Assembly (NCBI GenBank): GCA_049999805.1
Contig: JBNGIO010006370.1
Location: 497,212 to 555,804 of the forward strand
DNA: 58,593 nucleotides
From: Folioceros fuciformis
Lineage: Eukaryota
Reading direction: 5' to 3'
Part shown: piece after piece, positions 1 through 58,593 of the stretch
How positions within the stretch are numbered: position 1 is the first letter of the stretch
How the letters are laid out: the number at the start of each line of letters is the position of its first letter
Position numbers and translations under genes: made by a program
Notes under the pieces: model-generated
Told to the model about the DNA's origin: nothing
What the model saw: the letters and a program-made list of their open reading frames with translations, nothing else
Databases searched by the model: none

Positions 1-227
1 CTAATGACCCTAACAAGCCCATGAGTGAGGATGAATTATCCCATCCAAAAGATTATGGACCTAACGAACCTATGGATGAGGCAAGTTTAAGCAAACTTGA
101 AGAAGAAGCTTTAAATGGCCTTCATTTAGCAAGGATGAGTGACAATAGTCATGATCAAGAAGCCTTTAATAGTGGATGTAGAAGTTTAGATGAATTGAAG
201 GCTCTACTTAGAGGTTACAACAAATAA
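1..227 (+). CDS. 3' end of a paralog of the PLATZ tail-repeat gene at 5024-6327 (5' part lies outside the window)
   Basis: ORF 21..227 (PNEPMDEASLSKLEEEALNGLHL...CRSLDELKALLRGYNK) aligns with the end of ORF 5024..5608 (PSKPMYKAKLSKLEKGALKGL...CRSLDELKALLRHWGK) on the opposite strand. Confidence 0.65.
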   Translation, partial: NDPNKPMSEDELSHPKDYGPNEPMDEASLSKLEEEALNGLHLARMSDNSHDQEAFNSGCRSLDELKALLRGYNK

Positions 228-1020
228 ATTTTGGTTGTGAACTTCACATATCAAATGTTTAGAGATAAAAATAGCAAGAACGCGTTCCTCTCTAGAATTT
301 TATGGTAGTTTTAGACGTATAGTGTTTTTTTTATTGTTTTAGAGCTATAGGGTAGGTTTTAGATTTTTGATCCACAACATATAGTTTAAGGTTTACACTC
401 TATAGCAAAACAGTGTGTTATCAAGTTGTGCTTTCATCCTCTGACTCCTTGATATGTGAATGCGGAAACATTATTTAAAACCGAGATACAAAAACTCATT
501 TATCTTGAAAAAGGGGAAAAAATGGCTACAAAAAGTCGGTACGGCTGGAGAGGACTAAAGCCCAAGGCCTTCTAGTCTCAAGCTATTCTTTGCACCTAAA
601 ACAACATTATTAGGAAGGTGGAAGAGTTTGCATCGAAGCCATGAAGCCACGTTACTTGTGGTGGTCGTTATTTTGTAAATCGTATTGCTAAACACGATGG
701 GCGCGTGTTATCAACAAAGGGCCGTCTTTCCTATGCCCTATGTTAACTAATATTAGGACAAATGTAGGCTATAGTTCTCAATTCTTCACTAGGCGAAAGC
801 AACATCACAGCGGAGGTTCATGGAAAGAGTCTTAGCTATTGCATTTCTTCTCCTTGGTCCACGAACGCCATAGACTACACAATTCTAGAGAGTACCATAT
901 TGGGGCGTTAAATTGCACAGTGGCTACTACACCACTACATTTGAGAGTAGTTTGACACATGTTTTGTAACATTTTTGTAATGATATTTGTCACAAGTTGT
1001 AACATAATGCAACGCTTTTC

Positions 1021-1060
1021 TAATGACCTAGGTTCGGGTTCTAATGACCTAGGTTCGGGG
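1021..1060. repeat. Short tandem duplication (taatgacctaggttcggg x2)
   Basis: Seen directly; period 21 bp. Confidence 0.8.
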
Positions 1061-1429
1061 CCTGTAACCTTGGGTGGGTCTATCCCTTATACTAATTTGC
1101 ACCTCCCCTTCCAAAACTCCAACATAATGTAGCAAAGTACATTACATGGTATTACCACCAAAGAGTCATTACCCGTTACAAACAAGTTTGTACCACTGGT
1201 TGTTACACATTTCTAGGTTTGGTGCGAAACCTGTTAATCATGTTTTACCATGGTTTACATCCTTTCTCTTGTCCTCAATGCACTTTCAACAAGGCCTGAT
1301 CAAAACGGTCGGATTTCGTCATTTCTAGCTTTGTTGGATTTGGATGTTTAAATTTTGTGTCATGTATCCACATTTATGTACATTTATTTCTGGTGTTGCG
1401 TAAACCTGTAGAAAAAACACGTCTCGTAC

Positions 1430-1590
1430 TAAACACATGTATCTACCTTTCTTGCACATTAACACACTTGCGTATCTACCTTTATTGCACATGTATCTAC
1501 CTTTATTGCACATGTATCTACCTTTATTGCACATCAACACACTTGTGTTTTTGCCTTTATTGCAAATCAACACACTTGCGTATTTGCCTC
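1430..1590. repeat. Minisatellite, ~21-bp core tatctacctttattgcacatg with longer variant units
   Basis: About 5-6 imperfect copies. They produce the spurious repetitive ORFs 1325..1618, 1357..1875 and 1437..1685. Confidence 0.85.
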
Positions 1591-1599
1591 TGGTCAGAG

Positions 1600-2909
1600 A
1601 GTGCCGGTCTACTAGCACACTCGGAACGGACTACTCAAATGTCTATTTTTTCATCAGCTATCGTAATTTCCTCAAGAGAGACTAACGGGTTCAATTCGAA
1701 ATGCAGAAACCAGTGGAGATTATGGACTTGGAGTCCTTACCGAAACCCTTATAGGATTTTGTTTATTCGGCGAAGAATTGGAAAAGGATGGAAGAAAAGA
1801 AGCAAAAATTGGCCGACGCAGATATGGACGCGAGCTTATCTAACTTTAGAGTATTGGCCAATAACACGAAGTTAAATAGCAAGTTATTCAACGAAATGTT
1901 CTAGAAATGAAGGCATTTCTAGTGAAACTCCCGTACACGCTATTATTTGCAGACTTGCCTCGTGGGGTTCAGCGACATGAGTATGATAAGCATATGAATA
2001 TCGTAGAGTTGGATAAAATGATTCGAGGATTTAGCGAATGCATGTCGAGTACCATATTAAGAGTTATTCTCATGCATAGAGTTGATCTCATTTTAGAAGC
2101 AAGAGAGGTGCTACAACCATGGTGCAAAAAAGGGAGTATACAAACTTTGATATGGGAGAAGACAAACATACCCGCAAATGCAGGGTTTAGTTGAAACTGT
2201 TGAATATTTAACTGTGGGTAGTGTAGTGCAGACCGAGGCCCACAAGTCCAAGGCACCACTATTTGCGAATTAAGGGTTTCTCTTACCATGGGTTATAAGG
2301 CATGGAGCAATGGTGAAGAACCACCTATTTCATTTTGCAAATGCTCATGTTATCTCTTTTATACCAAAAACCATTGGGGCTGATGAGTATGCTTGTCAAT
2401 ATGTTGTCCTCATAGGGCGACCGGGTGGTTGATGTATGCGCAAGCTCTAGGTCTCTTCTCTAGAGTGCAATTCAAAATAGAAGGCATGCCGTTGCAATCG
2501 ATTTCAACGTTAGGTGCAATACATACATTATGCAACGGATTATGGGTCAAGGTTCTTTGCCTAACTCTGATGAAGAGATAACCACAAAATCCTTCACACA
2601 CGGACCATCAAAGTTTTATGCAAAAGAAGTGTGCGGGGATGGTAACGTTGATTGCAAAATGCTGGTTTATAATCTGTTAGGGAAGAAAAGTGAGGTCTTG
2701 AAAGTAATGATAGGCTAGCAGAGGACCTTTACGCCATTACGGTGTGGGATGAGAATGGCACTATACTGCCCCAAATAGTGGACGACCCACACTTTTTTGT
2801 GGTGGAGGTGGAAGGCGATGACTTTGGCGATACGCAAGCTCAACGGCTAAGAGAGTTAGATGTAGTAGTTGATTCAGAGGCAAACCAGGATGACCCTATT
2901 TTTGTGTGA
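1600..2909 (+). pseudogene. Decayed beta-class N6-adenine/N4-cytosine DNA methyltransferase (N6_N4_Mtase-like), with N-terminal extension and acidic C-terminal tail
   Basis: Joining frames gives KLFNE/VLEMKAFLVKLPYTLLFADLPRG (motif III-IV-like, ~1881-1966), IWEKTN (2150), VEYLTVG (~2199), YQKPLGLMSMLVNML (2362) and *GDRVVDVCASSRSLL*SAIQNRRHAVAIDFN (motif I-II-like, 2413-2508). The catalytic motif precedes the SAM-binding motif, as in beta-class enzymes. At least 3 frameshifts and several TAG/TAA stops. Confidence 0.75.
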
Positions 2910-3340
2910 GGAGTTCATGATAAACGTCGTGACCATTTTGATATGCTACTATTATTAACATTAATAGATACATGCGTCTACATGTTTGGACTACGCATTG
3001 TGTTAATGAACCTTAATGTTGTATTCAATGAACAAAATGGTCTCTATGATTAGAGAGTGCGCCATCAGACCAGCACGCCAAATTTGAGATACTCAAAATA
3101 TCAAGTTTTTTAACAGATCCTCATGATGTGGACTCAGTAGTTTTTCGTGACCGTCATGCAATTGGAACATAATATGAATGAAGACATGTCGACCGTCTCA
3201 ATGTTTTGAAAGAAAGAAAAAACGTAGATAAACAGCACAGATCGAACCCAGTTCAAAGTGCACCAAATGGGCTTTGTGGAATCCGACTATTTTGATCAAA
3301 CCTTGTTTTCCATTAAAATATGAGTGTTTTATCTAGTGCT

Positions 3341-3440
3341 NNNNNNNNNNNNNNNNNNNNNNNNNNNNNNNNNNNNNNNNNNNNNNNNNNNNNNNNNNNN
3401 NNNNNNNNNNNNNNNNNNNNNNNNNNNNNNNNNNNNNNNN
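3341..3440. other. Assembly gap (100 N)
   Basis: N run; ttatctagtgct is duplicated on both flanks. Confidence 0.99.
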
Positions 3441-3694
3441 TTATCTAGTGCTCATTTATGTTTTCTTGTCTGCCATGCATTTATTGGGCGTATGGTGTTT
3501 TTTAAATTTTTGCTACAAGTATTGACAATGTATCGTGTACAAAAACTATTTTATTTGAGGCTCATATACTAGGTACATAGGTCTGTCCCTTTTCACTTTC
3601 ATACAGCACACATGTGTTGTTTAACATGTCAATTTCACCCAATTGACGTTTCTTTGGTAAACATTTTTTTCCTACTGAAAATATGCACTACCCT

Positions 3695-3847
3695 TGTTCA
3701 AGGTACCCGTCACCCCTTGTGTTCACACAGTTGGTTAGCTCTGCACCTACACACATTGTAGGTAGCAGAGTGTTCAAGGTACCCGTCACCCCTTGTGTTC
3801 ACACAGTTGGTTAGCTCTCCACCTACACACATTGTAGGTAGCAGAGT
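3695..3847. repeat. 76-bp tandem duplication
   Basis: tgttcaaggtacccgtcaccccttgtgttcacacagttggttagctct...gtaggtagcagagt occurs at 3695 and 3771. Confidence 0.9.
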
Positions 3848-3999
3848 TCCCCCTCTATGATGACCTCGTTCTTGCACTTGTCCATTTGCACCTCTTGTCA
3901 CTGCTAACCCAATGTTTTCCTTCTCTGTGAGCCCCGTTACTTCCATGTCTCTACCTTTCACTCCACATCCCACACCATCGTGACATTGGGGACTAATAT

Positions 4000-4783
4000 T
4001 TGCAGCTCCTATGGTAGTCCTCATTCTTAGGACCAATCTTCTACTTGATCAACCAAAAGGCTACCTCATGAGGTAGCTACCTTAACCACGTCACCTCTCC
4101 AATAGCATGTACAGGTAAACCACCCTTAAAGATCACATCTCTCCTTCCCCTACTCTAGAAGAGACAAAGTCTGCTCAGTCTAGTTCAAAGGAAATAAATT
4201 GATCTCTCGGATCCAAGTCCCCCACCCCGCTATTCATAGAATGAGCTCCCTACATGCAATTAGTGACTTCCATATGTTGCAACAACACCTGCTTCACCAC
4301 TACATCCATTCCCTCCTATAGCCATGCAAAGATAAATCTAACATGCCGAGCTGAAATTGCAAACTCCACCTTTACTTCCTTCACATCTTTCCGAAATTTT
4401 TTTGCTCTGTTCTACGAGTTGGAACAACCCTTTCTAACTTGCTTAGCTAAAGATTTGGAAGCAATATACCCGCGGAACAAAATCTTCAGCCATGTGTCCC
4501 TTGAATTCCAGAGTCGAGTGCCTAATGCATCACCCATGCAAAAAGGGTTAGCCAAGATAAGAAATGCTTTGACCTCCAAGTAATTGCTCCATATGATTTG
4601 AGGAGCAATCCTTGGTATCTAGCAATGGCTTGTTGGCTAAGATGTTGTCAATTGATGTTCATCCTTAAAATACCGCTTGGGTTTGATGCAAGTGCTAGGT
4701 TTGGAGGGTTTTCCATGGGAACCAAGATGGGTTGGCAGCCTTAATTACCCACTAGGCATGCAGCATTTTCATCTTGCTAGTGG
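4000..4783 (-). mobile_element. Possible degenerate LINE ORF2 (post-RT region) fragment
   Basis: The minus strand near 4780-4700 reads KMLHA*WVIKAANPSWFPWK, resembling the 'AL..KW.....PW' segment downstream of the RT in plant LINEs. Many stops; extent approximate. Confidence 0.3.
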
Positions 4784-4883
4784 NNNNNNNNNNNNNNNNN
4801 NNNNNNNNNNNNNNNNNNNNNNNNNNNNNNNNNNNNNNNNNNNNNNNNNNNNNNNNNNNNNNNNNNNNNNNNNNNNNNNNNNN
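4784..4883. other. Assembly gap (100 N)
   Basis: N run. Confidence 0.99.
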
Positions 4884-5023
4884 ACGCTACCATATGAGTT
4901 AACGAAAGCATAGCCCTAAAATCTACTCCACAAGAAGTTGACCAACACCTCTTGCAACCTCTTCAACGTGCTCTTAGTAGTTTCATTTCTTGATATTTGA
5001 GATGTGAAATGCTCAATTGAGCT

Positions 5024-6327
5024 CTATTTACCCCAATGTCTAAGGAGAGCCTTCAATTCATCTAAACTTCTACAAATAGGGTTGTTGCCTGGTTGATTGT
5101 TATCATGGTGACTAGTACTTGCCAAACGATGGAGACCTTTCAAAGCTCCTTCTTCAAGTTTGCTTAGCTTACGACTATCATGACTAGTGCTTGCCAAAAG
5201 ATGGAGACCTTTCAAAGCTCCTTCTTCAAGTTTGCTTAGCTCACAACCATCATGACTAGCACTTGCCAAAAGATGGAGACCTTTGAAAACTTCTTCTTCA
5301 AGTCTGCTTAACTTTTGACCACCAGAGCTCACCAAATGTACAAGACCTTTCAAAGCTCCTTTCTCAAGTTTACTTAGCTTTGCCTTATACATAGGTTTGC
5401 TAGGGTCATAATCTTCTAGGTGGGATAACCCATCCTCTTTCAAGGACTCCTTTGGGTCATTACAATCTCCATGGAACTCATTTTCATGTAAGGGCTCGTT
5501 TGGGTGATTAGCTTCTCCTTCAAACTTATCCTTATTTACAGGCTCATTAGGGTTATAAGCCTTTGCTTCATATAACTCGTCCTTATCATTTGTTTTAGGT
5601 TTCTTCAAGTGTATTGTATTCTCCGTTTCTGGAATTGAAACAAAAAAGATTCATAAGTGCATTATCACATAATCTATAAATATTTTTATCAACATCTTTT
5701 TGACATTTTAGCATGCGCACAAAGCAAAAACATGAGACTATTACCTGTGATTGCAATAATGTTGTTAAAAGACCTATTTGCCCGTGTGGTATCATCATCA
5801 AAAGAAGATGTGCTACACCTCCTTTTCCTTGGTACATTGCAATTCATTCTAAACCCTTCAAAGCCAAGATGCATAAGCTTGCAATTGAGACTACAATAAG
5901 TATTCAAGCTCTTACATCCTTTGGAACCAACAAAAGAGTGATGTGTCAATTTGCTTGTTGTAGTTGTATATGTCAAATCTTGTATTTTGGGAGATAAAAG
6001 TGTGTGCTCCTTGTTGTTACACTTGAAAGTACTAATATCCCCAATATAGAGCATAGGTGCTAAAAGAGATTGAATATCTGAAGTGTAGATACCAAAACGT
6101 CGATTGACTTTTCTAACAGTCAGTACTTCGTGCTCTGCATGTAAATTCTTGCTACATTCGCTGCAAAATGGAGTAACCTGGCATTGAATGCAAAACTTGT
6201 TGCATCTTAACTTTTCTATATGAGGGTGCAATGGGCACACTTTATGATAATCATGCTCAAGAAATATTGGCAACCAATCAGGTTGGCGCCATATGAGCTC
6301 GGCTAGAGTTTCAGAAGAGGAATACAT
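5024..6327 (-). CDS. Divergent PLATZ zinc-binding transcription-factor-like protein with repetitive C-terminal tail (exons 6327-5745 and 5628-5024)
   Basis: PDWLPIFL followed by C-x2-H-x11-C-x2-C-x5-C-x2-C-x4-H-x2-H (canonical PLATZ site 1) and YCSLNCKL. A GT-AG intron at 5744..5629 (acag|gtaata ... ttttttgtttcaattccag|aa) joins ORF 5689..6339 in frame to ORF 5024..5608. Confidence 0.75.
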
Positions 6328-6699
6328 TTCTTCGTACAAATACCTACAAAATTCAATATAAAAATAATATTTTAAGTTATCAAGATTATAAAAACAATAA
6401 TATTTTAAATTACTAGGATAATATTAACAAATATTTGGAGGTAACAAGGTGAACTAGCATAAAGCTCATGTCTGACACCATACGCACAAATTAGCTTAGT
6501 GTCTACGTAGTTGTTTCGTAACTAGATTGATTACAACTATACCTTAATTGACCAAGTCGTGAAGGTAGCAAATAGGACCAGCAAAATTAATATACCTCTA
6601 GCATTCTTAGTTAAGAGACACCAAGCAAACACCTTGGTGGGCTTTTATAGAGCCGTAAGATGGAAGATGCTTATAGATGGCTCCATAAGAAAGACCGAG

Positions 6700-6880
6700 T
6701 TTCTTAGTTGACAAACAAAGTTGTTCCTAGTTGACAAATATAGTTATTTTTAGTTGACAAATATAATTATTTTTAGTTGACATATATAGCTATTGTTCTT
6801 TGTTGACAAATATAGTTGTTGGTAGTTGACATATATAGCTGTTCTTAGTTGACAAATATAGCTGTTCTTAGTTGATAAAT
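6700..6880. repeat. ~23-bp tandem array (tagttgacaaatatagttgttct) upstream of the PLATZ gene
   Basis: About 8 imperfect copies, nearly all carrying TTGACA. Confidence 0.9.
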
Positions 6881-7241
6881 AAATCTATTTCCTATATGAA
6901 CATAAAATGAATCTAATTATATGTAAATGGTGAATGGTTTCATGGGAAGGGCTTTAGTCACATGATATAGCTAATCTACATCAATGCTATTCTGAGAGTT
7001 ATGGCATATGAGTTTAATAGTATGATTGAAAATAGTAATGTTAAGCTTGCACTACAAGCCTAAGAGAAGTCCTTTACACGTTTCGAGAAGAGTATACCAA
7101 TATAGTACTACAATATACCAATATAGTACTACAATATAGATCTCTTGCCTTGCCTTTCTATAAGTGTGATCATAAATCCCAAAATGTATGGTAACCATCC
7201 GTCTTAGATTCTACTCTTTCTATCATCCCTTCCCGTAAACT

Positions 7242-7341
7242 NNNNNNNNNNNNNNNNNNNNNNNNNNNNNNNNNNNNNNNNNNNNNNNNNNNNNNNNNNN
7301 NNNNNNNNNNNNNNNNNNNNNNNNNNNNNNNNNNNNNNNNN
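7242..7341. other. Assembly gap (100 N)
   Basis: N run. Confidence 0.99.
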
Positions 7342-8500
7342 AGTGGAGATTTTGACACCAGCGGCATTTTTTGGGAGTTGAGCCCTTTCGACTCCTACTC
7401 CTATTTTGGCTTCCTGTTGTCTCATTCACCATGCTTGCATTTTGGAATCTTTTGTCGTTAGTATTGAGGAGGGTGATCTCCCTTTGCAGGTGTTCCCAAG
7501 ATCGGCTAGGGATGCTCTTTCTTCTACGGCTATGATTGCTATGCTTCAATTTTTATCTATGCTTGTGGTGGGTATTTGGGGGCTCCAAGCTTCTCTTCTT
7601 AAGAAGGAATACGAGTAGATGCAGCTTAATATTCTTCAAGATTCTTCTATCCCCAAGCCCGTCCAAGCATGGCTCCATTCATGCTTAGGCTCTTGGCTCA
7701 ACCTAGCATCTAGGCTTTTTGAATCGTACCAATCACATTCTCTATTGTGATAAGGTTTCACCTTGGTTTGATCCAACTGTTGGCTTGCTCGAGCTCTCTG
7801 CTCTTGCATTTGTGGGGCAAGTCTAAACAACTTCGGTACTCATCTTGCACATTGTTCAAGTGGGGGTTAACGGATTGCTACGTAGGATGTCGTGCGAGAT
7901 GTCATGTTTTCGTAGGCCAAAGAGGTTGGCTTTTTGTCCTTTAGGGAGTGCTTGTACACTACTTAATGACCTTTCTCTTTAAGCTGACCTTTTCCTCATT
8001 CAAGGAGATCAACAAGTTGCGGACATGGTTGTAACTGATCCCACATGGGTCACAGTCTGCGAGCATGTTATTGGTTGTAACTGATCCCACATGGGTCAGA
8101 GTCTGCGAGCATGTTATTCTCAACTCTCTAGGTTGGGTGGCTGAGGGAAGTGCATCGTCCAAGGTTCACAAGTACGGTCCTCTACAGGCTAGAGACACTT
8201 TATCCCCCTTGCCATTGAGATCCACGGGGCCATGGGCAAGGCCTTTTCCAAGTTTTTGAAGTCTTGCGCCAAGGCGGTTCACAATAAAAGAAAGAAAGCA
8301 GTTGGTCTCTAGAGATCTTTGATATCTTTTCGCATATTTTTGGAAGAGGGTTTCTATTGTTCTATAGTTAGCGTTGAATAATGCTCTATACAAGATGACA
8401 ACATTGGCAGGAGAGGTGGAGTTAGCAACCATGGTGGTAGGTAGAGCCTTTCTCCTCCAAGACCTAATGATACAGATACTATAGGTAGTCATTAAGCTTC
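7342..8500 (-). mobile_element. Degenerate retrotransposon gag-like relic
   Basis: Broken minus-strand ORFs end in RSRSRKGSTPKKCRWCQNLH, the start of a zinc knuckle cut by the gap. Segment ~8100-8180 is homologous to ~21280-21360. Internal ~45-bp duplication at ~8027-8117. Confidence 0.45.
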
Positions 8501-8644
8501 ATGGTTTATCTCTTTCTCTAGAGGTAGATAAGTTTCTCTATCTTGTTCTTCTTAAATAAATAAATAATTCTTCTTTCTACAAGTCATTGATGATAGAAAG
8601 GAATTCTCCCTATAATGTCTTCCATCGCACACCATGTCCATAAA

Positions 8645-8648
8645 AGAC

Positions 8649-8682
<34 letters not shown>

Positions 8683-8732
8683 AGACTATATATAAAATAT
8701 ATATTAATATATCAATATACATAATACATATT
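8645..8732. repeat. (TA)n-rich microsatellite overlapping the PPR1 stop codon
   Basis: Seen directly. Confidence 0.9.
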
Positions 8733-11700
8733 AATCAACTCGGCTTCACTTTGATCATCTCCAACCAAAAAACTATGCACCAAACCATTTGTGTCTGTCC
8801 ACCAGCTCTGACCTGGCTGCTTCCATGCCCTAATTCTTTTCCTCCTGAACTGCATTTTCTGCGCCTGCTCGCACATGTGGGCGCTCATGTATATATTCGA
8901 CATCAGGACATACGGTGCAGCGTCTCTCTGGTCCAGCTTGACTGCTTCATTGAAAGCGCGGTGTCCCACATCCACGTTACCCCACTTCCGACAAGCACTC
9001 AAGAGTGTGCGCCAAACTGCAGCATTAGGCTGTAAAGGCATTGTGATTACTAAACCCAGTGCCTCATCCAGTTGTCCTGCACGACCCAAGAGATCTACCA
9101 TGCATGTGTAGTGGATTTCCGTGGGAATGATCCCATAGTCTCTGCTCATTGCATCAAAGAAATTCTGGGCTGTGGTCACTAGACCTCTGTGACTACACAC
9201 AGTTAGTACACTAAGGAATGTGATGCCGTCTGGGCTAATGCCGTCCACACTCATTTTCTGGAACAAGTCAAACACCACTTCACTGTTCCCCTCACCAGTG
9301 TAGCCTGCAATCAGGGCATTCCAGACAAAAACATCTCGTTTGGGCAATGCATCAAACACCTCCTGGGCAAGTACTGTGATCCCGGACTTCCCGTACATGT
9401 TTATCAAATTGCCAGCTACAAGCACATTAGCTTCAAGACCTTGTTCTACAATGTGTGCATGTACCTGACGCCCCAAACCTAAGGCTGCTACATTTGAACA
9501 GGCCTGCAGGAGACACACGAATGTCGCAGGATCCGGTACAGCCTTGCCTTCTTGTAGCATGCAACTGTAGAGACGAAGGGCCTCCTGCCCCATACCCTGC
9601 TGGGAGTAACCCGCTATCATTGCATTCCACGTTACTACATCCTTTCTACCAAGTCTGTCAAAGACTTTCTGCGCATCGTTCAAGCTGCCACACTTTGCAT
9701 ACATGTTCACCAAGCCGCTCGCTACAAACAGGTCGTCTTCAAAGCCTTGTTCTCGAATTGTTGTGTGCAGCTGCTTCCCGTTTTGAAATGCAGGGACGCC
9801 TAAACATGCACAAGCCTGCAGCACGCACAAGAATGTCACTGAGTTGGGCGCAGCCACGCCCTCTTCTTGCATATCATAGTAAAGGGAAAGAGCTTCATGA
9901 CCCATGCCCTGATGCGAATATCCTGCTATCATGGCATTCCACGTCACCACATCTTTTTCATCCAGTCCATCAAACAGTTGCTGAGCGTCCTCCAAGCTAC
10001 CACAATGTGCATACATATGCACTAAACTGCTGGTCACAAACACATCAGCGTCATGTCCTCCTTCTCTGATATGCAAATGAATCTGCTTTCCCGTCTCCAG
10101 AGCCGAGTTGCCCATACATGCACATGCCTTTAGGACGGACAAGAACGTGACAGAATTGGGAGAAGCCACGCCTTCTTCTTGCATCGCACTGTAGAGACGA
10201 ATGGCTTCCTTGCCCATTCCCTGCTGGGAGTACCCTGCTATCATGGTATTCCATGTCACGACATTCTTTTGAGAAAGTCCATCAAACACCCTTTGGGCGT
10301 CATGCAAGCTGCCACACTTCACATACATGTTTACCAAACTGCTCACCACAAATACATCAGCTTCATAGCCTCCTTGTCGCAGCTGGTCATGAAGATGCTT
10401 CCCCTTCTCAAACGCTGCAGTGCCCACACTTGCACAAGCTTGGAGGAGGCTCACAAACGTCACGGAATCCGGTACAGCCATACCTTCTTCCTGCATAGCA
10501 CTGTGGAGACGAAGAGCTTTCTCCCCCTTGCCCTGCTGGGTGTAGCCTGCTATCATGGCATTCCAAGTTGCTGCATTCTTCTGACCAAGTCCATCGAATA
10601 CACTCTGTGCAATTTCCAAGCAGCCACACTTTGCATACATGTTCACCAAACCGGTCCCTACAAACACGTCAGCCTCAAGTCCTCGTTCTTTGATTTGCGC
10701 ATGCAGTTGCTTCCCCTTATCCACCGCTGGGGAGCCCACACTTGCGCATGCTTGCAGGAGGCACTTGAATGTCACGGAATCAGGTACAGCGCTGACAGAT
10801 TGCTGCATACAGCTGTACAGACGAAGGGCTTCATGCCCCATGCCCCCCTGATAATACCCTGCTATCATGGCATTCCACGTCACCACATTTTTTTCACCGA
10901 GTCCGTCAAACAGCCTTCGTGCATCTTCCAAGCTGCCACACTTTGCATACATAGTGACCAAACTGTTCGCCACAGACACATCAGCTTCATGGCCTCGGTT
11001 TCTGAGATGCAAATGAAGCTGTCTCCCTTCTTGCAATGCGGGGGTCCCCATAGTTGCACATGCCTGCAACAGGCATGCGTATGTCACAGAATTCGCTACT
11101 GCCATACCACCTTCTTCCATTGCACTCCAAAGCTGAAGAGCTTCCAGCCCCATGCCCTGCTGGGAGTACCCTGCTATGAGGGCATTCCATGTCACCACAT
11201 TCTTTTGACCAAGTCCGTCAAACACTCTCTGAGCGTCCTCCAGGCTGCCACATTTTGCATACATGTTTATCAAGCTGTTGGCTACAAACACATCCACTTC
11301 ATGTCCTTGTGCCCTAATCTGTGCATGAAGCTGCTGCCCCTTCTCCAAAGCCAGGGCACCCATCCTTGCACATGCCTGCAGGAGGGAAACGAATGTAACA
11401 GGATTGGGTGCAGTCATGCCCTCTGCTCGCATAGCACCGTAGAGACGAAGGGCTTCTTCCCCCATACCCTGCTGGGAATACCCTGCTATCATGGCATTCC
11501 ATGTCACCACATCTCTTTCACGCAGTCCGTCAAATACCCCTCGAGCTTCCTCCAAGCTGCCACACTTTGCATACATACTCACCAGGCAGTTGCACACAAA
11601 TAAACCAGGGTCAACGCCACTAACCAACACATCAGCGTGCACCTGCTGTCCAGATTTCAAGTCTGAACCCCTGGCGCAAGCCTGCAAAGCTGCCACAAAA

Positions 11701-12596
11701 ACATGGCTATCTGGTTTCACGCTGGACCTACGCATCCTATGATACAGTTGTATGGCAATCTTGTCTCTACCCTGTTTAACATGTGCAGAAATTATGGAAT
11801 ACCACATGAAAGCATCTGGTTCGGCCACACCTTCGAACACATCCATCGCATCTTGCAACCTGCCAAGAGAAGCATACATTCGTAGGATGTGATTGCACAG
11901 GAACGTATCTGACTGGTAACCCTTTGTCAACGTGAAAGCATGGATGCGGCTTCCCTGAACAAGATCCTTCTCCTCTATGCATTTCCTCAGAACTGTGACC
12001 AACAGAGATTTGGAAATAAAAGGTTCTGTCAGCACCAGGACTTCCAAACCCTCAACAGCCTCACTCAGATGACCCTCATGACAAAGCTTCATCACGGTCT
12101 CAGCCGACAAGCCTCTGTACTGACGAGTAAACCTGATGGGGTCAGGGTCACGAGGCAACTTCCTGTAGGCCATATCCAGAGCAGCAAGCTGTGCATCCAC
12201 CCAAGCTGGCTTATGCAAGCTGTTTAACCAGAGGACGTCATGGGACTGCCTGTGCCGGAAATCAGGCGATCGGCAGCTCTTCTTACTTTGCCTGTAATCC
12301 CACCAAACTGTAGGATCCTGGAAAAGATGTCGCCACAAGTTCTCCTGCCGACGCCCCTCAGTGGAGGACGGATTGCCAGCTACAGATTGCCTTGGACTGG
12401 CAGGCTTCCTGGCAAAGGTGCTGCACCTCCCGTTCTGATTCTGCACCACCACCTGCTGGTTGCTTACAGCAATTCGGACAGGAGTTCTTTCTCGAACACC
12501 CGCTAAGGCAACCCACTCCTCTATCCTCCAACATTGTCCCCAAGCAGGATCCACCTGCCCTTGAGGTAATCTGCTTTCAACGAACCATATTGCCAT
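8712..12596 (-). CDS. PPR1: PLS-class PPR protein (E/E+, WW-type PG box, no DYW) with an N-terminal OSB-type PDF motif; putative organellar RNA-editing specificity factor
   Basis: Intronless 1294-aa ORF. P-L-S triplets, then P2-L2-S2 (CSHRGLV, HYTCMVDLLGRAG), E1/E2 and KQPGQSWWTD...HSFLVGD. N-terminal LWRHLFQDPTVWWDYRQSKKSCRSPDFRHRQSHDVLWL...PAWV. Confidence 0.93.
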   Translation of the reverse strand: MAIWFVESRLPQGQVDPAWGQCWRIEEWVALAGVRERTPVRIAVSNQQVVVQNQNGRCSTFARKPASPRQSVAGNPSSTEGRRQENLWRHLFQDPTVWWDYRQSKKSCRSPDFRHRQSHDVLWLNSLHKPAWVDAQLAALDMAYRKLPRDPDPIRFTRQYRGLSAETVMKLCHEGHLSEAVEGLEVLVLTEPFISKSLLVTVLRKCIEEKDLVQGSRIHAFTLTKGYQSDTFLCNHILRMYASLGRLQDAMDVFEGVAEPDAFMWYSIISAHVKQGRDKIAIQLYHRMRRSSVKPDSHVFVAALQACARGSDLKSGQQVHADVLVSGVDPGLFVCNCLVSMYAKCGSLEEARGVFDGLRERDVVTWNAMIAGYSQQGMGEEALRLYGAMRAEGMTAPNPVTFVSLLQACARMGALALEKGQQLHAQIRAQGHEVDVFVANSLINMYAKCGSLEDAQRVFDGLGQKNVVTWNALIAGYSQQGMGLEALQLWSAMEEGGMAVANSVTYACLLQACATMGTPALQEGRQLHLHLRNRGHEADVSVANSLVTMYAKCGSLEDARRLFDGLGEKNVVTWNAMIAGYYQGGMGHEALRLYSCMQQSVSAVPDSVTFKCLLQACASVGSPAVDKGKQLHAQIKERGLEADVFVGTGLVNMYAKCGCLEIAQSVFDGLGQKNAATWNAMIAGYTQQGKGEKALRLHSAMQEEGMAVPDSVTFVSLLQACASVGTAAFEKGKHLHDQLRQGGYEADVFVVSSLVNMYVKCGSLHDAQRVFDGLSQKNVVTWNTMIAGYSQQGMGKEAIRLYSAMQEEGVASPNSVTFLSVLKACACMGNSALETGKQIHLHIREGGHDADVFVTSSLVHMYAHCGSLEDAQQLFDGLDEKDVVTWNAMIAGYSHQGMGHEALSLYYDMQEEGVAAPNSVTFLCVLQACACLGVPAFQNGKQLHTTIREQGFEDDLFVASGLVNMYAKCGSLNDAQKVFDRLGRKDVVTWNAMIAGYSQQGMGQEALRLYSCMLQEGKAVPDPATFVCLLQACSNVAALGLGRQVHAHIVEQGLEANVLVAGNLINMYGKSGITVLAQEVFDALPKRDVFVWNALIAGYTGEGNSEVVFDLFQKMSVDGISPDGITFLSVLTVCSHRGLVTTAQNFFDAMSRDYGIIPTEIHYTCMVDLLGRAGQLDEALGLVITMPLQPNAAVWRTLLSACRKWGNVDVGHRAFNEAVKLDQRDAAPYVLMSNIYMSAHMCEQAQKMQFRRKRIRAWKQPGQSWWTDTNGLVHSFLVGDDQSEAELINMYYVY

Positions 12597-13384
12597 GGCT
12601 CAGTTGCAGGAGCACCGCCTGCGAGACTACGTATGCAAGTCGGATCCACCACACTGCACTTCCTGGACAGAACCTCGAACCACCTGCATAATGACATGAC
12701 TGACCATCTCACCAAGTGCAATTGTGACATCAGCCTGCCTCTGGGCACAGTCCTCGGGAGCTTTAGCTTCATGCCTTCCTCCTACCATTCTCCGTGCTGA
12801 AGAGTAAAGAAACGTGATTCATTTGGTGGTAAACCACACGTCCGATTGGCAGTGCACATATGTTTTCTGTAAGGGCCCTCGCTCACCCACTCCTCACTGA
12901 GCAGCGCAAGTATCTCCAGGCTGACTGCAATTTTATCTCGCTTAGAAGCAGACAGCGAGAAGAACGTGGAGTCCGAAAATGGGCAAACGAACCAGTGACA
13001 GCAAGAGCTGCAAAGATCCCATATCACAGATGAATACAGCTCCAAAATGTGCATCCACCTGCAAGCATACCAACCTGCCCCTGCTGTGGGAACAGGTTTG
13101 CAACAGTTGAAGAATTTACAGGATAGTAGTAGAGACTGCTGCAGAAAACTTGGTGTCACCGAATTCTGGATCACCTTTCAGTTGTCTGCCTCAAAATCCG
13201 ACTTTAGCTCAGTTGGGCGATGGAGGATTGTAGACGAATACGTATATGTTGCTAAGTGGGCAACCCGTCTTTAGCTTGGAAGAAGCGCTCGCCAAAACGG
13301 AGAGAAATCCCCGAGCTTAGCCGAGCCTGAAGGAGCTTAGGCCTGAAGGAACTTATTCAAGAGAATGCTGGGCTGAGGACCCAC

Positions 13385-16036
13385 ATGGCTCAACAGTTTT
13401 CAGAAGTAGTTCGGGTGAATGCGAGGTTGGCTGCTCCAGATCGGAGTGGCCCCACGGCTGAAATGGTGGGGAAGCTTTGTCAACTGGGGCAGACCGTTGA
13501 TGCTGTTGAAGCTCTGGGAGTTATCGTGCAGACAGGCTGTGGTGTTTCTCGATCCCTTGTACATGCTGTCCTAAAACAGTGTGTGGTGACAAGAGATTTG
13601 GTTTTGGCTCGCCGTGTTCATGCTCTGTTTGTGAAGGAGGGGTACGAGTCGGACACGTTTTTGTGCAACCACATCCTACGAATGTATGCTTCTCATGCCA
13701 GGTTGCAAGAAGCAATGCAATTGTTCACAATGGTGGCCAAACCAGATGCCTTCACATGGTCTGCCATAATTTCTGCTCATGTCAAACACGGGCAAGAAAA
13801 GATGGCCGTCCAACTGTACTATCGGATGCGTATGTCAAGTGTCAAACTGGATTGCCATGTCTTTGTAGCAGCACTTCAAGCCTGTGCTAAGGGAGGGGAC
13901 TTGGAAACTGGGAAGCAGGTGCATGCTGATTTGCTGGCCAGTGCGGTTGTCCCTGATTTGTTTGTTTTCAACTGCTTGGTGGACATGTACTCAAAGTGTG
14001 GCAGCCTAGAAAAAGCTCAGAGAGTGTTTGATGAACTTGGTCAGAAAGATGTGATCACTTGGAATGTGATGATTGCAGGATATTCGCAGCAGGGAATGGG
14101 GCAGGAAGCCATTTGTACTTTCAGTACTATGCAAGACGAAGGGTTCGTTGCACCTGATTCGGTGACATTTCTGGCCGTTTTGCAGGCCTGTGCGAGTCTG
14201 GGTACTGCAGCTTTGGAGAAGGGGATGCAGCTTCATGCACAGATAACAAAATGCGGACTTCAAACAAATGTGTCTGTGGCGAATAGTTTGGTGAACATGT
14301 ATGCAAAGTGCGGCAGCTTGGAAGATGCTCAAAAGATATTTGACAAGCTTCCTCACAAAGATGTGGTGACTTGGAATGCCATGATAGCAGGATATTGCCA
14401 ACAGAACATGGGTCAGGAAGCCCTGCATCTTTATGATGATCTGCAAGCTGAAGGCTTGGTTGAACTCAATTCTGTGACGATTCTGTGCCTCCTGCAGGCC
14501 TGTGCAATTGTTGGCACCCCGGCTTTAGGAAAGGGGAAGCAGCTTCACGCAGAGATTGGAGTACGAAGGCTTTTGGCTGACGTGTTTGTGGCCAACAATT
14601 TGGTAACCATGTATACAAAGTGTGGCAGCTTAAAAGACGCTCGCACAGTGTTTGATGGACTGTGTCAAAAGAACGTGGTGACATGGAATGCCATCATTGC
14701 AGGGTATGCGCAGGAGGGCATGGGTCAGGAAGCCCTTCGTCTCTACAGTGCTATGCAGGATGAAGCCACTGCTGCACCTAGTTCTGTGACTTTTGTGTCT
14801 GCCCTGCAGGCTTGTGCTAGTATTGGTACCCCAGCGTTGGGGAAAGGGAAACAACTGCATGCAGAGGTTGAACGGCAAGGACTCCAGGCGGATGCTGTTG
14901 TAGGTGGCAGCCTGGTAAACATGTATGCAAAGTGTGGCAGCTTACTGGATGCTCAGAGGGTGTTTGACGGGCTTAGTCAGAGGACTATTGTGACATGGAC
15001 CGCTCTGATAGCAGGATATTCTCAGCAGGGCATGGGGCAGGAAGCTCTTCGTGTGTACAGTCTTATGCACAAAGAAGAATGTATCGTAGCACCGACTGGG
15101 GTGACGTTTGTTTGCCTACTGCACGCTTGTGCTGATGTGGCAGACTTGCGTCTTGGAAGACAGCTTCATGCACAGATTGAAGACCAAGGGATTCAAACTG
15201 ATCTAGCCATCAGTTTGATAAACATGTACGCAAAGTGCGGGAGCATGGTCGATGCACAGGAGGTGTTTGATGCATTACCTCAAAGAGACGTCGTGGCCTG
15301 GAATTCTCTGATGGCAGGTTACTCTCGCCAGGGAGACAGCGAGGCGGTCTTCGACTTGCTCCAGAGAATGGAAGAAGCCGGCATACACCCTGCCTGCATC
15401 ACCTTCCGTAGTGTACTATCTGCGTGCAGTCATGCGGGTCTAGTGAACAAGGGGCGAGATTACTTTGAGGCTATGAGCAAAGAATATGGGATCATTCCCA
15501 CAAGAGAACACTACACGTGCATGGTGGATCTCCTGGGTCGTGCAGGCCACCTGGGCACGGCACTAGCTTTGGTCAGGACCATGCCGGTAACACCTGACCC
15601 TGCAGTTTGGCACACTCTGTTGGGCTCTTGTCAAAAGTGGAACAACGTGGAGGTGGCACAGCATGCTTTCAATGAAGCTGTGAAGCTCGACAAACACGAT
15701 GCGGCAGCCTACGTGTCTATGTCGAACGTGTACCTGGCTGCTGGGATGTGTGATGAGGCACAGGAAATGCAGTTGACGAGGTTAGGGATAGGCGCATGGA
15801 AGCAACCAGGCCAGACCTCGTGGACGGATATGGATGGACTGCTGCATACATTTTCAGTCGGGGACCAGACTCGTCCACAGAGCGAATGTGTACACGTAAG
15901 GCTTAGCAAAATGGTTTGTTCCTTGCAGAAAGACGCTGCAGTGGGCGTGTTTGAAGATGCGCATGACCCCAACGTAATAAGAATGAAGCCCAAACACATG
16001 ACACTCTGGACACGTATGTGCGCAACAAGCATCTAG
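13385..16036 (+). CDS. PPR2: PLS-class PPR protein, E+ subclass, no DYW
   Basis: Intronless 883-aa ORF with PLS triplets, CSHAGLV, E1/E2 and KQPGQTSWTD...HTFSVGDQTRPQSE. No HxE/CxxC deaminase motif. Confidence 0.92.
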   Translation: MAQQFSEVVRVNARLAAPDRSGPTAEMVGKLCQLGQTVDAVEALGVIVQTGCGVSRSLVHAVLKQCVVTRDLVLARRVHALFVKEGYESDTFLCNHILRMYASHARLQEAMQLFTMVAKPDAFTWSAIISAHVKHGQEKMAVQLYYRMRMSSVKLDCHVFVAALQACAKGGDLETGKQVHADLLASAVVPDLFVFNCLVDMYSKCGSLEKAQRVFDELGQKDVITWNVMIAGYSQQGMGQEAICTFSTMQDEGFVAPDSVTFLAVLQACASLGTAALEKGMQLHAQITKCGLQTNVSVANSLVNMYAKCGSLEDAQKIFDKLPHKDVVTWNAMIAGYCQQNMGQEALHLYDDLQAEGLVELNSVTILCLLQACAIVGTPALGKGKQLHAEIGVRRLLADVFVANNLVTMYTKCGSLKDARTVFDGLCQKNVVTWNAIIAGYAQEGMGQEALRLYSAMQDEATAAPSSVTFVSALQACASIGTPALGKGKQLHAEVERQGLQADAVVGGSLVNMYAKCGSLLDAQRVFDGLSQRTIVTWTALIAGYSQQGMGQEALRVYSLMHKEECIVAPTGVTFVCLLHACADVADLRLGRQLHAQIEDQGIQTDLAISLINMYAKCGSMVDAQEVFDALPQRDVVAWNSLMAGYSRQGDSEAVFDLLQRMEEAGIHPACITFRSVLSACSHAGLVNKGRDYFEAMSKEYGIIPTREHYTCMVDLLGRAGHLGTALALVRTMPVTPDPAVWHTLLGSCQKWNNVEVAQHAFNEAVKLDKHDAAAYVSMSNVYLAAGMCDEAQEMQLTRLGIGAWKQPGQTSWTDMDGLLHTFSVGDQTRPQSECVHVRLSKMVCSLQKDAAVGVFEDAHDPNVIRMKPKHMTLWTRMCATSI

Positions 16037-16094
16037 ACACGCCTGCAAAAACCGAGCTTCCTGCTCAGCACCAGATACTCCCTCCTTTCTTCAC

Positions 16095-16268
16095 TCTGGA
16101 AAGTATTTGCTGGTCATCACCAACCAGGAAACTGTGCACCAGTCCATCCTCATTTGTTCACCAGCTCAAACCCGGCTGCTTGGATGCCTTGATTCGTTTC
16201 CTGGTCTCCTGCAGCCTCGGTGCACCCTCCGCATCTGGGCACCATTGTGTATGTCGGACTATCAACAG
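16095..16268 (-). pseudogene. Inverted fragment of a PPR E2/PG-box region
   Basis: The minus strand reads SDIHNGAQMR/LQETRKRIKASKQPGLSW*TNEDGLVHSFLVGDD, homologous to the PPR3 C-terminus SNIYTGSQMW...RIGAWKQPGQSWWTDDEGLVHSFLVGD. TGG>TGA stop plus frameshifts. Confidence 0.85.
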
Positions 16269-16518
16269 GTAGAGAGAGGATGAACCCATCTACCACACCA
16301 TAGGGCGGCATGGGGCGAGCCGAGGTCACATAAGCTGGAGGATCGATGAACCGTCCCTGATGTCAGTCACATGGAGCGCAGGAAACGAAAGCACATGGCA
16401 ACAATTCACCTGCCATGGTATCCTTCCAATGTGGTTGCAAGGTCGATGGTCTTCTAGAAAATGCAAATCCGGTGGGTGCTCCTTGCATCCACAGGCTTAG
16501 CGCGTGCCCCTGCAAGCA

Positions 16519-19500
16519 ATGGCTGTTCCGAGAGTGGCAATCGGGTCACGCAAAGGGGAGGAAGGCACGTTGTGGGGACACTTTTCCTGGACACAAGAAT
16601 GCGGTGGCTGCACGGGTCATGTTCTGGGAGGATGGTCTGTTGGTCTGAATTCCAAGAACCAACGGTTTGGGCAGAGGCAGCTGGGCAGAAAGCCAGCCCG
16701 TGCAAGAGGATGCCTGACCGGCGAAGACTGTAGCCGTCAATCGACTCTCTTGCGGTCCAGGCAGTCCCGAGGGGCCCTCTGGTTAAACAAATCTTTAAAG
16801 CCAGCTTGCGTGGCTGCGGAGCTTGCTGCTCTGGATGATTCTGAGCTTTGCAGGCTTGCAGATGATGATAAGAGCGTGACAGTTGAAACTGTTAGGAAGC
16901 TCTGTGGAAATGGCCGCGTCGCTGCGGCCGTTGAGGCTTTGGAGGTTCTGGTGGAGTTAAAACGTCGTATTCCCAGGTCTCTCTTATATGCTGTTCTGAA
17001 GAAGTGTGCAGGGAAGAAAGATGTTGTTCTGGGCAGCCGTGTCCATGCATTGGTGATGAAAAAGGGATTCCAGTCAGACACGTTCCTGGGCTTCCACATC
17101 CTCCGGATGTATGCGTCTCATGGCAAGTTGCAAGACGCGATGGAGGTGTTTGGAGCCGTTTCCAAACCGGATGCCTTCATGTGGTCTGCCATAATATCTG
17201 CACATGTCAAGCATGGGAAAGACAAGCAGGCCATAGAGCTGTACTTTCGGATGCGCAGGACTGGTGTGAAGGGAGATGGGCATGTGTATGTGGCAGCTCT
17301 GCAGGCTTGTGCGAGGGCATCGGACTTGCAGTCTGGGGAGCAGGTGCATGCTGATGTGTTGACTAGTGGCCTTCAGCCTGATTTGTTTGTGTGTAACTGC
17401 TTGGTGAGCATGTATGCAAAGTGTGGCAGCTTGGAGAAAGCTCAGCAGGTGTTCGATGGCCTTGGTCATAGAGATGTCGTGACCTGGAATGCTCTGATTG
17501 CAGGCTATTCCCAGCAAGGTATGGGGGAGAAAGCCCTTCGCCTATACAGTGTGATGCAAGAGGAAGGCGTGATTGTACCCAATTCCTTGACATTCGTGTG
17601 CCTCCTGCAAGCATGTGCAAATGTGGGCACTCGAGCTTTGCAGACAGGGAAGCATCTTCATGCACAAGTCAGGGAACGACGACATCAAGCTGATGTCTCC
17701 GTGGCCAATAGTTTGGTGAGCATGTATGCAAAATGTGGCAGCTTGCAAGATGCTCAGAGGGTGTTTGATGGGCTTGGCCACAAGGATGTGGTGGCCTGGA
17801 ATGCCATGATAGCAGGGTATTCCCAGCAAGGTATGGGACAGAAAGCCCTTCGACTCTACAGTGCTATGCAAGAACAAGGAGGCATGGCGTCACCCAATTC
17901 CGTCACATTTGTGTGCTTGTTGCAGGCATGTGCAAGTGTGGGCACCCCCGCATTGGAGAAGGGGAGGCATGTTCATGTGCAAATAAAAGAACGAGGTCAT
18001 GAAGGTGATGCGTTTGTAGCCAGCAGTTTGGTGAACATGTATGCAAAGTGTGGCAGCTTAGAGGACGCTCAAAAAGTGTTTGATGGATGTGGCGAAAAAA
18101 ATGTGGTGATGTGGACTGCCATGATAGCAGGCTATTCCCAGAAGGGTCTCGGGCACGAAGCGCTTCATCTCTATAATGCTATGCAAGAGGGAGGTATGGC
18201 TGTACCCAATTCTGTGACATTTGTGTGCCTCCTGCAGGCTTGTGCAAGTATAGGCACCACGGCCCTGGAGAAGGGCAGGCTTCTCCATTTGCAAATTAGA
18301 GAGCAAGGACATGAAGGTGATGTCTTCGTGGCCAACAGTTTGGTGAACATGTATGCAAAGTGTGGCAGCTTGGGAGACGCTCAAAGAGTGTTTGACGCGC
18401 TTGGTCAGAAAGATGTGGTGACGTGGACTGCCATGATAGCGGGATATTCCCAGCAGGGGATGGGCCAGGAAGCCCTGTCTCTCTACAATGCTATGCAGCA
18501 AGAAGGCATGGCTGTTCCAAATTCTATCACCTTTGTGTGCCTCCTGCAAGCATGTGCAAGTGTGGGCACTTCAGCGTTGGAGATGGGGAAGCACCTTCAT
18601 GCAAAAATTAAAGATCAAAGTGATGTAGTTGATGTATTTGTAGCCAACAGTTTGGTGAACATGTATGCGAAGTGTGGCAGTCTACAGGATGCTCAAAGTG
18701 TGTTCGATAGACTTGGTGTAAGAGATGTGGTGACCTGGACTGTTATGATAGCTGGGTATTCCCAGCAGGGTATGGGGCAGGAAGCGCTTCATCTTTACAG
18801 TGCCATGCAAAACGAAGGCATGGCCGCACCTGATTCAGTGACCTATGTTTGCCTCCTGCAGGCCTGTGCAAGTGTGGGTACTCCAGCTTTGGAGATGGGA
18901 AAGCTGCTTCATGCGGAAATCAGAGAAGGAGGACATGAAGCTGATGTTTTTGTAGCCAACAGTTTGGTGACCATGTATGCAAAGTGTGGCAGCCTACAAA
19001 CTGCACAGAGAGTGTTTGACCGGCTTGGTAAAAAAGACGTGGTGACGTGGACTGCCATGATAGCAGGGTATTCCCAGCTGGGCAAGGGCCAGGAAGCTCT
19101 TCGTATCTTCAGCGCTATGCAAGAAGGAGGCATGGCTGTACCCGATTCTGTAACCTTTGTGTGCCTCCTGCAGGCGTGTGCAAGTGTAGGCGCCCAGGCT
19201 TTGGCTGAGGGGAAGCAACTCCATGCACAGATTAAAGAAGGAGGGCACGAAGCTGATGTGTTTGTGGCCAACAGTTTGGTCAGCATGTATGCAAAGTGTG
19301 GCAGCTTGGAAGATGCACAGAACGTGTTCGATGGACTTGTTCAACGAGATGTGGTTACCTGGACTGCCATGATCGCAGGGTATGCTCAGCAGGGCATGGG
19401 ACAGGGAGCCCTTAATCTCTACAGTGCTATGCAGGCAGAGGGTGTTGCAGTTCCTGATTCTGTAACCTTTATTTGCCTCATGCAGGCATGCGCAAATGTG

Positions 19501-20289
19501 GCAGCTTTGAATCTGGGAAGGCAGCTACATGCCCAGATTGTGCAACAAGGCCTTCAGGCTGATGTAGTTATAGCTGGAAGTTTGATAAATATGTACGGGA
19601 AGTCCGGCAGCACGGTCGATGCACAGCAGGTGTTTGATGCATTGCCTAACAGAGACATTGTCGCCTGGAATGCATTAATTGCAGGCTACACCATTCAAGG
19701 GCAGAGTGAAATGGTCTTCAACTTGGTCCAGAGGATGAAAGACTGTGGCACACAGCCAGACAGCGTCACGCTGCTCAGTGTACTCACAGTATGCAGTCAT
19801 GCCGGTCTGGTGAACAAGGGGCGGGAGCATTTTGAGGCTATGAGCAGAGAATACAGCGTTGCTCCCACCGAGGACCACTACACATGCATGGTGGATCTCC
19901 TATGTCGGTCGGGACAACTGGATGACGCTCTGGCCTTAGTCAGGACAATGCCTCTACTCCCAACTGCCGCAGTTTGGCACACTCTGTTGGCTGCTTCTCG
20001 AAAGTGGGGCAAGGTTGAGGTGGGACGCCATGCGTTCGACGAAGCAGTGAAGTTAGACGACAAAGACGCCGTGGCATACGTGCTCATGTCCAACATATAC
20101 ACCGGCTCCCAGATGTGGGAACAGGCACAGGAGGTACAGGTGAGGAGAACTAGAATCGGGGCATGGAAGCAACCAGGTCAGAGCTGGTGGACAGACGATG
20201 AAGGACTGGTGCATAGTTTCTTGGTCGGGGATGAACAGCATAATCCTCACAGTCGAGCAAAGTCGCAACAAAGAATGTCCCGAACTTGA
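16519..20289 (+). CDS. PPR3: PLS-class PPR protein (E/E+, WW-type PG box, no DYW) retaining half of a PDF motif
   Basis: Intronless ORF; the first ATG (16519) is homologous to the PPR1 start. ~312-nt PLS triplet period, KQPGQSWWTD and RSRQSRGALWLNKSLKPACVAAELAALD. Confidence 0.92.
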   Translation: MAVPRVAIGSRKGEEGTLWGHFSWTQECGGCTGHVLGGWSVGLNSKNQRFGQRQLGRKPARARGCLTGEDCSRQSTLLRSRQSRGALWLNKSLKPACVAAELAALDDSELCRLADDDKSVTVETVRKLCGNGRVAAAVEALEVLVELKRRIPRSLLYAVLKKCAGKKDVVLGSRVHALVMKKGFQSDTFLGFHILRMYASHGKLQDAMEVFGAVSKPDAFMWSAIISAHVKHGKDKQAIELYFRMRRTGVKGDGHVYVAALQACARASDLQSGEQVHADVLTSGLQPDLFVCNCLVSMYAKCGSLEKAQQVFDGLGHRDVVTWNALIAGYSQQGMGEKALRLYSVMQEEGVIVPNSLTFVCLLQACANVGTRALQTGKHLHAQVRERRHQADVSVANSLVSMYAKCGSLQDAQRVFDGLGHKDVVAWNAMIAGYSQQGMGQKALRLYSAMQEQGGMASPNSVTFVCLLQACASVGTPALEKGRHVHVQIKERGHEGDAFVASSLVNMYAKCGSLEDAQKVFDGCGEKNVVMWTAMIAGYSQKGLGHEALHLYNAMQEGGMAVPNSVTFVCLLQACASIGTTALEKGRLLHLQIREQGHEGDVFVANSLVNMYAKCGSLGDAQRVFDALGQKDVVTWTAMIAGYSQQGMGQEALSLYNAMQQEGMAVPNSITFVCLLQACASVGTSALEMGKHLHAKIKDQSDVVDVFVANSLVNMYAKCGSLQDAQSVFDRLGVRDVVTWTVMIAGYSQQGMGQEALHLYSAMQNEGMAAPDSVTYVCLLQACASVGTPALEMGKLLHAEIREGGHEADVFVANSLVTMYAKCGSLQTAQRVFDRLGKKDVVTWTAMIAGYSQLGKGQEALRIFSAMQEGGMAVPDSVTFVCLLQACASVGAQALAEGKQLHAQIKEGGHEADVFVANSLVSMYAKCGSLEDAQNVFDGLVQRDVVTWTAMIAGYAQQGMGQGALNLYSAMQAEGVAVPDSVTFICLMQACANVAALNLGRQLHAQIVQQGLQADVVIAGSLINMYGKSGSTVDAQQVFDALPNRDIVAWNALIAGYTIQGQSEMVFNLVQRMKDCGTQPDSVTLLSVLTVCSHAGLVNKGREHFEAMSREYSVAPTEDHYTCMVDLLCRSGQLDDALALVRTMPLLPTAAVWHTLLAASRKWGKVEVGRHAFDEAVKLDDKDAVAYVLMSNIYTGSQMWEQAQEVQVRRTRIGAWKQPGQSWWTDDEGLVHSFLVGDEQHNPHSRAKSQQRMSRT

Positions 20290-20787
20290 GGAAGAAGGAC
20301 GTGTGCCATATTTCCACTCATAACTTGCACGCATGCCCAATGTTACAAAGCCTGGCCCTTCCCCGCAAATCTCTTCCACTGACCGAGACAAGAATGTGAA
20401 AGGCAACCGTGGGCTCAGGACCTCGCTATCTTCACCCTCCTACGGAGGCTGGAAATCCAAACGCCTGGTTTGAGATGTCTGCTTCACGCTTCAAAGTTCA
20501 CTGCCGAAATCCATGACTGTTACCTGCCTGTGTCTCCTTACGGCGTTTCTTGTAACTGACTGCGACCAGATATGATTCTCTTGGCCGTTAGCAGATTTCT
20601 TTATTGTGGTGAAGCAATGAAAGATGAAACTAGGCAACAAAGATCAGCTCTGTGTTCATACCCACAACAACTCCCAGGCAACCGTAGTGTGATCAAGGGG
20701 TAACTACACTTCAATATATGTAATTTGTCTTCACAAGCGAATATTCTACGGGTCTCATTTACATTCGCACATATCCATATGCAGTAG

Positions 20788-21048
20788 CAGTTGTTGACCA
20801 GAAGAGATGCATTTCTTTTAGATAAACAAGATAGAAAATCCATCAACCCCTAAAGAGAATAATTGTTGACAAGAAGATATTCATTTATTTTAGAAAAACA
20901 AGGTGGAAAATCCATTTACCCCCTAAAGAGAGAATAGTTGTTGACAAGAATAGATTCATTTATTTTAGGAAAAAAAAGATGAAAAACCATCTTCCCCTAA
21001 AGAGAATAGTTTTTGACAAGAAGAGATCCATTTGTTTTAGAAAAACAG
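20788..21048. repeat. ~73-bp tandem repeat, about 3.5 copies
   Basis: Units of the form gttgttgacaagaagatattcatttattttagaaaaacaag...cccctaaagagaata. Related single copies at ~21795-21880 and, inverted, at ~8500-8582. Confidence 0.85.
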
Positions 21049-21139
21049 GTTTTTTACAGGGCTTCTTAGGCTCGTATTCGCTCTTATTCAAGTAAAGGAG
21101 CTGGCTCTTGGCTTTTGGCTCGACCTTGCATCTAGGCAT

Positions 21140-21660
21140 TTCGAATCGCACCAACAACTTTCGCCACTGCAATTAGGCCTTCGAATCGCACCAACAACTT
21201 TCGTGACTACAAGTGGGCCAAACCTTATTAGGTTTGTGTCACTTTATGTGGTTGTTACCAATGCTTCTAGGGATTCAATTTGCGAGCACATTGTCATCAA
21301 CCTCCTTGGATGGGTGGCGAAGGGTTGTGTATGCGCCAAAGTCCATGTGTATTCTCCTCTAAAGATGGGCATATTTTCATCCCTCTTGCTATTGACACTA
21401 TCCCTCTTGCTATATCCCACGGACAAGGACTTTTCACGGTTCATCAAAGAGCGTGAAAAGGTTTATTAGAGTCATAGAAATAGTGTTCTTCCTCTTTCCT
21501 TTGTGGTAGTCTTCTTTTGACAACACATATCCATTGCTTTCCAAAGAGCATGGGCCAATGTGGTTTTTAAAACAGCAACAAGTGCAGATCAAGCAGCTTC
21601 TTTAGCATAGGTGGTAGGCAGGCTTTTTGTTATTCCACATCGTAACATTTTGGGACTAAT
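21140..21660 (-). mobile_element. Degenerate repeat-family copy related to the 7342-8500 relic
   Basis: tgcgagcacattgtcatcaacctccttggatgggtggcgaaggg (21281) matches tgcgagcatgttattctcaactctctaggttgggtggctgaggg (8104). A 24-bp local duplication lies at 21140/21180. Confidence 0.5.
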
Positions 21661-22009
21661 AATAATTTTTGAGAATGATGTTCAAAGGGGCTAATACCCC
21701 TTTTTGGCCTTTGGCTAAACTCAAGTTGGGTCCTCCTATCTTTTTCCATCTCTTTTCCAATTATAGAAAATAAAATTAATTTGGTTGAAAGAAAATAGTT
21801 GTTAGTAAGACGAAATCCATTTATTTTATAAAAACAAGATTAAAAAACCCATCTACTCCTAAAGAAGGAGATAAATCACAATTGGGACCTTAAGGAGTTA
21901 AGTAGAATGACTACCAATAGCACCTGAAATTGTTTGTAGAGAAAAAGGGTTTAGCACCTAAAATTGTTCGTAGAGAAAAAGGGTTTAGCTACCAGTGGAG
22001 TTGTTAATG

Positions 22010-22400
22010 TTACCTCTTTTGCTAATGATATCGTCTTGTTTTGGGCCAATGATATGTCTTATATTTTGGGCACTGGCAAACACTTGAAACCCTATAATAC
22101 ATGAAAGAAGAAGACCAAGCTCATTTTTTCCAAGACTTCAAAAAAACTTGGAAGATGCCTTGCACATGTCGGGTTTAGGGTTGATTCAAATGAAAGACTA
22201 TATTGCAAAGATAAGAACCCATCACATGGAACTCAAATCCATGGCTCATGTACAAGATCATTCGGTAACTAGCCACCGCCCAACGCCCAACCCAAGGTTG
22301 ACTAGACAACGCCCAAGTTAGACCAATCAAAGTCATGGACCAAAGATTACAACTCCATGTAACAAGTTCCCATGTAGCAAAACATGGGTCCATATATGCT
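22010..22400 (+). mobile_element. Possible highly degraded LINE RT relic
   Basis: FANDIVLF (FADD-like) at ~22018 and SGLGLIQMKD (GGLGL-like) at ~22169. Both matches are very short. Confidence 0.25.
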
Positions 22401-23134
22401 ATGGTGAAATAAAATTGTCTACATGTAGATATTTATTAAATGCACGCAATTGATTGGAATGGTGAGCAAGACTTATAACACTATCAAGCTAACCTGAAAC
22501 GGACCTTCTCGACCACCTGGCGCTCCAGTCGCAATGGGAGCGGATTTATTAGATGCACAACACAAGGTGCCTGCATTTTCTCATATTCGAAGGGACATAA
22601 TCGCATAACAAGACAAAGCTTGTTAGGCTAGCTCCGCCTAGCGGTGCTTGACAAGTGTGCCGCACGCAGGTTCCAACCAAAGACTAGCTTGTAAGACAGC
22701 TCCAGCTATGAACTCTGCTGCACACAAGAAATGTGTGTCAGGCTCCCCTTGGTCTAGAACAAATCAAGGCGCAAGCTGCGGTAGCTTGCACTGCAACTGC
22801 TGGGCTGCAAAACTGCCTTTCTAGAGAGACTACAAGGGATTTGTGCAGATAGTCTGCAAAATTTGCTCCAGGGTACTTACTAACGGATTCGACTTGGGCA
22901 GATGTGGCTCCAAAAATTTCTTACAGCCCCAGCCAACTGTTTCTGCTTTCAGCATCCTTTGCCGAGGCTATATCATACAGGACTCGTTACCAACTTTGAT
23001 GCAAGAGTAAATCTGCGCTTCAGTTACTGGGGTTCAAAAAGGTACCAAGACAAAAAGTCCATCGTGCTGGTCAATTGTCTTCCAAATGAAGCATGTCGTT
23101 CCAAGGGGGTAGGTAGGTTGTGACTGCAACATCT

Positions 23135-25372
23135 TCATTTTCTCGGCGCCCGCAAGGTTGACAAATGGTCCGAAATGAAATCAAACGCCTTCGTATCCTC
23201 TTTCGGTGTTTCAACAGGACCTGAGTTCCTCGGCATCGGATCACTGGAGAAGTCAAAGCCATCACTGTACATGTTGCTCAGCCCGGGCCCATGGCTGTTC
23301 ACCATTCCTCCAACATTTCCTGCAGCTGATAAGCCACTTAGCCCGCCTGTGAGCTGTTGTGGAGGGAAAGCTGCATTCATACCACCAAGAGACACGAAAC
23401 CAGGCATAAAGCCTTGCTGCAACATGGGATTAGGGCCGGGTACCAAAGGACGAGGAATACCCCTTGAATACATGTTCATGAGCATGAGCTGTTGTTGGAG
23501 TACTGCTCCAGCTGCATAATTAGGCACCGGCATGTTGGCGTGAGAGAGAACAGGCACATCTGGCAGATTTGACGGGAAGCCGCCACTGCTCCCAGCCAGG
23601 GAAGGCTGGGACTGTTGATAAGGTTGATTTGTATGAAATTGATGCGACGAACTGCTACCATTCTGAGCACCATTGGCAGCCAAACCTGCCATCAGATTGG
23701 CGAGCCCGTCTACAGCCTCAGATCTTCCCGCTGCTGATTCTGTGGTGTTCAAAGAAAGTCCTGCAAAGAAACTGTCGTCATCTTTACTTTCCAAACCTGA
23801 CGCAGCGCCATTCAAGGAGATTCGGCCATCGGCAGCCTCCATGCCAGCAAACAAATCTGCCGCGGCAGGTTCCGGGTTAGTATCCTTCACGGGGTGGACA
23901 GCCATTCCGGCAAATGGGTCTGAGCCTTCTAGGTCAGCGTCATCCTGAAATGTAGCCGACCAGTCGCTGCTGCCTAGCATGTCACTTGGCTCTGCCCCAT
24001 CTGCTTGTTTCTGCTGCAATTCATCTCGGACAGCAGACTCATCCTTTGTGACATCAGCGTTTCCAGAGAAATCCCAGTCATTGGTGTCCAAAAGGTCTGG
24101 CAGCGGGGCAGCAACAACCGGTGCAGGAGCAACAGTTGCCACACCCGGGGGAGGCGGGGGAGGAGGCAGCTTGAGATTAACTCCCCTCCCATCTTCTGAC
24201 CCGCTGTCATCTTGTGAAACACCTAGTAGATCCAGCACCTTCTTGGTCTTCTCCCTCAGCGACAGCTGTGGAGATTTGAGGCATTCCTTCACGATACTGC
24301 TATCGTCCTCGAACAGTTCCGCAACTTTACCAAACGTCTTGACCTCCCTTTGTCTCAGTAGAGCTTCTAACACACACAAAGCTTTCAACCGGACCTGCCA
24401 CGAGTGCGCTTGCAGCTTCCTTTCCAACGCATTGCAAAGATTGAGGGCATCTAGCTTCGCTGCATCTGCAAGGAACGCCTGCAGGGCATCCCGTGTAGGG
24501 TGCAGACGCACACCCCCAGCCGCAGTGATGGTGTCTAAAAGCCTTTCCTCTTGCGTGCTCGCTCTCCTCTCAGTCGACCCTTCCCTCCCACCGCTCACCT
24601 TGGCATCACGCTCCGACGTGGAAGCCCGTGGATTCTCCGACTCCTGAGCACCAGCCACCTCCTTGGGATCGTACTTGTCATATTTGTCCCTATCACGGTC
24701 TCGCTCACGGAGCGCAGTAAGGGACCGTCTCAACCCTGTAGTAGACCCACGATGGCCCCCACCGGAGCTGCTCATGTAACCAGACGGAACGTCTACACCC
24801 TGTCCTCCAGTCACCATGTTGATCCCCTTCATCAAAGAAGCACTTCCAAACCCGATCATCCCTCCGAGTATGGTCTTGGGAGTGTCATCGGAGGGACGGT
24901 CCACGGGGGTGTTACCAAACCCCTGAATCCTCCTCCCAGCAGCTCCCGCCTCCTCTGGACTCGCTCCCGGTCGATCCTCGGCAAACAGAGCAACAAGAGC
25001 TTCTTGAGCGGTCTCCCTTACGGCCTTGTTCAGAGAATCACCTTTCAGAGCATCCATCTGGCCCCTGTAGTGCACTAACTGCCGCACTGTGCCACCCTGC
25101 CTCTGCATCTCCCTCTTGAAATCCACTCCCCCCTTCGGCGCCGCGAACTTGATCAGCCGCAGCACCTTCTGCTTTACCACGGGGCTCTTATGCTCCAGCC
25201 GCTTCATCATGTACAACACCATCTCCTTCACCACATCCGAAGACGCAGATCGCAGTGTGGAACACACCTCCTCCAGCCGATACACCGCAGCAATCTTATC
25301 ATCCTCCGTGGTCACACTATCCACCATGCGACTCCGTCGGTAGGCCTCCACGGCCCGCACGCTGGCCTCCAT
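23135..25372 (-). CDS. MTV1: ENTH/VHS-domain AP-4 accessory protein (MTV1/tepsin-like)
   Basis: 745-aa single-exon ORF. N-terminal ENTH (KRLEHKSPVVKQKVLRLIK, KGDSLNKAVRETAQEA), second VHS-like domain (EERLLDTITAAGGVRLHPTRDA, SWQVRLKALCVLEA) and C-terminal KEDTKAFDFISDHL. Confidence 0.88.
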   Translation of the reverse strand: MEASVRAVEAYRRSRMVDSVTTEDDKIAAVYRLEEVCSTLRSASSDVVKEMVLYMMKRLEHKSPVVKQKVLRLIKFAAPKGGVDFKREMQRQGGTVRQLVHYRGQMDALKGDSLNKAVRETAQEALVALFAEDRPGASPEEAGAAGRRIQGFGNTPVDRPSDDTPKTILGGMIGFGSASLMKGINMVTGGQGVDVPSGYMSSSGGGHRGSTTGLRRSLTALRERDRDRDKYDKYDPKEVAGAQESENPRASTSERDAKVSGGREGSTERRASTQEERLLDTITAAGGVRLHPTRDALQAFLADAAKLDALNLCNALERKLQAHSWQVRLKALCVLEALLRQREVKTFGKVAELFEDDSSIVKECLKSPQLSLREKTKKVLDLLGVSQDDSGSEDGRGVNLKLPPPPPPPGVATVAPAPVVAAPLPDLLDTNDWDFSGNADVTKDESAVRDELQQKQADGAEPSDMLGSSDWSATFQDDADLEGSDPFAGMAVHPVKDTNPEPAAADLFAGMEAADGRISLNGAASGLESKDDDSFFAGLSLNTTESAAGRSEAVDGLANLMAGLAANGAQNGSSSSHQFHTNQPYQQSQPSLAGSSGGFPSNLPDVPVLSHANMPVPNYAAGAVLQQQLMLMNMYSRGIPRPLVPGPNPMLQQGFMPGFVSLGGMNAAFPPQQLTGGLSGLSAAGNVGGMVNSHGPGLSNMYSDGFDFSSDPMPRNSGPVETPKEDTKAFDFISDHLSTLRAPRK

Positions 25373-26423
25373 TGAAGCAGGTCACTGCACCAGTGCAGGC
25401 CACAACAATCAGATCCCGACAGCCACTTCCGGCAAAGAAGGCCAGATCCGCACACTCTCACAAGCCTAATCTGTGCAACCTCCCGCACTCAGCTGAGCAG
25501 ATCGCCACAACAAGCTGCAGCTGGCAGGACACTCAGATCCGACGTTCACATCCGCCAAAACAGCCACGAGAAACACTGACCTGTGTGAACCAGCCCAAGA
25601 AGACGGCAGCCAGGAGAAGACTGGAAAGACGCTGGAGCCGCCGCGGCCTGTCGTCTCCAGTACGCAGCGACTAAAGGCTATGCTACGCGACCACAGACCA
25701 CGACACCTTCTCCCCTTCCGTTGTCAAGCAGCCTACCAGTTGTTTTCGTTTCCTGTTGAAGAAAATGCTAGAACCGACCCTTTACTTGAGAAAACCAAGA
25801 GAACCATCTACCTCGAGAGAAGTGAAACAAACCGCCACCAAAGCTGACCGAGCCCCCAAGGGCAACCCCCTCAACCCGCTGAGTTTAAAAATTAATCAGA
25901 GCATCCAAGATATTTTTGTCCAAAAAAGAGAGGGTCTAGCTACCATTGGAGTCGTTCATATTACCTTTCCTAAAATTGATGTTCTTCCATATATTCTATT
26001 AGCTAGGGTATGTCCATTGTAATGCAATGGAAACCCTCCATGGAAACAATGCTACAATAGAGGAAGACCAAGCCTATTTTTCTTATTGTGAACTACCTTG
26101 ATGTAATCCTTCACAAACTTGGAAAAGACCTTGTACATAACCCTATATGTCTTAACCACAAGGGGATAAAGGGAGATATAATGTGTATGGCCTGCAAAGA
26201 AGTGTACGTGTGGGTTTGGGCCGTTGAGTTCCCCTGGTGCCATCCAACCCGGGAAGTTGGGGACAACATGCTCGTAGATCAAGGTCCCTGTGGATTTGAT
26301 ACAACCATGCTTGCAGATCCAAGTATGTGTGGGTTTCATACAACCATGTTTGCAACATAAGCTTGTTTTGCCTAGATAAGGAAAGGGTCAGCCACTAGAG
26401 AAACATCATGAGAGAGCCAACGA

Positions 26424-26650
26424 CCTCCTTGACCAATGATGACATGACATCACATGTAGCATCTTGAAGAGCAGAAATTGATCGCCTTGGTCAATGATGT
26501 CATGTTGGTCAATGATGACATGACATCACACGTAGCATCTTGAAGGGCAGAAACTGATCACCTTGGCCAATGAAGACATGACATCACATGTAGCATCTTG
26601 AAGAGCGGAAACCGGCCTCCTTGGCCAATAAAGACATGATATCACACATA
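26424..26650. repeat. ~62-bp tandem repeat, about 4 copies
   Basis: Units of the form ccttggccaatgaagacatgacatcacatgtagcatcttgaagagcagaaa. Confidence 0.88.
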
Positions 26651-26782
26651 TCAATATGTTGTCACGCATACGTAGTTCATTAGTTAACAATACTCACACC
26701 ACACCACATTATATACACATTAAACATTGCACGATGATGGTGCTACAGCTCTATAAAAATGAAGTGTTTACTTCCTTCAGAC

Positions 26783-26936
26783 ACCACAAAATCTCCTCTA
26801 CCTCACCTGCATCCACATTGCTTCCGTCAGACATCACAAAATCTCCTCTACTCCACCTCCATCTACACTTCTTAGAGCTGTAACTTCATCCACACTGCTT
26901 AGAGCTGTAACTTCATCCACACTTCTTAGAGCTGTA
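26783..26936. repeat. Compound short tandem repeats (cacaaaatctcctctac x2; 27-bp tccacacttcttagagctgtaacttca x~3)
   Basis: Seen directly. Confidence 0.8.
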
Positions 26937-27332
26937 CGTTGGCTTCTCAAATCCTCAATCGGGTCACATGATCTTGCACATTGCGCACACGCACACGCAC
27001 ACTTGAACCGGATTTCCAATAAGAGAATGCTCTCTCAACAGAAAGCCTATTCTAGAAAGCAAGAAAATACAAGCTTACAATTATAGCGGACACGGCTGAG
27101 GTAGGCTTATATGCCTACTACTTGAGACTTGTTGCAGCCACATCCACACATCTAGTTGACTTCATATTATATTATATTTTCTAATCATATTCATTAAATA
27201 TTTATTAATTACCATTAACTCCATTCATTAGCATCACTTAATTATTAACTAATTAGTATTTGCATGCATCTAAACAACAGCACACAATCATGCTTGACAT
27301 TAGGGCATTGAAGTCAAGTGCTCCTTGCCCTA

Positions 27333-27457
27333 GTCCACTAGCATTGTCTACACCATGGTGTAGAGTAAGAGTATGCCATTAGCCAAGTGGTCCCAAGTCC
27401 ACTAGCATTGCCTACACCTTGGTGTAGAGGAGTAAGAGTATGCCAATAGCCAAGTGA
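27333..27457. repeat. ~63-bp tandem duplication
   Basis: agtccactagcattg.ctacacc.tggtgtagag...gtatgcca.tagccaagtg occurs twice. Confidence 0.8.
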
Positions 27458-28209
27458 TCAGGTGGTCCCTTTTAGTCATCGTGGGCTAGTTGACTATGAA
27501 CTTAGCCATGTCTTACTTATGTATGTTGTGGCTACTCCTCTACGTTCATTCAAATGAACTCTTATGCCAAATTCACAAATGCCATGATTTCTCGCAGACA
27601 CATGTACCAAGAAGGGGACTAGCCCCTAGAAAGTAGTTGCCCCAAGTATTTCATAGTATGAATTTCTTTCATCACCATACTAAGCTAAGTTTCTATAAAA
27701 GATAGAAGATGTTTATGAAATATGAAGATTTTATCTCCTACTTTATTCATTTTCACATAGCTTAGAATTTCAAAACCAAAGGTTTGGACTAAAGTAAGTG
27801 AGTTAATTGGCCAAGCCTTATAGATGTCGACCCCGACAGACAAGAGAAGAAAATAGACAAATCTACGCCACTTTTCTCAGGGAAACTAGGGACTCATTGG
27901 AGATGCATCTCCTATCCCCCAACCAAAATGGGCCCCCAACCAAAATGGGCAGTTTTGTTGGCATTGTTCTGACAATATAAGCTTTAGTAACGTGGAAATC
28001 CAAACTGAGCTTCTTGGCCTTGAATGTTAGAGAACACATGTACACTTCCTTTGATTGCAGAGAAGATGGATGTGAACACTGCAACAGGTTGTTTTTTCCT
28101 CATAGTATAGCTCGTTGCAGCCAGAGAACTATCCTACAGGGAGACCCACATTGTCACGTGCATGCGGTGCCTTCATTACTGCTGCCGGCTGCAGTTGGAA
28201 CACTGCAGC

Positions 28210-29045
28210 CTAGAGGTACTTCCTTGCCAGTGCTCGGACTCTAGTGTCGAAGTAGGCCGAAGTGATCCGAGATCCCGGCACGTACAAAGGGTTCAGCAGG
28301 ATCTGCTCATTCAGTACAAAAGGAGTCCTGTTAGAAAGTGGATGATGTTTTGGATTCTCTTCCACCAAGAAGCTCATGGACAAGCCAAGACAACCAAGCC
28401 CAGCACCTTGATGTAGAGTTCGTGAACCTCCTGGAAGAAGCTCTTGATGCCGTCTTCATTCCGCGTGTCGTGAAGCAGCATCAGTCTTGTATGTGCCAGG
28501 AGTCAAGGTAGAATGCTTTCGGAAATGTTCACGCGAAAGATAAAACAAGAATTGTAGAGTGCTACCCACCAACGAGGTGGACGCCAGAACATAGAAGGAT
28601 ATGGCCAGCGGAAACGTAAACAGACACAAGCAGGTCGTTGAATTTGTCCACCACTTTCAAAAACCTGTTCAGACAAATGGTCAGTGGGTCCCTAACAGGC
28701 TTCACAGCTGGGGACGGCGGCCTGCAGGAGGAACTTACATGGCGTTGGTGGTCCACACAGCATCCTGCACGATGTCCAGGGCCGCATGCAGAATGAACTG
28801 GTGGAGATGCGTTCCCTCGTCTTTCTACAAAGGTGTAACCTGGATCATGTTAGCTGCCAGTGAATCACCACCTCCGAGCTCACCCACATCCAATACAAAG
28901 CCACACGCTCCTGCCATGAATTTGCAAACCCTAGTCCCGCACATAGACAAGGACCCCATTGCACCTTCGGAGCAGTGCCCAATTCGCTCTCGTAAATGGG
29001 GCAGTCGTTACGGGCTACAATCACAAAGCAGGCCGTGCTGCCCAT
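28210..29045 (-). CDS. TRAPPC2: Trafficking protein particle complex subunit 2 (sedlin), 5 exons
   Basis: Exons read [27 protein letters not shown] / [29 protein letters not shown] / [20 protein letters not shown] / [29 protein letters not shown] / [30 protein letters not shown]. Confidence 0.93.
28493..28602 (-). other. U12-type AT-AC intron in TRAPPC2
   Basis: Donor ATATCCTT, branch point TACCTTGAC ~10 nt before a terminal AC. Splicing restores ...[11 protein letters not shown]. Confidence 0.9.
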
Positions 29046-29309
29046 CTGCTTCTAATTCCGCAGCACAACCAACTGCCGCAGCATGCAAGAACTCGTCACG
29101 TGCAAGAGGGGTTGCAGTACTAGAAATGCAGCTTGGGGTATCGGCTTCCAAGTCCGCAAGCACAAGCAACGGCCGCTACATGCAAGAGCCGTTTACATCG
29201 AATTCCTCAGCACAGGCAACTTTCCACAACACATACAAACTGTTAACGTATAAGAGGAGTTCCAGAACTAGTTATGCAGCTTGGTGAGTGTGCACGCCTT
29301 GCGGGTGCA

Positions 29310-32300
29310 ATGTTGTCCTCCGTGTCTGCCAAATCCTCAGGCCCGATTGCGGCCGAGCCGCTGAAGACACTGAAAGAGCTTGCCGACACGACGTCAGTGA
29401 ACTATGTGTTCACCAGGGGATCTGTGCCACTGGCTCCTTCAGGTCAACCAGATAGGCCCCGGCTGCTGGTCTGTCACGATTTCAAAGGAGGCTACCAAGA
29501 CGATAAGTGGGTTCAGGGGAATCACAACGGTGGAGCATACTCCCTCTGGCACTGGGACCTGATTGACGTCTTTGTCTACTTTGCGCACGATCTGGTTACG
29601 TTGCCCCCGCCTGGGTGGATCAATGCCGCACACAAGCATGGGGTGCGGGTAAGCACAAATATCGGGGAGGGAGGCAAGTGGAGGGGCAAAGTGGGCAATT
29701 GATTGGCAGGAGGTCTGAATTGTGTTTGTGGCGCAGGTTTTGGGGACCTTCATCACGGAATGGAAGGAAGGCAAAATTACGTGTGCTGAGCTGCTGGCAT
29801 CGCATGCATCCGTTCGGCTATACGCCTCACGTCTTGCAGAATTGGCTTGTAGTTTGGGCTTTGATGGCTGGTTGGTACGTATCGGCAGCTTCAGATTGCT
29901 TTGTGGAGTGTTTGTTTTGAATGCATGAAGAAAGTTTTGCTTCCCTGGTTTGCAGCTTTGATAACTTCGGCTTTCTCCCCACGCACTTGCGTGATCAGCT
30001 TGTATGTAACACATTCTTCCCTGCGTGGACCAGATAAACATCGAAAATCCGATTGAGCAGGACCAGATCCCGTTGCTGGTGGAGTTTGTCCATCAGCTGA
30101 CAGGAATGACACGTTCTCTGGTTCCTGATTCTCTGGTTATCTGGTATGAGAGAATCTCCTGTAGTGATTACCAATTTGATTGACAGGCAGAGGCAGGGGC
30201 CTCCTTCGCTTGCAGCAATGATGGATATCTGGTTGTCATGTGCTTGTCCTCTGATCACAGGTACGATGCTGTTACGATAGATGGACGGCTGGATTGGCAG
30301 AATTGCTTGAATTTGCGGAACAAGGCATTCTTTGATGTCTGTGACGGTATTTTCACGAACTATGCATGGACGGTGCGTGCCCTTCTTGCAAGAGAACAAC
30401 GCTTGTTTATTGATGTTTTTTGTGCGGGTTGAAGATGCTAGGCCAGTTCCCAAGGGCCCCCTGCTGGTGCTGACCTACTGGGTACCGGGCAGCATGATAA
30501 CCCATTGACCTCTGCCGAGCTTGCCGGTGATCGTGCCGATGATGTCTACATGGGAGTCGATGTTTTTGGAAGAAACACTTTTGGGGGTGGAGGGTTCAAT
30601 GTGAGCGAGATGCCAACCTACAACAGGTTCATATGCTTGTGGAGAGTGTTCTCACTGTAAACTTCGGGCTGATGAAAAACTGCTGCTGACACAGAGTGAT
30701 TACGCTCTTAAAGTAGCCCGCGGTTCAGGTGTCTCAGCCGCTCTCTTTGCTCCTGGCTGGGTGTATGAGACAGACCAAGGCCCTGATTTTCATACAGCAC
30801 AAGACAGGTCTGTCTTTGCTTTGGATGTCGATGTGGATATTGCAAGTTCACACACACAGGAGCTACTTGGTTCATGTTACTAGCTCCCTCTTAACGTTCT
30901 TCTCGTAGGTGGTGGGACACAATTCACGCCGTATGGCCCCCTGCTCGCCGCAATCCGGTTACACTGCCTTTCTTCTCCGACTTCGATCAAGTTACGTGTT
31001 ATTCTTTGGCTGCCTTGCTGGATGAAGCGGGGTTGGGTTTCAGGTAACTTGCGTATTTATTGCTCTACTGACAAAGTGTAGTGATTCAGGGTATAGGGTA
31101 TGCTGTGTATGATCAGGGTCGGCAAATCTCTAAATCTCCTTGGAGCAACCTGTCGTGCCAGAATTTGCAGGTTGTGCACTTTTCGCGTTCCTATTTGCAA
31201 GTTCACGTGGGAGCAGCAACCACTGATGTGTTCTGTCGAACTGTCCAATGCTATTCAGGTGCTGTTCGACGGGTCTGTCGATGGCTCGAGACAGCCTTTG
31301 AAGACCTTTGTGAGGTCCATTGATGCAGGCAAACCTTTGTTTTGTTACTGGCTTCGCTCCAGAACGGTGTAAGGCAAGAGGTTTTGGTCCAATTTGCATA
31401 AGCTGAGGTCCATGCTCGTTTTTTGTTGCTCCAGTCAGGAAGACAAAGCCTATTCCGGAGGCTCTTGCGTGAGCATCTCCGGGAGTATGCCTGCCAAGGA
31501 TGTCTACCTGGTGAACTTCTACCGTTCAAATCTAGAGATATCGGCGGGTTCTCTTCATGTTTCCTACTCGGTATGGCAAAATCTACCCTCCCGCTTCCAG
31601 GATCATGAATTTCCGCCCGCGTATGCAGTGCAACTGGATGTCATGGCAGGTGAAGCTCAAGCTCCACTGTCAGCTCTCGCTTGCCTTGAAGTTGGAGGGC
31701 GATAAAGGTGCTATTACCACTATCTTCCTCATCGAAGAAGATGCCCCAACGGCCTGGCTCGCGAAAATAGCACATGCCTACTCTGTCAAGGCTCCTGACA
31801 ACTTCTTCAGGACCGGTGCAGAGGAAGGCAATCTATGGAACGTAAGAGACTATCACCTTGATCTGGAGGCTGGCACCATCACCCATATCTACGCTCTGGT
31901 TCATGGAGAGAACTCCTATGATAAAGCTCTGAGGCAGAAGTTCCAGGACCTCTTGATCGACCCTCCACCAGAGCCTTCTCTATCCTCCACTTGTAATCCG
32001 GGGTCCTGGGTAGCTACCGCAGACGAGGATGACCCATCCTCAACTCTAGGACACGACCTCACGTATGGAGCTCTGCTGGGTCATATAAGAATCGCAAATT
32101 GGGAACTGGCAGAATGCAAGCTGCGAGCAGTGTCCTATGATTTCGAAGCCCAACACGACGTATGGTCCAGAGCCAAGCAGCTGCTCAGCATCCTACTGCT
32201 ATGGAGGCCTGCAGGGTCAAAAGATACCCAGGGAAGCTGCCAGCCGGAACACTTCAAAATATTCACATGGGAAGAGGAAGACGAGGAGAATCCCAGCGAA

Positions 32301-32477
32301 GACGGAGCTGGCAAGGCCCAATTTCTCGGTGTGGCTAAGGTGAATGCCTTCTATGTCTACCACCTGCCTCTTCGGCCAAGAGCCTCGAAACTACGCTTTG
32401 CCATGAAGCCAGTGTGTGTGTGCGGAGGGTCGGAAGATCTGCCATCTTGCCCACAAATACGTGTAACCGTTCCTTGA
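29310..32477 (+). CDS. ENGase: Cytosolic endo-beta-N-acetylglucosaminidase (GH85), multi-exon
   Basis: RLLVCHDFKGGYQDD, WHWDLIDVFVYFAHDLVTLPPPGWINAAHKHGV, LGTFITEW, GFDGWL, YDAVTIDGRLDWQNCLN, CDGIFTNYAW and DVYMGVDVFGR. The start may be 29274 instead. Confidence 0.92.
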
Positions 32478-33024
32478 ATGCCACATCATTGCCAAAGCTG
32501 TGTAAAGAGTCACCTACCGCATTAAAGCCCTGCGTTCTGCGAGACGTCACGTCTGGATGAAGCGCTAACCGTTAAGGACAGTGAGGCGTCTGTAACTGTA
32601 AACCAACCCCCGAGACGTCTGGCCGTCGACGTCCAAGGGGAAACACTGAACATAGGCAAGGCACAGCACGGTACTGCTCGGCAGTTGAGGAATGCAGCAG
32701 TCCCGCCTGGCCAGCTGCGCTCGCCATAATCACTCTTGCCTCCTGTCGTCCTCCTCAGATCCCTGTACTACGGTACGCAACTTCCTCGAAGCATCCCCCC
32801 ATTGCTCTCCAACAGCCACATTTGCATCCTGCATCGAGAGATTGCAGCAGCAGCTGCGGCATCTGCTACCTGCAATGCACTCTGTGCTTGCCTGAAATTG
32901 CACGCATCGGCGCGCTCACCTTCCTTGCAAATCTGCAGGTTACTTGTGACAATCCTTGCGTTTGATCATTCTTCTTCTTTTTCTCAAGCTCGGGAAATTG
33001 GAGAGGACACGGGTCTCACCTGCC

Positions 33025-34371
33025 ATGGCGCCAGTAAAGAAATGCTTCATGCAGCTGGCTAGGCGGATGCTGCTAAGATCATGTGAAAGAGGAGTAATCG
33101 GCCTCGCTCCCCCTCCAAGTTGCCGCTCCAGTGCGGCAGCATCGCGTCAGGTGGCAGGAGCAGCACCAGTTTGTTGTACATGTTCCAGTTTCTTGCCGCA
33201 GCGGCCTTCCCGCCTTTGCCAACACTCTTCGTCCTCCTCCTACATTGCAAGGTTGCTGCCTTCCTTGACGGCCTCCGCAGCAGCAGGCATCGGGCTCGGC
33301 CTGGCCGTACTCTACTCCCAGCCAGCGGCAGCGACTCCGGCCGAGCCCTTGCCTTCTTCTTGTTGTGCCTCTCAGCTTCCAGCAGGAACAGAAGGTGCGG
33401 GAGTCGTGGCAGCGAAAGGACCAGTAGCAGGAGTGGCGATGGCAGGGCCCGCGGTGACCAACGGAGGGAAGGTGCTGGGCAAGCTGCGCATATTCATCGG
33501 CTACGACCCGAGGGAGGACGAGGCGTACGACGTCTGTCGGCACTCCATCCTCAAGCACTCCACTCTCCCGGTGGAGGTGGTCCCAATCCGACAGAGCGAG
33601 CTGCGAGCCGCAGGCCTCTACACCAGAATGCGAGACGCGACCGAGAGCACGGAGTTCAGCTTCACCCGCTTCCTCACCCCGTTCCTTGCGGGCTTCGAAA
33701 GCTGGGCCATGTTCGTGGACTGCGACTTCTTGTACACCGGCGATGTGCGCGAACTGGTGGAGATGGCAGACGAGCGGTTTGCTCTCATGTGCGTGCACCA
33801 CGACTACACTCCCAGGAGTGCGACCAAGATGGACGGAGTCCCGCAGACCTGCTACCCGCGGAAGAACTGGTCTTCCATGGTGCTCTACAACTGCGCGCAT
33901 CCCAAGAACAGGATCTTGACGCCCGGCGTGGTGAATTCCCAGACAGGAGCTTTCTTGCATCGCTTCCTGTGGCTGGACGACGCCGACATCGGCGCTCTGC
34001 CCTTCACCTGGAACTTCCTGGTCGGCCACCATGCGGCGCCGCCCGCTGGCGCCCCGCTCCCCCGGGCTATCCACTTCACGTCCGGGGGTCCCTGGTTCGA
34101 GGCATGGCGGGACTGCGACTTCGCACCTCTGTGGCTGCAGGAGCGGGAGGAGCTTCGCCAGGCCGAGCGGACGCACAAGCGGATTACCGAGTTGGAGGGC
34201 CGGCTGCAGGAAGTTGCAGCATTGCAACGCCTTCTCTTCTTCTGCCTGCACGACAAGGTGCTGCCTGCACGACAAGGTGGAGAAGCAGCAGGTTCCTCCA
34301 TCGTCGCAGCGGGGAAGAAACAGGAGCAGCTGGTGGAGCCGGCGGGCTTGACGGCTGTTTTTGGGGATTAG
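33025..34371 (+). CDS. CDI: CDI-family nucleotide-diphospho-sugar transferase, intronless
   Basis: IFIGYDPRE, STEFSFTRFLTP, FVDCDFLY (DxD), YPRKNWSSMVLYNC and IHFTSGGPWF. The start is 33025 or 33439. Confidence 0.9.
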   Translation: MAPVKKCFMQLARRMLLRSCERGVIGLAPPPSCRSSAAASRQVAGAAPVCCTCSSFLPQRPSRLCQHSSSSSYIARLLPSLTASAAAGIGLGLAVLYSQPAAATPAEPLPSSCCASQLPAGTEGAGVVAAKGPVAGVAMAGPAVTNGGKVLGKLRIFIGYDPREDEAYDVCRHSILKHSTLPVEVVPIRQSELRAAGLYTRMRDATESTEFSFTRFLTPFLAGFESWAMFVDCDFLYTGDVRELVEMADERFALMCVHHDYTPRSATKMDGVPQTCYPRKNWSSMVLYNCAHPKNRILTPGVVNSQTGAFLHRFLWLDDADIGALPFTWNFLVGHHAAPPAGAPLPRAIHFTSGGPWFEAWRDCDFAPLWLQEREELRQAERTHKRITELEGRLQEVAALQRLLFFCLHDKVLPARQGGEAAGSSIVAAGKKQEQLVEPAGLTAVFGD

Positions 34372-34754
34372 AAATCGGATCGGGCTCTTGGGATTCGGGG
34401 AGGCTCCTGGGCGGGAATTTTTGCCCTCTTGTCTGTTTTCAAGACAGCAACGGGAACAAACTCACACAGTGAGCATACAATTTGCCTACAAAAAGACACA
34501 CATTACGTGTACACGTTGGACATCGTCTATGTAAAGACAACACATCTCCAAGTAACGAGAAGCATCAGTCTTTCAGCTGGATCTGGAGGCCGACTAGGTG
34601 AACATAGGGCAATGCCATAACGAATTTCGCGCGTCTTGTCGTTTTGGCTCCTGCGCGTATGAGGCAGAGCCGTTCGGATCCAGTGACGCTTGGACTGCTG
34701 TTCGCGCGATCGCCAGGGTTTGCCTTCAGACGGCGGCTCGAGTTCCAGTCCCAG

Positions 34755-37700
34755 CTAGAAAGCCAATGCTGTGAACAGTCCTACTCCTCTGTTGATCCAT
34801 TTGGCCTGAGTTTGATCCGTTAATAGCTCCATGTACATGACGAAGTTGGTGGAGTGTCCAGTGGTTGACAGGGTTCCTGAACACGTGAATCATCAGACCC
34901 AGAGCCAGATTCGGAGCTACCATAGAAAGGGATAACAGCAGGGTCATAGAATGTAGTACCAGCTCGGAGCAACGTCTTGTAAACGGGACACTCGTAGATG
35001 CCGCTCGTAGGTTTCTTCCGGAATTGCACAGGCTTGAGCCACATGATGGGTAGCTCAGTGTACAGCTCCTTCGGTCTGGATTCAGTGAGCACATGCCGCT
35101 CGTAGTCCCACCGGGCTCCTTCAAGGTAAAGTCCTCTGACGTAGCAGCCATCATCCGGGGACTTTGTGATGCTCCTGTAGTCTTTGTCATCTACGCACAC
35201 AAAGTCGAAGCTGACAGTGTCTATAGGGTACTGGTACTTTCGCGCAAAATTCTGCAGTGTGCCCGTCAGGAACGCCTGCACACATTGCGATAGGCAGGGA
35301 GCACGATCAGTCTGCTGGCAATCCATGTCTAAAACCAAGGTCTTCACGCAGTGTGTCAATGCGTCTTTTACCACAGGAGTACCTGAGGGAAGAAAAATCC
35401 AGAAATCCAGAAGACGGGAGGAGCCCCTTCTTTTATCCAGGTTGTGATGAATTTGGTTCGTTCCAAGAGGTCAGCAATCCACGCGGAGAGAGGTTTGAGA
35501 GAAGGATACGCCTTGCCTGCCCACATGTCTGGGACCTGCATCATCTCCATTCATCAGTGTGATTTGTTCATCCGCTACTTCTCCCACATCAAGGCTGGGT
35601 GGTGTTGCCACTTACTTGATTGTTGAAGACACTGTTACACAGCATCTCAAGCTCGGGTGTCATGACCACCACTCCCTTGAGTGCCTTGAGAGTGTCCATC
35701 AACGACTGCTTCATAATCACGAGCAGACCATTGTACCGTATACACTCTTGTGTCAGAACAGTGTTCATACTCTCCGTGTACATTGTTGGATAGGATAGAA
35801 GCACAGACTCCACATCGAAAGCTGGGGGTACGATAGCAAGCATGTCTCGACAAGATTTCTCTATGATCTCCTCTCGTGACAATGCACCTGCCAGAAGTGC
35901 GGATCAAGGGCATTGTCCAACCGCATCACATTGTGATTCCATTCAAGAAGCAATAAATACTTTGAACAACATGCTTTTGCACCTGCTCCCTTCTTTGTAT
36001 CCCTGGGTTGCAGAGACAAAACTGTGCCAAAAAGATCATATGATTCATTTTGGTCACAAGTGATGTCAGCATTCTCATGCAAGCCGAAGATTTCTGGTCG
36101 TGGAGCAAGAGGAAGCTCCTTCACATATGTCACAAATGCGTTACAGTTTGTAGCCTCCGGAACGTAAAAAACTCCAGATTCACTAAACTTGTACTTCGGT
36201 GTGTCGATAACCTGTAACCACAAGAAATCTTCAGGTTGCTGACAGATTGCACGTAGCTGGAAAATTATCCGACAGACTCACCTCAGGCTGGATAAAAGTC
36301 AAGAGCAGAGTGTTTATTAGCCTTCTGTCCTTGTCATCCGTGACTCTTCCACCGTAGTTGATCTCTCCGCACAGAAACCGTATGACCTGTTCCAGAGATT
36401 ATGGTAGAGTTAGGTTTGTATCGTACTCTTATGGTTTCCAGTCTGTAGGAGTTCACTGAATCGTAAGGAAATCACCTTATAAGGAATTTCCTCATACTCG
36501 TTGAGAAACATGCGGACCTGTGTTTGGCACACACTGAGGTCACCATCTGTAAACTCGTACCGGATATTCCATCCAAGTGGGCCAAACTTCCTCCTTTCTT
36601 GGATAACAGCGTGGAACAAGCAGGTTGCAAACACAAGCTTTTTCCATTCATCCGGTTTTGCACAATCATTAAGGATCTTGTCACTGAACCGAACATAAGA
36701 GCGGAGTAGGTTTGACCTCAGCCCTTTTGGTGGCTCAAGTGTCATCTTCACACCATTTTGTAAGATGGAAATGGGAAAGTCTGGACTGGGCATGCTTGTC
36801 AACCAAAGCCTGAAGTCCTTGTGAACCTGTAACCAACCATGAGCACAACGAACATGTCAAGCCACGCCAAACATGCTGGCGGCGAAATTGCAATGGAAGT
36901 GGGTGTTAAACGGACCTTGTCAGGGTCAATCTGGTCTACAATTCGTTCAAGGGATGGCATCCACGACTGCGACAAATGACAGTTTTGAAGGCACACCCAC
37001 ATTCCACGCTCCATGCCCATGGTCAGCAACTTTTCAGCTTTTGGACCTTGTCCTTGCCCAAGGGATACCTGGTGCCAAAAAGATTGAAAACGAGCTTTGA
37101 AAACCAAGACACGGACACAACGTTATATTATCAATTATAAATGGCTACTTCAATCTATTGAAACCTTCTCGAATTTCTTTGTGAACCGAAGGTCCTCAGC
37201 AAGTTTCAGCAGATCAGCCATTGGATCCGCTCCAGCAGACAATACAAAAATCAAAGGTGATGATGGTGACCCGTCTTTGTAGCATGACGACAAGTCAAAA
37301 GCTGGAGGCTCAATGAATCGCTGCCCCAGCTGCTCTGACACAAAGCCCTGCCAAGTCAACAGGACATGCTCAGCCACGTAATTGCACTGAAGTATACATG
37401 GTACACACAGTGCAATGCTCCGCATAAGTTGAATTCACCTGTATAGCTAACAGAGCCTTGTCGATTCGAAGGCAACGAAGGAAAATAAGTTTCTGTAGGG
37501 TGTTCAATTTTGTATTCCACTCTCCTTGCATTGGCTCCTTGTGTGCGTCTGAGCTGTCAAAGTACTTTTTGTAAAAGACTATGTTGGTAGCTACATGCGT
37601 ATCAATGCCCGCAAACGCAGGGATTGCGGCCAGATTTAATATTTCGATCCAGTTCTGCTCAACAACAGCCACTTGATAAGGTCCCCAACCTTATATCAAA

Positions 37701-40700
37701 TTGCACATCATTATATTCTGTTAGATGCAAACTGCACACAGGTGAGACCTTGACCTTGTCAGTGAGCCAACTTGGTGCAGGATTTGGTTTTGTTAAGGTG
37801 GATGAAGTTGCGCCAGCCAAAAGGAACCTCCATTCCACTGGATCCACCTTTCCTGATCCCTATTACAGTACTTCAACCAATTAATCAGAACCCTTACCAA
37901 ACGTGCAGATGATATCAGACACGGGGCAGAAAGACATAAGACAAACATGTAAATGCAGGGAAAAAAGAACCACCTGCAGAATTTTGATGGTGAGCATCAA
38001 TGAGAACATCAGCTTGTGTTTTTCAAAAAGTGAACGGCACACGTTCACATATAGTGAGTACGTGAAGTAATCACACAGGTTCTCTATTCGTTTCTCTATT
38101 AGTGGTGACTGTGCCGCATTATCCATAGATCGAGTGAACAGGTTGATGAACCATATCAAACTGTACTGGTACATGGGATCCACAAGAGCCAAGTCCGATA
38201 TGCAGAAGAAAAGAATTGAGGCCCTATTCGCCACCGCACGATAAATCTGCAAAACCGTGACAATGTGCTCCAATGTCATCTCGATGAAAACCGTTGATGA
38301 AAACCAGCATAAGCCACAATGCAACAGGGTAGTGAGTTACGGAATGTACCTCGCGTGTTTCATCAATTGCCTTCTCTGTCTTCTCAGCTTCAGCAACCTT
38401 GATTATGATCTCATTGGATGTTATCTTGGATTGTGAAAGGGTGTTGATGAGAGTCTCATCATCCAGGATATTTCCCTGAGGACATGGCCATCAGCCAGGA
38501 GGAGGGATTATTCTCGAGTATGAGGAAGCATGAAGGAACGAAACTTTCAATTTTGGATCATCAAATCCTGAAAAGACAGACAACGACATAGTACGTAGTT
38601 TAAGAGAGGCGACGGTAAACGATACTTTGGAACTTGCTAACAGGGCCAGGATCTTAGATTCCAGTTCTTTCAATTCGCGCTTCATGTTTGCATTCGAAAC
38701 TGTTAGCTGACTTTTCATGTCTGAGAGGTCTGGTCTCTCTTTAGCAACAACAGTTCCAAGAAGCTGTTCTTCAAGACCCTCCGTTGTCACAAAAAAATTG
38801 AGCAATGTAACTTTCACACTCACCTGCAACACCGAGATGCCGATTAGTGTGACAGAACTACAAATTAACTCCTCGCGACATGCGTGCTATCATTGTCAGA
38901 AGAGGTGCAACGGCTTCGACAAGACCTTGCAAGACCTTTACCTCCGGTGGATAGTGTGGATTTCGGAGCTTTGTTGTGATGTAGAACTTGAATTCATGAT
39001 TGTACGGAATAACATTGTCACCCACTTTGATCACCTCCTGGCCACCCTGTTTGAATGTTTGTTGCAGGAGCAGGGGCTCTAGAGCAGGGTCCAAGGTTTC
39101 TAGGATGTTCTCTAGGAGCACTGTTCGGCCAAATCTTACGCCGTTCTCAAGTGTTCGTAGGTAGTCCTTCTCTGCAAGCTTAATCACGTCAAGGCCGCTA
39201 TCCTTGTACATGTTCTTTATCCACTTGTTTGCTTGTCCCTGCAGAGAACATAACATATGAGTGACCTACGAATCTCATCTGAGTTCTTACTTCGGCTAAC
39301 ATACGTTCACCGATAAACACGTACCTGTGGATCAATCATTAGAGACCAGCGCCTGGCTTTAAACACAATGATACCATTGTCTTCACTCAAAGCATCACTG
39401 GGCAGGCCTGCGATGTTCCACAGACGCATTTTCACTGGGTCTTTGAGGACTGATTGAAGTGTAGAGTTGGGAGTATGTGGAAGCTGCACAATGTGTCAGC
39501 ATAGTTTAGACAACCCCGTTCATCACACTGTGAACATAGAGCACTTTCAGCATCACGGGCGACCATTTGTGGAATCTGTACCTTCAGATCAGCTATCATC
39601 TTAAGCCACTCAGCATTGAGTCGTTGTCGATATGGGGGAGTGAATGGTCCTGTGTAAGCAATTGATCCAGCTGCTATCATAACATCACCTATGACGTGCC
39701 TAATGTTGACAGCCAGATCGCCAATGGTTTCAGTCCAGCGAAGCCTTTCCCCTCCTAATCCACCAATAAGCTTATCAGCTCTCTCCAGTTTCACTTCACA
39801 GTCCCTTTTCTGAGCAGCAAGGTCTTCCTTTTTCTTGACTGCTTCATTTAGTTGAACTTCTAACAGATTAATTTTTGCTTCGACCTGTGCGTAAACACTT
39901 GTCAAGATTTTAGGTACGGAAGTGAAAGACGAGGCTCTAACACATGCCAGCTTGCAATCTAGGTGAAAATCCTGTGTCACAAACTGCTGAAGAGTGTGGA
40001 GGTGCACCTCTGCAAGTTTCGTTTGTGCAGCACGGAGCTGTGCCATGGTTGCATCCAGAACAGCTTGTGCTTCAGCCAGTTGAGCACGCTTTGGAGCCAC
40101 TACAAGGGTAACTAGGTAGTATGAATGCATTGCCCGCACCCACATACAAATTGAGGTGCATGCCTTTGAGACCCTTGCAACCTGTAGGACAATGTCCCAA
40201 CTCAGGATCACGGCAGATCAGAAGGCAAGCCGAAAGTTCAACTTTTCATGCTTGCTGACCTGCTCAGGCGTGAAGCTTTCCATTGCTATATAAGGCTCAA
40301 TTTTTGCTACAACAGCAGCCGAAATATTTTCCTTATCAAAGCCCAGCAGTGAGTCCAAAAATTTCTGTGGGTCTGCCAGAATTTTCCCGCTTTGTTCCCA
40401 GTAATCTGGAATTTTTTTCCCGTACTGGTACAAGAATCAGGAACATTGTCAGTAACACTCCTCATACTTAACAGCGACGTGTTTCCAGCAGAAGGACGCT
40501 TAATACAGTAAAGGGAGTCCCCGGACATCAATCTCCATCATACACTTCCAGCTGTGTCTCTGTCCCTAGCAACTTACTTTATTTGGGTCAGGTATCATTT
40601 TGGGAGGAATTGAAAACATAATGCAACATGCTTCCATCACCATCTTCACACCCTCTGGAGGATTCTTTAGCGACTTGACCTCCACCACATCATTCTTGGT

Positions 40701-43700
40701 CAGATTCTTAAGTGACTCCAGAGCCTTTTCAAGTGCAGGTAGGGCCAGATCTAGTTCCGCTTGAGCACTGTCAGCTATTGCTTTTGCTTTGGCTGCCATG
40801 ACATTTGCCTCTTCTTCTTGCTTTGCCACCTGGAAATCATGGGAACGATGCAGAACCGGGTGTGTCACCATGGGAGGACGTCGTAAAGACTTGGGCATCT
40901 ATAATACTCTGAGAAGGACACCAAACATTGTACCTCAGCTTTAGTCACGTCTGCATCCTTCTTGTCATGTGAAATGACCATCATCATATCGTCAGCTTCT
41001 TTGGCTGTCTTCTCCAGCACAGGCTGGAGGCGAGTAAGGTCTTTCTTCAAAATCTCTACCTCGTCTGCCGTGGTTCTCAGTTTGTCCAGCCCAGATTCAA
41101 GCCTTCCCTTCAGCTGCTCCAGCTCTGCTCGTTTCTCAGCTAGAAGCTTGATGTACGTGTTCAAAAGTTCTAAGTAGCTTGTTGGTGTGACATAATTGTG
41201 ACGGCGAAGCTCCTCAAAGAATTCCTTGGAACGCCGTTCTACTGATTGATGGACGTACACACACGCTTTGACAATTGCTGCTGTCTGCATAATCCATAGA
41301 ATTAGTAGACACCTATCGTAGGAAACAAAAGTTTGAGATACACTCGGTCATGACGGCTTGCTGATTACCTCCTCAGGTGTCAATACATCTGTCTCCGCCA
41401 GGAAATTCTTTGCAACCGAGAACAATGCCTCCTCGGGCCACTCACTGAACCAATCAATTGTGCAGCAATTGACGAGTGATGGGAACATACGAAGTCTCTG
41501 GCGAAAAGCATCTCCAATAGGGCTCATGCACATCACAACATGCAAGTTGTTCCGAACCCTGTTGAGAAACAGAGTAGCCATTGCCAGTTTCGTGACAGGA
41601 AGCCCCTGACCCTGAAGTATTGGGCGCATAGCATTCGCTATGGCATCCTGATCTTCTTGTTTCCACAAATTGGGAACCTGTTGTGCAAATATTGTGGACA
41701 TAAGTAGCCATGCTGGCAACGTAGAATACTAGAATCCATGGCCCTATACTGCAGGGTTACCTCTCCGGAATTCAGGATATTGTTGATATCCTCCAGGAAG
41801 GATTCCATAATAATCTGGGTGTCAGAAAACAGAAACGACGTTTCCTTATCATCCAGTCCTGCTTTCATTAGGACTTTCCGAAGATCATCCTTCCATTCGT
41901 TGTTCCCGTATCCCTTAGCTATCTCAATCTAAACAGATACACAAGACAACGCTTCTTCAGAAAGGTGTCCACTTCTTAAAACGCGTTAGACAAGGTCAAC
42001 AACTGAAACCTCCGGGAATTCAGGCGACAACCGATGTACATTTCACCTGGAAAATTTCAAAGTCCTCCATGAAGGTAGCCAACTTCGTCAGGCTTTGTCT
42101 TCCACTCCCACCAACTCCGAGTAGCAGTGCATTTCCGAGAGGAAGCCGGATCACTCGACAGATTCGAGATGCATGCTCTATGGCATCAAGGAAAAGAACC
42201 AGTTTCATCGGAGCATTTGTGACACCATTGTAATCTGCAAGATAGTTGATAACTACTTTCTGAAGAGCCTCGAGATCAGTCACCTGCAGGAAACATATAG
42301 TCCAAACTTCAAGTTGGAGGTTTTATGCGAAATCAAAGACGTGGTGCATGTACAAGACCTCGAGAATGAAGGAAAACTCTTCATCACGGATCACTTTAGG
42401 AGTAGATACACACTTCTTGGTAAATCCTCGGTTCAGCGCCAGGTATGAGAAAATCACAGTACACAAGGCGCTCACGAGCACAGACATCACCCCATTCGAC
42501 ATGAAACTGGTTTTGCAATAAGGATGAGACACACTTCTTAAACCAGTCCCTGTCCTCGTTGTTGATAAGCCTATCCTGGTAGAAAAAATGTCAGGTGTCT
42601 GTCAGGCGACTGTCACGTATCATAAATTATGCATCCATACACAAGCGTCACCACATAAAGGGTTTGTATGCATATAACCTGGAATACACGCATAGATTCG
42701 TGAAGCCAAAGACCAAGTAGAGTATTCAGCCCTGTTGTGAACTGTGGATCTGCACGAAGAACTCCCTGGATTACCTTACTCATGTCTCTCAGATTGAAGG
42801 TATAGTGAGACTTGGATGGTGTTGGTAGAAGTTCCTTCCTGATTGTGCCATAGAGTTCAATTGTGCCCTGTACAATGGGCTTACTAAGTGCTTGAAGCTC
42901 TTCAGAGAACTTCAATTTCAAAGTGGCATCCAGGATGGTAGTGAAAATGACGAAAAGTGACTCCTGGGACATCTCAGTAAAAGATATGAAATTGAAGTGG
43001 CGCAGAAATCGATTGGTGACAGGGTTTCTTCCTCCCCCAGGTGGGCCCATACAGCCCATAAACTGGATGTCTACAATGTTGCGGAAAGCGCAAGGTGGTT
43101 TTCTCTCATACCAGCCCTTGTGATCCATCCACTGTCGAAGGATCTCAATGGGAGGCTGGGCAAAGTATTTTTCTCTTTGTGGCATATTCACGTCATCAAC
43201 AAAAATGACATACTTCTTCATGGCCGGAGGACCAAACACTCCCTTCCTCCTCTTTTCAACTTTGGAATCTATCAAGTCCTGAGTCTGATTAGCACTTGTT
43301 CTTGCAGAGAAATTTATGAAGACTGGTACAAAAATAGCATCCATACGGTTCAGAAGCTTGTCCCTGACATAAAGCGTTTTCCCTGTTCCTGTTTCTCCTA
43401 CACACAGGACATGTTTGCCTATTTGCAGCAATTGATGAATCACGAATGTGTAGCTAACAGAGTCAACTGTAGGAACAATGATCTCCGCGAAGGGTTTGTG
43501 AGGGTCACAAACATATTTTGGTATAGTCTCCATCCATGCCGTCCATTGCAGCTTTGATGCTTCAAAGCAGTAACCATACACACTAAGGCCTTCAGGAGGC
43601 CCCTTTGTAAGTTTGATCTCTGCAATTGCTTCCCGCATAAAAGCATCAAACTTGCCTCTGCCATCAAGGTCCACACTTGCTCCAATGGACCAAATGACAG

Positions 43701-46700
43701 CAAATATGAAGAACGGCTCAATGGCCTGCACAATTCCACAAAGAGGAATATTGGTTGCTTTTCAATCTTAAAGTTCGACCCTTGATAATCACCTGAGACT
43801 TTGCATTGACTCCCCCTTACGTGACGGGACCCTTACTTCTGGAAGACGAGCCCTTTCATCGTCGTTTAGCATATCCCACCCTCCGTCCTTGTTGAAAACT
43901 TGCAACAAACTGTCCATCACATTAAAGCAACTGACGAACAGATTATCTTCGGAGGTGTAAACCGTCTGCTTGAGTGTCTTCTTCACAAGCCTCACTGCTG
44001 GTATAGCCATCTTTGTGAACATAACCTTCATCTGATCTCCGTATACCTGCATAAACTTGGGGAGCTTTGGGATCCAAGAGTCAAAGAGAGGCTCAAACCC
44101 TCGGCAATGTGGTTCCATGTAGACCATTCCGCATCGACTGACTGTTGCTGGTGAAGCTACTGCAAGATCCTCCACTTCAAACATCATGGTCATGGGTGGT
44201 GACATCTGGATGATTTCTCCACTCACCAGACATAGTTTCTTGTTATCATCAAGAACAGTATTCTGCGTATGCACACAGGAACACTTTACAGGTTGCACGG
44301 AAAGGTAATATGCTACTGAAAACTTCAGGAGCAACACAGCTTTCTAACATGCCTCAGGGTAACCAATCTGTTAACCAGTCCATCAGGGTTGTCAAAGGTC
44401 TTACCATGTTCTCAATCCATATGGCATCCACTGGCCCATCAAACATGATCCATTTCTTATCAGGAGTGTTATCTCCAGCAAGTTCTCTCATGTAGCAAGC
44501 CAATACTCCATCTGTCCATTCATGGGTATTCGGGTCAAACTCTCCATAAAGCTGCCCCATGGTGATGGACTTTGGATTTAAGCAGGCGATCTTTACCTGC
44601 AACCAAGTCCAAACAACACTGATCAACTTGCCTGCCATTGACATCCACAAAGAAAGCTCGGATCAGCACAAGGTGAAGTCCATGAAGTACCTTTTCATAC
44701 TTCGTAGATCCTTCCTTGTTAAGTAATGTCATGCCCATGGCAAGTGAGCGGTAATTCATTGTTTTGCCACCCCCTGTGGGCCCTACAAGCATAAGGCCAT
44801 GGCGCACAATTGTAGTCTCATACAGTTGAATCACCTGGAGAAAATATCAAGCTCAAGACTTAGAACAGGGTACAAAGAAATGTCAGTTTTGCGAGCGTTA
44901 TACTAATGCCAGATGAATAACTGTACCTTTGATGTAAAAGCCTCCACAGGCATTATTTTCAGATCTTTGCTGACTGTTGCTAGAGCTCCCAATAGATCAT
45001 CATAGCTGATGTTTGGGGGTTTCACACCAGGAAAGAGATCGCTGATGATACCAGCAAAGAGAGGAAGATCTTGACTAAGGAATTTTGGAACATTAATATC
45101 ATTCAGACCACGCAACAACAGGACATCCTCATCTTCATCTGGGTATGACCGCTTTAAGTTGCCTGCTGCTACGATCACACTCTTCACTGCCCTCATACCA
45201 TAGTCATAGTGATCCTGTACCGTTCATGCAGACGAGCCAATGCATCCAGTAACCATTACGTCATTGTAAAAAACAGCGAACCATGAATCTTGTTGTACAT
45301 CAGGTGTAATCCAAAATAATACGCATTTGTGGAAAAGAATGATTCATTTCAAAAAGTTGTCTCTAGTTGCTACTGATAAGGTTAGCAAGGTTCCTACAGC
45401 ATGTATGCACCTGTGAGGAAAGCTGTTCAGAACAGAGCTTGAATGTGGCAACCATCTTGGCAGCTAAGTTCTTCGCCCTTCGAAAACCGAACGAGAACAA
45501 ACTGATCTCACCAATTAGAGCATAATCAGGAACCATCATAGCACAAGGTCTGAACAAGGCCTTCAAGTTGTCCGGCAACTCAGAGCGCCCTGCATAACTG
45601 GAGATGAACTCAACATCAAAATAAAGGAGAGAGAGAATTTCTTGCCTGAGCAGCACAACTTCCAGAGCCAGCAAACTGGTAAATCCCTCACCCTGGGTTC
45701 ATTGTTATGTAAACCGAGCACGAAGGATCGAGAGAAATTTCAGCATCCTCAAAAATGAAACGTTTCAACTTTTGCTGAATTGCTAGTTGAATTGTCAATA
45801 TCTGCTGCGCAATCACTGAAAGGACTTCCAAGTCAATCCGGTTGAACTCATCAAAACAAGCCCAGGCTCCGCTGCTAGCCAGACCCTTAAAAAACTTGCC
45901 CATGGCCAGGTAATCCAACCCATCGGAGCAATTAAACACAACGCACTGCTTTGCAAGTGCCTGCAAAACAATACGTTCAATCGAAAAAACTCAGCCTGTA
46001 CGTGATACATAACACGATTTGGAATGGATGCAGTTGCACTGTAGTACAGTGTCAACACTTGGGCTGATATCCACGTGATCACCTACTTTGGCAAGATCCT
46101 TTGTCGTCTCTGTCTTCCCAGTTCCAGCAGGGCCAGCTGGAGCGCCACCGAGATTCAAATGCAACGCACCCATCAAGGTCATGTAGCAACGATCCGTTAA
46201 AGGAGTAATCACCAGCCGAGGAGTGTTTCCCAAATACTCATAGCCATATGAAATAGACGCTTGAACCATCCGAACCCACACATTTTCATTCTCCCAATAG
46301 TATCGTAACTGGCTGACCCATTCAAAATCCGTCACAGCTTTGACCTGATATTCATCATCCACAGTACGATAGTATCTTACTGATCCTTGCCTTCAAATAG
46401 TTCTACTTCTCATCACAAAACCATGAACAGAGCTTACACTTTCGCTTATGAGTTTTATGACAACATCTCGAGCGTGCACATCAATCACGATCAATGCGCC
46501 AAGTGTGAGCCTACCAAGTGCTGTTAAGGGGGCACGAACAAGGTCTGTCAGCCCCAGGAGTTGAACCACCTGGAGAGGGGAACATACCAGAAATTTACAA
46601 CCAAAGAATATTCACCCTCAACAGGATAGGACTGTGCTTGTCAACCCAGCGTTTTGCAACCAAATACGCATGTAAGATTGGTAAGGGATTCATCAAACCT

Positions 46701-49700
46701 GGATATCATCCAAAAAGGCTTGCAGCGAGTTAGACATTACGGCAGCTTCTACTCCTAATGTCCAATAGACAGAGCTTCCACAGAGAACCACCTGGCCAGG
46801 CCATACTGTGACCCACTTGGTTCTTGCCGTCACCTTATAATCGGCTAGGGCTAATCTGATCTGATAACATTCAACGAATGGAACTGTTCGGTTACAGGAA
46901 AAAGCAAAGAGGTCCACCCAAAGCTGAACCACTGAATCATTTTAGCAAGGCTGCGAGAACACAAAATTACCAAGTCAACCTTTGATTGCTACCTACCTGC
47001 GTTAGAATGGCCTCCTTCATCCTGATTTCTACCTGGGATAACCAGGTTTCCACATTCCCAAGCGGTTGCATGGTTCTTGCAAAAGGAATCTGCACAAAGA
47101 TGCAGCCAAAAAGCTGTCCGGTGTCAACACTTCACTCTAACATTTGGGGAATAGATTGGAGGAGCCCTTTACCTGCTCTCGTTGAGAAACACGATGTCGA
47201 AATGCTAAGACCAAAAGCAGTCAAGACTAGAGCAACCACCTTTTCATTTTCAGCTGAATTCATTGCTGTAATTTCCATATCCGGTTGAAAGTCAAGTCTG
47301 TCAATAGCCTCAAAACACTTGTGAAGATGAGGCTGAACTGCCAGAGGATTCTTAGCCTGAGACAGTATCTGAAGCAACTCATCATTGGACAGGAAGAAGA
47401 AACGACTGAAGGCTAGTCTTTTGGTCTCCAAATAATCTGCAAGACCTTTCTGAACAAGGTCGATCAACTGCAGCGCGATGGAAGGATTCATTACATACTG
47501 GTTTTGAGGAAGTACCACAAGTTCAACAAGTGTCCAATAAACAGCAAATCTCCCACGTGAGACACAACAAATACCTTGTTGCACTCACGGAACTGCTCCA
47601 GCAATTTCTTACTTGAGCACATGGTTAGAATGTGAGGTGTCAAATGTGCTTGTCCTAGAGCCTTTCTCCAAACAGTATTTACAGTAGTGAACCTTTTACT
47701 TTCCATTGGAAGCTGAGTTTGAATGTCAGGACTGCTGAAAATTGGTTCCAGATACATCCACAGCCGCTGCAGAGTTAGCCACTCATCAATAATATCAGAA
47801 ACAAGGACCAACTGTGCTTCCCACTTGGCAAGCCTCTCCTCAAATGGCTTTTTGAACGGTGAAAAGCTCATAGACTGAGTCATAACGATATGATCATCCA
47901 ACGTTTGTAGCGTTTGCTCATCAATTTTCATAATGTATGTACCAGTTTCCTTGTACTCCATAATCTGCAGCAACATGGCCAGTCTGTTATTCATCCTTAT
48001 CACATGATACATGACTGTTGAAGACTAAGATAGGAAGGCCATTATTCACACATATCACATGATACAGAACTATCCAAGACCAACACAGCCAGTCTGCTTC
48101 TCATCCATATCACATTAGCATCCAGTTTAAAGCATTTAACTTGACATTCACACAATAAGGTAGCAATAAAATCACCATGAGGAACAAATTCTTCCACTCC
48201 TCTTCCATCCTCATTAATGCGGTTTCAATGGCGTACTCCTTGCACGCAATCTCCGAAACACGATTGATAACTTCCATGTAGTTTAGCAGACCCATTTCAA
48301 TGCCCTTAGTCAGAGTGAAGTCGTCCCCAGGATACAAGTCCATATGAATTTCACTGCTTATCTGGTCCCAATGTCTAGTCCGCATGCCAGGCTGACGCAT
48401 GGCTTGAATCAAAGGCACAAAGGGCTTGAATTCACCAACCTGAAGAAACCACAAAAAATCCACGCATTTACTTCAAACCTTCCGGCTAACAATCTCACTT
48501 CTCCAACAGCAGAACAAAACCGTCTCAACCAACAGCACCTACCTCTTTGCGGATAATATCACAGTTCAATGCGCCCGGCTCATATCCCTTCTGTGTAAAC
48601 AGCCTGCCGTACTTGAATAACCCTTTCCACCAACCAGTCACAGATTTCTCAATCTCGTCAGGATTGAGGTTGTTGAATGGTCCAAAGTACCATAACTTGG
48701 ACAGCCTTCTCCAGTCATCAGACGATGTCCATAAATAGTAGAAAGGCTCAAAGTTTTCAATTGTCTTCCTGAGCTTTGAATAATCCGTTGCTGGTACTTG
48801 GAACAAGGCCTCCCTGGAATTAAACAGTTTTGCGGCTTCATCTGCTTTCTTGAGCTGCTCATTAAGCTTCCGTGCTTCAAATGCCACCTTCTCAGCCTGG
48901 TGGTTAGGACACTGGTTAGGGATTATTGTATTGACATGCCTGACCTCCAAGGCGACAGCACAATTTTGGATGATCATTTAGACACGGCAGACCACAGTGG
49001 AGTTTGGAAATAACCAGGGCAAGATCAGTGTGTGCCCCGAATGCTCCCACTGATGACTCTAAGTTTTCCATAGCAATGACGAAAATGCTTTGCTGTTCCT
49101 CCATCTCTTTTTGATAACGCTCCATGTCAGCTGCTAGAATTTTTTCTGTTTTTTGGACCAGTTTCTCAATTCTATCAGGCCAAGACAGCAGAATCCACTT
49201 CTGGCTGAAGTCTGCGTCGTTCAGAGAATATTGCATATCATCTAATGCAGTATAGTATATCTGCAACCAAACGAATCTCCTGTTAGTGCTGTGCTCTTGC
49301 ATGAAAGGCTCTCGTCCCTGGCCTTCTATGACATTTCCTTACATCAGTGGCATCTATTTCTCCTCTTAATTCAAGGATCTTTGCCGGTAGACCGGCTATA
49401 TATTCCCTCTGTGAAGCAACATCCTCTGGGGTCTGCGTTTTTATCTTGAGCTGTTTCTCTTTTTCTTCAAATTTGTGACCAATTTCTTGTCCCATGAGCT
49501 TTGGGATAGTTGCTATCATAACTAAGGCTGCACAAAGAACCTGAATCAATCAAAATCACACACGCTGATTCACTATCTTTGAGCACACTGCAATGACTGA
49601 CTACCACAGATTCAAATTTTCACGAACCTATTTCCGCAAGTGATGCTTTCTTGTTCACAAGAAAGGTTCGGATCTTTTTGCATGCCACAAGAAACGGACC

Positions 49701-52700
49701 AAAGGTGACCATGGAAGGTATTCTGCAGCACATGATGTAAAACGTAGGTTAATACTCCATTGTAATACTCCATACTTCCTGTCGACAGCCAGCATTTTGT
49801 TTTACACTGGAGCTCTGATTCATCGCATCGAAATGCTCACCTCCTGTCGATGGTATCTTGCTCAACTCTGTGAAGGGCCACCTCTGCAAGTAGATCTTTC
49901 AAAGCAGGCTTCTTGGCCTCCAATTCTGCCTTGTATTTTGGCACGTCCAGTTGAAGAAGGGGCTCATAAACTACAAACTTGTCAAGGTACAGTTGCAAGT
50001 TTTTTGCAGACTTTTGTACTGCTTCCTGGAGGACGGAACCGAAGTGAGCGTCCCCCGAAGTGAGCGTCCCCTGAAGTGGGTGATCTACAGTTTTATGCAG
50101 CCAAAGGGAGGGTCTATGTACGTTGTCACTCACCAACATTTGGCTTTTCAGCTGTATCACCGCTGGCTCCAGCAACTGAACTGCATCGATCATAGGAGTC
50201 CCCCTCCAGAAAAGGTTCTCCATGATAGCGGGCTCCAGCTGTGGGATGAATTGCAAGCTTGTGATGGAATTGTCAAACGCCTTGGTGATCACTTCCTCAA
50301 AAGTTGGTATAGGAGTGTTGTAGTCAAAACCCCCTTTCTCCGTAGAAACCAGCTCCAAAGAGAATAGAGGTGGTTTTTTCAGCATCTGTAAGACATGGCA
50401 ACAAAGGTACCTGGACTCAAGTCACCCAAACACATGCAATAAACAGGACGCACTAGCATCTGCATCTGCCTGTCTCCCCCCAAGTGGACCAACGACAAGC
50501 ATCAACTGCATTCTGCTTGGTGCAAACACTTGTGGACAGATTTAAAGTGTTCACTGGGCAGCTCACCACGTAGTCTTGTGGAGACCAAACACTTGTAACG
50601 TCATCCACGCCCTTGATCTCCACCGTTGCATTCCCAAACTGCCTACCCACAAAAGAGGCATACTTTGCTAGCCCCTCTTCACACAGATATCTTGTGGTGT
50701 CCTCCATCATGTACCGTATCATCCTGAGATAACGCTTCATCTTGCTACCTTGATAGGCCTCATGACTCTGCTCACGAATGTTAAACCAACCCTTTCCAGC
50801 TTCTTTAAATGATGTCCGGATGATGCTTTTTAAAAGAGCTGTCCAGCTACCACATCCAGCAACTTACTGTACTCAGGCAGGGGACTGTGAGGACTCTGAA
50901 CACCGGCATCACACGCAGTAGTGTAGACCTGAGGGAAAAAGTAAAGAGCTCTACGTTTCTCTTAAATGCTGAGACGCTTGTTCGCTTGTTTGAGCTTGCA
51001 ACTGCTCGAATTCCTCAAGGCGGAGACTCTTGTTGTAATGGGTACTAAGGAGTATCATTCTTAGCACCTTGTTACATTCAAACCTGAGCTTCCCTGTAGC
51101 TATGATCACCTCAGGCCTAGTGAGGCAGGAAGCAAAGAAGAATTCACTTGACGTTTCCTCGAAGTCGTACTCTGGACATGGCTTACAGCCGCATCTGTTA
51201 TATGAACCTCACAAGCATGTTAATTCGGGATGCCATGCACGACCTGTGTGCTCTCCAAAGGGCCATGAGATATAGCAGTGTATCTTACAATGGCACTGCT
51301 GGCTTTGGCGCTTCTGGAATGTCCAGATCCACTGACACCACAAACTCCCTGGAGGCAGTAGGCTCTTGGTGAAGGCTGTCGTCAAATACAATCTTGTTCA
51401 TGGCACGGGCATAATCCAAGTTCACCTCCTTCAGAAGTTCCACCACACTGCAACCCTTTTCCCGAAACATCTTGTTGTTGAATGTCATCATCTCCATTCG
51501 CAACTCCTGCTCATGCGTGAGTGGAGGTATGTCCTCTAACGGCATACTCTCCACATAGAGAATGTATTTCTGTCGCAGCAACCATGTAATGATTCAGGCT
51601 CAGTCAGTTGCAACACGTGGCAAAGCTCAATCACAGCTCAAAACCAATAGAAATTGATTCCACACGTACCAAGTAGGATTCTGTCTTGGAGCGCAGCTTG
51701 TATCCATCTGCAAAACGCCGTGCAAACAAAACAGGATCTTCAGCCTTAAAGTGCACCTGTATCCTGCACTCTTTATTCAAAACATTGAAATGTAAAAAGG
51801 TCAGCCCGGCAGACCCAGCCAGCATGGAACGCTGCAAACCTAAAATTCAGAAATTGTTCAAGATGGGCTTGTAGATTTTGCCTCGGTAGCCATGCCTCTT
51901 GCCCTGTGTCATCCCACTGCACAAGGTAGGTGTTTTTGTCCACCACGTAATCCAACACGGTACACGTCTTCCAGATACATTTCCCCTCGAAATTGACAAA
52001 GGCAGCCTCTGCGGGGACCTTGATATTTTTGTCAACCCTGGTGAATGAAGGAAGTAAGGTCTGAGAGATTTGAATTTCAGGCTCTAACCTGGCAAGCCAG
52101 TCACGGTATCATGAATCTGCTATCCAAAGGAGCGAATTGATGCAAAACTAGGGAACAAAAATAACAGCCTCCAGTTCCCATGATCCGCTTGTTTGCAAGA
52201 ACCTCTACCGCATGAATTTGCTTTTCAGCAATAAACAGCCGATCAAGTTCAGGAAAGCAGGGGAATATGGTGCTGAGCTTTACTAGTGCTAATCACAGAG
52301 TCTCATTCTACTCCAGGAGCAGAAAAGCAGTACCACTGTGAAGGATGCCGAGTTTCATAATCCACATTGTCAAAGTAGTGAAGAGGGACCTTTCCATCCG
52401 CAGTTGTCAGGTCCAAGCGATCAGGCACTAGACCCTCTTTTGTCAGCAGGTCTGCCAGATTCTGCTGGGCATAGAGTCTCTTCATCCTGCGCGACACCAT
52501 CAGCATCCACAGCAGAGGAACCCGTGGTAAGTGAAAGTGCACGCCACGAGCCCAGTCCTTTCCACCCAGAAATCACCGGAACTGCATGCAACAAATGCGG
52601 GTACGCAATTGCAGCGTACCTTTCAATCTGAACTCTACGCGGTGTCTCTCCAACTTTGGAATCAAATGGGACCATGACTCTCGGGTCCACAACCGTTTCC

Positions 52701-53010
52701 ACATAATCTTCGAGGTCCAGCATGGCCTGGACATCCAAAAGAAGGCAAGCTTAAACTCCACCAGTCTCACTCTCTGCCGACATAATAGCTCAACAGATGG
52801 CAGCTGCACAACACATGGGAATCAGGGCGGAGCATGCAGAACCTCTTCTGGCGATCGCTTCTTGCCCTTCGAACCCGTGCCATCCACCTCCATGGGAGCT
52901 GCCCCTCCACCAGGGTCCCCAGGCCCATCGATGTTGGCCTTCAAGCTCGCTGCATTGCCAAGCATCACAAGCTCAGAACCTGGGTTTGCAACGGCTGCAA
53001 CCTCGGCTCC
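34755..53010 (-). CDS. DNAH1: Axonemal inner-arm dynein heavy chain, DNAH1-like, many short introns (5' end unresolved, ~52900-53640)
   Basis: P-loops GPAGTGKT (AAA1), [16 protein letters not shown] and [18 protein letters not shown]; stalk/MTBD. N-terminal [25 protein letters not shown] and [15 protein letters not shown]-terminal [23 protein letters not shown]...ALAF* (stop 34755-34757). Confidence 0.92.
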
Positions 53011-53916
53011 TCCCTCGGAGACCCACAACAACGCATACCTCTGGGCTGGGGCTGTGCCGGCCGCATTCTGCCAGTCCTGCACTTTACCCACACTACCCTG
53101 AAGTGCACACCCCCCCTGCAGCCTGCCTCCCACAACCTCCTACACCACAACACTCGTCGGCCATGGCCTCCTGAGCTCCCAAACACCACAGAAGCAACAC
53201 TCCACTGCACCTTCCATCCAGCAAGCGCTCCTCCCACACCTCTCCTTCCCACCAGAGAACCGCACCATTCCGACCGACGCCTCGCTACACACAACCCACC
53301 ACAATCCTAGGGCATCACCTCCCGCCCCCACATTCCTATCGCAATTCCGTCAGCTCCGCAGCTAGATCCACTCCCGCAGCAGCCCTGCTGCAGAGCAATT
53401 CGCGGTTCCGATGCTCCCCGCATGCAAAGATGACAAGAGTCGTCTTAACGCTCACCTGAATCTCGCGCTCACGTGGCGGTTTCCGGGCGGGCTGTCCGAG
53501 CGCCCGGACTCTCCCCAGCCCCAACTTCCACCCACTTTACGATCCGCCCAAAACAGGCGTCCCAAGCGCCCACACAGATCTGAGGCTTTACCCGTTACGA
53601 TTTTCGTGCAACAGCCGTGCATGCCGTCGTGGCCTCCGCATTGGTGATGGGATAAGCACGACGTGGCAGCCCCGGCCTGAGAAGCTGACGGGAAGAAATT
53701 CACTGAAACCAGCAGACCCACGGCTACGTTTTCCCAATTGGGCTCTGCCCCGGCAGTCTCGGACCCGACTTCGCCTTGCCGCCGCTGTTGCCATGGCGCT
53801 CTTTCTTCCTTCCTTCTTCCCCGTCCTGTGCTTCCTGCTCTGCACCGGCCGCTACTCTGAGCTCTTCAAGCTGATTCAGACGTTCATGTCCCAGTGCGTG
53901 TGAGAGGAACGCAGCC

Positions 53917-55552
53917 ATGGAGGGGGAGGCCGATTCCCGTGCCCAGCAGCAGCTCATCAAAGTGGAGGCAGCGGGCGATGGCGTGGGCTGGATCACGCTC
54001 AACCGGCCTGCGGCGCTCAACGCGCTCACCAAGGACATGATCACCGACCTCGCTGTGGCATTCCGGAGACTGGACGCCGATCCCGGTGTGCAAGTCATCA
54101 TCCTCACTGGGGCCGGACGAGCTTTCTGCTCTGGAGTGGTAGCGTGCTAGGCTCGCTTTCTTGAAGTTACTGCCTCCTCTGCTGCAGAATTGGCTTCTCC
54201 TTTGATGATGAGGAGCGGATCTGGATATGCGTCCCGTCCTGTGCTTGCAGGATCTAAGTGCGGCGGCAGACGTGTTCAAGGGCGATGTCAAGGACGTGGA
54301 GAAGGACCCGGTTGCACAGATGGAGAGGTGCAAGAAGCCCATAATCGGTGCAATCAACGGGTTCGCCATCACTGCTGGATTCGAACTCTCACTCGCCTGT
54401 GACATTCTGATTGCAAGCACGCAGGCTAAGTTCGTCGACACACATGCCAAGTAAGCCAAGGCCTCATGCTTCTGCAAACTCCTACTCGAGACTCGCTCTT
54501 CCTGACTTCACGTCGTCATGCTCTCCACCTTCTCATCCGGATGATCGATGCCCTTCCTTTGAGCTTACCTCATGCCTTCTGTTTAGCTCTCCTCCCACCC
54601 CCCATTTCCATTGATGGGATGAGGTATCCTCAAGGTCTATCGTTCTCAAGTTTGCTTCATGCTCTTCCCCCAGTTTCATACCTGTCCTTCAAGTTTTTCC
54701 ATGCTCTTTCTCGAGTCTGCTTCGTACTTTCCCTTGCATCTGCGTCGTGCCGTCCCTCTGTAGTCTACTTCATGCATGCTCTCCTTCAATTCTCTTCAAT
54801 TCTGCTTCATTCTGCTCCAGCACAGGTTTCCACATGCTAGTCATCGTGGGAGAAGCCTTGGCCCTCAAGCTTCAGTAATCCTCGTCTCCCCAGCCCTGCT
54901 GCATGGTTTCCTCATGCTTCTCCTCCTTTATGCTCTCTTCACGCCCCTCCCTCTCAGGTCTCCTCCGGCTTGCTTCCTGCCGTTCCTCAATAATGCACTG
55001 GAACTAGCATACATGCACAGTACAATTCTCAAACGTCCTCTACCGCTGGGGCGTTAGGTTCGGCATCTTCCCGACGTGGGGACTATCACAGAAGCTTCCC
55101 AGGCTGATCGGGGCCAACAGGGCGAGGGAAGTCTCCCTGACGGCAGTCCCACTGGACGCGGAGCGAGCTGAACGATGGGGCTTGGTGAGCAGAGTTGTGC
55201 AGCCCGGGGAGCTGCTGAACGAAGCTCGGGGTCTTGCGCATGCCATCACCAAGAACCAGCAGCAGCTGGTGCTCCAGTACAAGGCCGTGGTAAACGATGG
55301 CCTCAAACTTCCTCTAGGGGAAGCTCTTCTTCTGGAGAAGGCACGTCACCTCATCCGATCCCTTTATTTATCCCATGTCGCATAGACGTAGTCCGCTCCA
55401 CCTCAGGCAGGTCGACCCACCGTCTAATTGGCATGCAGGAACGCGGCCACGCCTATTACTCCCAGATGCGGCCAGAGGAGTTCGGTGCGATGCAGAACTT
55501 CATCTCTGGACGTTCCTCCTCCAAACCCAAAGTTCCCGCTTCCAAGCTGTGA
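53917..55552 (+). CDS. ECHIA: Peroxisomal enoyl-CoA hydratase/isomerase with PTS1, 4 exons
   Basis: ITLNRPAALNALT, GRAFCSGV/DL, KPIIGAINGFAITAGFELSLACD, FGIFPTWGLSQKLPRLIG and C-terminal SKL. The last intron (55341..55438) is GC-AG. Confidence 0.92.
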
Positions 55553-55699
55553 GATTCTCAGGCTGCAGGGATGGATACCTCTGTCCCGACACGACAGTCT
55601 CTTCTTTGTGCAAAACATTTGTACATAAGTTTGATGGATTTCTTGCTCAACGATCAATGGAACTGCGACAGCGAAATGACACACAAAACCATACCCTTC

Positions 55700-58350
55700 T
55701 TATGCTCTGCACATGCAATCAGTGAGAGGGTTTTCGTATACATCGTAAGTCGGGAAGGTCGGTTCTGGCAACCCAAATCTGCCCTCGTGCATGCTGGCCA
55801 CATTCTGCACAAAAGCTGGCCACCCGAGATGGGGATCTCCCAGAGCGAAGGCCATAAGTCCCTTGTTGGGCTTGATGGATTTCAAACGGTGGCCCAAATA
55901 TCTCCGGAAGCCGATGATGAGCTTGGCGAAGTTCCCACCGTGTGTCATTGTGAAGACATTTGCTTTCAGGCAGACGAGGAAGTCCAGGGCCGCCAGGCTC
56001 GTGACATGCTCCCTGAACGGTTTCAGCTCTTCAGCTGTTGCCAGTTCGTCTTTTCTCACCTGCAGCATGGAGAGCAGAGGGGTCAGACGGCAATGTGTGA
56101 GGATAGAAGAGCATGGGCGAGGACTGCTGTGTTACCAGGTTCGGATACATGTTTCTCAGAGGCGCCATCCGGGTGTCACCTCCGTGGACTTGGCCTGATG
56201 CAACATAAATCTGTGTCTCCTTGGGGTATCCCAGAGCCATGAGGATGACACCCACTTCTCCAGGCTCCAGTGGGCATCTTCCCTCTTTGCGCTTTTGCAA
56301 TGCTTGTTGCCAAAGGTGGGATCCGTTCTGCAGGTAGAAACTGGTCAGTCTGAGAACCAAGTCTGTGCGGCAGAGTGCACCTGGGACCTTTGATAGTAAC
56401 TCACATTGAATCGACGAGGCCATTCCTTTTGCCTGTAAGCGGCCATCATGGCCTTCTCGCGACGGTTGCCAACGAAGTCGCAGAAGGAAAGCCCAACCAT
56501 GCCTTTCTCGAAACGGAGGTGCAATGCCCTGCGAGTTGGATTCTCGCAGCCCATCAGATGATTGATACACGATAAGCCACTCGTTGATCAAGTCAGGATG
56601 GAAGAGAATTACTCACATGTATGGTCGTGGAATGCCAGTGCGGTTTCTCATCCTTGAAGCAAGAACCTCAGCCATTTCTTCAATATGTGGCAGAAACCTC
56701 AAGGCATGATAGTTCACCCTGCACCTCAGTCGATTGATCTCTGACGGCACATTGTCGTATCTGCTTCATCGGGACGATGCAAAAAGGGAGTAAGCTTCAC
56801 AAATGACCTTGTGTTCACATGAAGCAGGGGCACGAGACGCAGAAGACAAATTGGCCCCACCCAAGGCGATCAACAAATGGTTTCAATGCCATCACTCCCT
56901 TCTCCTTAATTCGTGGTAGCACATTGTCCAGGTACCACTGTGCAGAGGCATACTTGGGGATATTTTTCACTGTACGCCTGCTCAAACACCAGGAATCGAC
57001 GTGACTCCATCATCAGCGAATCCCAACTACAAATGCACACATCACATTAAATTCCACCATGTATAAGCAGAACAAACCTTATGCTGGTGTACAGATCACC
57101 ACCATCTGCCAGATGAGCAGGTACTTCCTTGATAATCCGCACATCCTCTCGCAGATAATCGATGAAATGATCCACATCAAACACATCTTGAAACCGTCTG
57201 ATGTACAGAAACCCACGGTCACAATAATCTCAAGATCTACAAATCCAGCTTGGGTTATGCAAGACATAAAACAAGATACAAGAAAACCCTCGCACATACG
57301 TCTGATCCTTCCAGATCTGGTCTTGCTTCATCAGTGGGATGATCAATGTGACATTCATGATCCTCGCCACTGCTACAGCATTGCAGATCTGCAAACAGGT
57401 TGAGCTTAGTTAGCCTTATGCCAAGGTAAAGTGTTGTACCCGGGGCAAGGCAAGCTGTAGCAAGAAGGTTGCCTGCCAGGCTTTATATCAGAAAGCATCC
57501 CTTACCCAAAGCCAACACAGAAAGCATAAACGAAGAACCCACAACGCTGTTTTACGTTAGACCAGGATCACGTTACTGAGTAGGAGTCTCACAGCAACAC
57601 GCTGCTGATTCAATCCACCTTCGGCATGAATCCCCAGATAACCATTTGGTTCTTCTTCCAAGTCAGGAGCTGGCAATACACAAACCACTCGGGTGGTGAA
57701 AAGCTGTGAAAGAAGCATAGCTCAACAGCGACAACAACGCACCAACAGAAAGTGGGGATGCAGGATAAACAAACATACGAAGATAATTGTCCTCACGAAT
57801 CTCAGCACAGGCTTTCCACGACGTAGTAGCAGAGATGGGGTTCTCCCACAGAGATGGGGAATCCGTCACCTGCCAATGAGAGAAACCATTCCGCCTCAAT
57901 ACTGATTTCGACCACCACCCTGTAAATGCAGTTGGGCATCACCAAGGCGCTCACCTGGGGGCAATGCAGCGACAGTCCGTCTTTCTGGCAAAGATAAGCG
58001 GCAGGTTGGCTCTGCAATATGATGGGGAGCCAATAGAAGCGAGAATAATCAGGACAACGAGCCCACGATAGGTCAAAACCACCAGCCAGAATCAACCACC
58101 GTACCTCCTTCCTGAAAATGGGCAAGACAGACATAAAGCCTCCCACCAGCACCAGCCCGAGGACCAGCATGAAAATTCTTCTCCATATCTTCCACCTACT
58201 TGCAGCTGAAAACTCGTGTGCCGCATGGGAGGAATCTTTAGGAGTTTCCTGTTGCTCATCTCGTGTGGGAGCATCCTCGTACTTCCAGGACATCAACCGG
58301 CTGAAGGTCTTCAGCCTATTGATGAAACGTCGGTGCCGAGTCTCGGCCAT
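55700..58350 (-). CDS. PAGR: GT106/O-fucosyltransferase-family protein, PAGR-like, multi-exon
   Basis: Type II TM segment, WENPISATTSWKAC, GYLGIHAEGGLNQQ, LHLRFEKGMVGLSFCDF, RKEGRCPLEPGEV, SLAALDFLVC and ENPLTDCMCRA*. Confidence 0.88.
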
Positions 58351-58593
58351 TGCACCGAGAGAATGCGAATTTCACACTGTTTCCCCCAATTTCCACCCAA
58401 TGCAGCCCATTTCTCGAGCTTGCTCATCTAGGCTACACACAAGCTCACCAGCAGCCTGCTCCCATTTCAGTCCCACCCAATCGTGTCAGGTGTAACACCA
58501 AGTGTACAAGGCCTATTAAATACAACGCCCGTTAACGTACAACCTAAACTACTCTATAATACACACAATTACATGCGCTACAATCTTTTACTG

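Follow-up and report, generated by a model that had tools for sequence, protein, structure and literature searches.

Examination of a stretch of nuclear DNA from the flagella-making land plant Folioceros fuciformis revealed a collinear pseudogene at positions 1701-2909 of the forward strand, which is very probably a non-functional descendant of a gene from a small family of beta-class (N6_N4, PF01555-fold) amino-methyltransferase homologues. The window, meaning the whole stretch of 58,593 nt that was analysed, covers positions 497,212-555,804 of contig JBNGIO010006370.1 (assembly GCA_049999805.1, forward strand). The feature in the window is itself an ordinary dead gene; the family to which it leads is apparently a divergent eukaryotic variant of a known enzyme class.

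Structure and decay of the relic

Four frameshifts (near 1892/1895, 2185/2193, 2357/2362 and 2691/2703) and four in-frame stops (TAG 1752-1754, TAA 2271-2273, TAG 2413-2415 and TAG 2461-2463) interrupt the relic, which ends with its terminal TGA at 2907-2909, immediately after DDPIFV. Reading passes from the frame of 1701 to those of 1880, 2151, 2317 and 2694 in succession. The following parts can be distinguished:

1682-1706, forward strand: possible remnant of an intron 3' end, with CTAAC at 1682-1686, about 20 nt upstream of tgcag, and a putative acceptor AG at 1705-1706
1701-1892, forward strand: N-terminal segment, MQKPVEIMDLESLPKPL, a stop (TAG 1752-1754), then DFVYSAKNWKRMEEKKQKL..., detected by tblastn and lying inside the single-domain profile alignment
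1895-2185, forward strand: catalytic half, with the motif IV equivalent D-L-P-R-G at 1952-1966 and IWEKTN at 2150-2167, and a frameshift on either side
2193-2357, forward strand: middle segment, VETVEYLTVGS ... NHLFHFANAHVIS, with TAA at 2271-2273; the most decayed part, shorter than in the relatives
2362-2691, forward strand: SAM-binding half, with YQKP at 2362-2373 and DVCASSRS at 2431-2454, followed by AVAIDFN...IMQRI; stops TAG 2413-2415 and TAG 2461-2463
2703-2909, forward strand: acidic C-terminal tail, in the ORF 2694-2909, preceded by the frameshift near 2691/2703 and closed by TGA 2907-2909

An earlier note on this DNA had joined peptides from several frames into a methyltransferase-like order, and every string that it quoted is present where it was claimed to be. 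KLFNE (about 1880-1893) lies in the frame of 1755; VLEMKAFLVKLPYTLLFADLPRG, which includes DLPRG, is read in the catalytic half; IWEK stands at 2150-2161 and VETVEYLTVG at about 2192-2221; YQKPLGLMSMLV is read from 2362; and GDRVVDVCASSRSLL, a stop, and SAIQNRRHAVAIDFN...IMQRI are read at 2416-2541. Two of the pieces treated there as separate segments belong to a single frame broken by stops only, so that 2317-2718 can be read through with X at the stops. The N-terminal segment and acidic tail described in the same note do lie beyond the methyltransferase core and are in part common to the relatives, but similarity to the family begins at 1701 (an ATG) or 1707, not at 1600.

Decay has reached the most conserved positions. 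Motif I, DGCSGSGS in relatives, reads DVCASSRS in the relic (GSGS to SSRS) and is followed by a stop, and FHSPDD of the relatives has become MHRVDL. The relic keeps 44 of the 113 family-invariant columns, 10 further columns being gap or X, and its identity to the relatives is 24-29%, as against 42-54% between those relatives and P0004, one of the more intact members. Part of the region preceding YQKP has been lost by an internal deletion. IWEKTN corresponds to the VWxKxN motif of the family, and a conserved extension, SLPNSDEEI...FYAKE, follows IMQRI in the SAM-binding half. With motif I destroyed, a stretch deleted internally, and a frame broken by four stops and four frameshifts, the copy in the window makes no protein and methylates nothing.

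Homology of the relic

As the earlier note had stated, no single reading frame discloses the methyltransferase: none of seven single-frame fragments of the relic matched PF01555 in Pfam at E <= 10. Other searches with single pieces were similarly poor. The 104-amino acid fragment 1880-2194 gave E 3.2 against E. coli YhdJ (BLASTP), three matches at E 0.24-1.2 and no methyltransferase among PDB sequences (phmmer), one match at E 9 to a hypothetical protein in phage records (tblastn), and no longer protein at E <= 1 in a word-indexed search. In ESM Atlas, a fragment of the catalytic half lay nearest to PF01555-type clusters (0.91-0.92; a lead only). A phmmer search of the 104-amino acid fragment against 1.84 billion representative proteins produced four matches at E <= 0.001, two of which, P0003 (E 9.6e-8) and P0004 (E 2.3e-5), are true relatives. 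The other two, P0002 with FF-domain repeats and P0005 with tandem repeats, were rejected as repeat artefacts.

Searched back against the window by tblastn, P0003 and P0004 matched this locus only, in pieces that are collinear: one at 1883-2179 with E 9e-14, another at 2362-2559 with E 5e-11 for P0003, and a weaker N-terminal piece at 1701-1850. On that piece, residues 12-61 of P0010 and 13-48 of P0004 aligned at 28-31% identity, scored jointly with the core match. All 2,562 six-frame fragments of the window were scored with a profile built from five relatives, and the top four matches were all from the relic, collinear and in profile order: 1880-2191 (E 4.3e-16), 2464-2715 (E 2.4e-4), 2317-2412 (E 0.24) and 2416-2460 (E 3.4), ahead of a best non-relic fragment at E 4.1. 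Since the relatives had been found without the three C-terminal fragments, these serve as an independent check. When the pieces were joined into a read-through of 398 amino acids with X at the breaks, it aligned to the family profile as a single domain (122.9 bits, profile positions 27-311; best of 500 shuffles 1.6). The middle segment 2193-2357 is included in this alignment; by itself it matched no Pfam family and gave E 0.74 with hhalign.

Profile matches to the wider enzyme class came from the C-terminal half. The read-through 2317-2718 had PF01555 as its best Pfam family, at 17.1 bits and E 0.0054 over profile positions 165-212 of 221. This falls short of the curated gathering cut-off of 26.7 bits, so that the profile search proposed in the earlier note gave a sub-threshold match, to be set beside an hhalign alignment of the C-terminal read-through with 27 viral PF01555 proteins, in which 66 columns aligned at a probability of 94.9% (E 4.5e-8), and a PHROG match to phrog_3008, 'DNA methyltransferase' (E 9.5e-8). 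The N-terminal piece aligned weakly to the same viral proteins, at the DPPY site only (E 0.11). Against a 70-sequence viral PF01555 profile the read-through scored 23.1 bits (best of 500 shuffles 3.9); the same profile, run over the 2,562 window fragments, also placed a relic fragment first, but only at E 2.1. The description of the locus as a dead, frame-broken beta-class N6_N4 homologue with the stated motif order is thereby borne out.

Locus and presence in reads

The relic lies in low-GC intergenic DNA flanked by two convergent PLATZ-like paralogues, one ending at 227 on the forward strand and the other at 5024-6423 on the reverse strand; the latter contains coding repeats of 72 nt and matches PLATZ weakly (E 0.014). 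GC content of the relic is 0.39, matching its flanks, and reaches 0.45-0.57 in the gene-rich parts of the window, which include three long intronless PPR proteins with E motifs (8712-20289) and dynein heavy-chain exons at about 39-44 kb. Between positions 1 and 8700 of the window there is no credible minus-strand or Rfam feature.

Contigs from two sequencing runs of one sample, which may be the assembly's own, match 1505-2095 and 2144-3070 without a single difference, at depths of 13 and 7.5 for the relic as against 9.9 and 9.8 for the flanks. These two were the only runs listed as matching the relic stretch, no RNA run being among those listed, and a run presumed to be RNA contributed no contig to it. 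The flank-like depths speak against contamination or misassembly, a concern raised in the earlier note; none of the listed contigs bridges the relic to a flanking plant gene. In some 174-base bins within the relic the summed depth is 3-5 times that of the flanks, summed contig depth not being equivalent to copy number, and several read contigs that overlap the relic continue into unlike sequence. The raised bins and loose contig ends hint at partial copies of the relic elsewhere in the genome, and prove nothing.

The family of relatives

The family comprises five clusters (seven sequences), all from Logan assemblies: P0003, P0004, P0006, P0009 and the cluster of P0010, which also contains P0011 and P0012. 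Word-indexed searches, started from P0004 and from an alignment, brought in P0006, P0009 and P0010. P0003 (323 amino acids) and P0004 (446 amino acids) are open reading frames more intact than the relic, and both exceed the PF01555 cut-off (50.1 and 30.0 bits, respectively) through a match in the C-terminal half. P0006, P0009 and P0010 cover only half of the protein, so that some members may themselves be pseudogenes. Neither the relic nor its relatives match PF05063 (MT-A70), the QKP and motif I block being present instead, and P0003, P0004 and P0012 carry no chromodomain or any further Pfam domain.

The permuted beta-class order is present in the family, with motifs IV to VIII preceding motif X (QKP, here SPYQKP) and motif I (DGC(S/A)GSGS, or DGYAGSGS in P0009), and the relic is collinear with it. 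Alignment of the family to the 27 viral PF01555 proteins by hhalign was collinear over 222 columns (probability 98.9%, E 1.9e-17). An AlphaFold2 model of P0004 from a 32-row alignment had mean pLDDT values, by ten-residue block, of 50-97 over residues 71-310 (at least 90 over 71-100, 111-170 and 251-290, with the lowest values, 50-53, near 201-220). The best PDB matches of this model by Foldseek were CcrM (E 9.5e-13), M.MboIIA, M.BceJIV, M.RsrI, the rotifer N4CMT and M.PvuII, with E-values for the top matches of about 1e-10 to 1e-12. The model matches and the alignment together indicate that fold and motif order of the family are those of beta-class amino-methyltransferases; the fold is that seen in the model of the relative P0004. 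A leader at the N terminus and an extension with an acidic tail at the C terminus complete the family architecture, and the copy in the window shares them in part. The long acidic or Ser-rich tails of P0004, P0006 and P0009 are not alignable to that of the relic, and the P0004 tail is predicted to be disordered in the model.

The catalytic loop distinguishes the family. In the hhalign alignment, LDLPRGL falls on DPPYNIG of the viral proteins, in which the second P of motif IV is invariant and the Y at least 90% conserved. The earlier note had taken D-L-P-R in the window for a mutated catalytic motif; D-L-P-R-G is found, however, in the window and in all three distinct relatives that cover motif IV (P0003, P0004 and P0010/P0012), and is therefore a family trait, not a product of decay. 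Judged on its sequences, the family is a small divergent methyltransferase-like clade with a non-canonical catalytic loop. The aromatic residue of motif IV stacks on the flipped base, and its absence from D-L-P-R-G makes ordinary base methylation doubtful; motif I, kept in the relatives, makes SAM binding plausible. Living members would thus probably have retained SAM binding, and may act on another substrate or as non-catalytic partners. A literature search confined to main texts turned up, for bryophytes and land plants in general, no description of a family of DLPRG type or resembling PF01555, Marchantia DN4MT1 excepted.

Probable gene structure and upstream exon

P0012 (418 amino acids, from a 4.0-kb contig) joins an ORF like that of P0011 in frame to P0010, the junction being ...SFGGL|RVRSVGNL, and P0011 and P0010 also occur as separate ORFs, each listed with a longest contig of 16.2 kb. 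The ORFs of P0010 and P0004 read ...Q right before RVRSVGNL, as expected when running through a CAG acceptor. The window reads ...tgcag|AAACCAGTG..., with tgcag at 1702-1706 and CTAAC about 20 nt upstream, and similarity to the family starts there, at the same point as the exon join of P0012. The simplest reading of these protein ORFs would be a conserved intron, the window holding the large methyltransferase-like exon only. The apparent splicing of one member to an upstream exon points to an established gene family of eukaryotes that bears introns, and the parent of the relic would have been a eukaryotic, intron-containing gene.

The extra upstream exon of P0012 encodes about 200 amino acids. 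For P0011 and P0012 it matched no Pfam family at E <= 0.1, no PDB entry and no viral locus, and in P0012 no NCBIfam or PHROG family; no trace of it was detected in the window. A single-sequence AlphaFold2 model of this exon had a mean pLDDT of 32.9 and was unusable. Tentatively, and with less assurance than for the identity of the relic, we consider it possible that these sequences represent an undescribed eukaryotic intron-bearing family combining a beta-class fold, an intact SAM site, a D-L-P-R-G loop and an extra N-terminal domain, whose living members, in relatives of this plant or elsewhere, would be either eukaryotic methyltransferases of a new type that act on an unusual substrate, or non-catalytic partners of another methyltransferase.

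Origin and alternative explanations

The labels 'prokaryote-type', 'horizontally acquired' and 'mobile', which the earlier note had attached to this gene, receive no backing from the searches. Patterns built from the family signature and peptides revealed nothing closely related among GTDB species genomes (one per species), the JGI metagenome contigs contained no family member, and IMG/VR returned three generic matches to the C-terminal half at 35% identity and none for the family signature. Terminal inverted or long terminal repeats bracketing the relic were not found, nor were transposon or virus genes within about 5 kb, the six neighbouring ORFs having no Pfam matches. Ancient acquisition from bacteria or viruses would in principle be likely for any eukaryotic PF01555 homologue, and may have occurred here; nothing shows recent horizontal transfer or mobility of the relic, or an intact copy in this genome.

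The rival reading that most deserves attention, although we hold it to be unlikely, is that the relic was cargo of a transposon or of an endogenised virus (giant-virus or Polinton-like), and the family mobile instead of a host gene. PF01555 enzymes are abundant in viruses and phages, the nearest named ESM Atlas and PHROG clusters are viral, and several members of the family are incomplete; the intergenic DNA around the relic is low in GC and contains repeats, and the raised depth and the contigs running into unlike sequence could mean other partial copies. Summed contig depth is, however, not copy number, and the cargo reading agrees poorly with a locus that has no bracketing repeats, no recognisable transposase, integrase, capsid or other viral ORF among its neighbours, and no family signature in IMG/VR. 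The apparently spliced upstream exon is what a host gene or some eukaryotic element would show, and not a recent viral insert.

Survival of the locus as a working gene, read through by means of introns, RNA editing or recoding, seems very improbable. The four in-frame stops comprise three TAG and one TAA, which U-to-C editing, as it occurs in organelles of some early land plants, would turn into Gln codons, and there is an apparent splice acceptor at 1705-1706. The locus is nuclear, however, and U-to-C editing is not known from the nucleus; moreover, the four frameshifts fall within conserved collinear coding blocks and not at intron-like gaps, the GSGS and FHSPDD motifs are altered, and only 44 of the 113 invariant columns are kept. 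Chance resemblance, bacterial or phage contamination, or misassembly can be given less credence still, a next to negligible one. It could draw on the negative single-fragment searches, on the restriction of the stretch to two runs of one sample and on the missing bridge to a flanking gene among the listed contigs. Against it stand collinear matches of independent fragments at E 1e-8 to 1e-16, GC content equal to that of the flanks, flank-like contig depths, nearest relatives that are not prokaryotic, and a heavily decayed ORF, unlike contaminating bacterial DNA. A pseudogene whose parent belonged to the methyltransferase-like family remains our preferred reading.

Comparison with known methyltransferases

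To our knowledge, PF01555-type amino-methyltransferases are rare in eukaryotes. Marchantia sperm 4mC and the rotifer N4CMT are the two studied cases, each of which opened a new line in epigenetics. The relic has led to a third and different set of eukaryote-like PF01555 homologues, nameless in the databases searched and with a consistently non-canonical loop. The copy in the window is functionless; it is of value because it leads to the family and gives evidence of such a gene in the past of this plant lineage. Intact members, should they be expressed, would allow direct tests for a new substrate or a role as partner.

With the bacterial and phage Type II beta-class amino-methyltransferases (CcrM, M.MboIIA, M.RsrI, M.BceJIV, M.PvuII, E. 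coli YhdJ) the family shares the fold and the permuted order of catalytic half, QKP and motif I, its C-terminal half also matching them by sequence. The motifs themselves differ: (D/S/N)PP(Y/F/W) is replaced by D-L-P-R-G, HPTQKP by SPYQKP and DPFxGSGT by DGCSGSGS. Identity to the 27 viral PF01555 members is 13-22% only. In addition, the family has extra regions at both termini and probably an intron with an upstream exon, and the copy in the window is a pseudogene.

The bdelloid rotifer N4CMT (PDB 8s9m/8s9n/8s9o) is likewise a eukaryotic protein that combines the PF01555 fold with added sequence not of bacterial type. It matches the family in structure (E 2.5e-11) and, over the SAM half, in sequence (E 5.5e-6), with 13-14% identity in the structural alignment. 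According to its published description, N4CMT is enzymatically active in making 4mC and carries a chromodomain at its C terminus (PMC8885841). This chromodomain is absent from P0003, P0004 and P0012, and the catalytic motif of the family is non-canonical.

DN4MT1a/b of Marchantia polymorpha are, like the relic, beta-class amino-methyltransferase homologues of a land plant with flagellate sperm. As far as their published description goes, the DN4MT1s carry the motif TSPPY and group with 4mC enzymes of prokaryotes (bioRxiv 10.1101/2021.02.12.428880). The link to DN4MT1 drawn in the earlier note therefore appears weak, TSPPY standing against DLPRG here, in a comparison with that published description.

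METTL14 (with EPPL) and the ciliate MTA9 are non-catalytic partners of the MT-A70 clade that have kept the methyltransferase fold. They too have lost the canonical aromatic residue of motif IV, an analogy that suggests a partner or scaffold role, or a changed substrate, for the DLPRG family. They belong to a different family, the resemblance concerning possible mode of working only, and motif I, unlike in those partners, looks intact in the DLPRG proteins. The METTL3-METTL14 and MTA1 complexes appear among the weak structural matches to the P0004 model, at E of about 1e-6.

Genomic surroundings of the relic

The methyltransferase relic is located between two convergent paralogous genes, with a tandem array immediately upstream of it, and the window also carries several host genes.

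Features of the window
3-227, plus strand: first flanking paralogue, convergent with the second
1434-1600: 21/33-nt tandem array (GTATCTACCTTTATTGCACAT...), immediately upstream of the relic
5024-6423, minus strand: second flanking paralogue, convergent with the first
8712-12599, minus strand: long intronless PPR gene with E motifs
13331-16036, plus strand: long intronless PPR gene with E motifs
16501-20289, plus strand: long intronless PPR gene with E motifs
23135-25381, minus strand: ORF with an ENTH domain
31536-32477, plus strand: ORF with an ENGase-like C-terminal Ig domain
37881-44343, minus strand: dynein heavy chain exons (AAA_7, microtubule-binding stalk and AAA lid domains)

Both flanking paralogues share the C-terminal ending ...CRSLDELKALLR... 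and contain LSKLEE(G/E)AL(K/N)GLH repeats, encoded at 5109-5390 by 72-nt tandem units. The upstream part of the minus-strand paralogue gave a weak match to a PLATZ zinc finger (E 0.014). The 21/33-nt array occupies the place where the remainder of the presumed conserved intron, or an upstream exon, would be expected.

The three PPR genes are clustered at 8712-20289 and code for products of 901-1295 aa, in none of which Pfam reported a DYW domain. The ORFs carrying the ENTH and ENGase-like domains are ordinary host genes, and the dynein heavy chain exons show that flagella are made by the plant.

N-terminal region of a relative

In one relative from outside the window (the Logan-derived proteins P0011/P0012), a region of about 200 aa is joined N-terminally to the methyltransferase-like part. 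This region had no match in Pfam, NCBIfam, PHROG or PDB, and may constitute a lineage-specific targeting or partner-binding domain.

Comparison with sequencing reads

A short-read contig of run X1 connects 3328 with 3441, thereby spanning the N run at 3337-3440, and the gap may be far smaller than drawn. The same contig holds a single copy of the 76-nt sequence duplicated in tandem at 3695-3846, a duplication which may represent a polymorphism or an assembly artefact. Contigs of run X3 differed from the window over 3875-4488 almost exclusively by G>A changes (56 places), a single 614-nt contig carrying 59 such changes; this is the pattern left by bisulfite-type or enzymatic conversion of a library and not by true variation.

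Follow-up and report, generated by a model that had tools for sequence, protein, structure and literature searches.

An N-terminal PDF motif of OSB type in a predicted PLS-E PPR protein of Folioceros fuciformis

Gene 1, one of three clustered PPR genes in the 58,593 nucleotides of Folioceros fuciformis DNA analysed here (the window), encodes what is, with modest confidence, a presumably organelle-targeted PLS-E PPR protein with an intact N-terminal PDF module, for which a grip on single strands is proposed. By sequence comparison, gene 1 is a member of a PDF+PPR family that recurs in seed-free land plants and has so far gone unannotated. The two modules are each known, and their combination is undescribed but widespread. 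The initial annotation knew of no description of this architecture, and none was found in the literature searched. In that literature, OSB proteins are among the subjects for which the term "PDF motif" is used, and PPR proteins are not.

Domain order of gene 1

Gene 1 is a single ORF of 1294 codons plus stop at 8712..12596 on the minus strand, and its predicted product consists of a presequence, the PDF motif, a linker, a PLS-type PPR array and an E motif. The stop-to-stop frame, 8712..12599(-), spans 1295 codons, of which codon 2 is Met, and joins the PDF motif to the PPR array with no stop between them. The placement of the motif in frame before a PLS-PPR array, as first annotated, is thus borne out, with motif, PPR repeats and E motif in one 1295-codon frame.

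The presequence (residues 1-77; 12366..12596, minus strand) is presumed to target the protein to an organelle. It matches no Pfam family and evolves fast relative to gene 3 (dN 0.65, dS 1.22). Met1 is the sole in-frame Met upstream of the PDF motif, and its ATG aligns with the ATG of gene 3. Several acidic residues fall within the first 40 positions, a composition not typical of transit peptides. The PDF motif core follows at residues 87-141 (12174..12338, minus strand), where it was recognized by reverse-complement translation, phmmer, an OSB-only profile, conserved columns and AlphaFold2. Pfam finds no family in the first ~225 residues of the protein. The PDF module is joined to the first PPR helices by a flexible linker, residues 145-164 (12105..12164, minus strand; pLDDT 56-75), and this stretch is in part deleted in genes 3 and 2.

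The repeat array is captured by Pfam as 13 stretches of PPR_2 and 16 of PPR. Tandem Repeats Finder reports a 312-nt (104-residue) period in 6.7 copies with 72% matches at 9494..11584 on the minus strand, and the array is assigned to P-L-S triplets from this period together with the Pfam PPR stretches. The E motif occupies residues 1206-1265 (8802..8981, minus strand; PF20431, 35.9 bits against a cut-off of 27.3), and the protein ends 29 residues past it. Pfam detects no DYW domain (PF14432) in gene 1, and in tblastn, queries taken from the C-termini of P0121 and P0123, two relatives that do carry DYW, match only the E region of genes 1-3. Given the P-L-S period, the E motif and the restriction of these DYW-bearing C-termini to the E region, gene 1 is classed by its domains as a PLS-class PPR protein of the E subclass. 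The SSB domain PF00436 is absent from the 1294-residue protein in Pfam, even at E<=1. The initial annotation spoke of an editing factor. This agrees with the PLS-E class and with the DYW domain of the relative P0121, but gene 1 has no DYW domain, and for that reason its own role as an editing factor is inferred.

Identity of the PDF motif

The minus strand of 12174-12338 translates exactly to the 55 residues LWRHLFQDPTVWWDYRQSKKSCRSPDFRHRQSHDVLWLNSLHKPAWVDAQLAALD. The plus strand of the same interval, which yields an unrelated peptide with a stop, was rejected as the wrong strand. The motif was originally placed at this position with no strand given; the position, counted along the plus strand, is right, and translation puts the motif on the minus strand. 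The Pro-Asp-Phe signature is found at P111-D112-F113, inside residues 87-141. In an alignment of 28 single-motif relatives, 8 columns are invariant and another 7 nearly so, and all 15 are present in gene 1 (W88, F92, P95, W98, D100, R102, K105, P111, D112, F113, L122, W123, P130, W132 and V133).

A phmmer search of 1.84 billion representative proteins with the 85 residues around the motif returns 596 matches at E<=1e-3. Of these, 161 pass E<=1e-10 and 19 reach E<=1e-30, with 2-13 copies of the motif in many of the 596. In a Pfam scan that covered 150 listed matches of the 596, PF00436 is seen at E<=1e-4 in only 28, with 25 reaching the Pfam cut-off, and the OB folds of OSBs are thus divergent among the listed relatives. 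In the 28 SSB-bearing proteins the PDF motifs lie C-terminal of the SSB domain, which is the published OSB layout. An OSB-only profile was built from 60 motifs of these 28 proteins, themselves retrieved with the gene 1 motif as query. Of 1461 six-frame ORFs in the window, gene 1 ranks first with this profile: its residues 78-143 (12168-12365) match at 76.7 bits (E 8.1e-23), and the runner-up reaches 7.0 bits. PPR-linked and SSB-linked motifs share the consensus LW..F..P..WWD.R..K...PDFkhK....LWl...P.WV...L.

The gene 1 segment is almost certainly a true PDF motif, judging from these profile and column matches. Both the identification as OSB-type and the profile scan with OSB motifs that had been suggested as its check come out positive, the first through the phmmer relatives and the second through the match to gene 1 when the scan is run on the window. 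Pfam holds no model for the segment, so domain surveys would miss the PDF motif. Searching the PDB by sequence with the PDF segment gives nothing below E 1.2, and a homologous-protein search with the gene 1 motif as query gives no match at near or longer lengths. A further PDF-like match in the window, at 24708-24884 on the minus strand (E 0.47), lies out of frame in an ORF with an ENTH domain and was dropped as chance.

Predicted structure

AlphaFold2 models the 85 residues, aligned with 28 relatives, at a mean pLDDT of 87.9 and a pTM of 0.71. The predicted order of elements in the module is a helix (79-93), two strands (98-100 and 113-115) and a second helix (133-145). When residues 75-330 are modelled with 15 aligned PDF+PPR proteins (pLDDT 91.8, pTM 0.68), the fold of the motif is unchanged at pLDDT 83-94, the PPR helices reach 94-98, and the linker remains at the low values given above. 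The PDF motif therefore looks like a compact alpha-beta-alpha module, and the low-confidence linker between the confident motif and PPR blocks suggests a small domain of its own, held by a flexible tether.

Structural comparison of the motif model gives no close counterpart. Foldseek against the PDB returns no match at E<=1e-3, the best having E 4.3. VIA-align over 48,161 chains peaks at a Z of 3.9, with no chain at 5 or more, a result that does not imply a novel fold. In the ESM Atlas the best score is 0.82, to phage and bacterial clusters, which is below the meaningful level.

Recurrence of the architecture

Pfam identifies PPR families in 11 of the 150 listed relatives (P0008, P0059, P0089, P0099, P0101, P0112, P0114, P0121, P0123, P0132 and P0133), and P0127 joins them as a twelfth PDF+PPR protein through a phmmer match to the PPR array of the window itself. 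All 12 carry one to three motifs, always N-terminal of the PPR repeats. Sub-threshold PPR signals also appear in 4 of 14 short single-motif fragments scanned. P0121 and P0123 have a DYW deaminase domain as well, and P0121 has an E motif too. The closest listed relative of the N-terminal 330 residues of gene 1 is P0121, with 46% identity over residues 58-330, followed by P0112 with 39%. The PDF module is also borne by one kinesin of the 150, P0054.

Of 89 candidates in a second search, with residues 70-170 of P0123 as query, 64 proteins pass E<=1e-3. Every one of the 64 contains PPR families, 41 contain the DYW domain PF14432, and the OSB-only profile matches all of them at 73.6-86.9 bits inside the first 167 residues. 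Named sources are seven Sphagnum species, Calypogeia fissa and Diphasiastrum complanatum. In the databases the 64 appear only as hypothetical, unnamed, PPR-containing or DYW domain-containing proteins. Identity between the gene 1 protein and the best of the 64 is ~30-32%, which places gene 1, as far as sequence identity tells, in a different subfamily with the same PDF+PPR architecture.

A FastTree phylogeny of 383 motifs over 67 columns leaves 213 of 378 inner branches open, and the PPR label needs 11 changes on it. The four rows nearest to gene 1 are all PPR-linked, and no supported clade includes gene 1. The initial annotation presented the protein as a chimera. The fusion itself is real, but it is not a single case, given that 12 of the 150 listed relatives and all 64 proteins of the second search share it.

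Tandem paralogs and the fate of the motif

Three PLS-E genes cluster in tandem in the window. Gene 2, a PLS-E PPR gene of 883 codons at 13385..16036 on the plus strand, stands head-to-head with gene 1 and is without the PDF motif. Its last trace of the motif, found by local protein alignment at 13415..13441 on the plus strand, is the stretch VNARLAAPD against VDAQLAALD in gene 1, a match of nine residues that is weak alone. Gene 3, a tandem paralog of 1256 codons at 16519..20289 on the plus strand, is likewise a PLS-E PPR gene and holds a decayed PDF motif.

The relic in gene 3 extends over 16650..16836 on the plus strand and is traced by tblastn, three-frame translation, the OSB-only profile and blastn. 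Its first half (16650-16724) lies in another reading frame and reads FQEPTVWAEAAGQKASPCKRMPDRR, with W, D, R and F replaced. The second half keeps the reading frame (16732-16836) and reads ALWLNKSLKPACVAAELAALD, with PDF changed to TLL. The OSB-only profile scores 7.0 bits (E 0.44) on gene 3, in the second half of the relic only, and blastn aligns the relic to the gene 1 motif with 75% identity over 105 nt. An 87-nt deletion in the first half, proposed by a MAFFT DNA alignment, was discarded, as tblastn and the three-frame reading show a frame shift. Under either alignment reading, MAFFT or tblastn, the gene 3 motif is not intact.

Nei-Gojobori estimates for the PPR parts of all three gene pairs give dN 0.17-0.25, dS 0.74-1.14 and dN/dS 0.19-0.28 (0.19-0.27 for gene 1 vs gene 3, and 0.22-0.28 for gene 2 vs genes 1 and 3). 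These values indicate that the paralogs are old and their PPR arrays constrained, and by this measure the arrays of genes 1, 2 and 3 are all under purifying selection. Over the 38 alignable motif codons of genes 1 and 3, dN is 0.40, dS 0.43 and dN/dS about 0.9. The alignments indicate that the PDF motif was present in the common ancestor of the paralogs, was lost twice and was kept intact once. Two of the three paralogs have no intact copy of the motif and still have PPR parts under purifying selection, and on these estimates the motif is dispensable in some copies and non-essential to this kind of protein.

If each lineage has seen roughly 0.4-0.5 neutral changes per site, the chance that 15 codons remain unchanged is, by a rough estimate, <1e-6, which argues that the gene 1 motif is translated and selected. 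Neutral evolution across the paralogs, raised in the initial annotation as a reason for doubt, thus describes part of the record. Decay is seen in two of the three copies, whose PPR parts are constrained, and the motif of gene 1 is fully intact.

Separately, runs X1 and X2 consist of contigs of unknown kind. X1 has exact pieces over 11836-12195 and 16248-16835, and many paralogous contigs stack on the PPR repeats of the window, a pattern that bears neither way on transcription.

Standing of the motif in the protein

The PDF motif is probably translated as part of the gene 1 protein, as frame and conservation suggest. That its resemblance to OSB motifs arose by chance or from low complexity, or that an artefact of the gene model fused an OSB-like and a PPR gene, is extremely improbable. 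The silence of Pfam and of the PDB sequence search on the segment would suit such an origin, but the OSB-only profile matches the motif at E 8e-23, the stretch from motif to PPR array is free of stops, the frame contains no SSB domain, and the same arrangement is found in 12 of 150 listed and 64 of 64 independent proteins. Greater weight can be given to the possibility that the motif lies outside the protein, through a start at Met142 or through splicing, in which case the open frame would be a leftover on the way to decay. Met142 directly follows the motif, the presequence is atypically acidic, and both neighbours, genes 2 and 3, have lost the motif. This account is nevertheless improbable. 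The 141 codons before Met142 would have had to stay free of stops in DNA of ~50% GC, for which the chance is estimated at about 0.001, and all 15 conserved positions are intact in gene 1 despite a dS of 0.74-1.09 to the paralogs. The Met1 ATG also has its counterpart at the homologous place in gene 3, and relatives from other species carry presequence, motif and PPR repeats in one protein.

Proposed function

By analogy with OSB proteins, the PDF module of gene 1 might be an accessory binder of single-stranded nucleic acid rather than something else, a tentative assignment held at slightly less than an even chance. The PDF motif of AtOSB1 reportedly suffices for ssDNA binding (PMC6963530), and AtOSB1 and AtOSB2 are reported to favour ssDNA over dsDNA or RNA (PMC4166229), a preference that disfavours a simple RNA grip. 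The module in PPR proteins could instead be a surface for protein-protein contact or oligomerisation and not bind nucleic acid, and its partners might be a DYW deaminase in trans, other parts of the editosome or nucleoid proteins. AtOSB2 is reported to form tetramers (PMC6963530), gene 1 has no deaminase of its own and would need a partner, and the many conserved aromatics of the motif are as compatible with a binding surface as with base-stacking; the module on kinesin P0054 also suits a general adaptor. A contact surface is still unlikely. In the accessible text of PMC6963530 and PMC4166229, ssDNA binding is the sole biochemistry reported for the PDF motif. Moreover, 41 of the 64 PDF+PPR relatives carry a DYW domain themselves, so recruitment of a deaminase would not be the general purpose of the module.

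As a single-strand binder, the PDF module would be placed just 5' of the sequence-specific PPR footprint, because a PPR tract lies parallel to its RNA with the N-terminus toward the 5' end of the target. There it would grip single-stranded nucleic acid without sequence specificity. Its substrate would be either RNA upstream of the site or nucleoid DNA exposed where the transcript is made, and either grip would raise affinity or on-rate. The gene 1 protein would provide site recognition, and since it has no deaminase, a DYW protein would be needed in trans.

In a broader and doubtful extension of this scheme, PDF+PPR proteins would be unrecognised organellar editing factors of seed-free plants in which the PDF module tethers editing to the nucleoid or transcription bubble, or acts as a helper in the way that MORF proteins do in seed plants. 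The initial annotation had likewise proposed a tether to nucleoids or nascent transcripts, and also that the module might melt RNA structure. If such a tether exists, editing would be co-transcriptional, and loss of the module, as in genes 2 and 3, would mark a switch to free transcripts.

Comparison with known systems

Gene 1 resembles the PLS-class PPR editing factors of the E and DYW kinds in its P-L-S array and E motif. It differs from them in its predicted folded PDF module and its lack of a DYW domain. To our knowledge, only a targeting peptide precedes the PPR array in the described members of this class.

Gene 1 and the OSB proteins have in common the ~50-residue PDF motif, alike in conserved positions and in consensus, and a probable organellar location. 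OSB proteins are reported to consist of an SSB-like domain followed by C-terminal PDF motifs (PMC6963530, PMC4166229). Gene 1, in contrast, has no OB fold, and its single PDF motif is N-terminal of a PPR array.

A further parallel comes from PPR proteins that carry accessory domains, in that gene 1 likewise joins a PPR tract to a second nucleic-acid-related module. The extra domains reported for Physcomitrium PPR proteins are RRM, LAGLIDADG, SMR, NYN, CBS and SAP (PMC9459714). A 2026 survey reports RRM-PPR and MORF-PPR fusions (PMC13386178). The PDF motif differs in being listed in neither, within the available text of both sources, and in the main text of the survey, supplementary tables aside, the terms "OSB", "PDF" and "single-stranded" occur 0 times each (PMC13386178).

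Whirly proteins are described as organellar ssDNA binders that also act on RNA (PMC2532728; bioRxiv 10.1101/2024.08.28.610128), and they provide a precedent for an organellar ssDNA binder in RNA splicing or editing complexes. They differ in having an unrelated fold and family and in being separate proteins, whereas the PDF module of gene 1 is fused to the PPR tract.

Significance

PPR editing factors attract close study as part of the organellar editing machinery of plants and as designer RNA-binding tools, and few accessory domains are known for them. If a folded module that binds single strands sits at the 5' end of their recognition tract, it would be a helper element of a new kind, one overlooked because the Pfam domain library has no PDF model. 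Such a module could explain how editing factors reach sufficient affinity in plants without MORF. Dozens of PDF+PPR proteins, annotated and unnamed, come from mosses, one liverwort and one lycophyte, and the range of the PDF motif is widened beyond OSB proteins to PPR proteins and one kinesin.

The window also carries pieces of a dynein heavy chain gene, consistent with a plant that has swimming sperm.

PDF motif decay in the tandem PPR genes

The PDF motif carried intact by gene 1 appears in its two tandem paralogs in progressively reduced form. Gene 3 retains a frameshifted and substituted relic (16650-16836, + strand), and all that is left of the motif in gene 2 is a nine-residue tail (13415-13441, + strand). 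Genes 3 and 2 thus form a series of stages in the decay of this motif. In both genes, purifying selection continues to act on the PPR array (dN/dS 0.19-0.28).

Genes 1 and 3 are unusually alike at the DNA level in the motif's second half, with 75% identity between 12174-12260 (- strand) and 16732-16836 (+ strand) and a dS of 0.175 across 29 codons, against 0.74-1.1 elsewhere. Small-sample noise, gene conversion or nucleotide-level constraint could each account for this likeness. Contig depth is high near 12193 in runs X1 and X2.

Genes 1, 2 and 3 (8712-20289) all end shortly past the E motif, and their short tails differ from one another. A search of the whole window for DYW remnants gave none at E<=1e-2, so loss of the deaminase domain came before the PPR cluster expanded or at an early stage of that expansion.

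PDF motifs in other proteins

Arabidopsis OSB proteins are described with one to three PDF motifs, whereas P0003-P0006 and P0009 (719-1160 residues), among the phmmer matches listed for the gene 1 motif region, carry far more, at 9-13 copies each; the SSB match in P0003 is weak. Another match, P0054 (1526 aa), has three PDF motifs N-terminal of a kinesin motor domain (PF00225, E 1.8e-86), which makes the motif a mobile module that is not confined to OSB and PPR proteins.

Genomic neighborhood

The PPR cluster is flanked by ordinary nuclear genes. One is an ORF of 748 codons that encodes an ENTH domain (23135-25381, - strand); the other encodes the Ig-like domain found at the C-terminus of ENGase1-like enzymes (31536-32477, + strand). 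ORF pieces at 34820-43761 (- strand) encode parts of a dynein heavy chain, namely its microtubule-binding stalk, AAA_7, lids and C-terminal domain. They are evidently exons of a single large gene, and they point to a species that forms flagellated cells.
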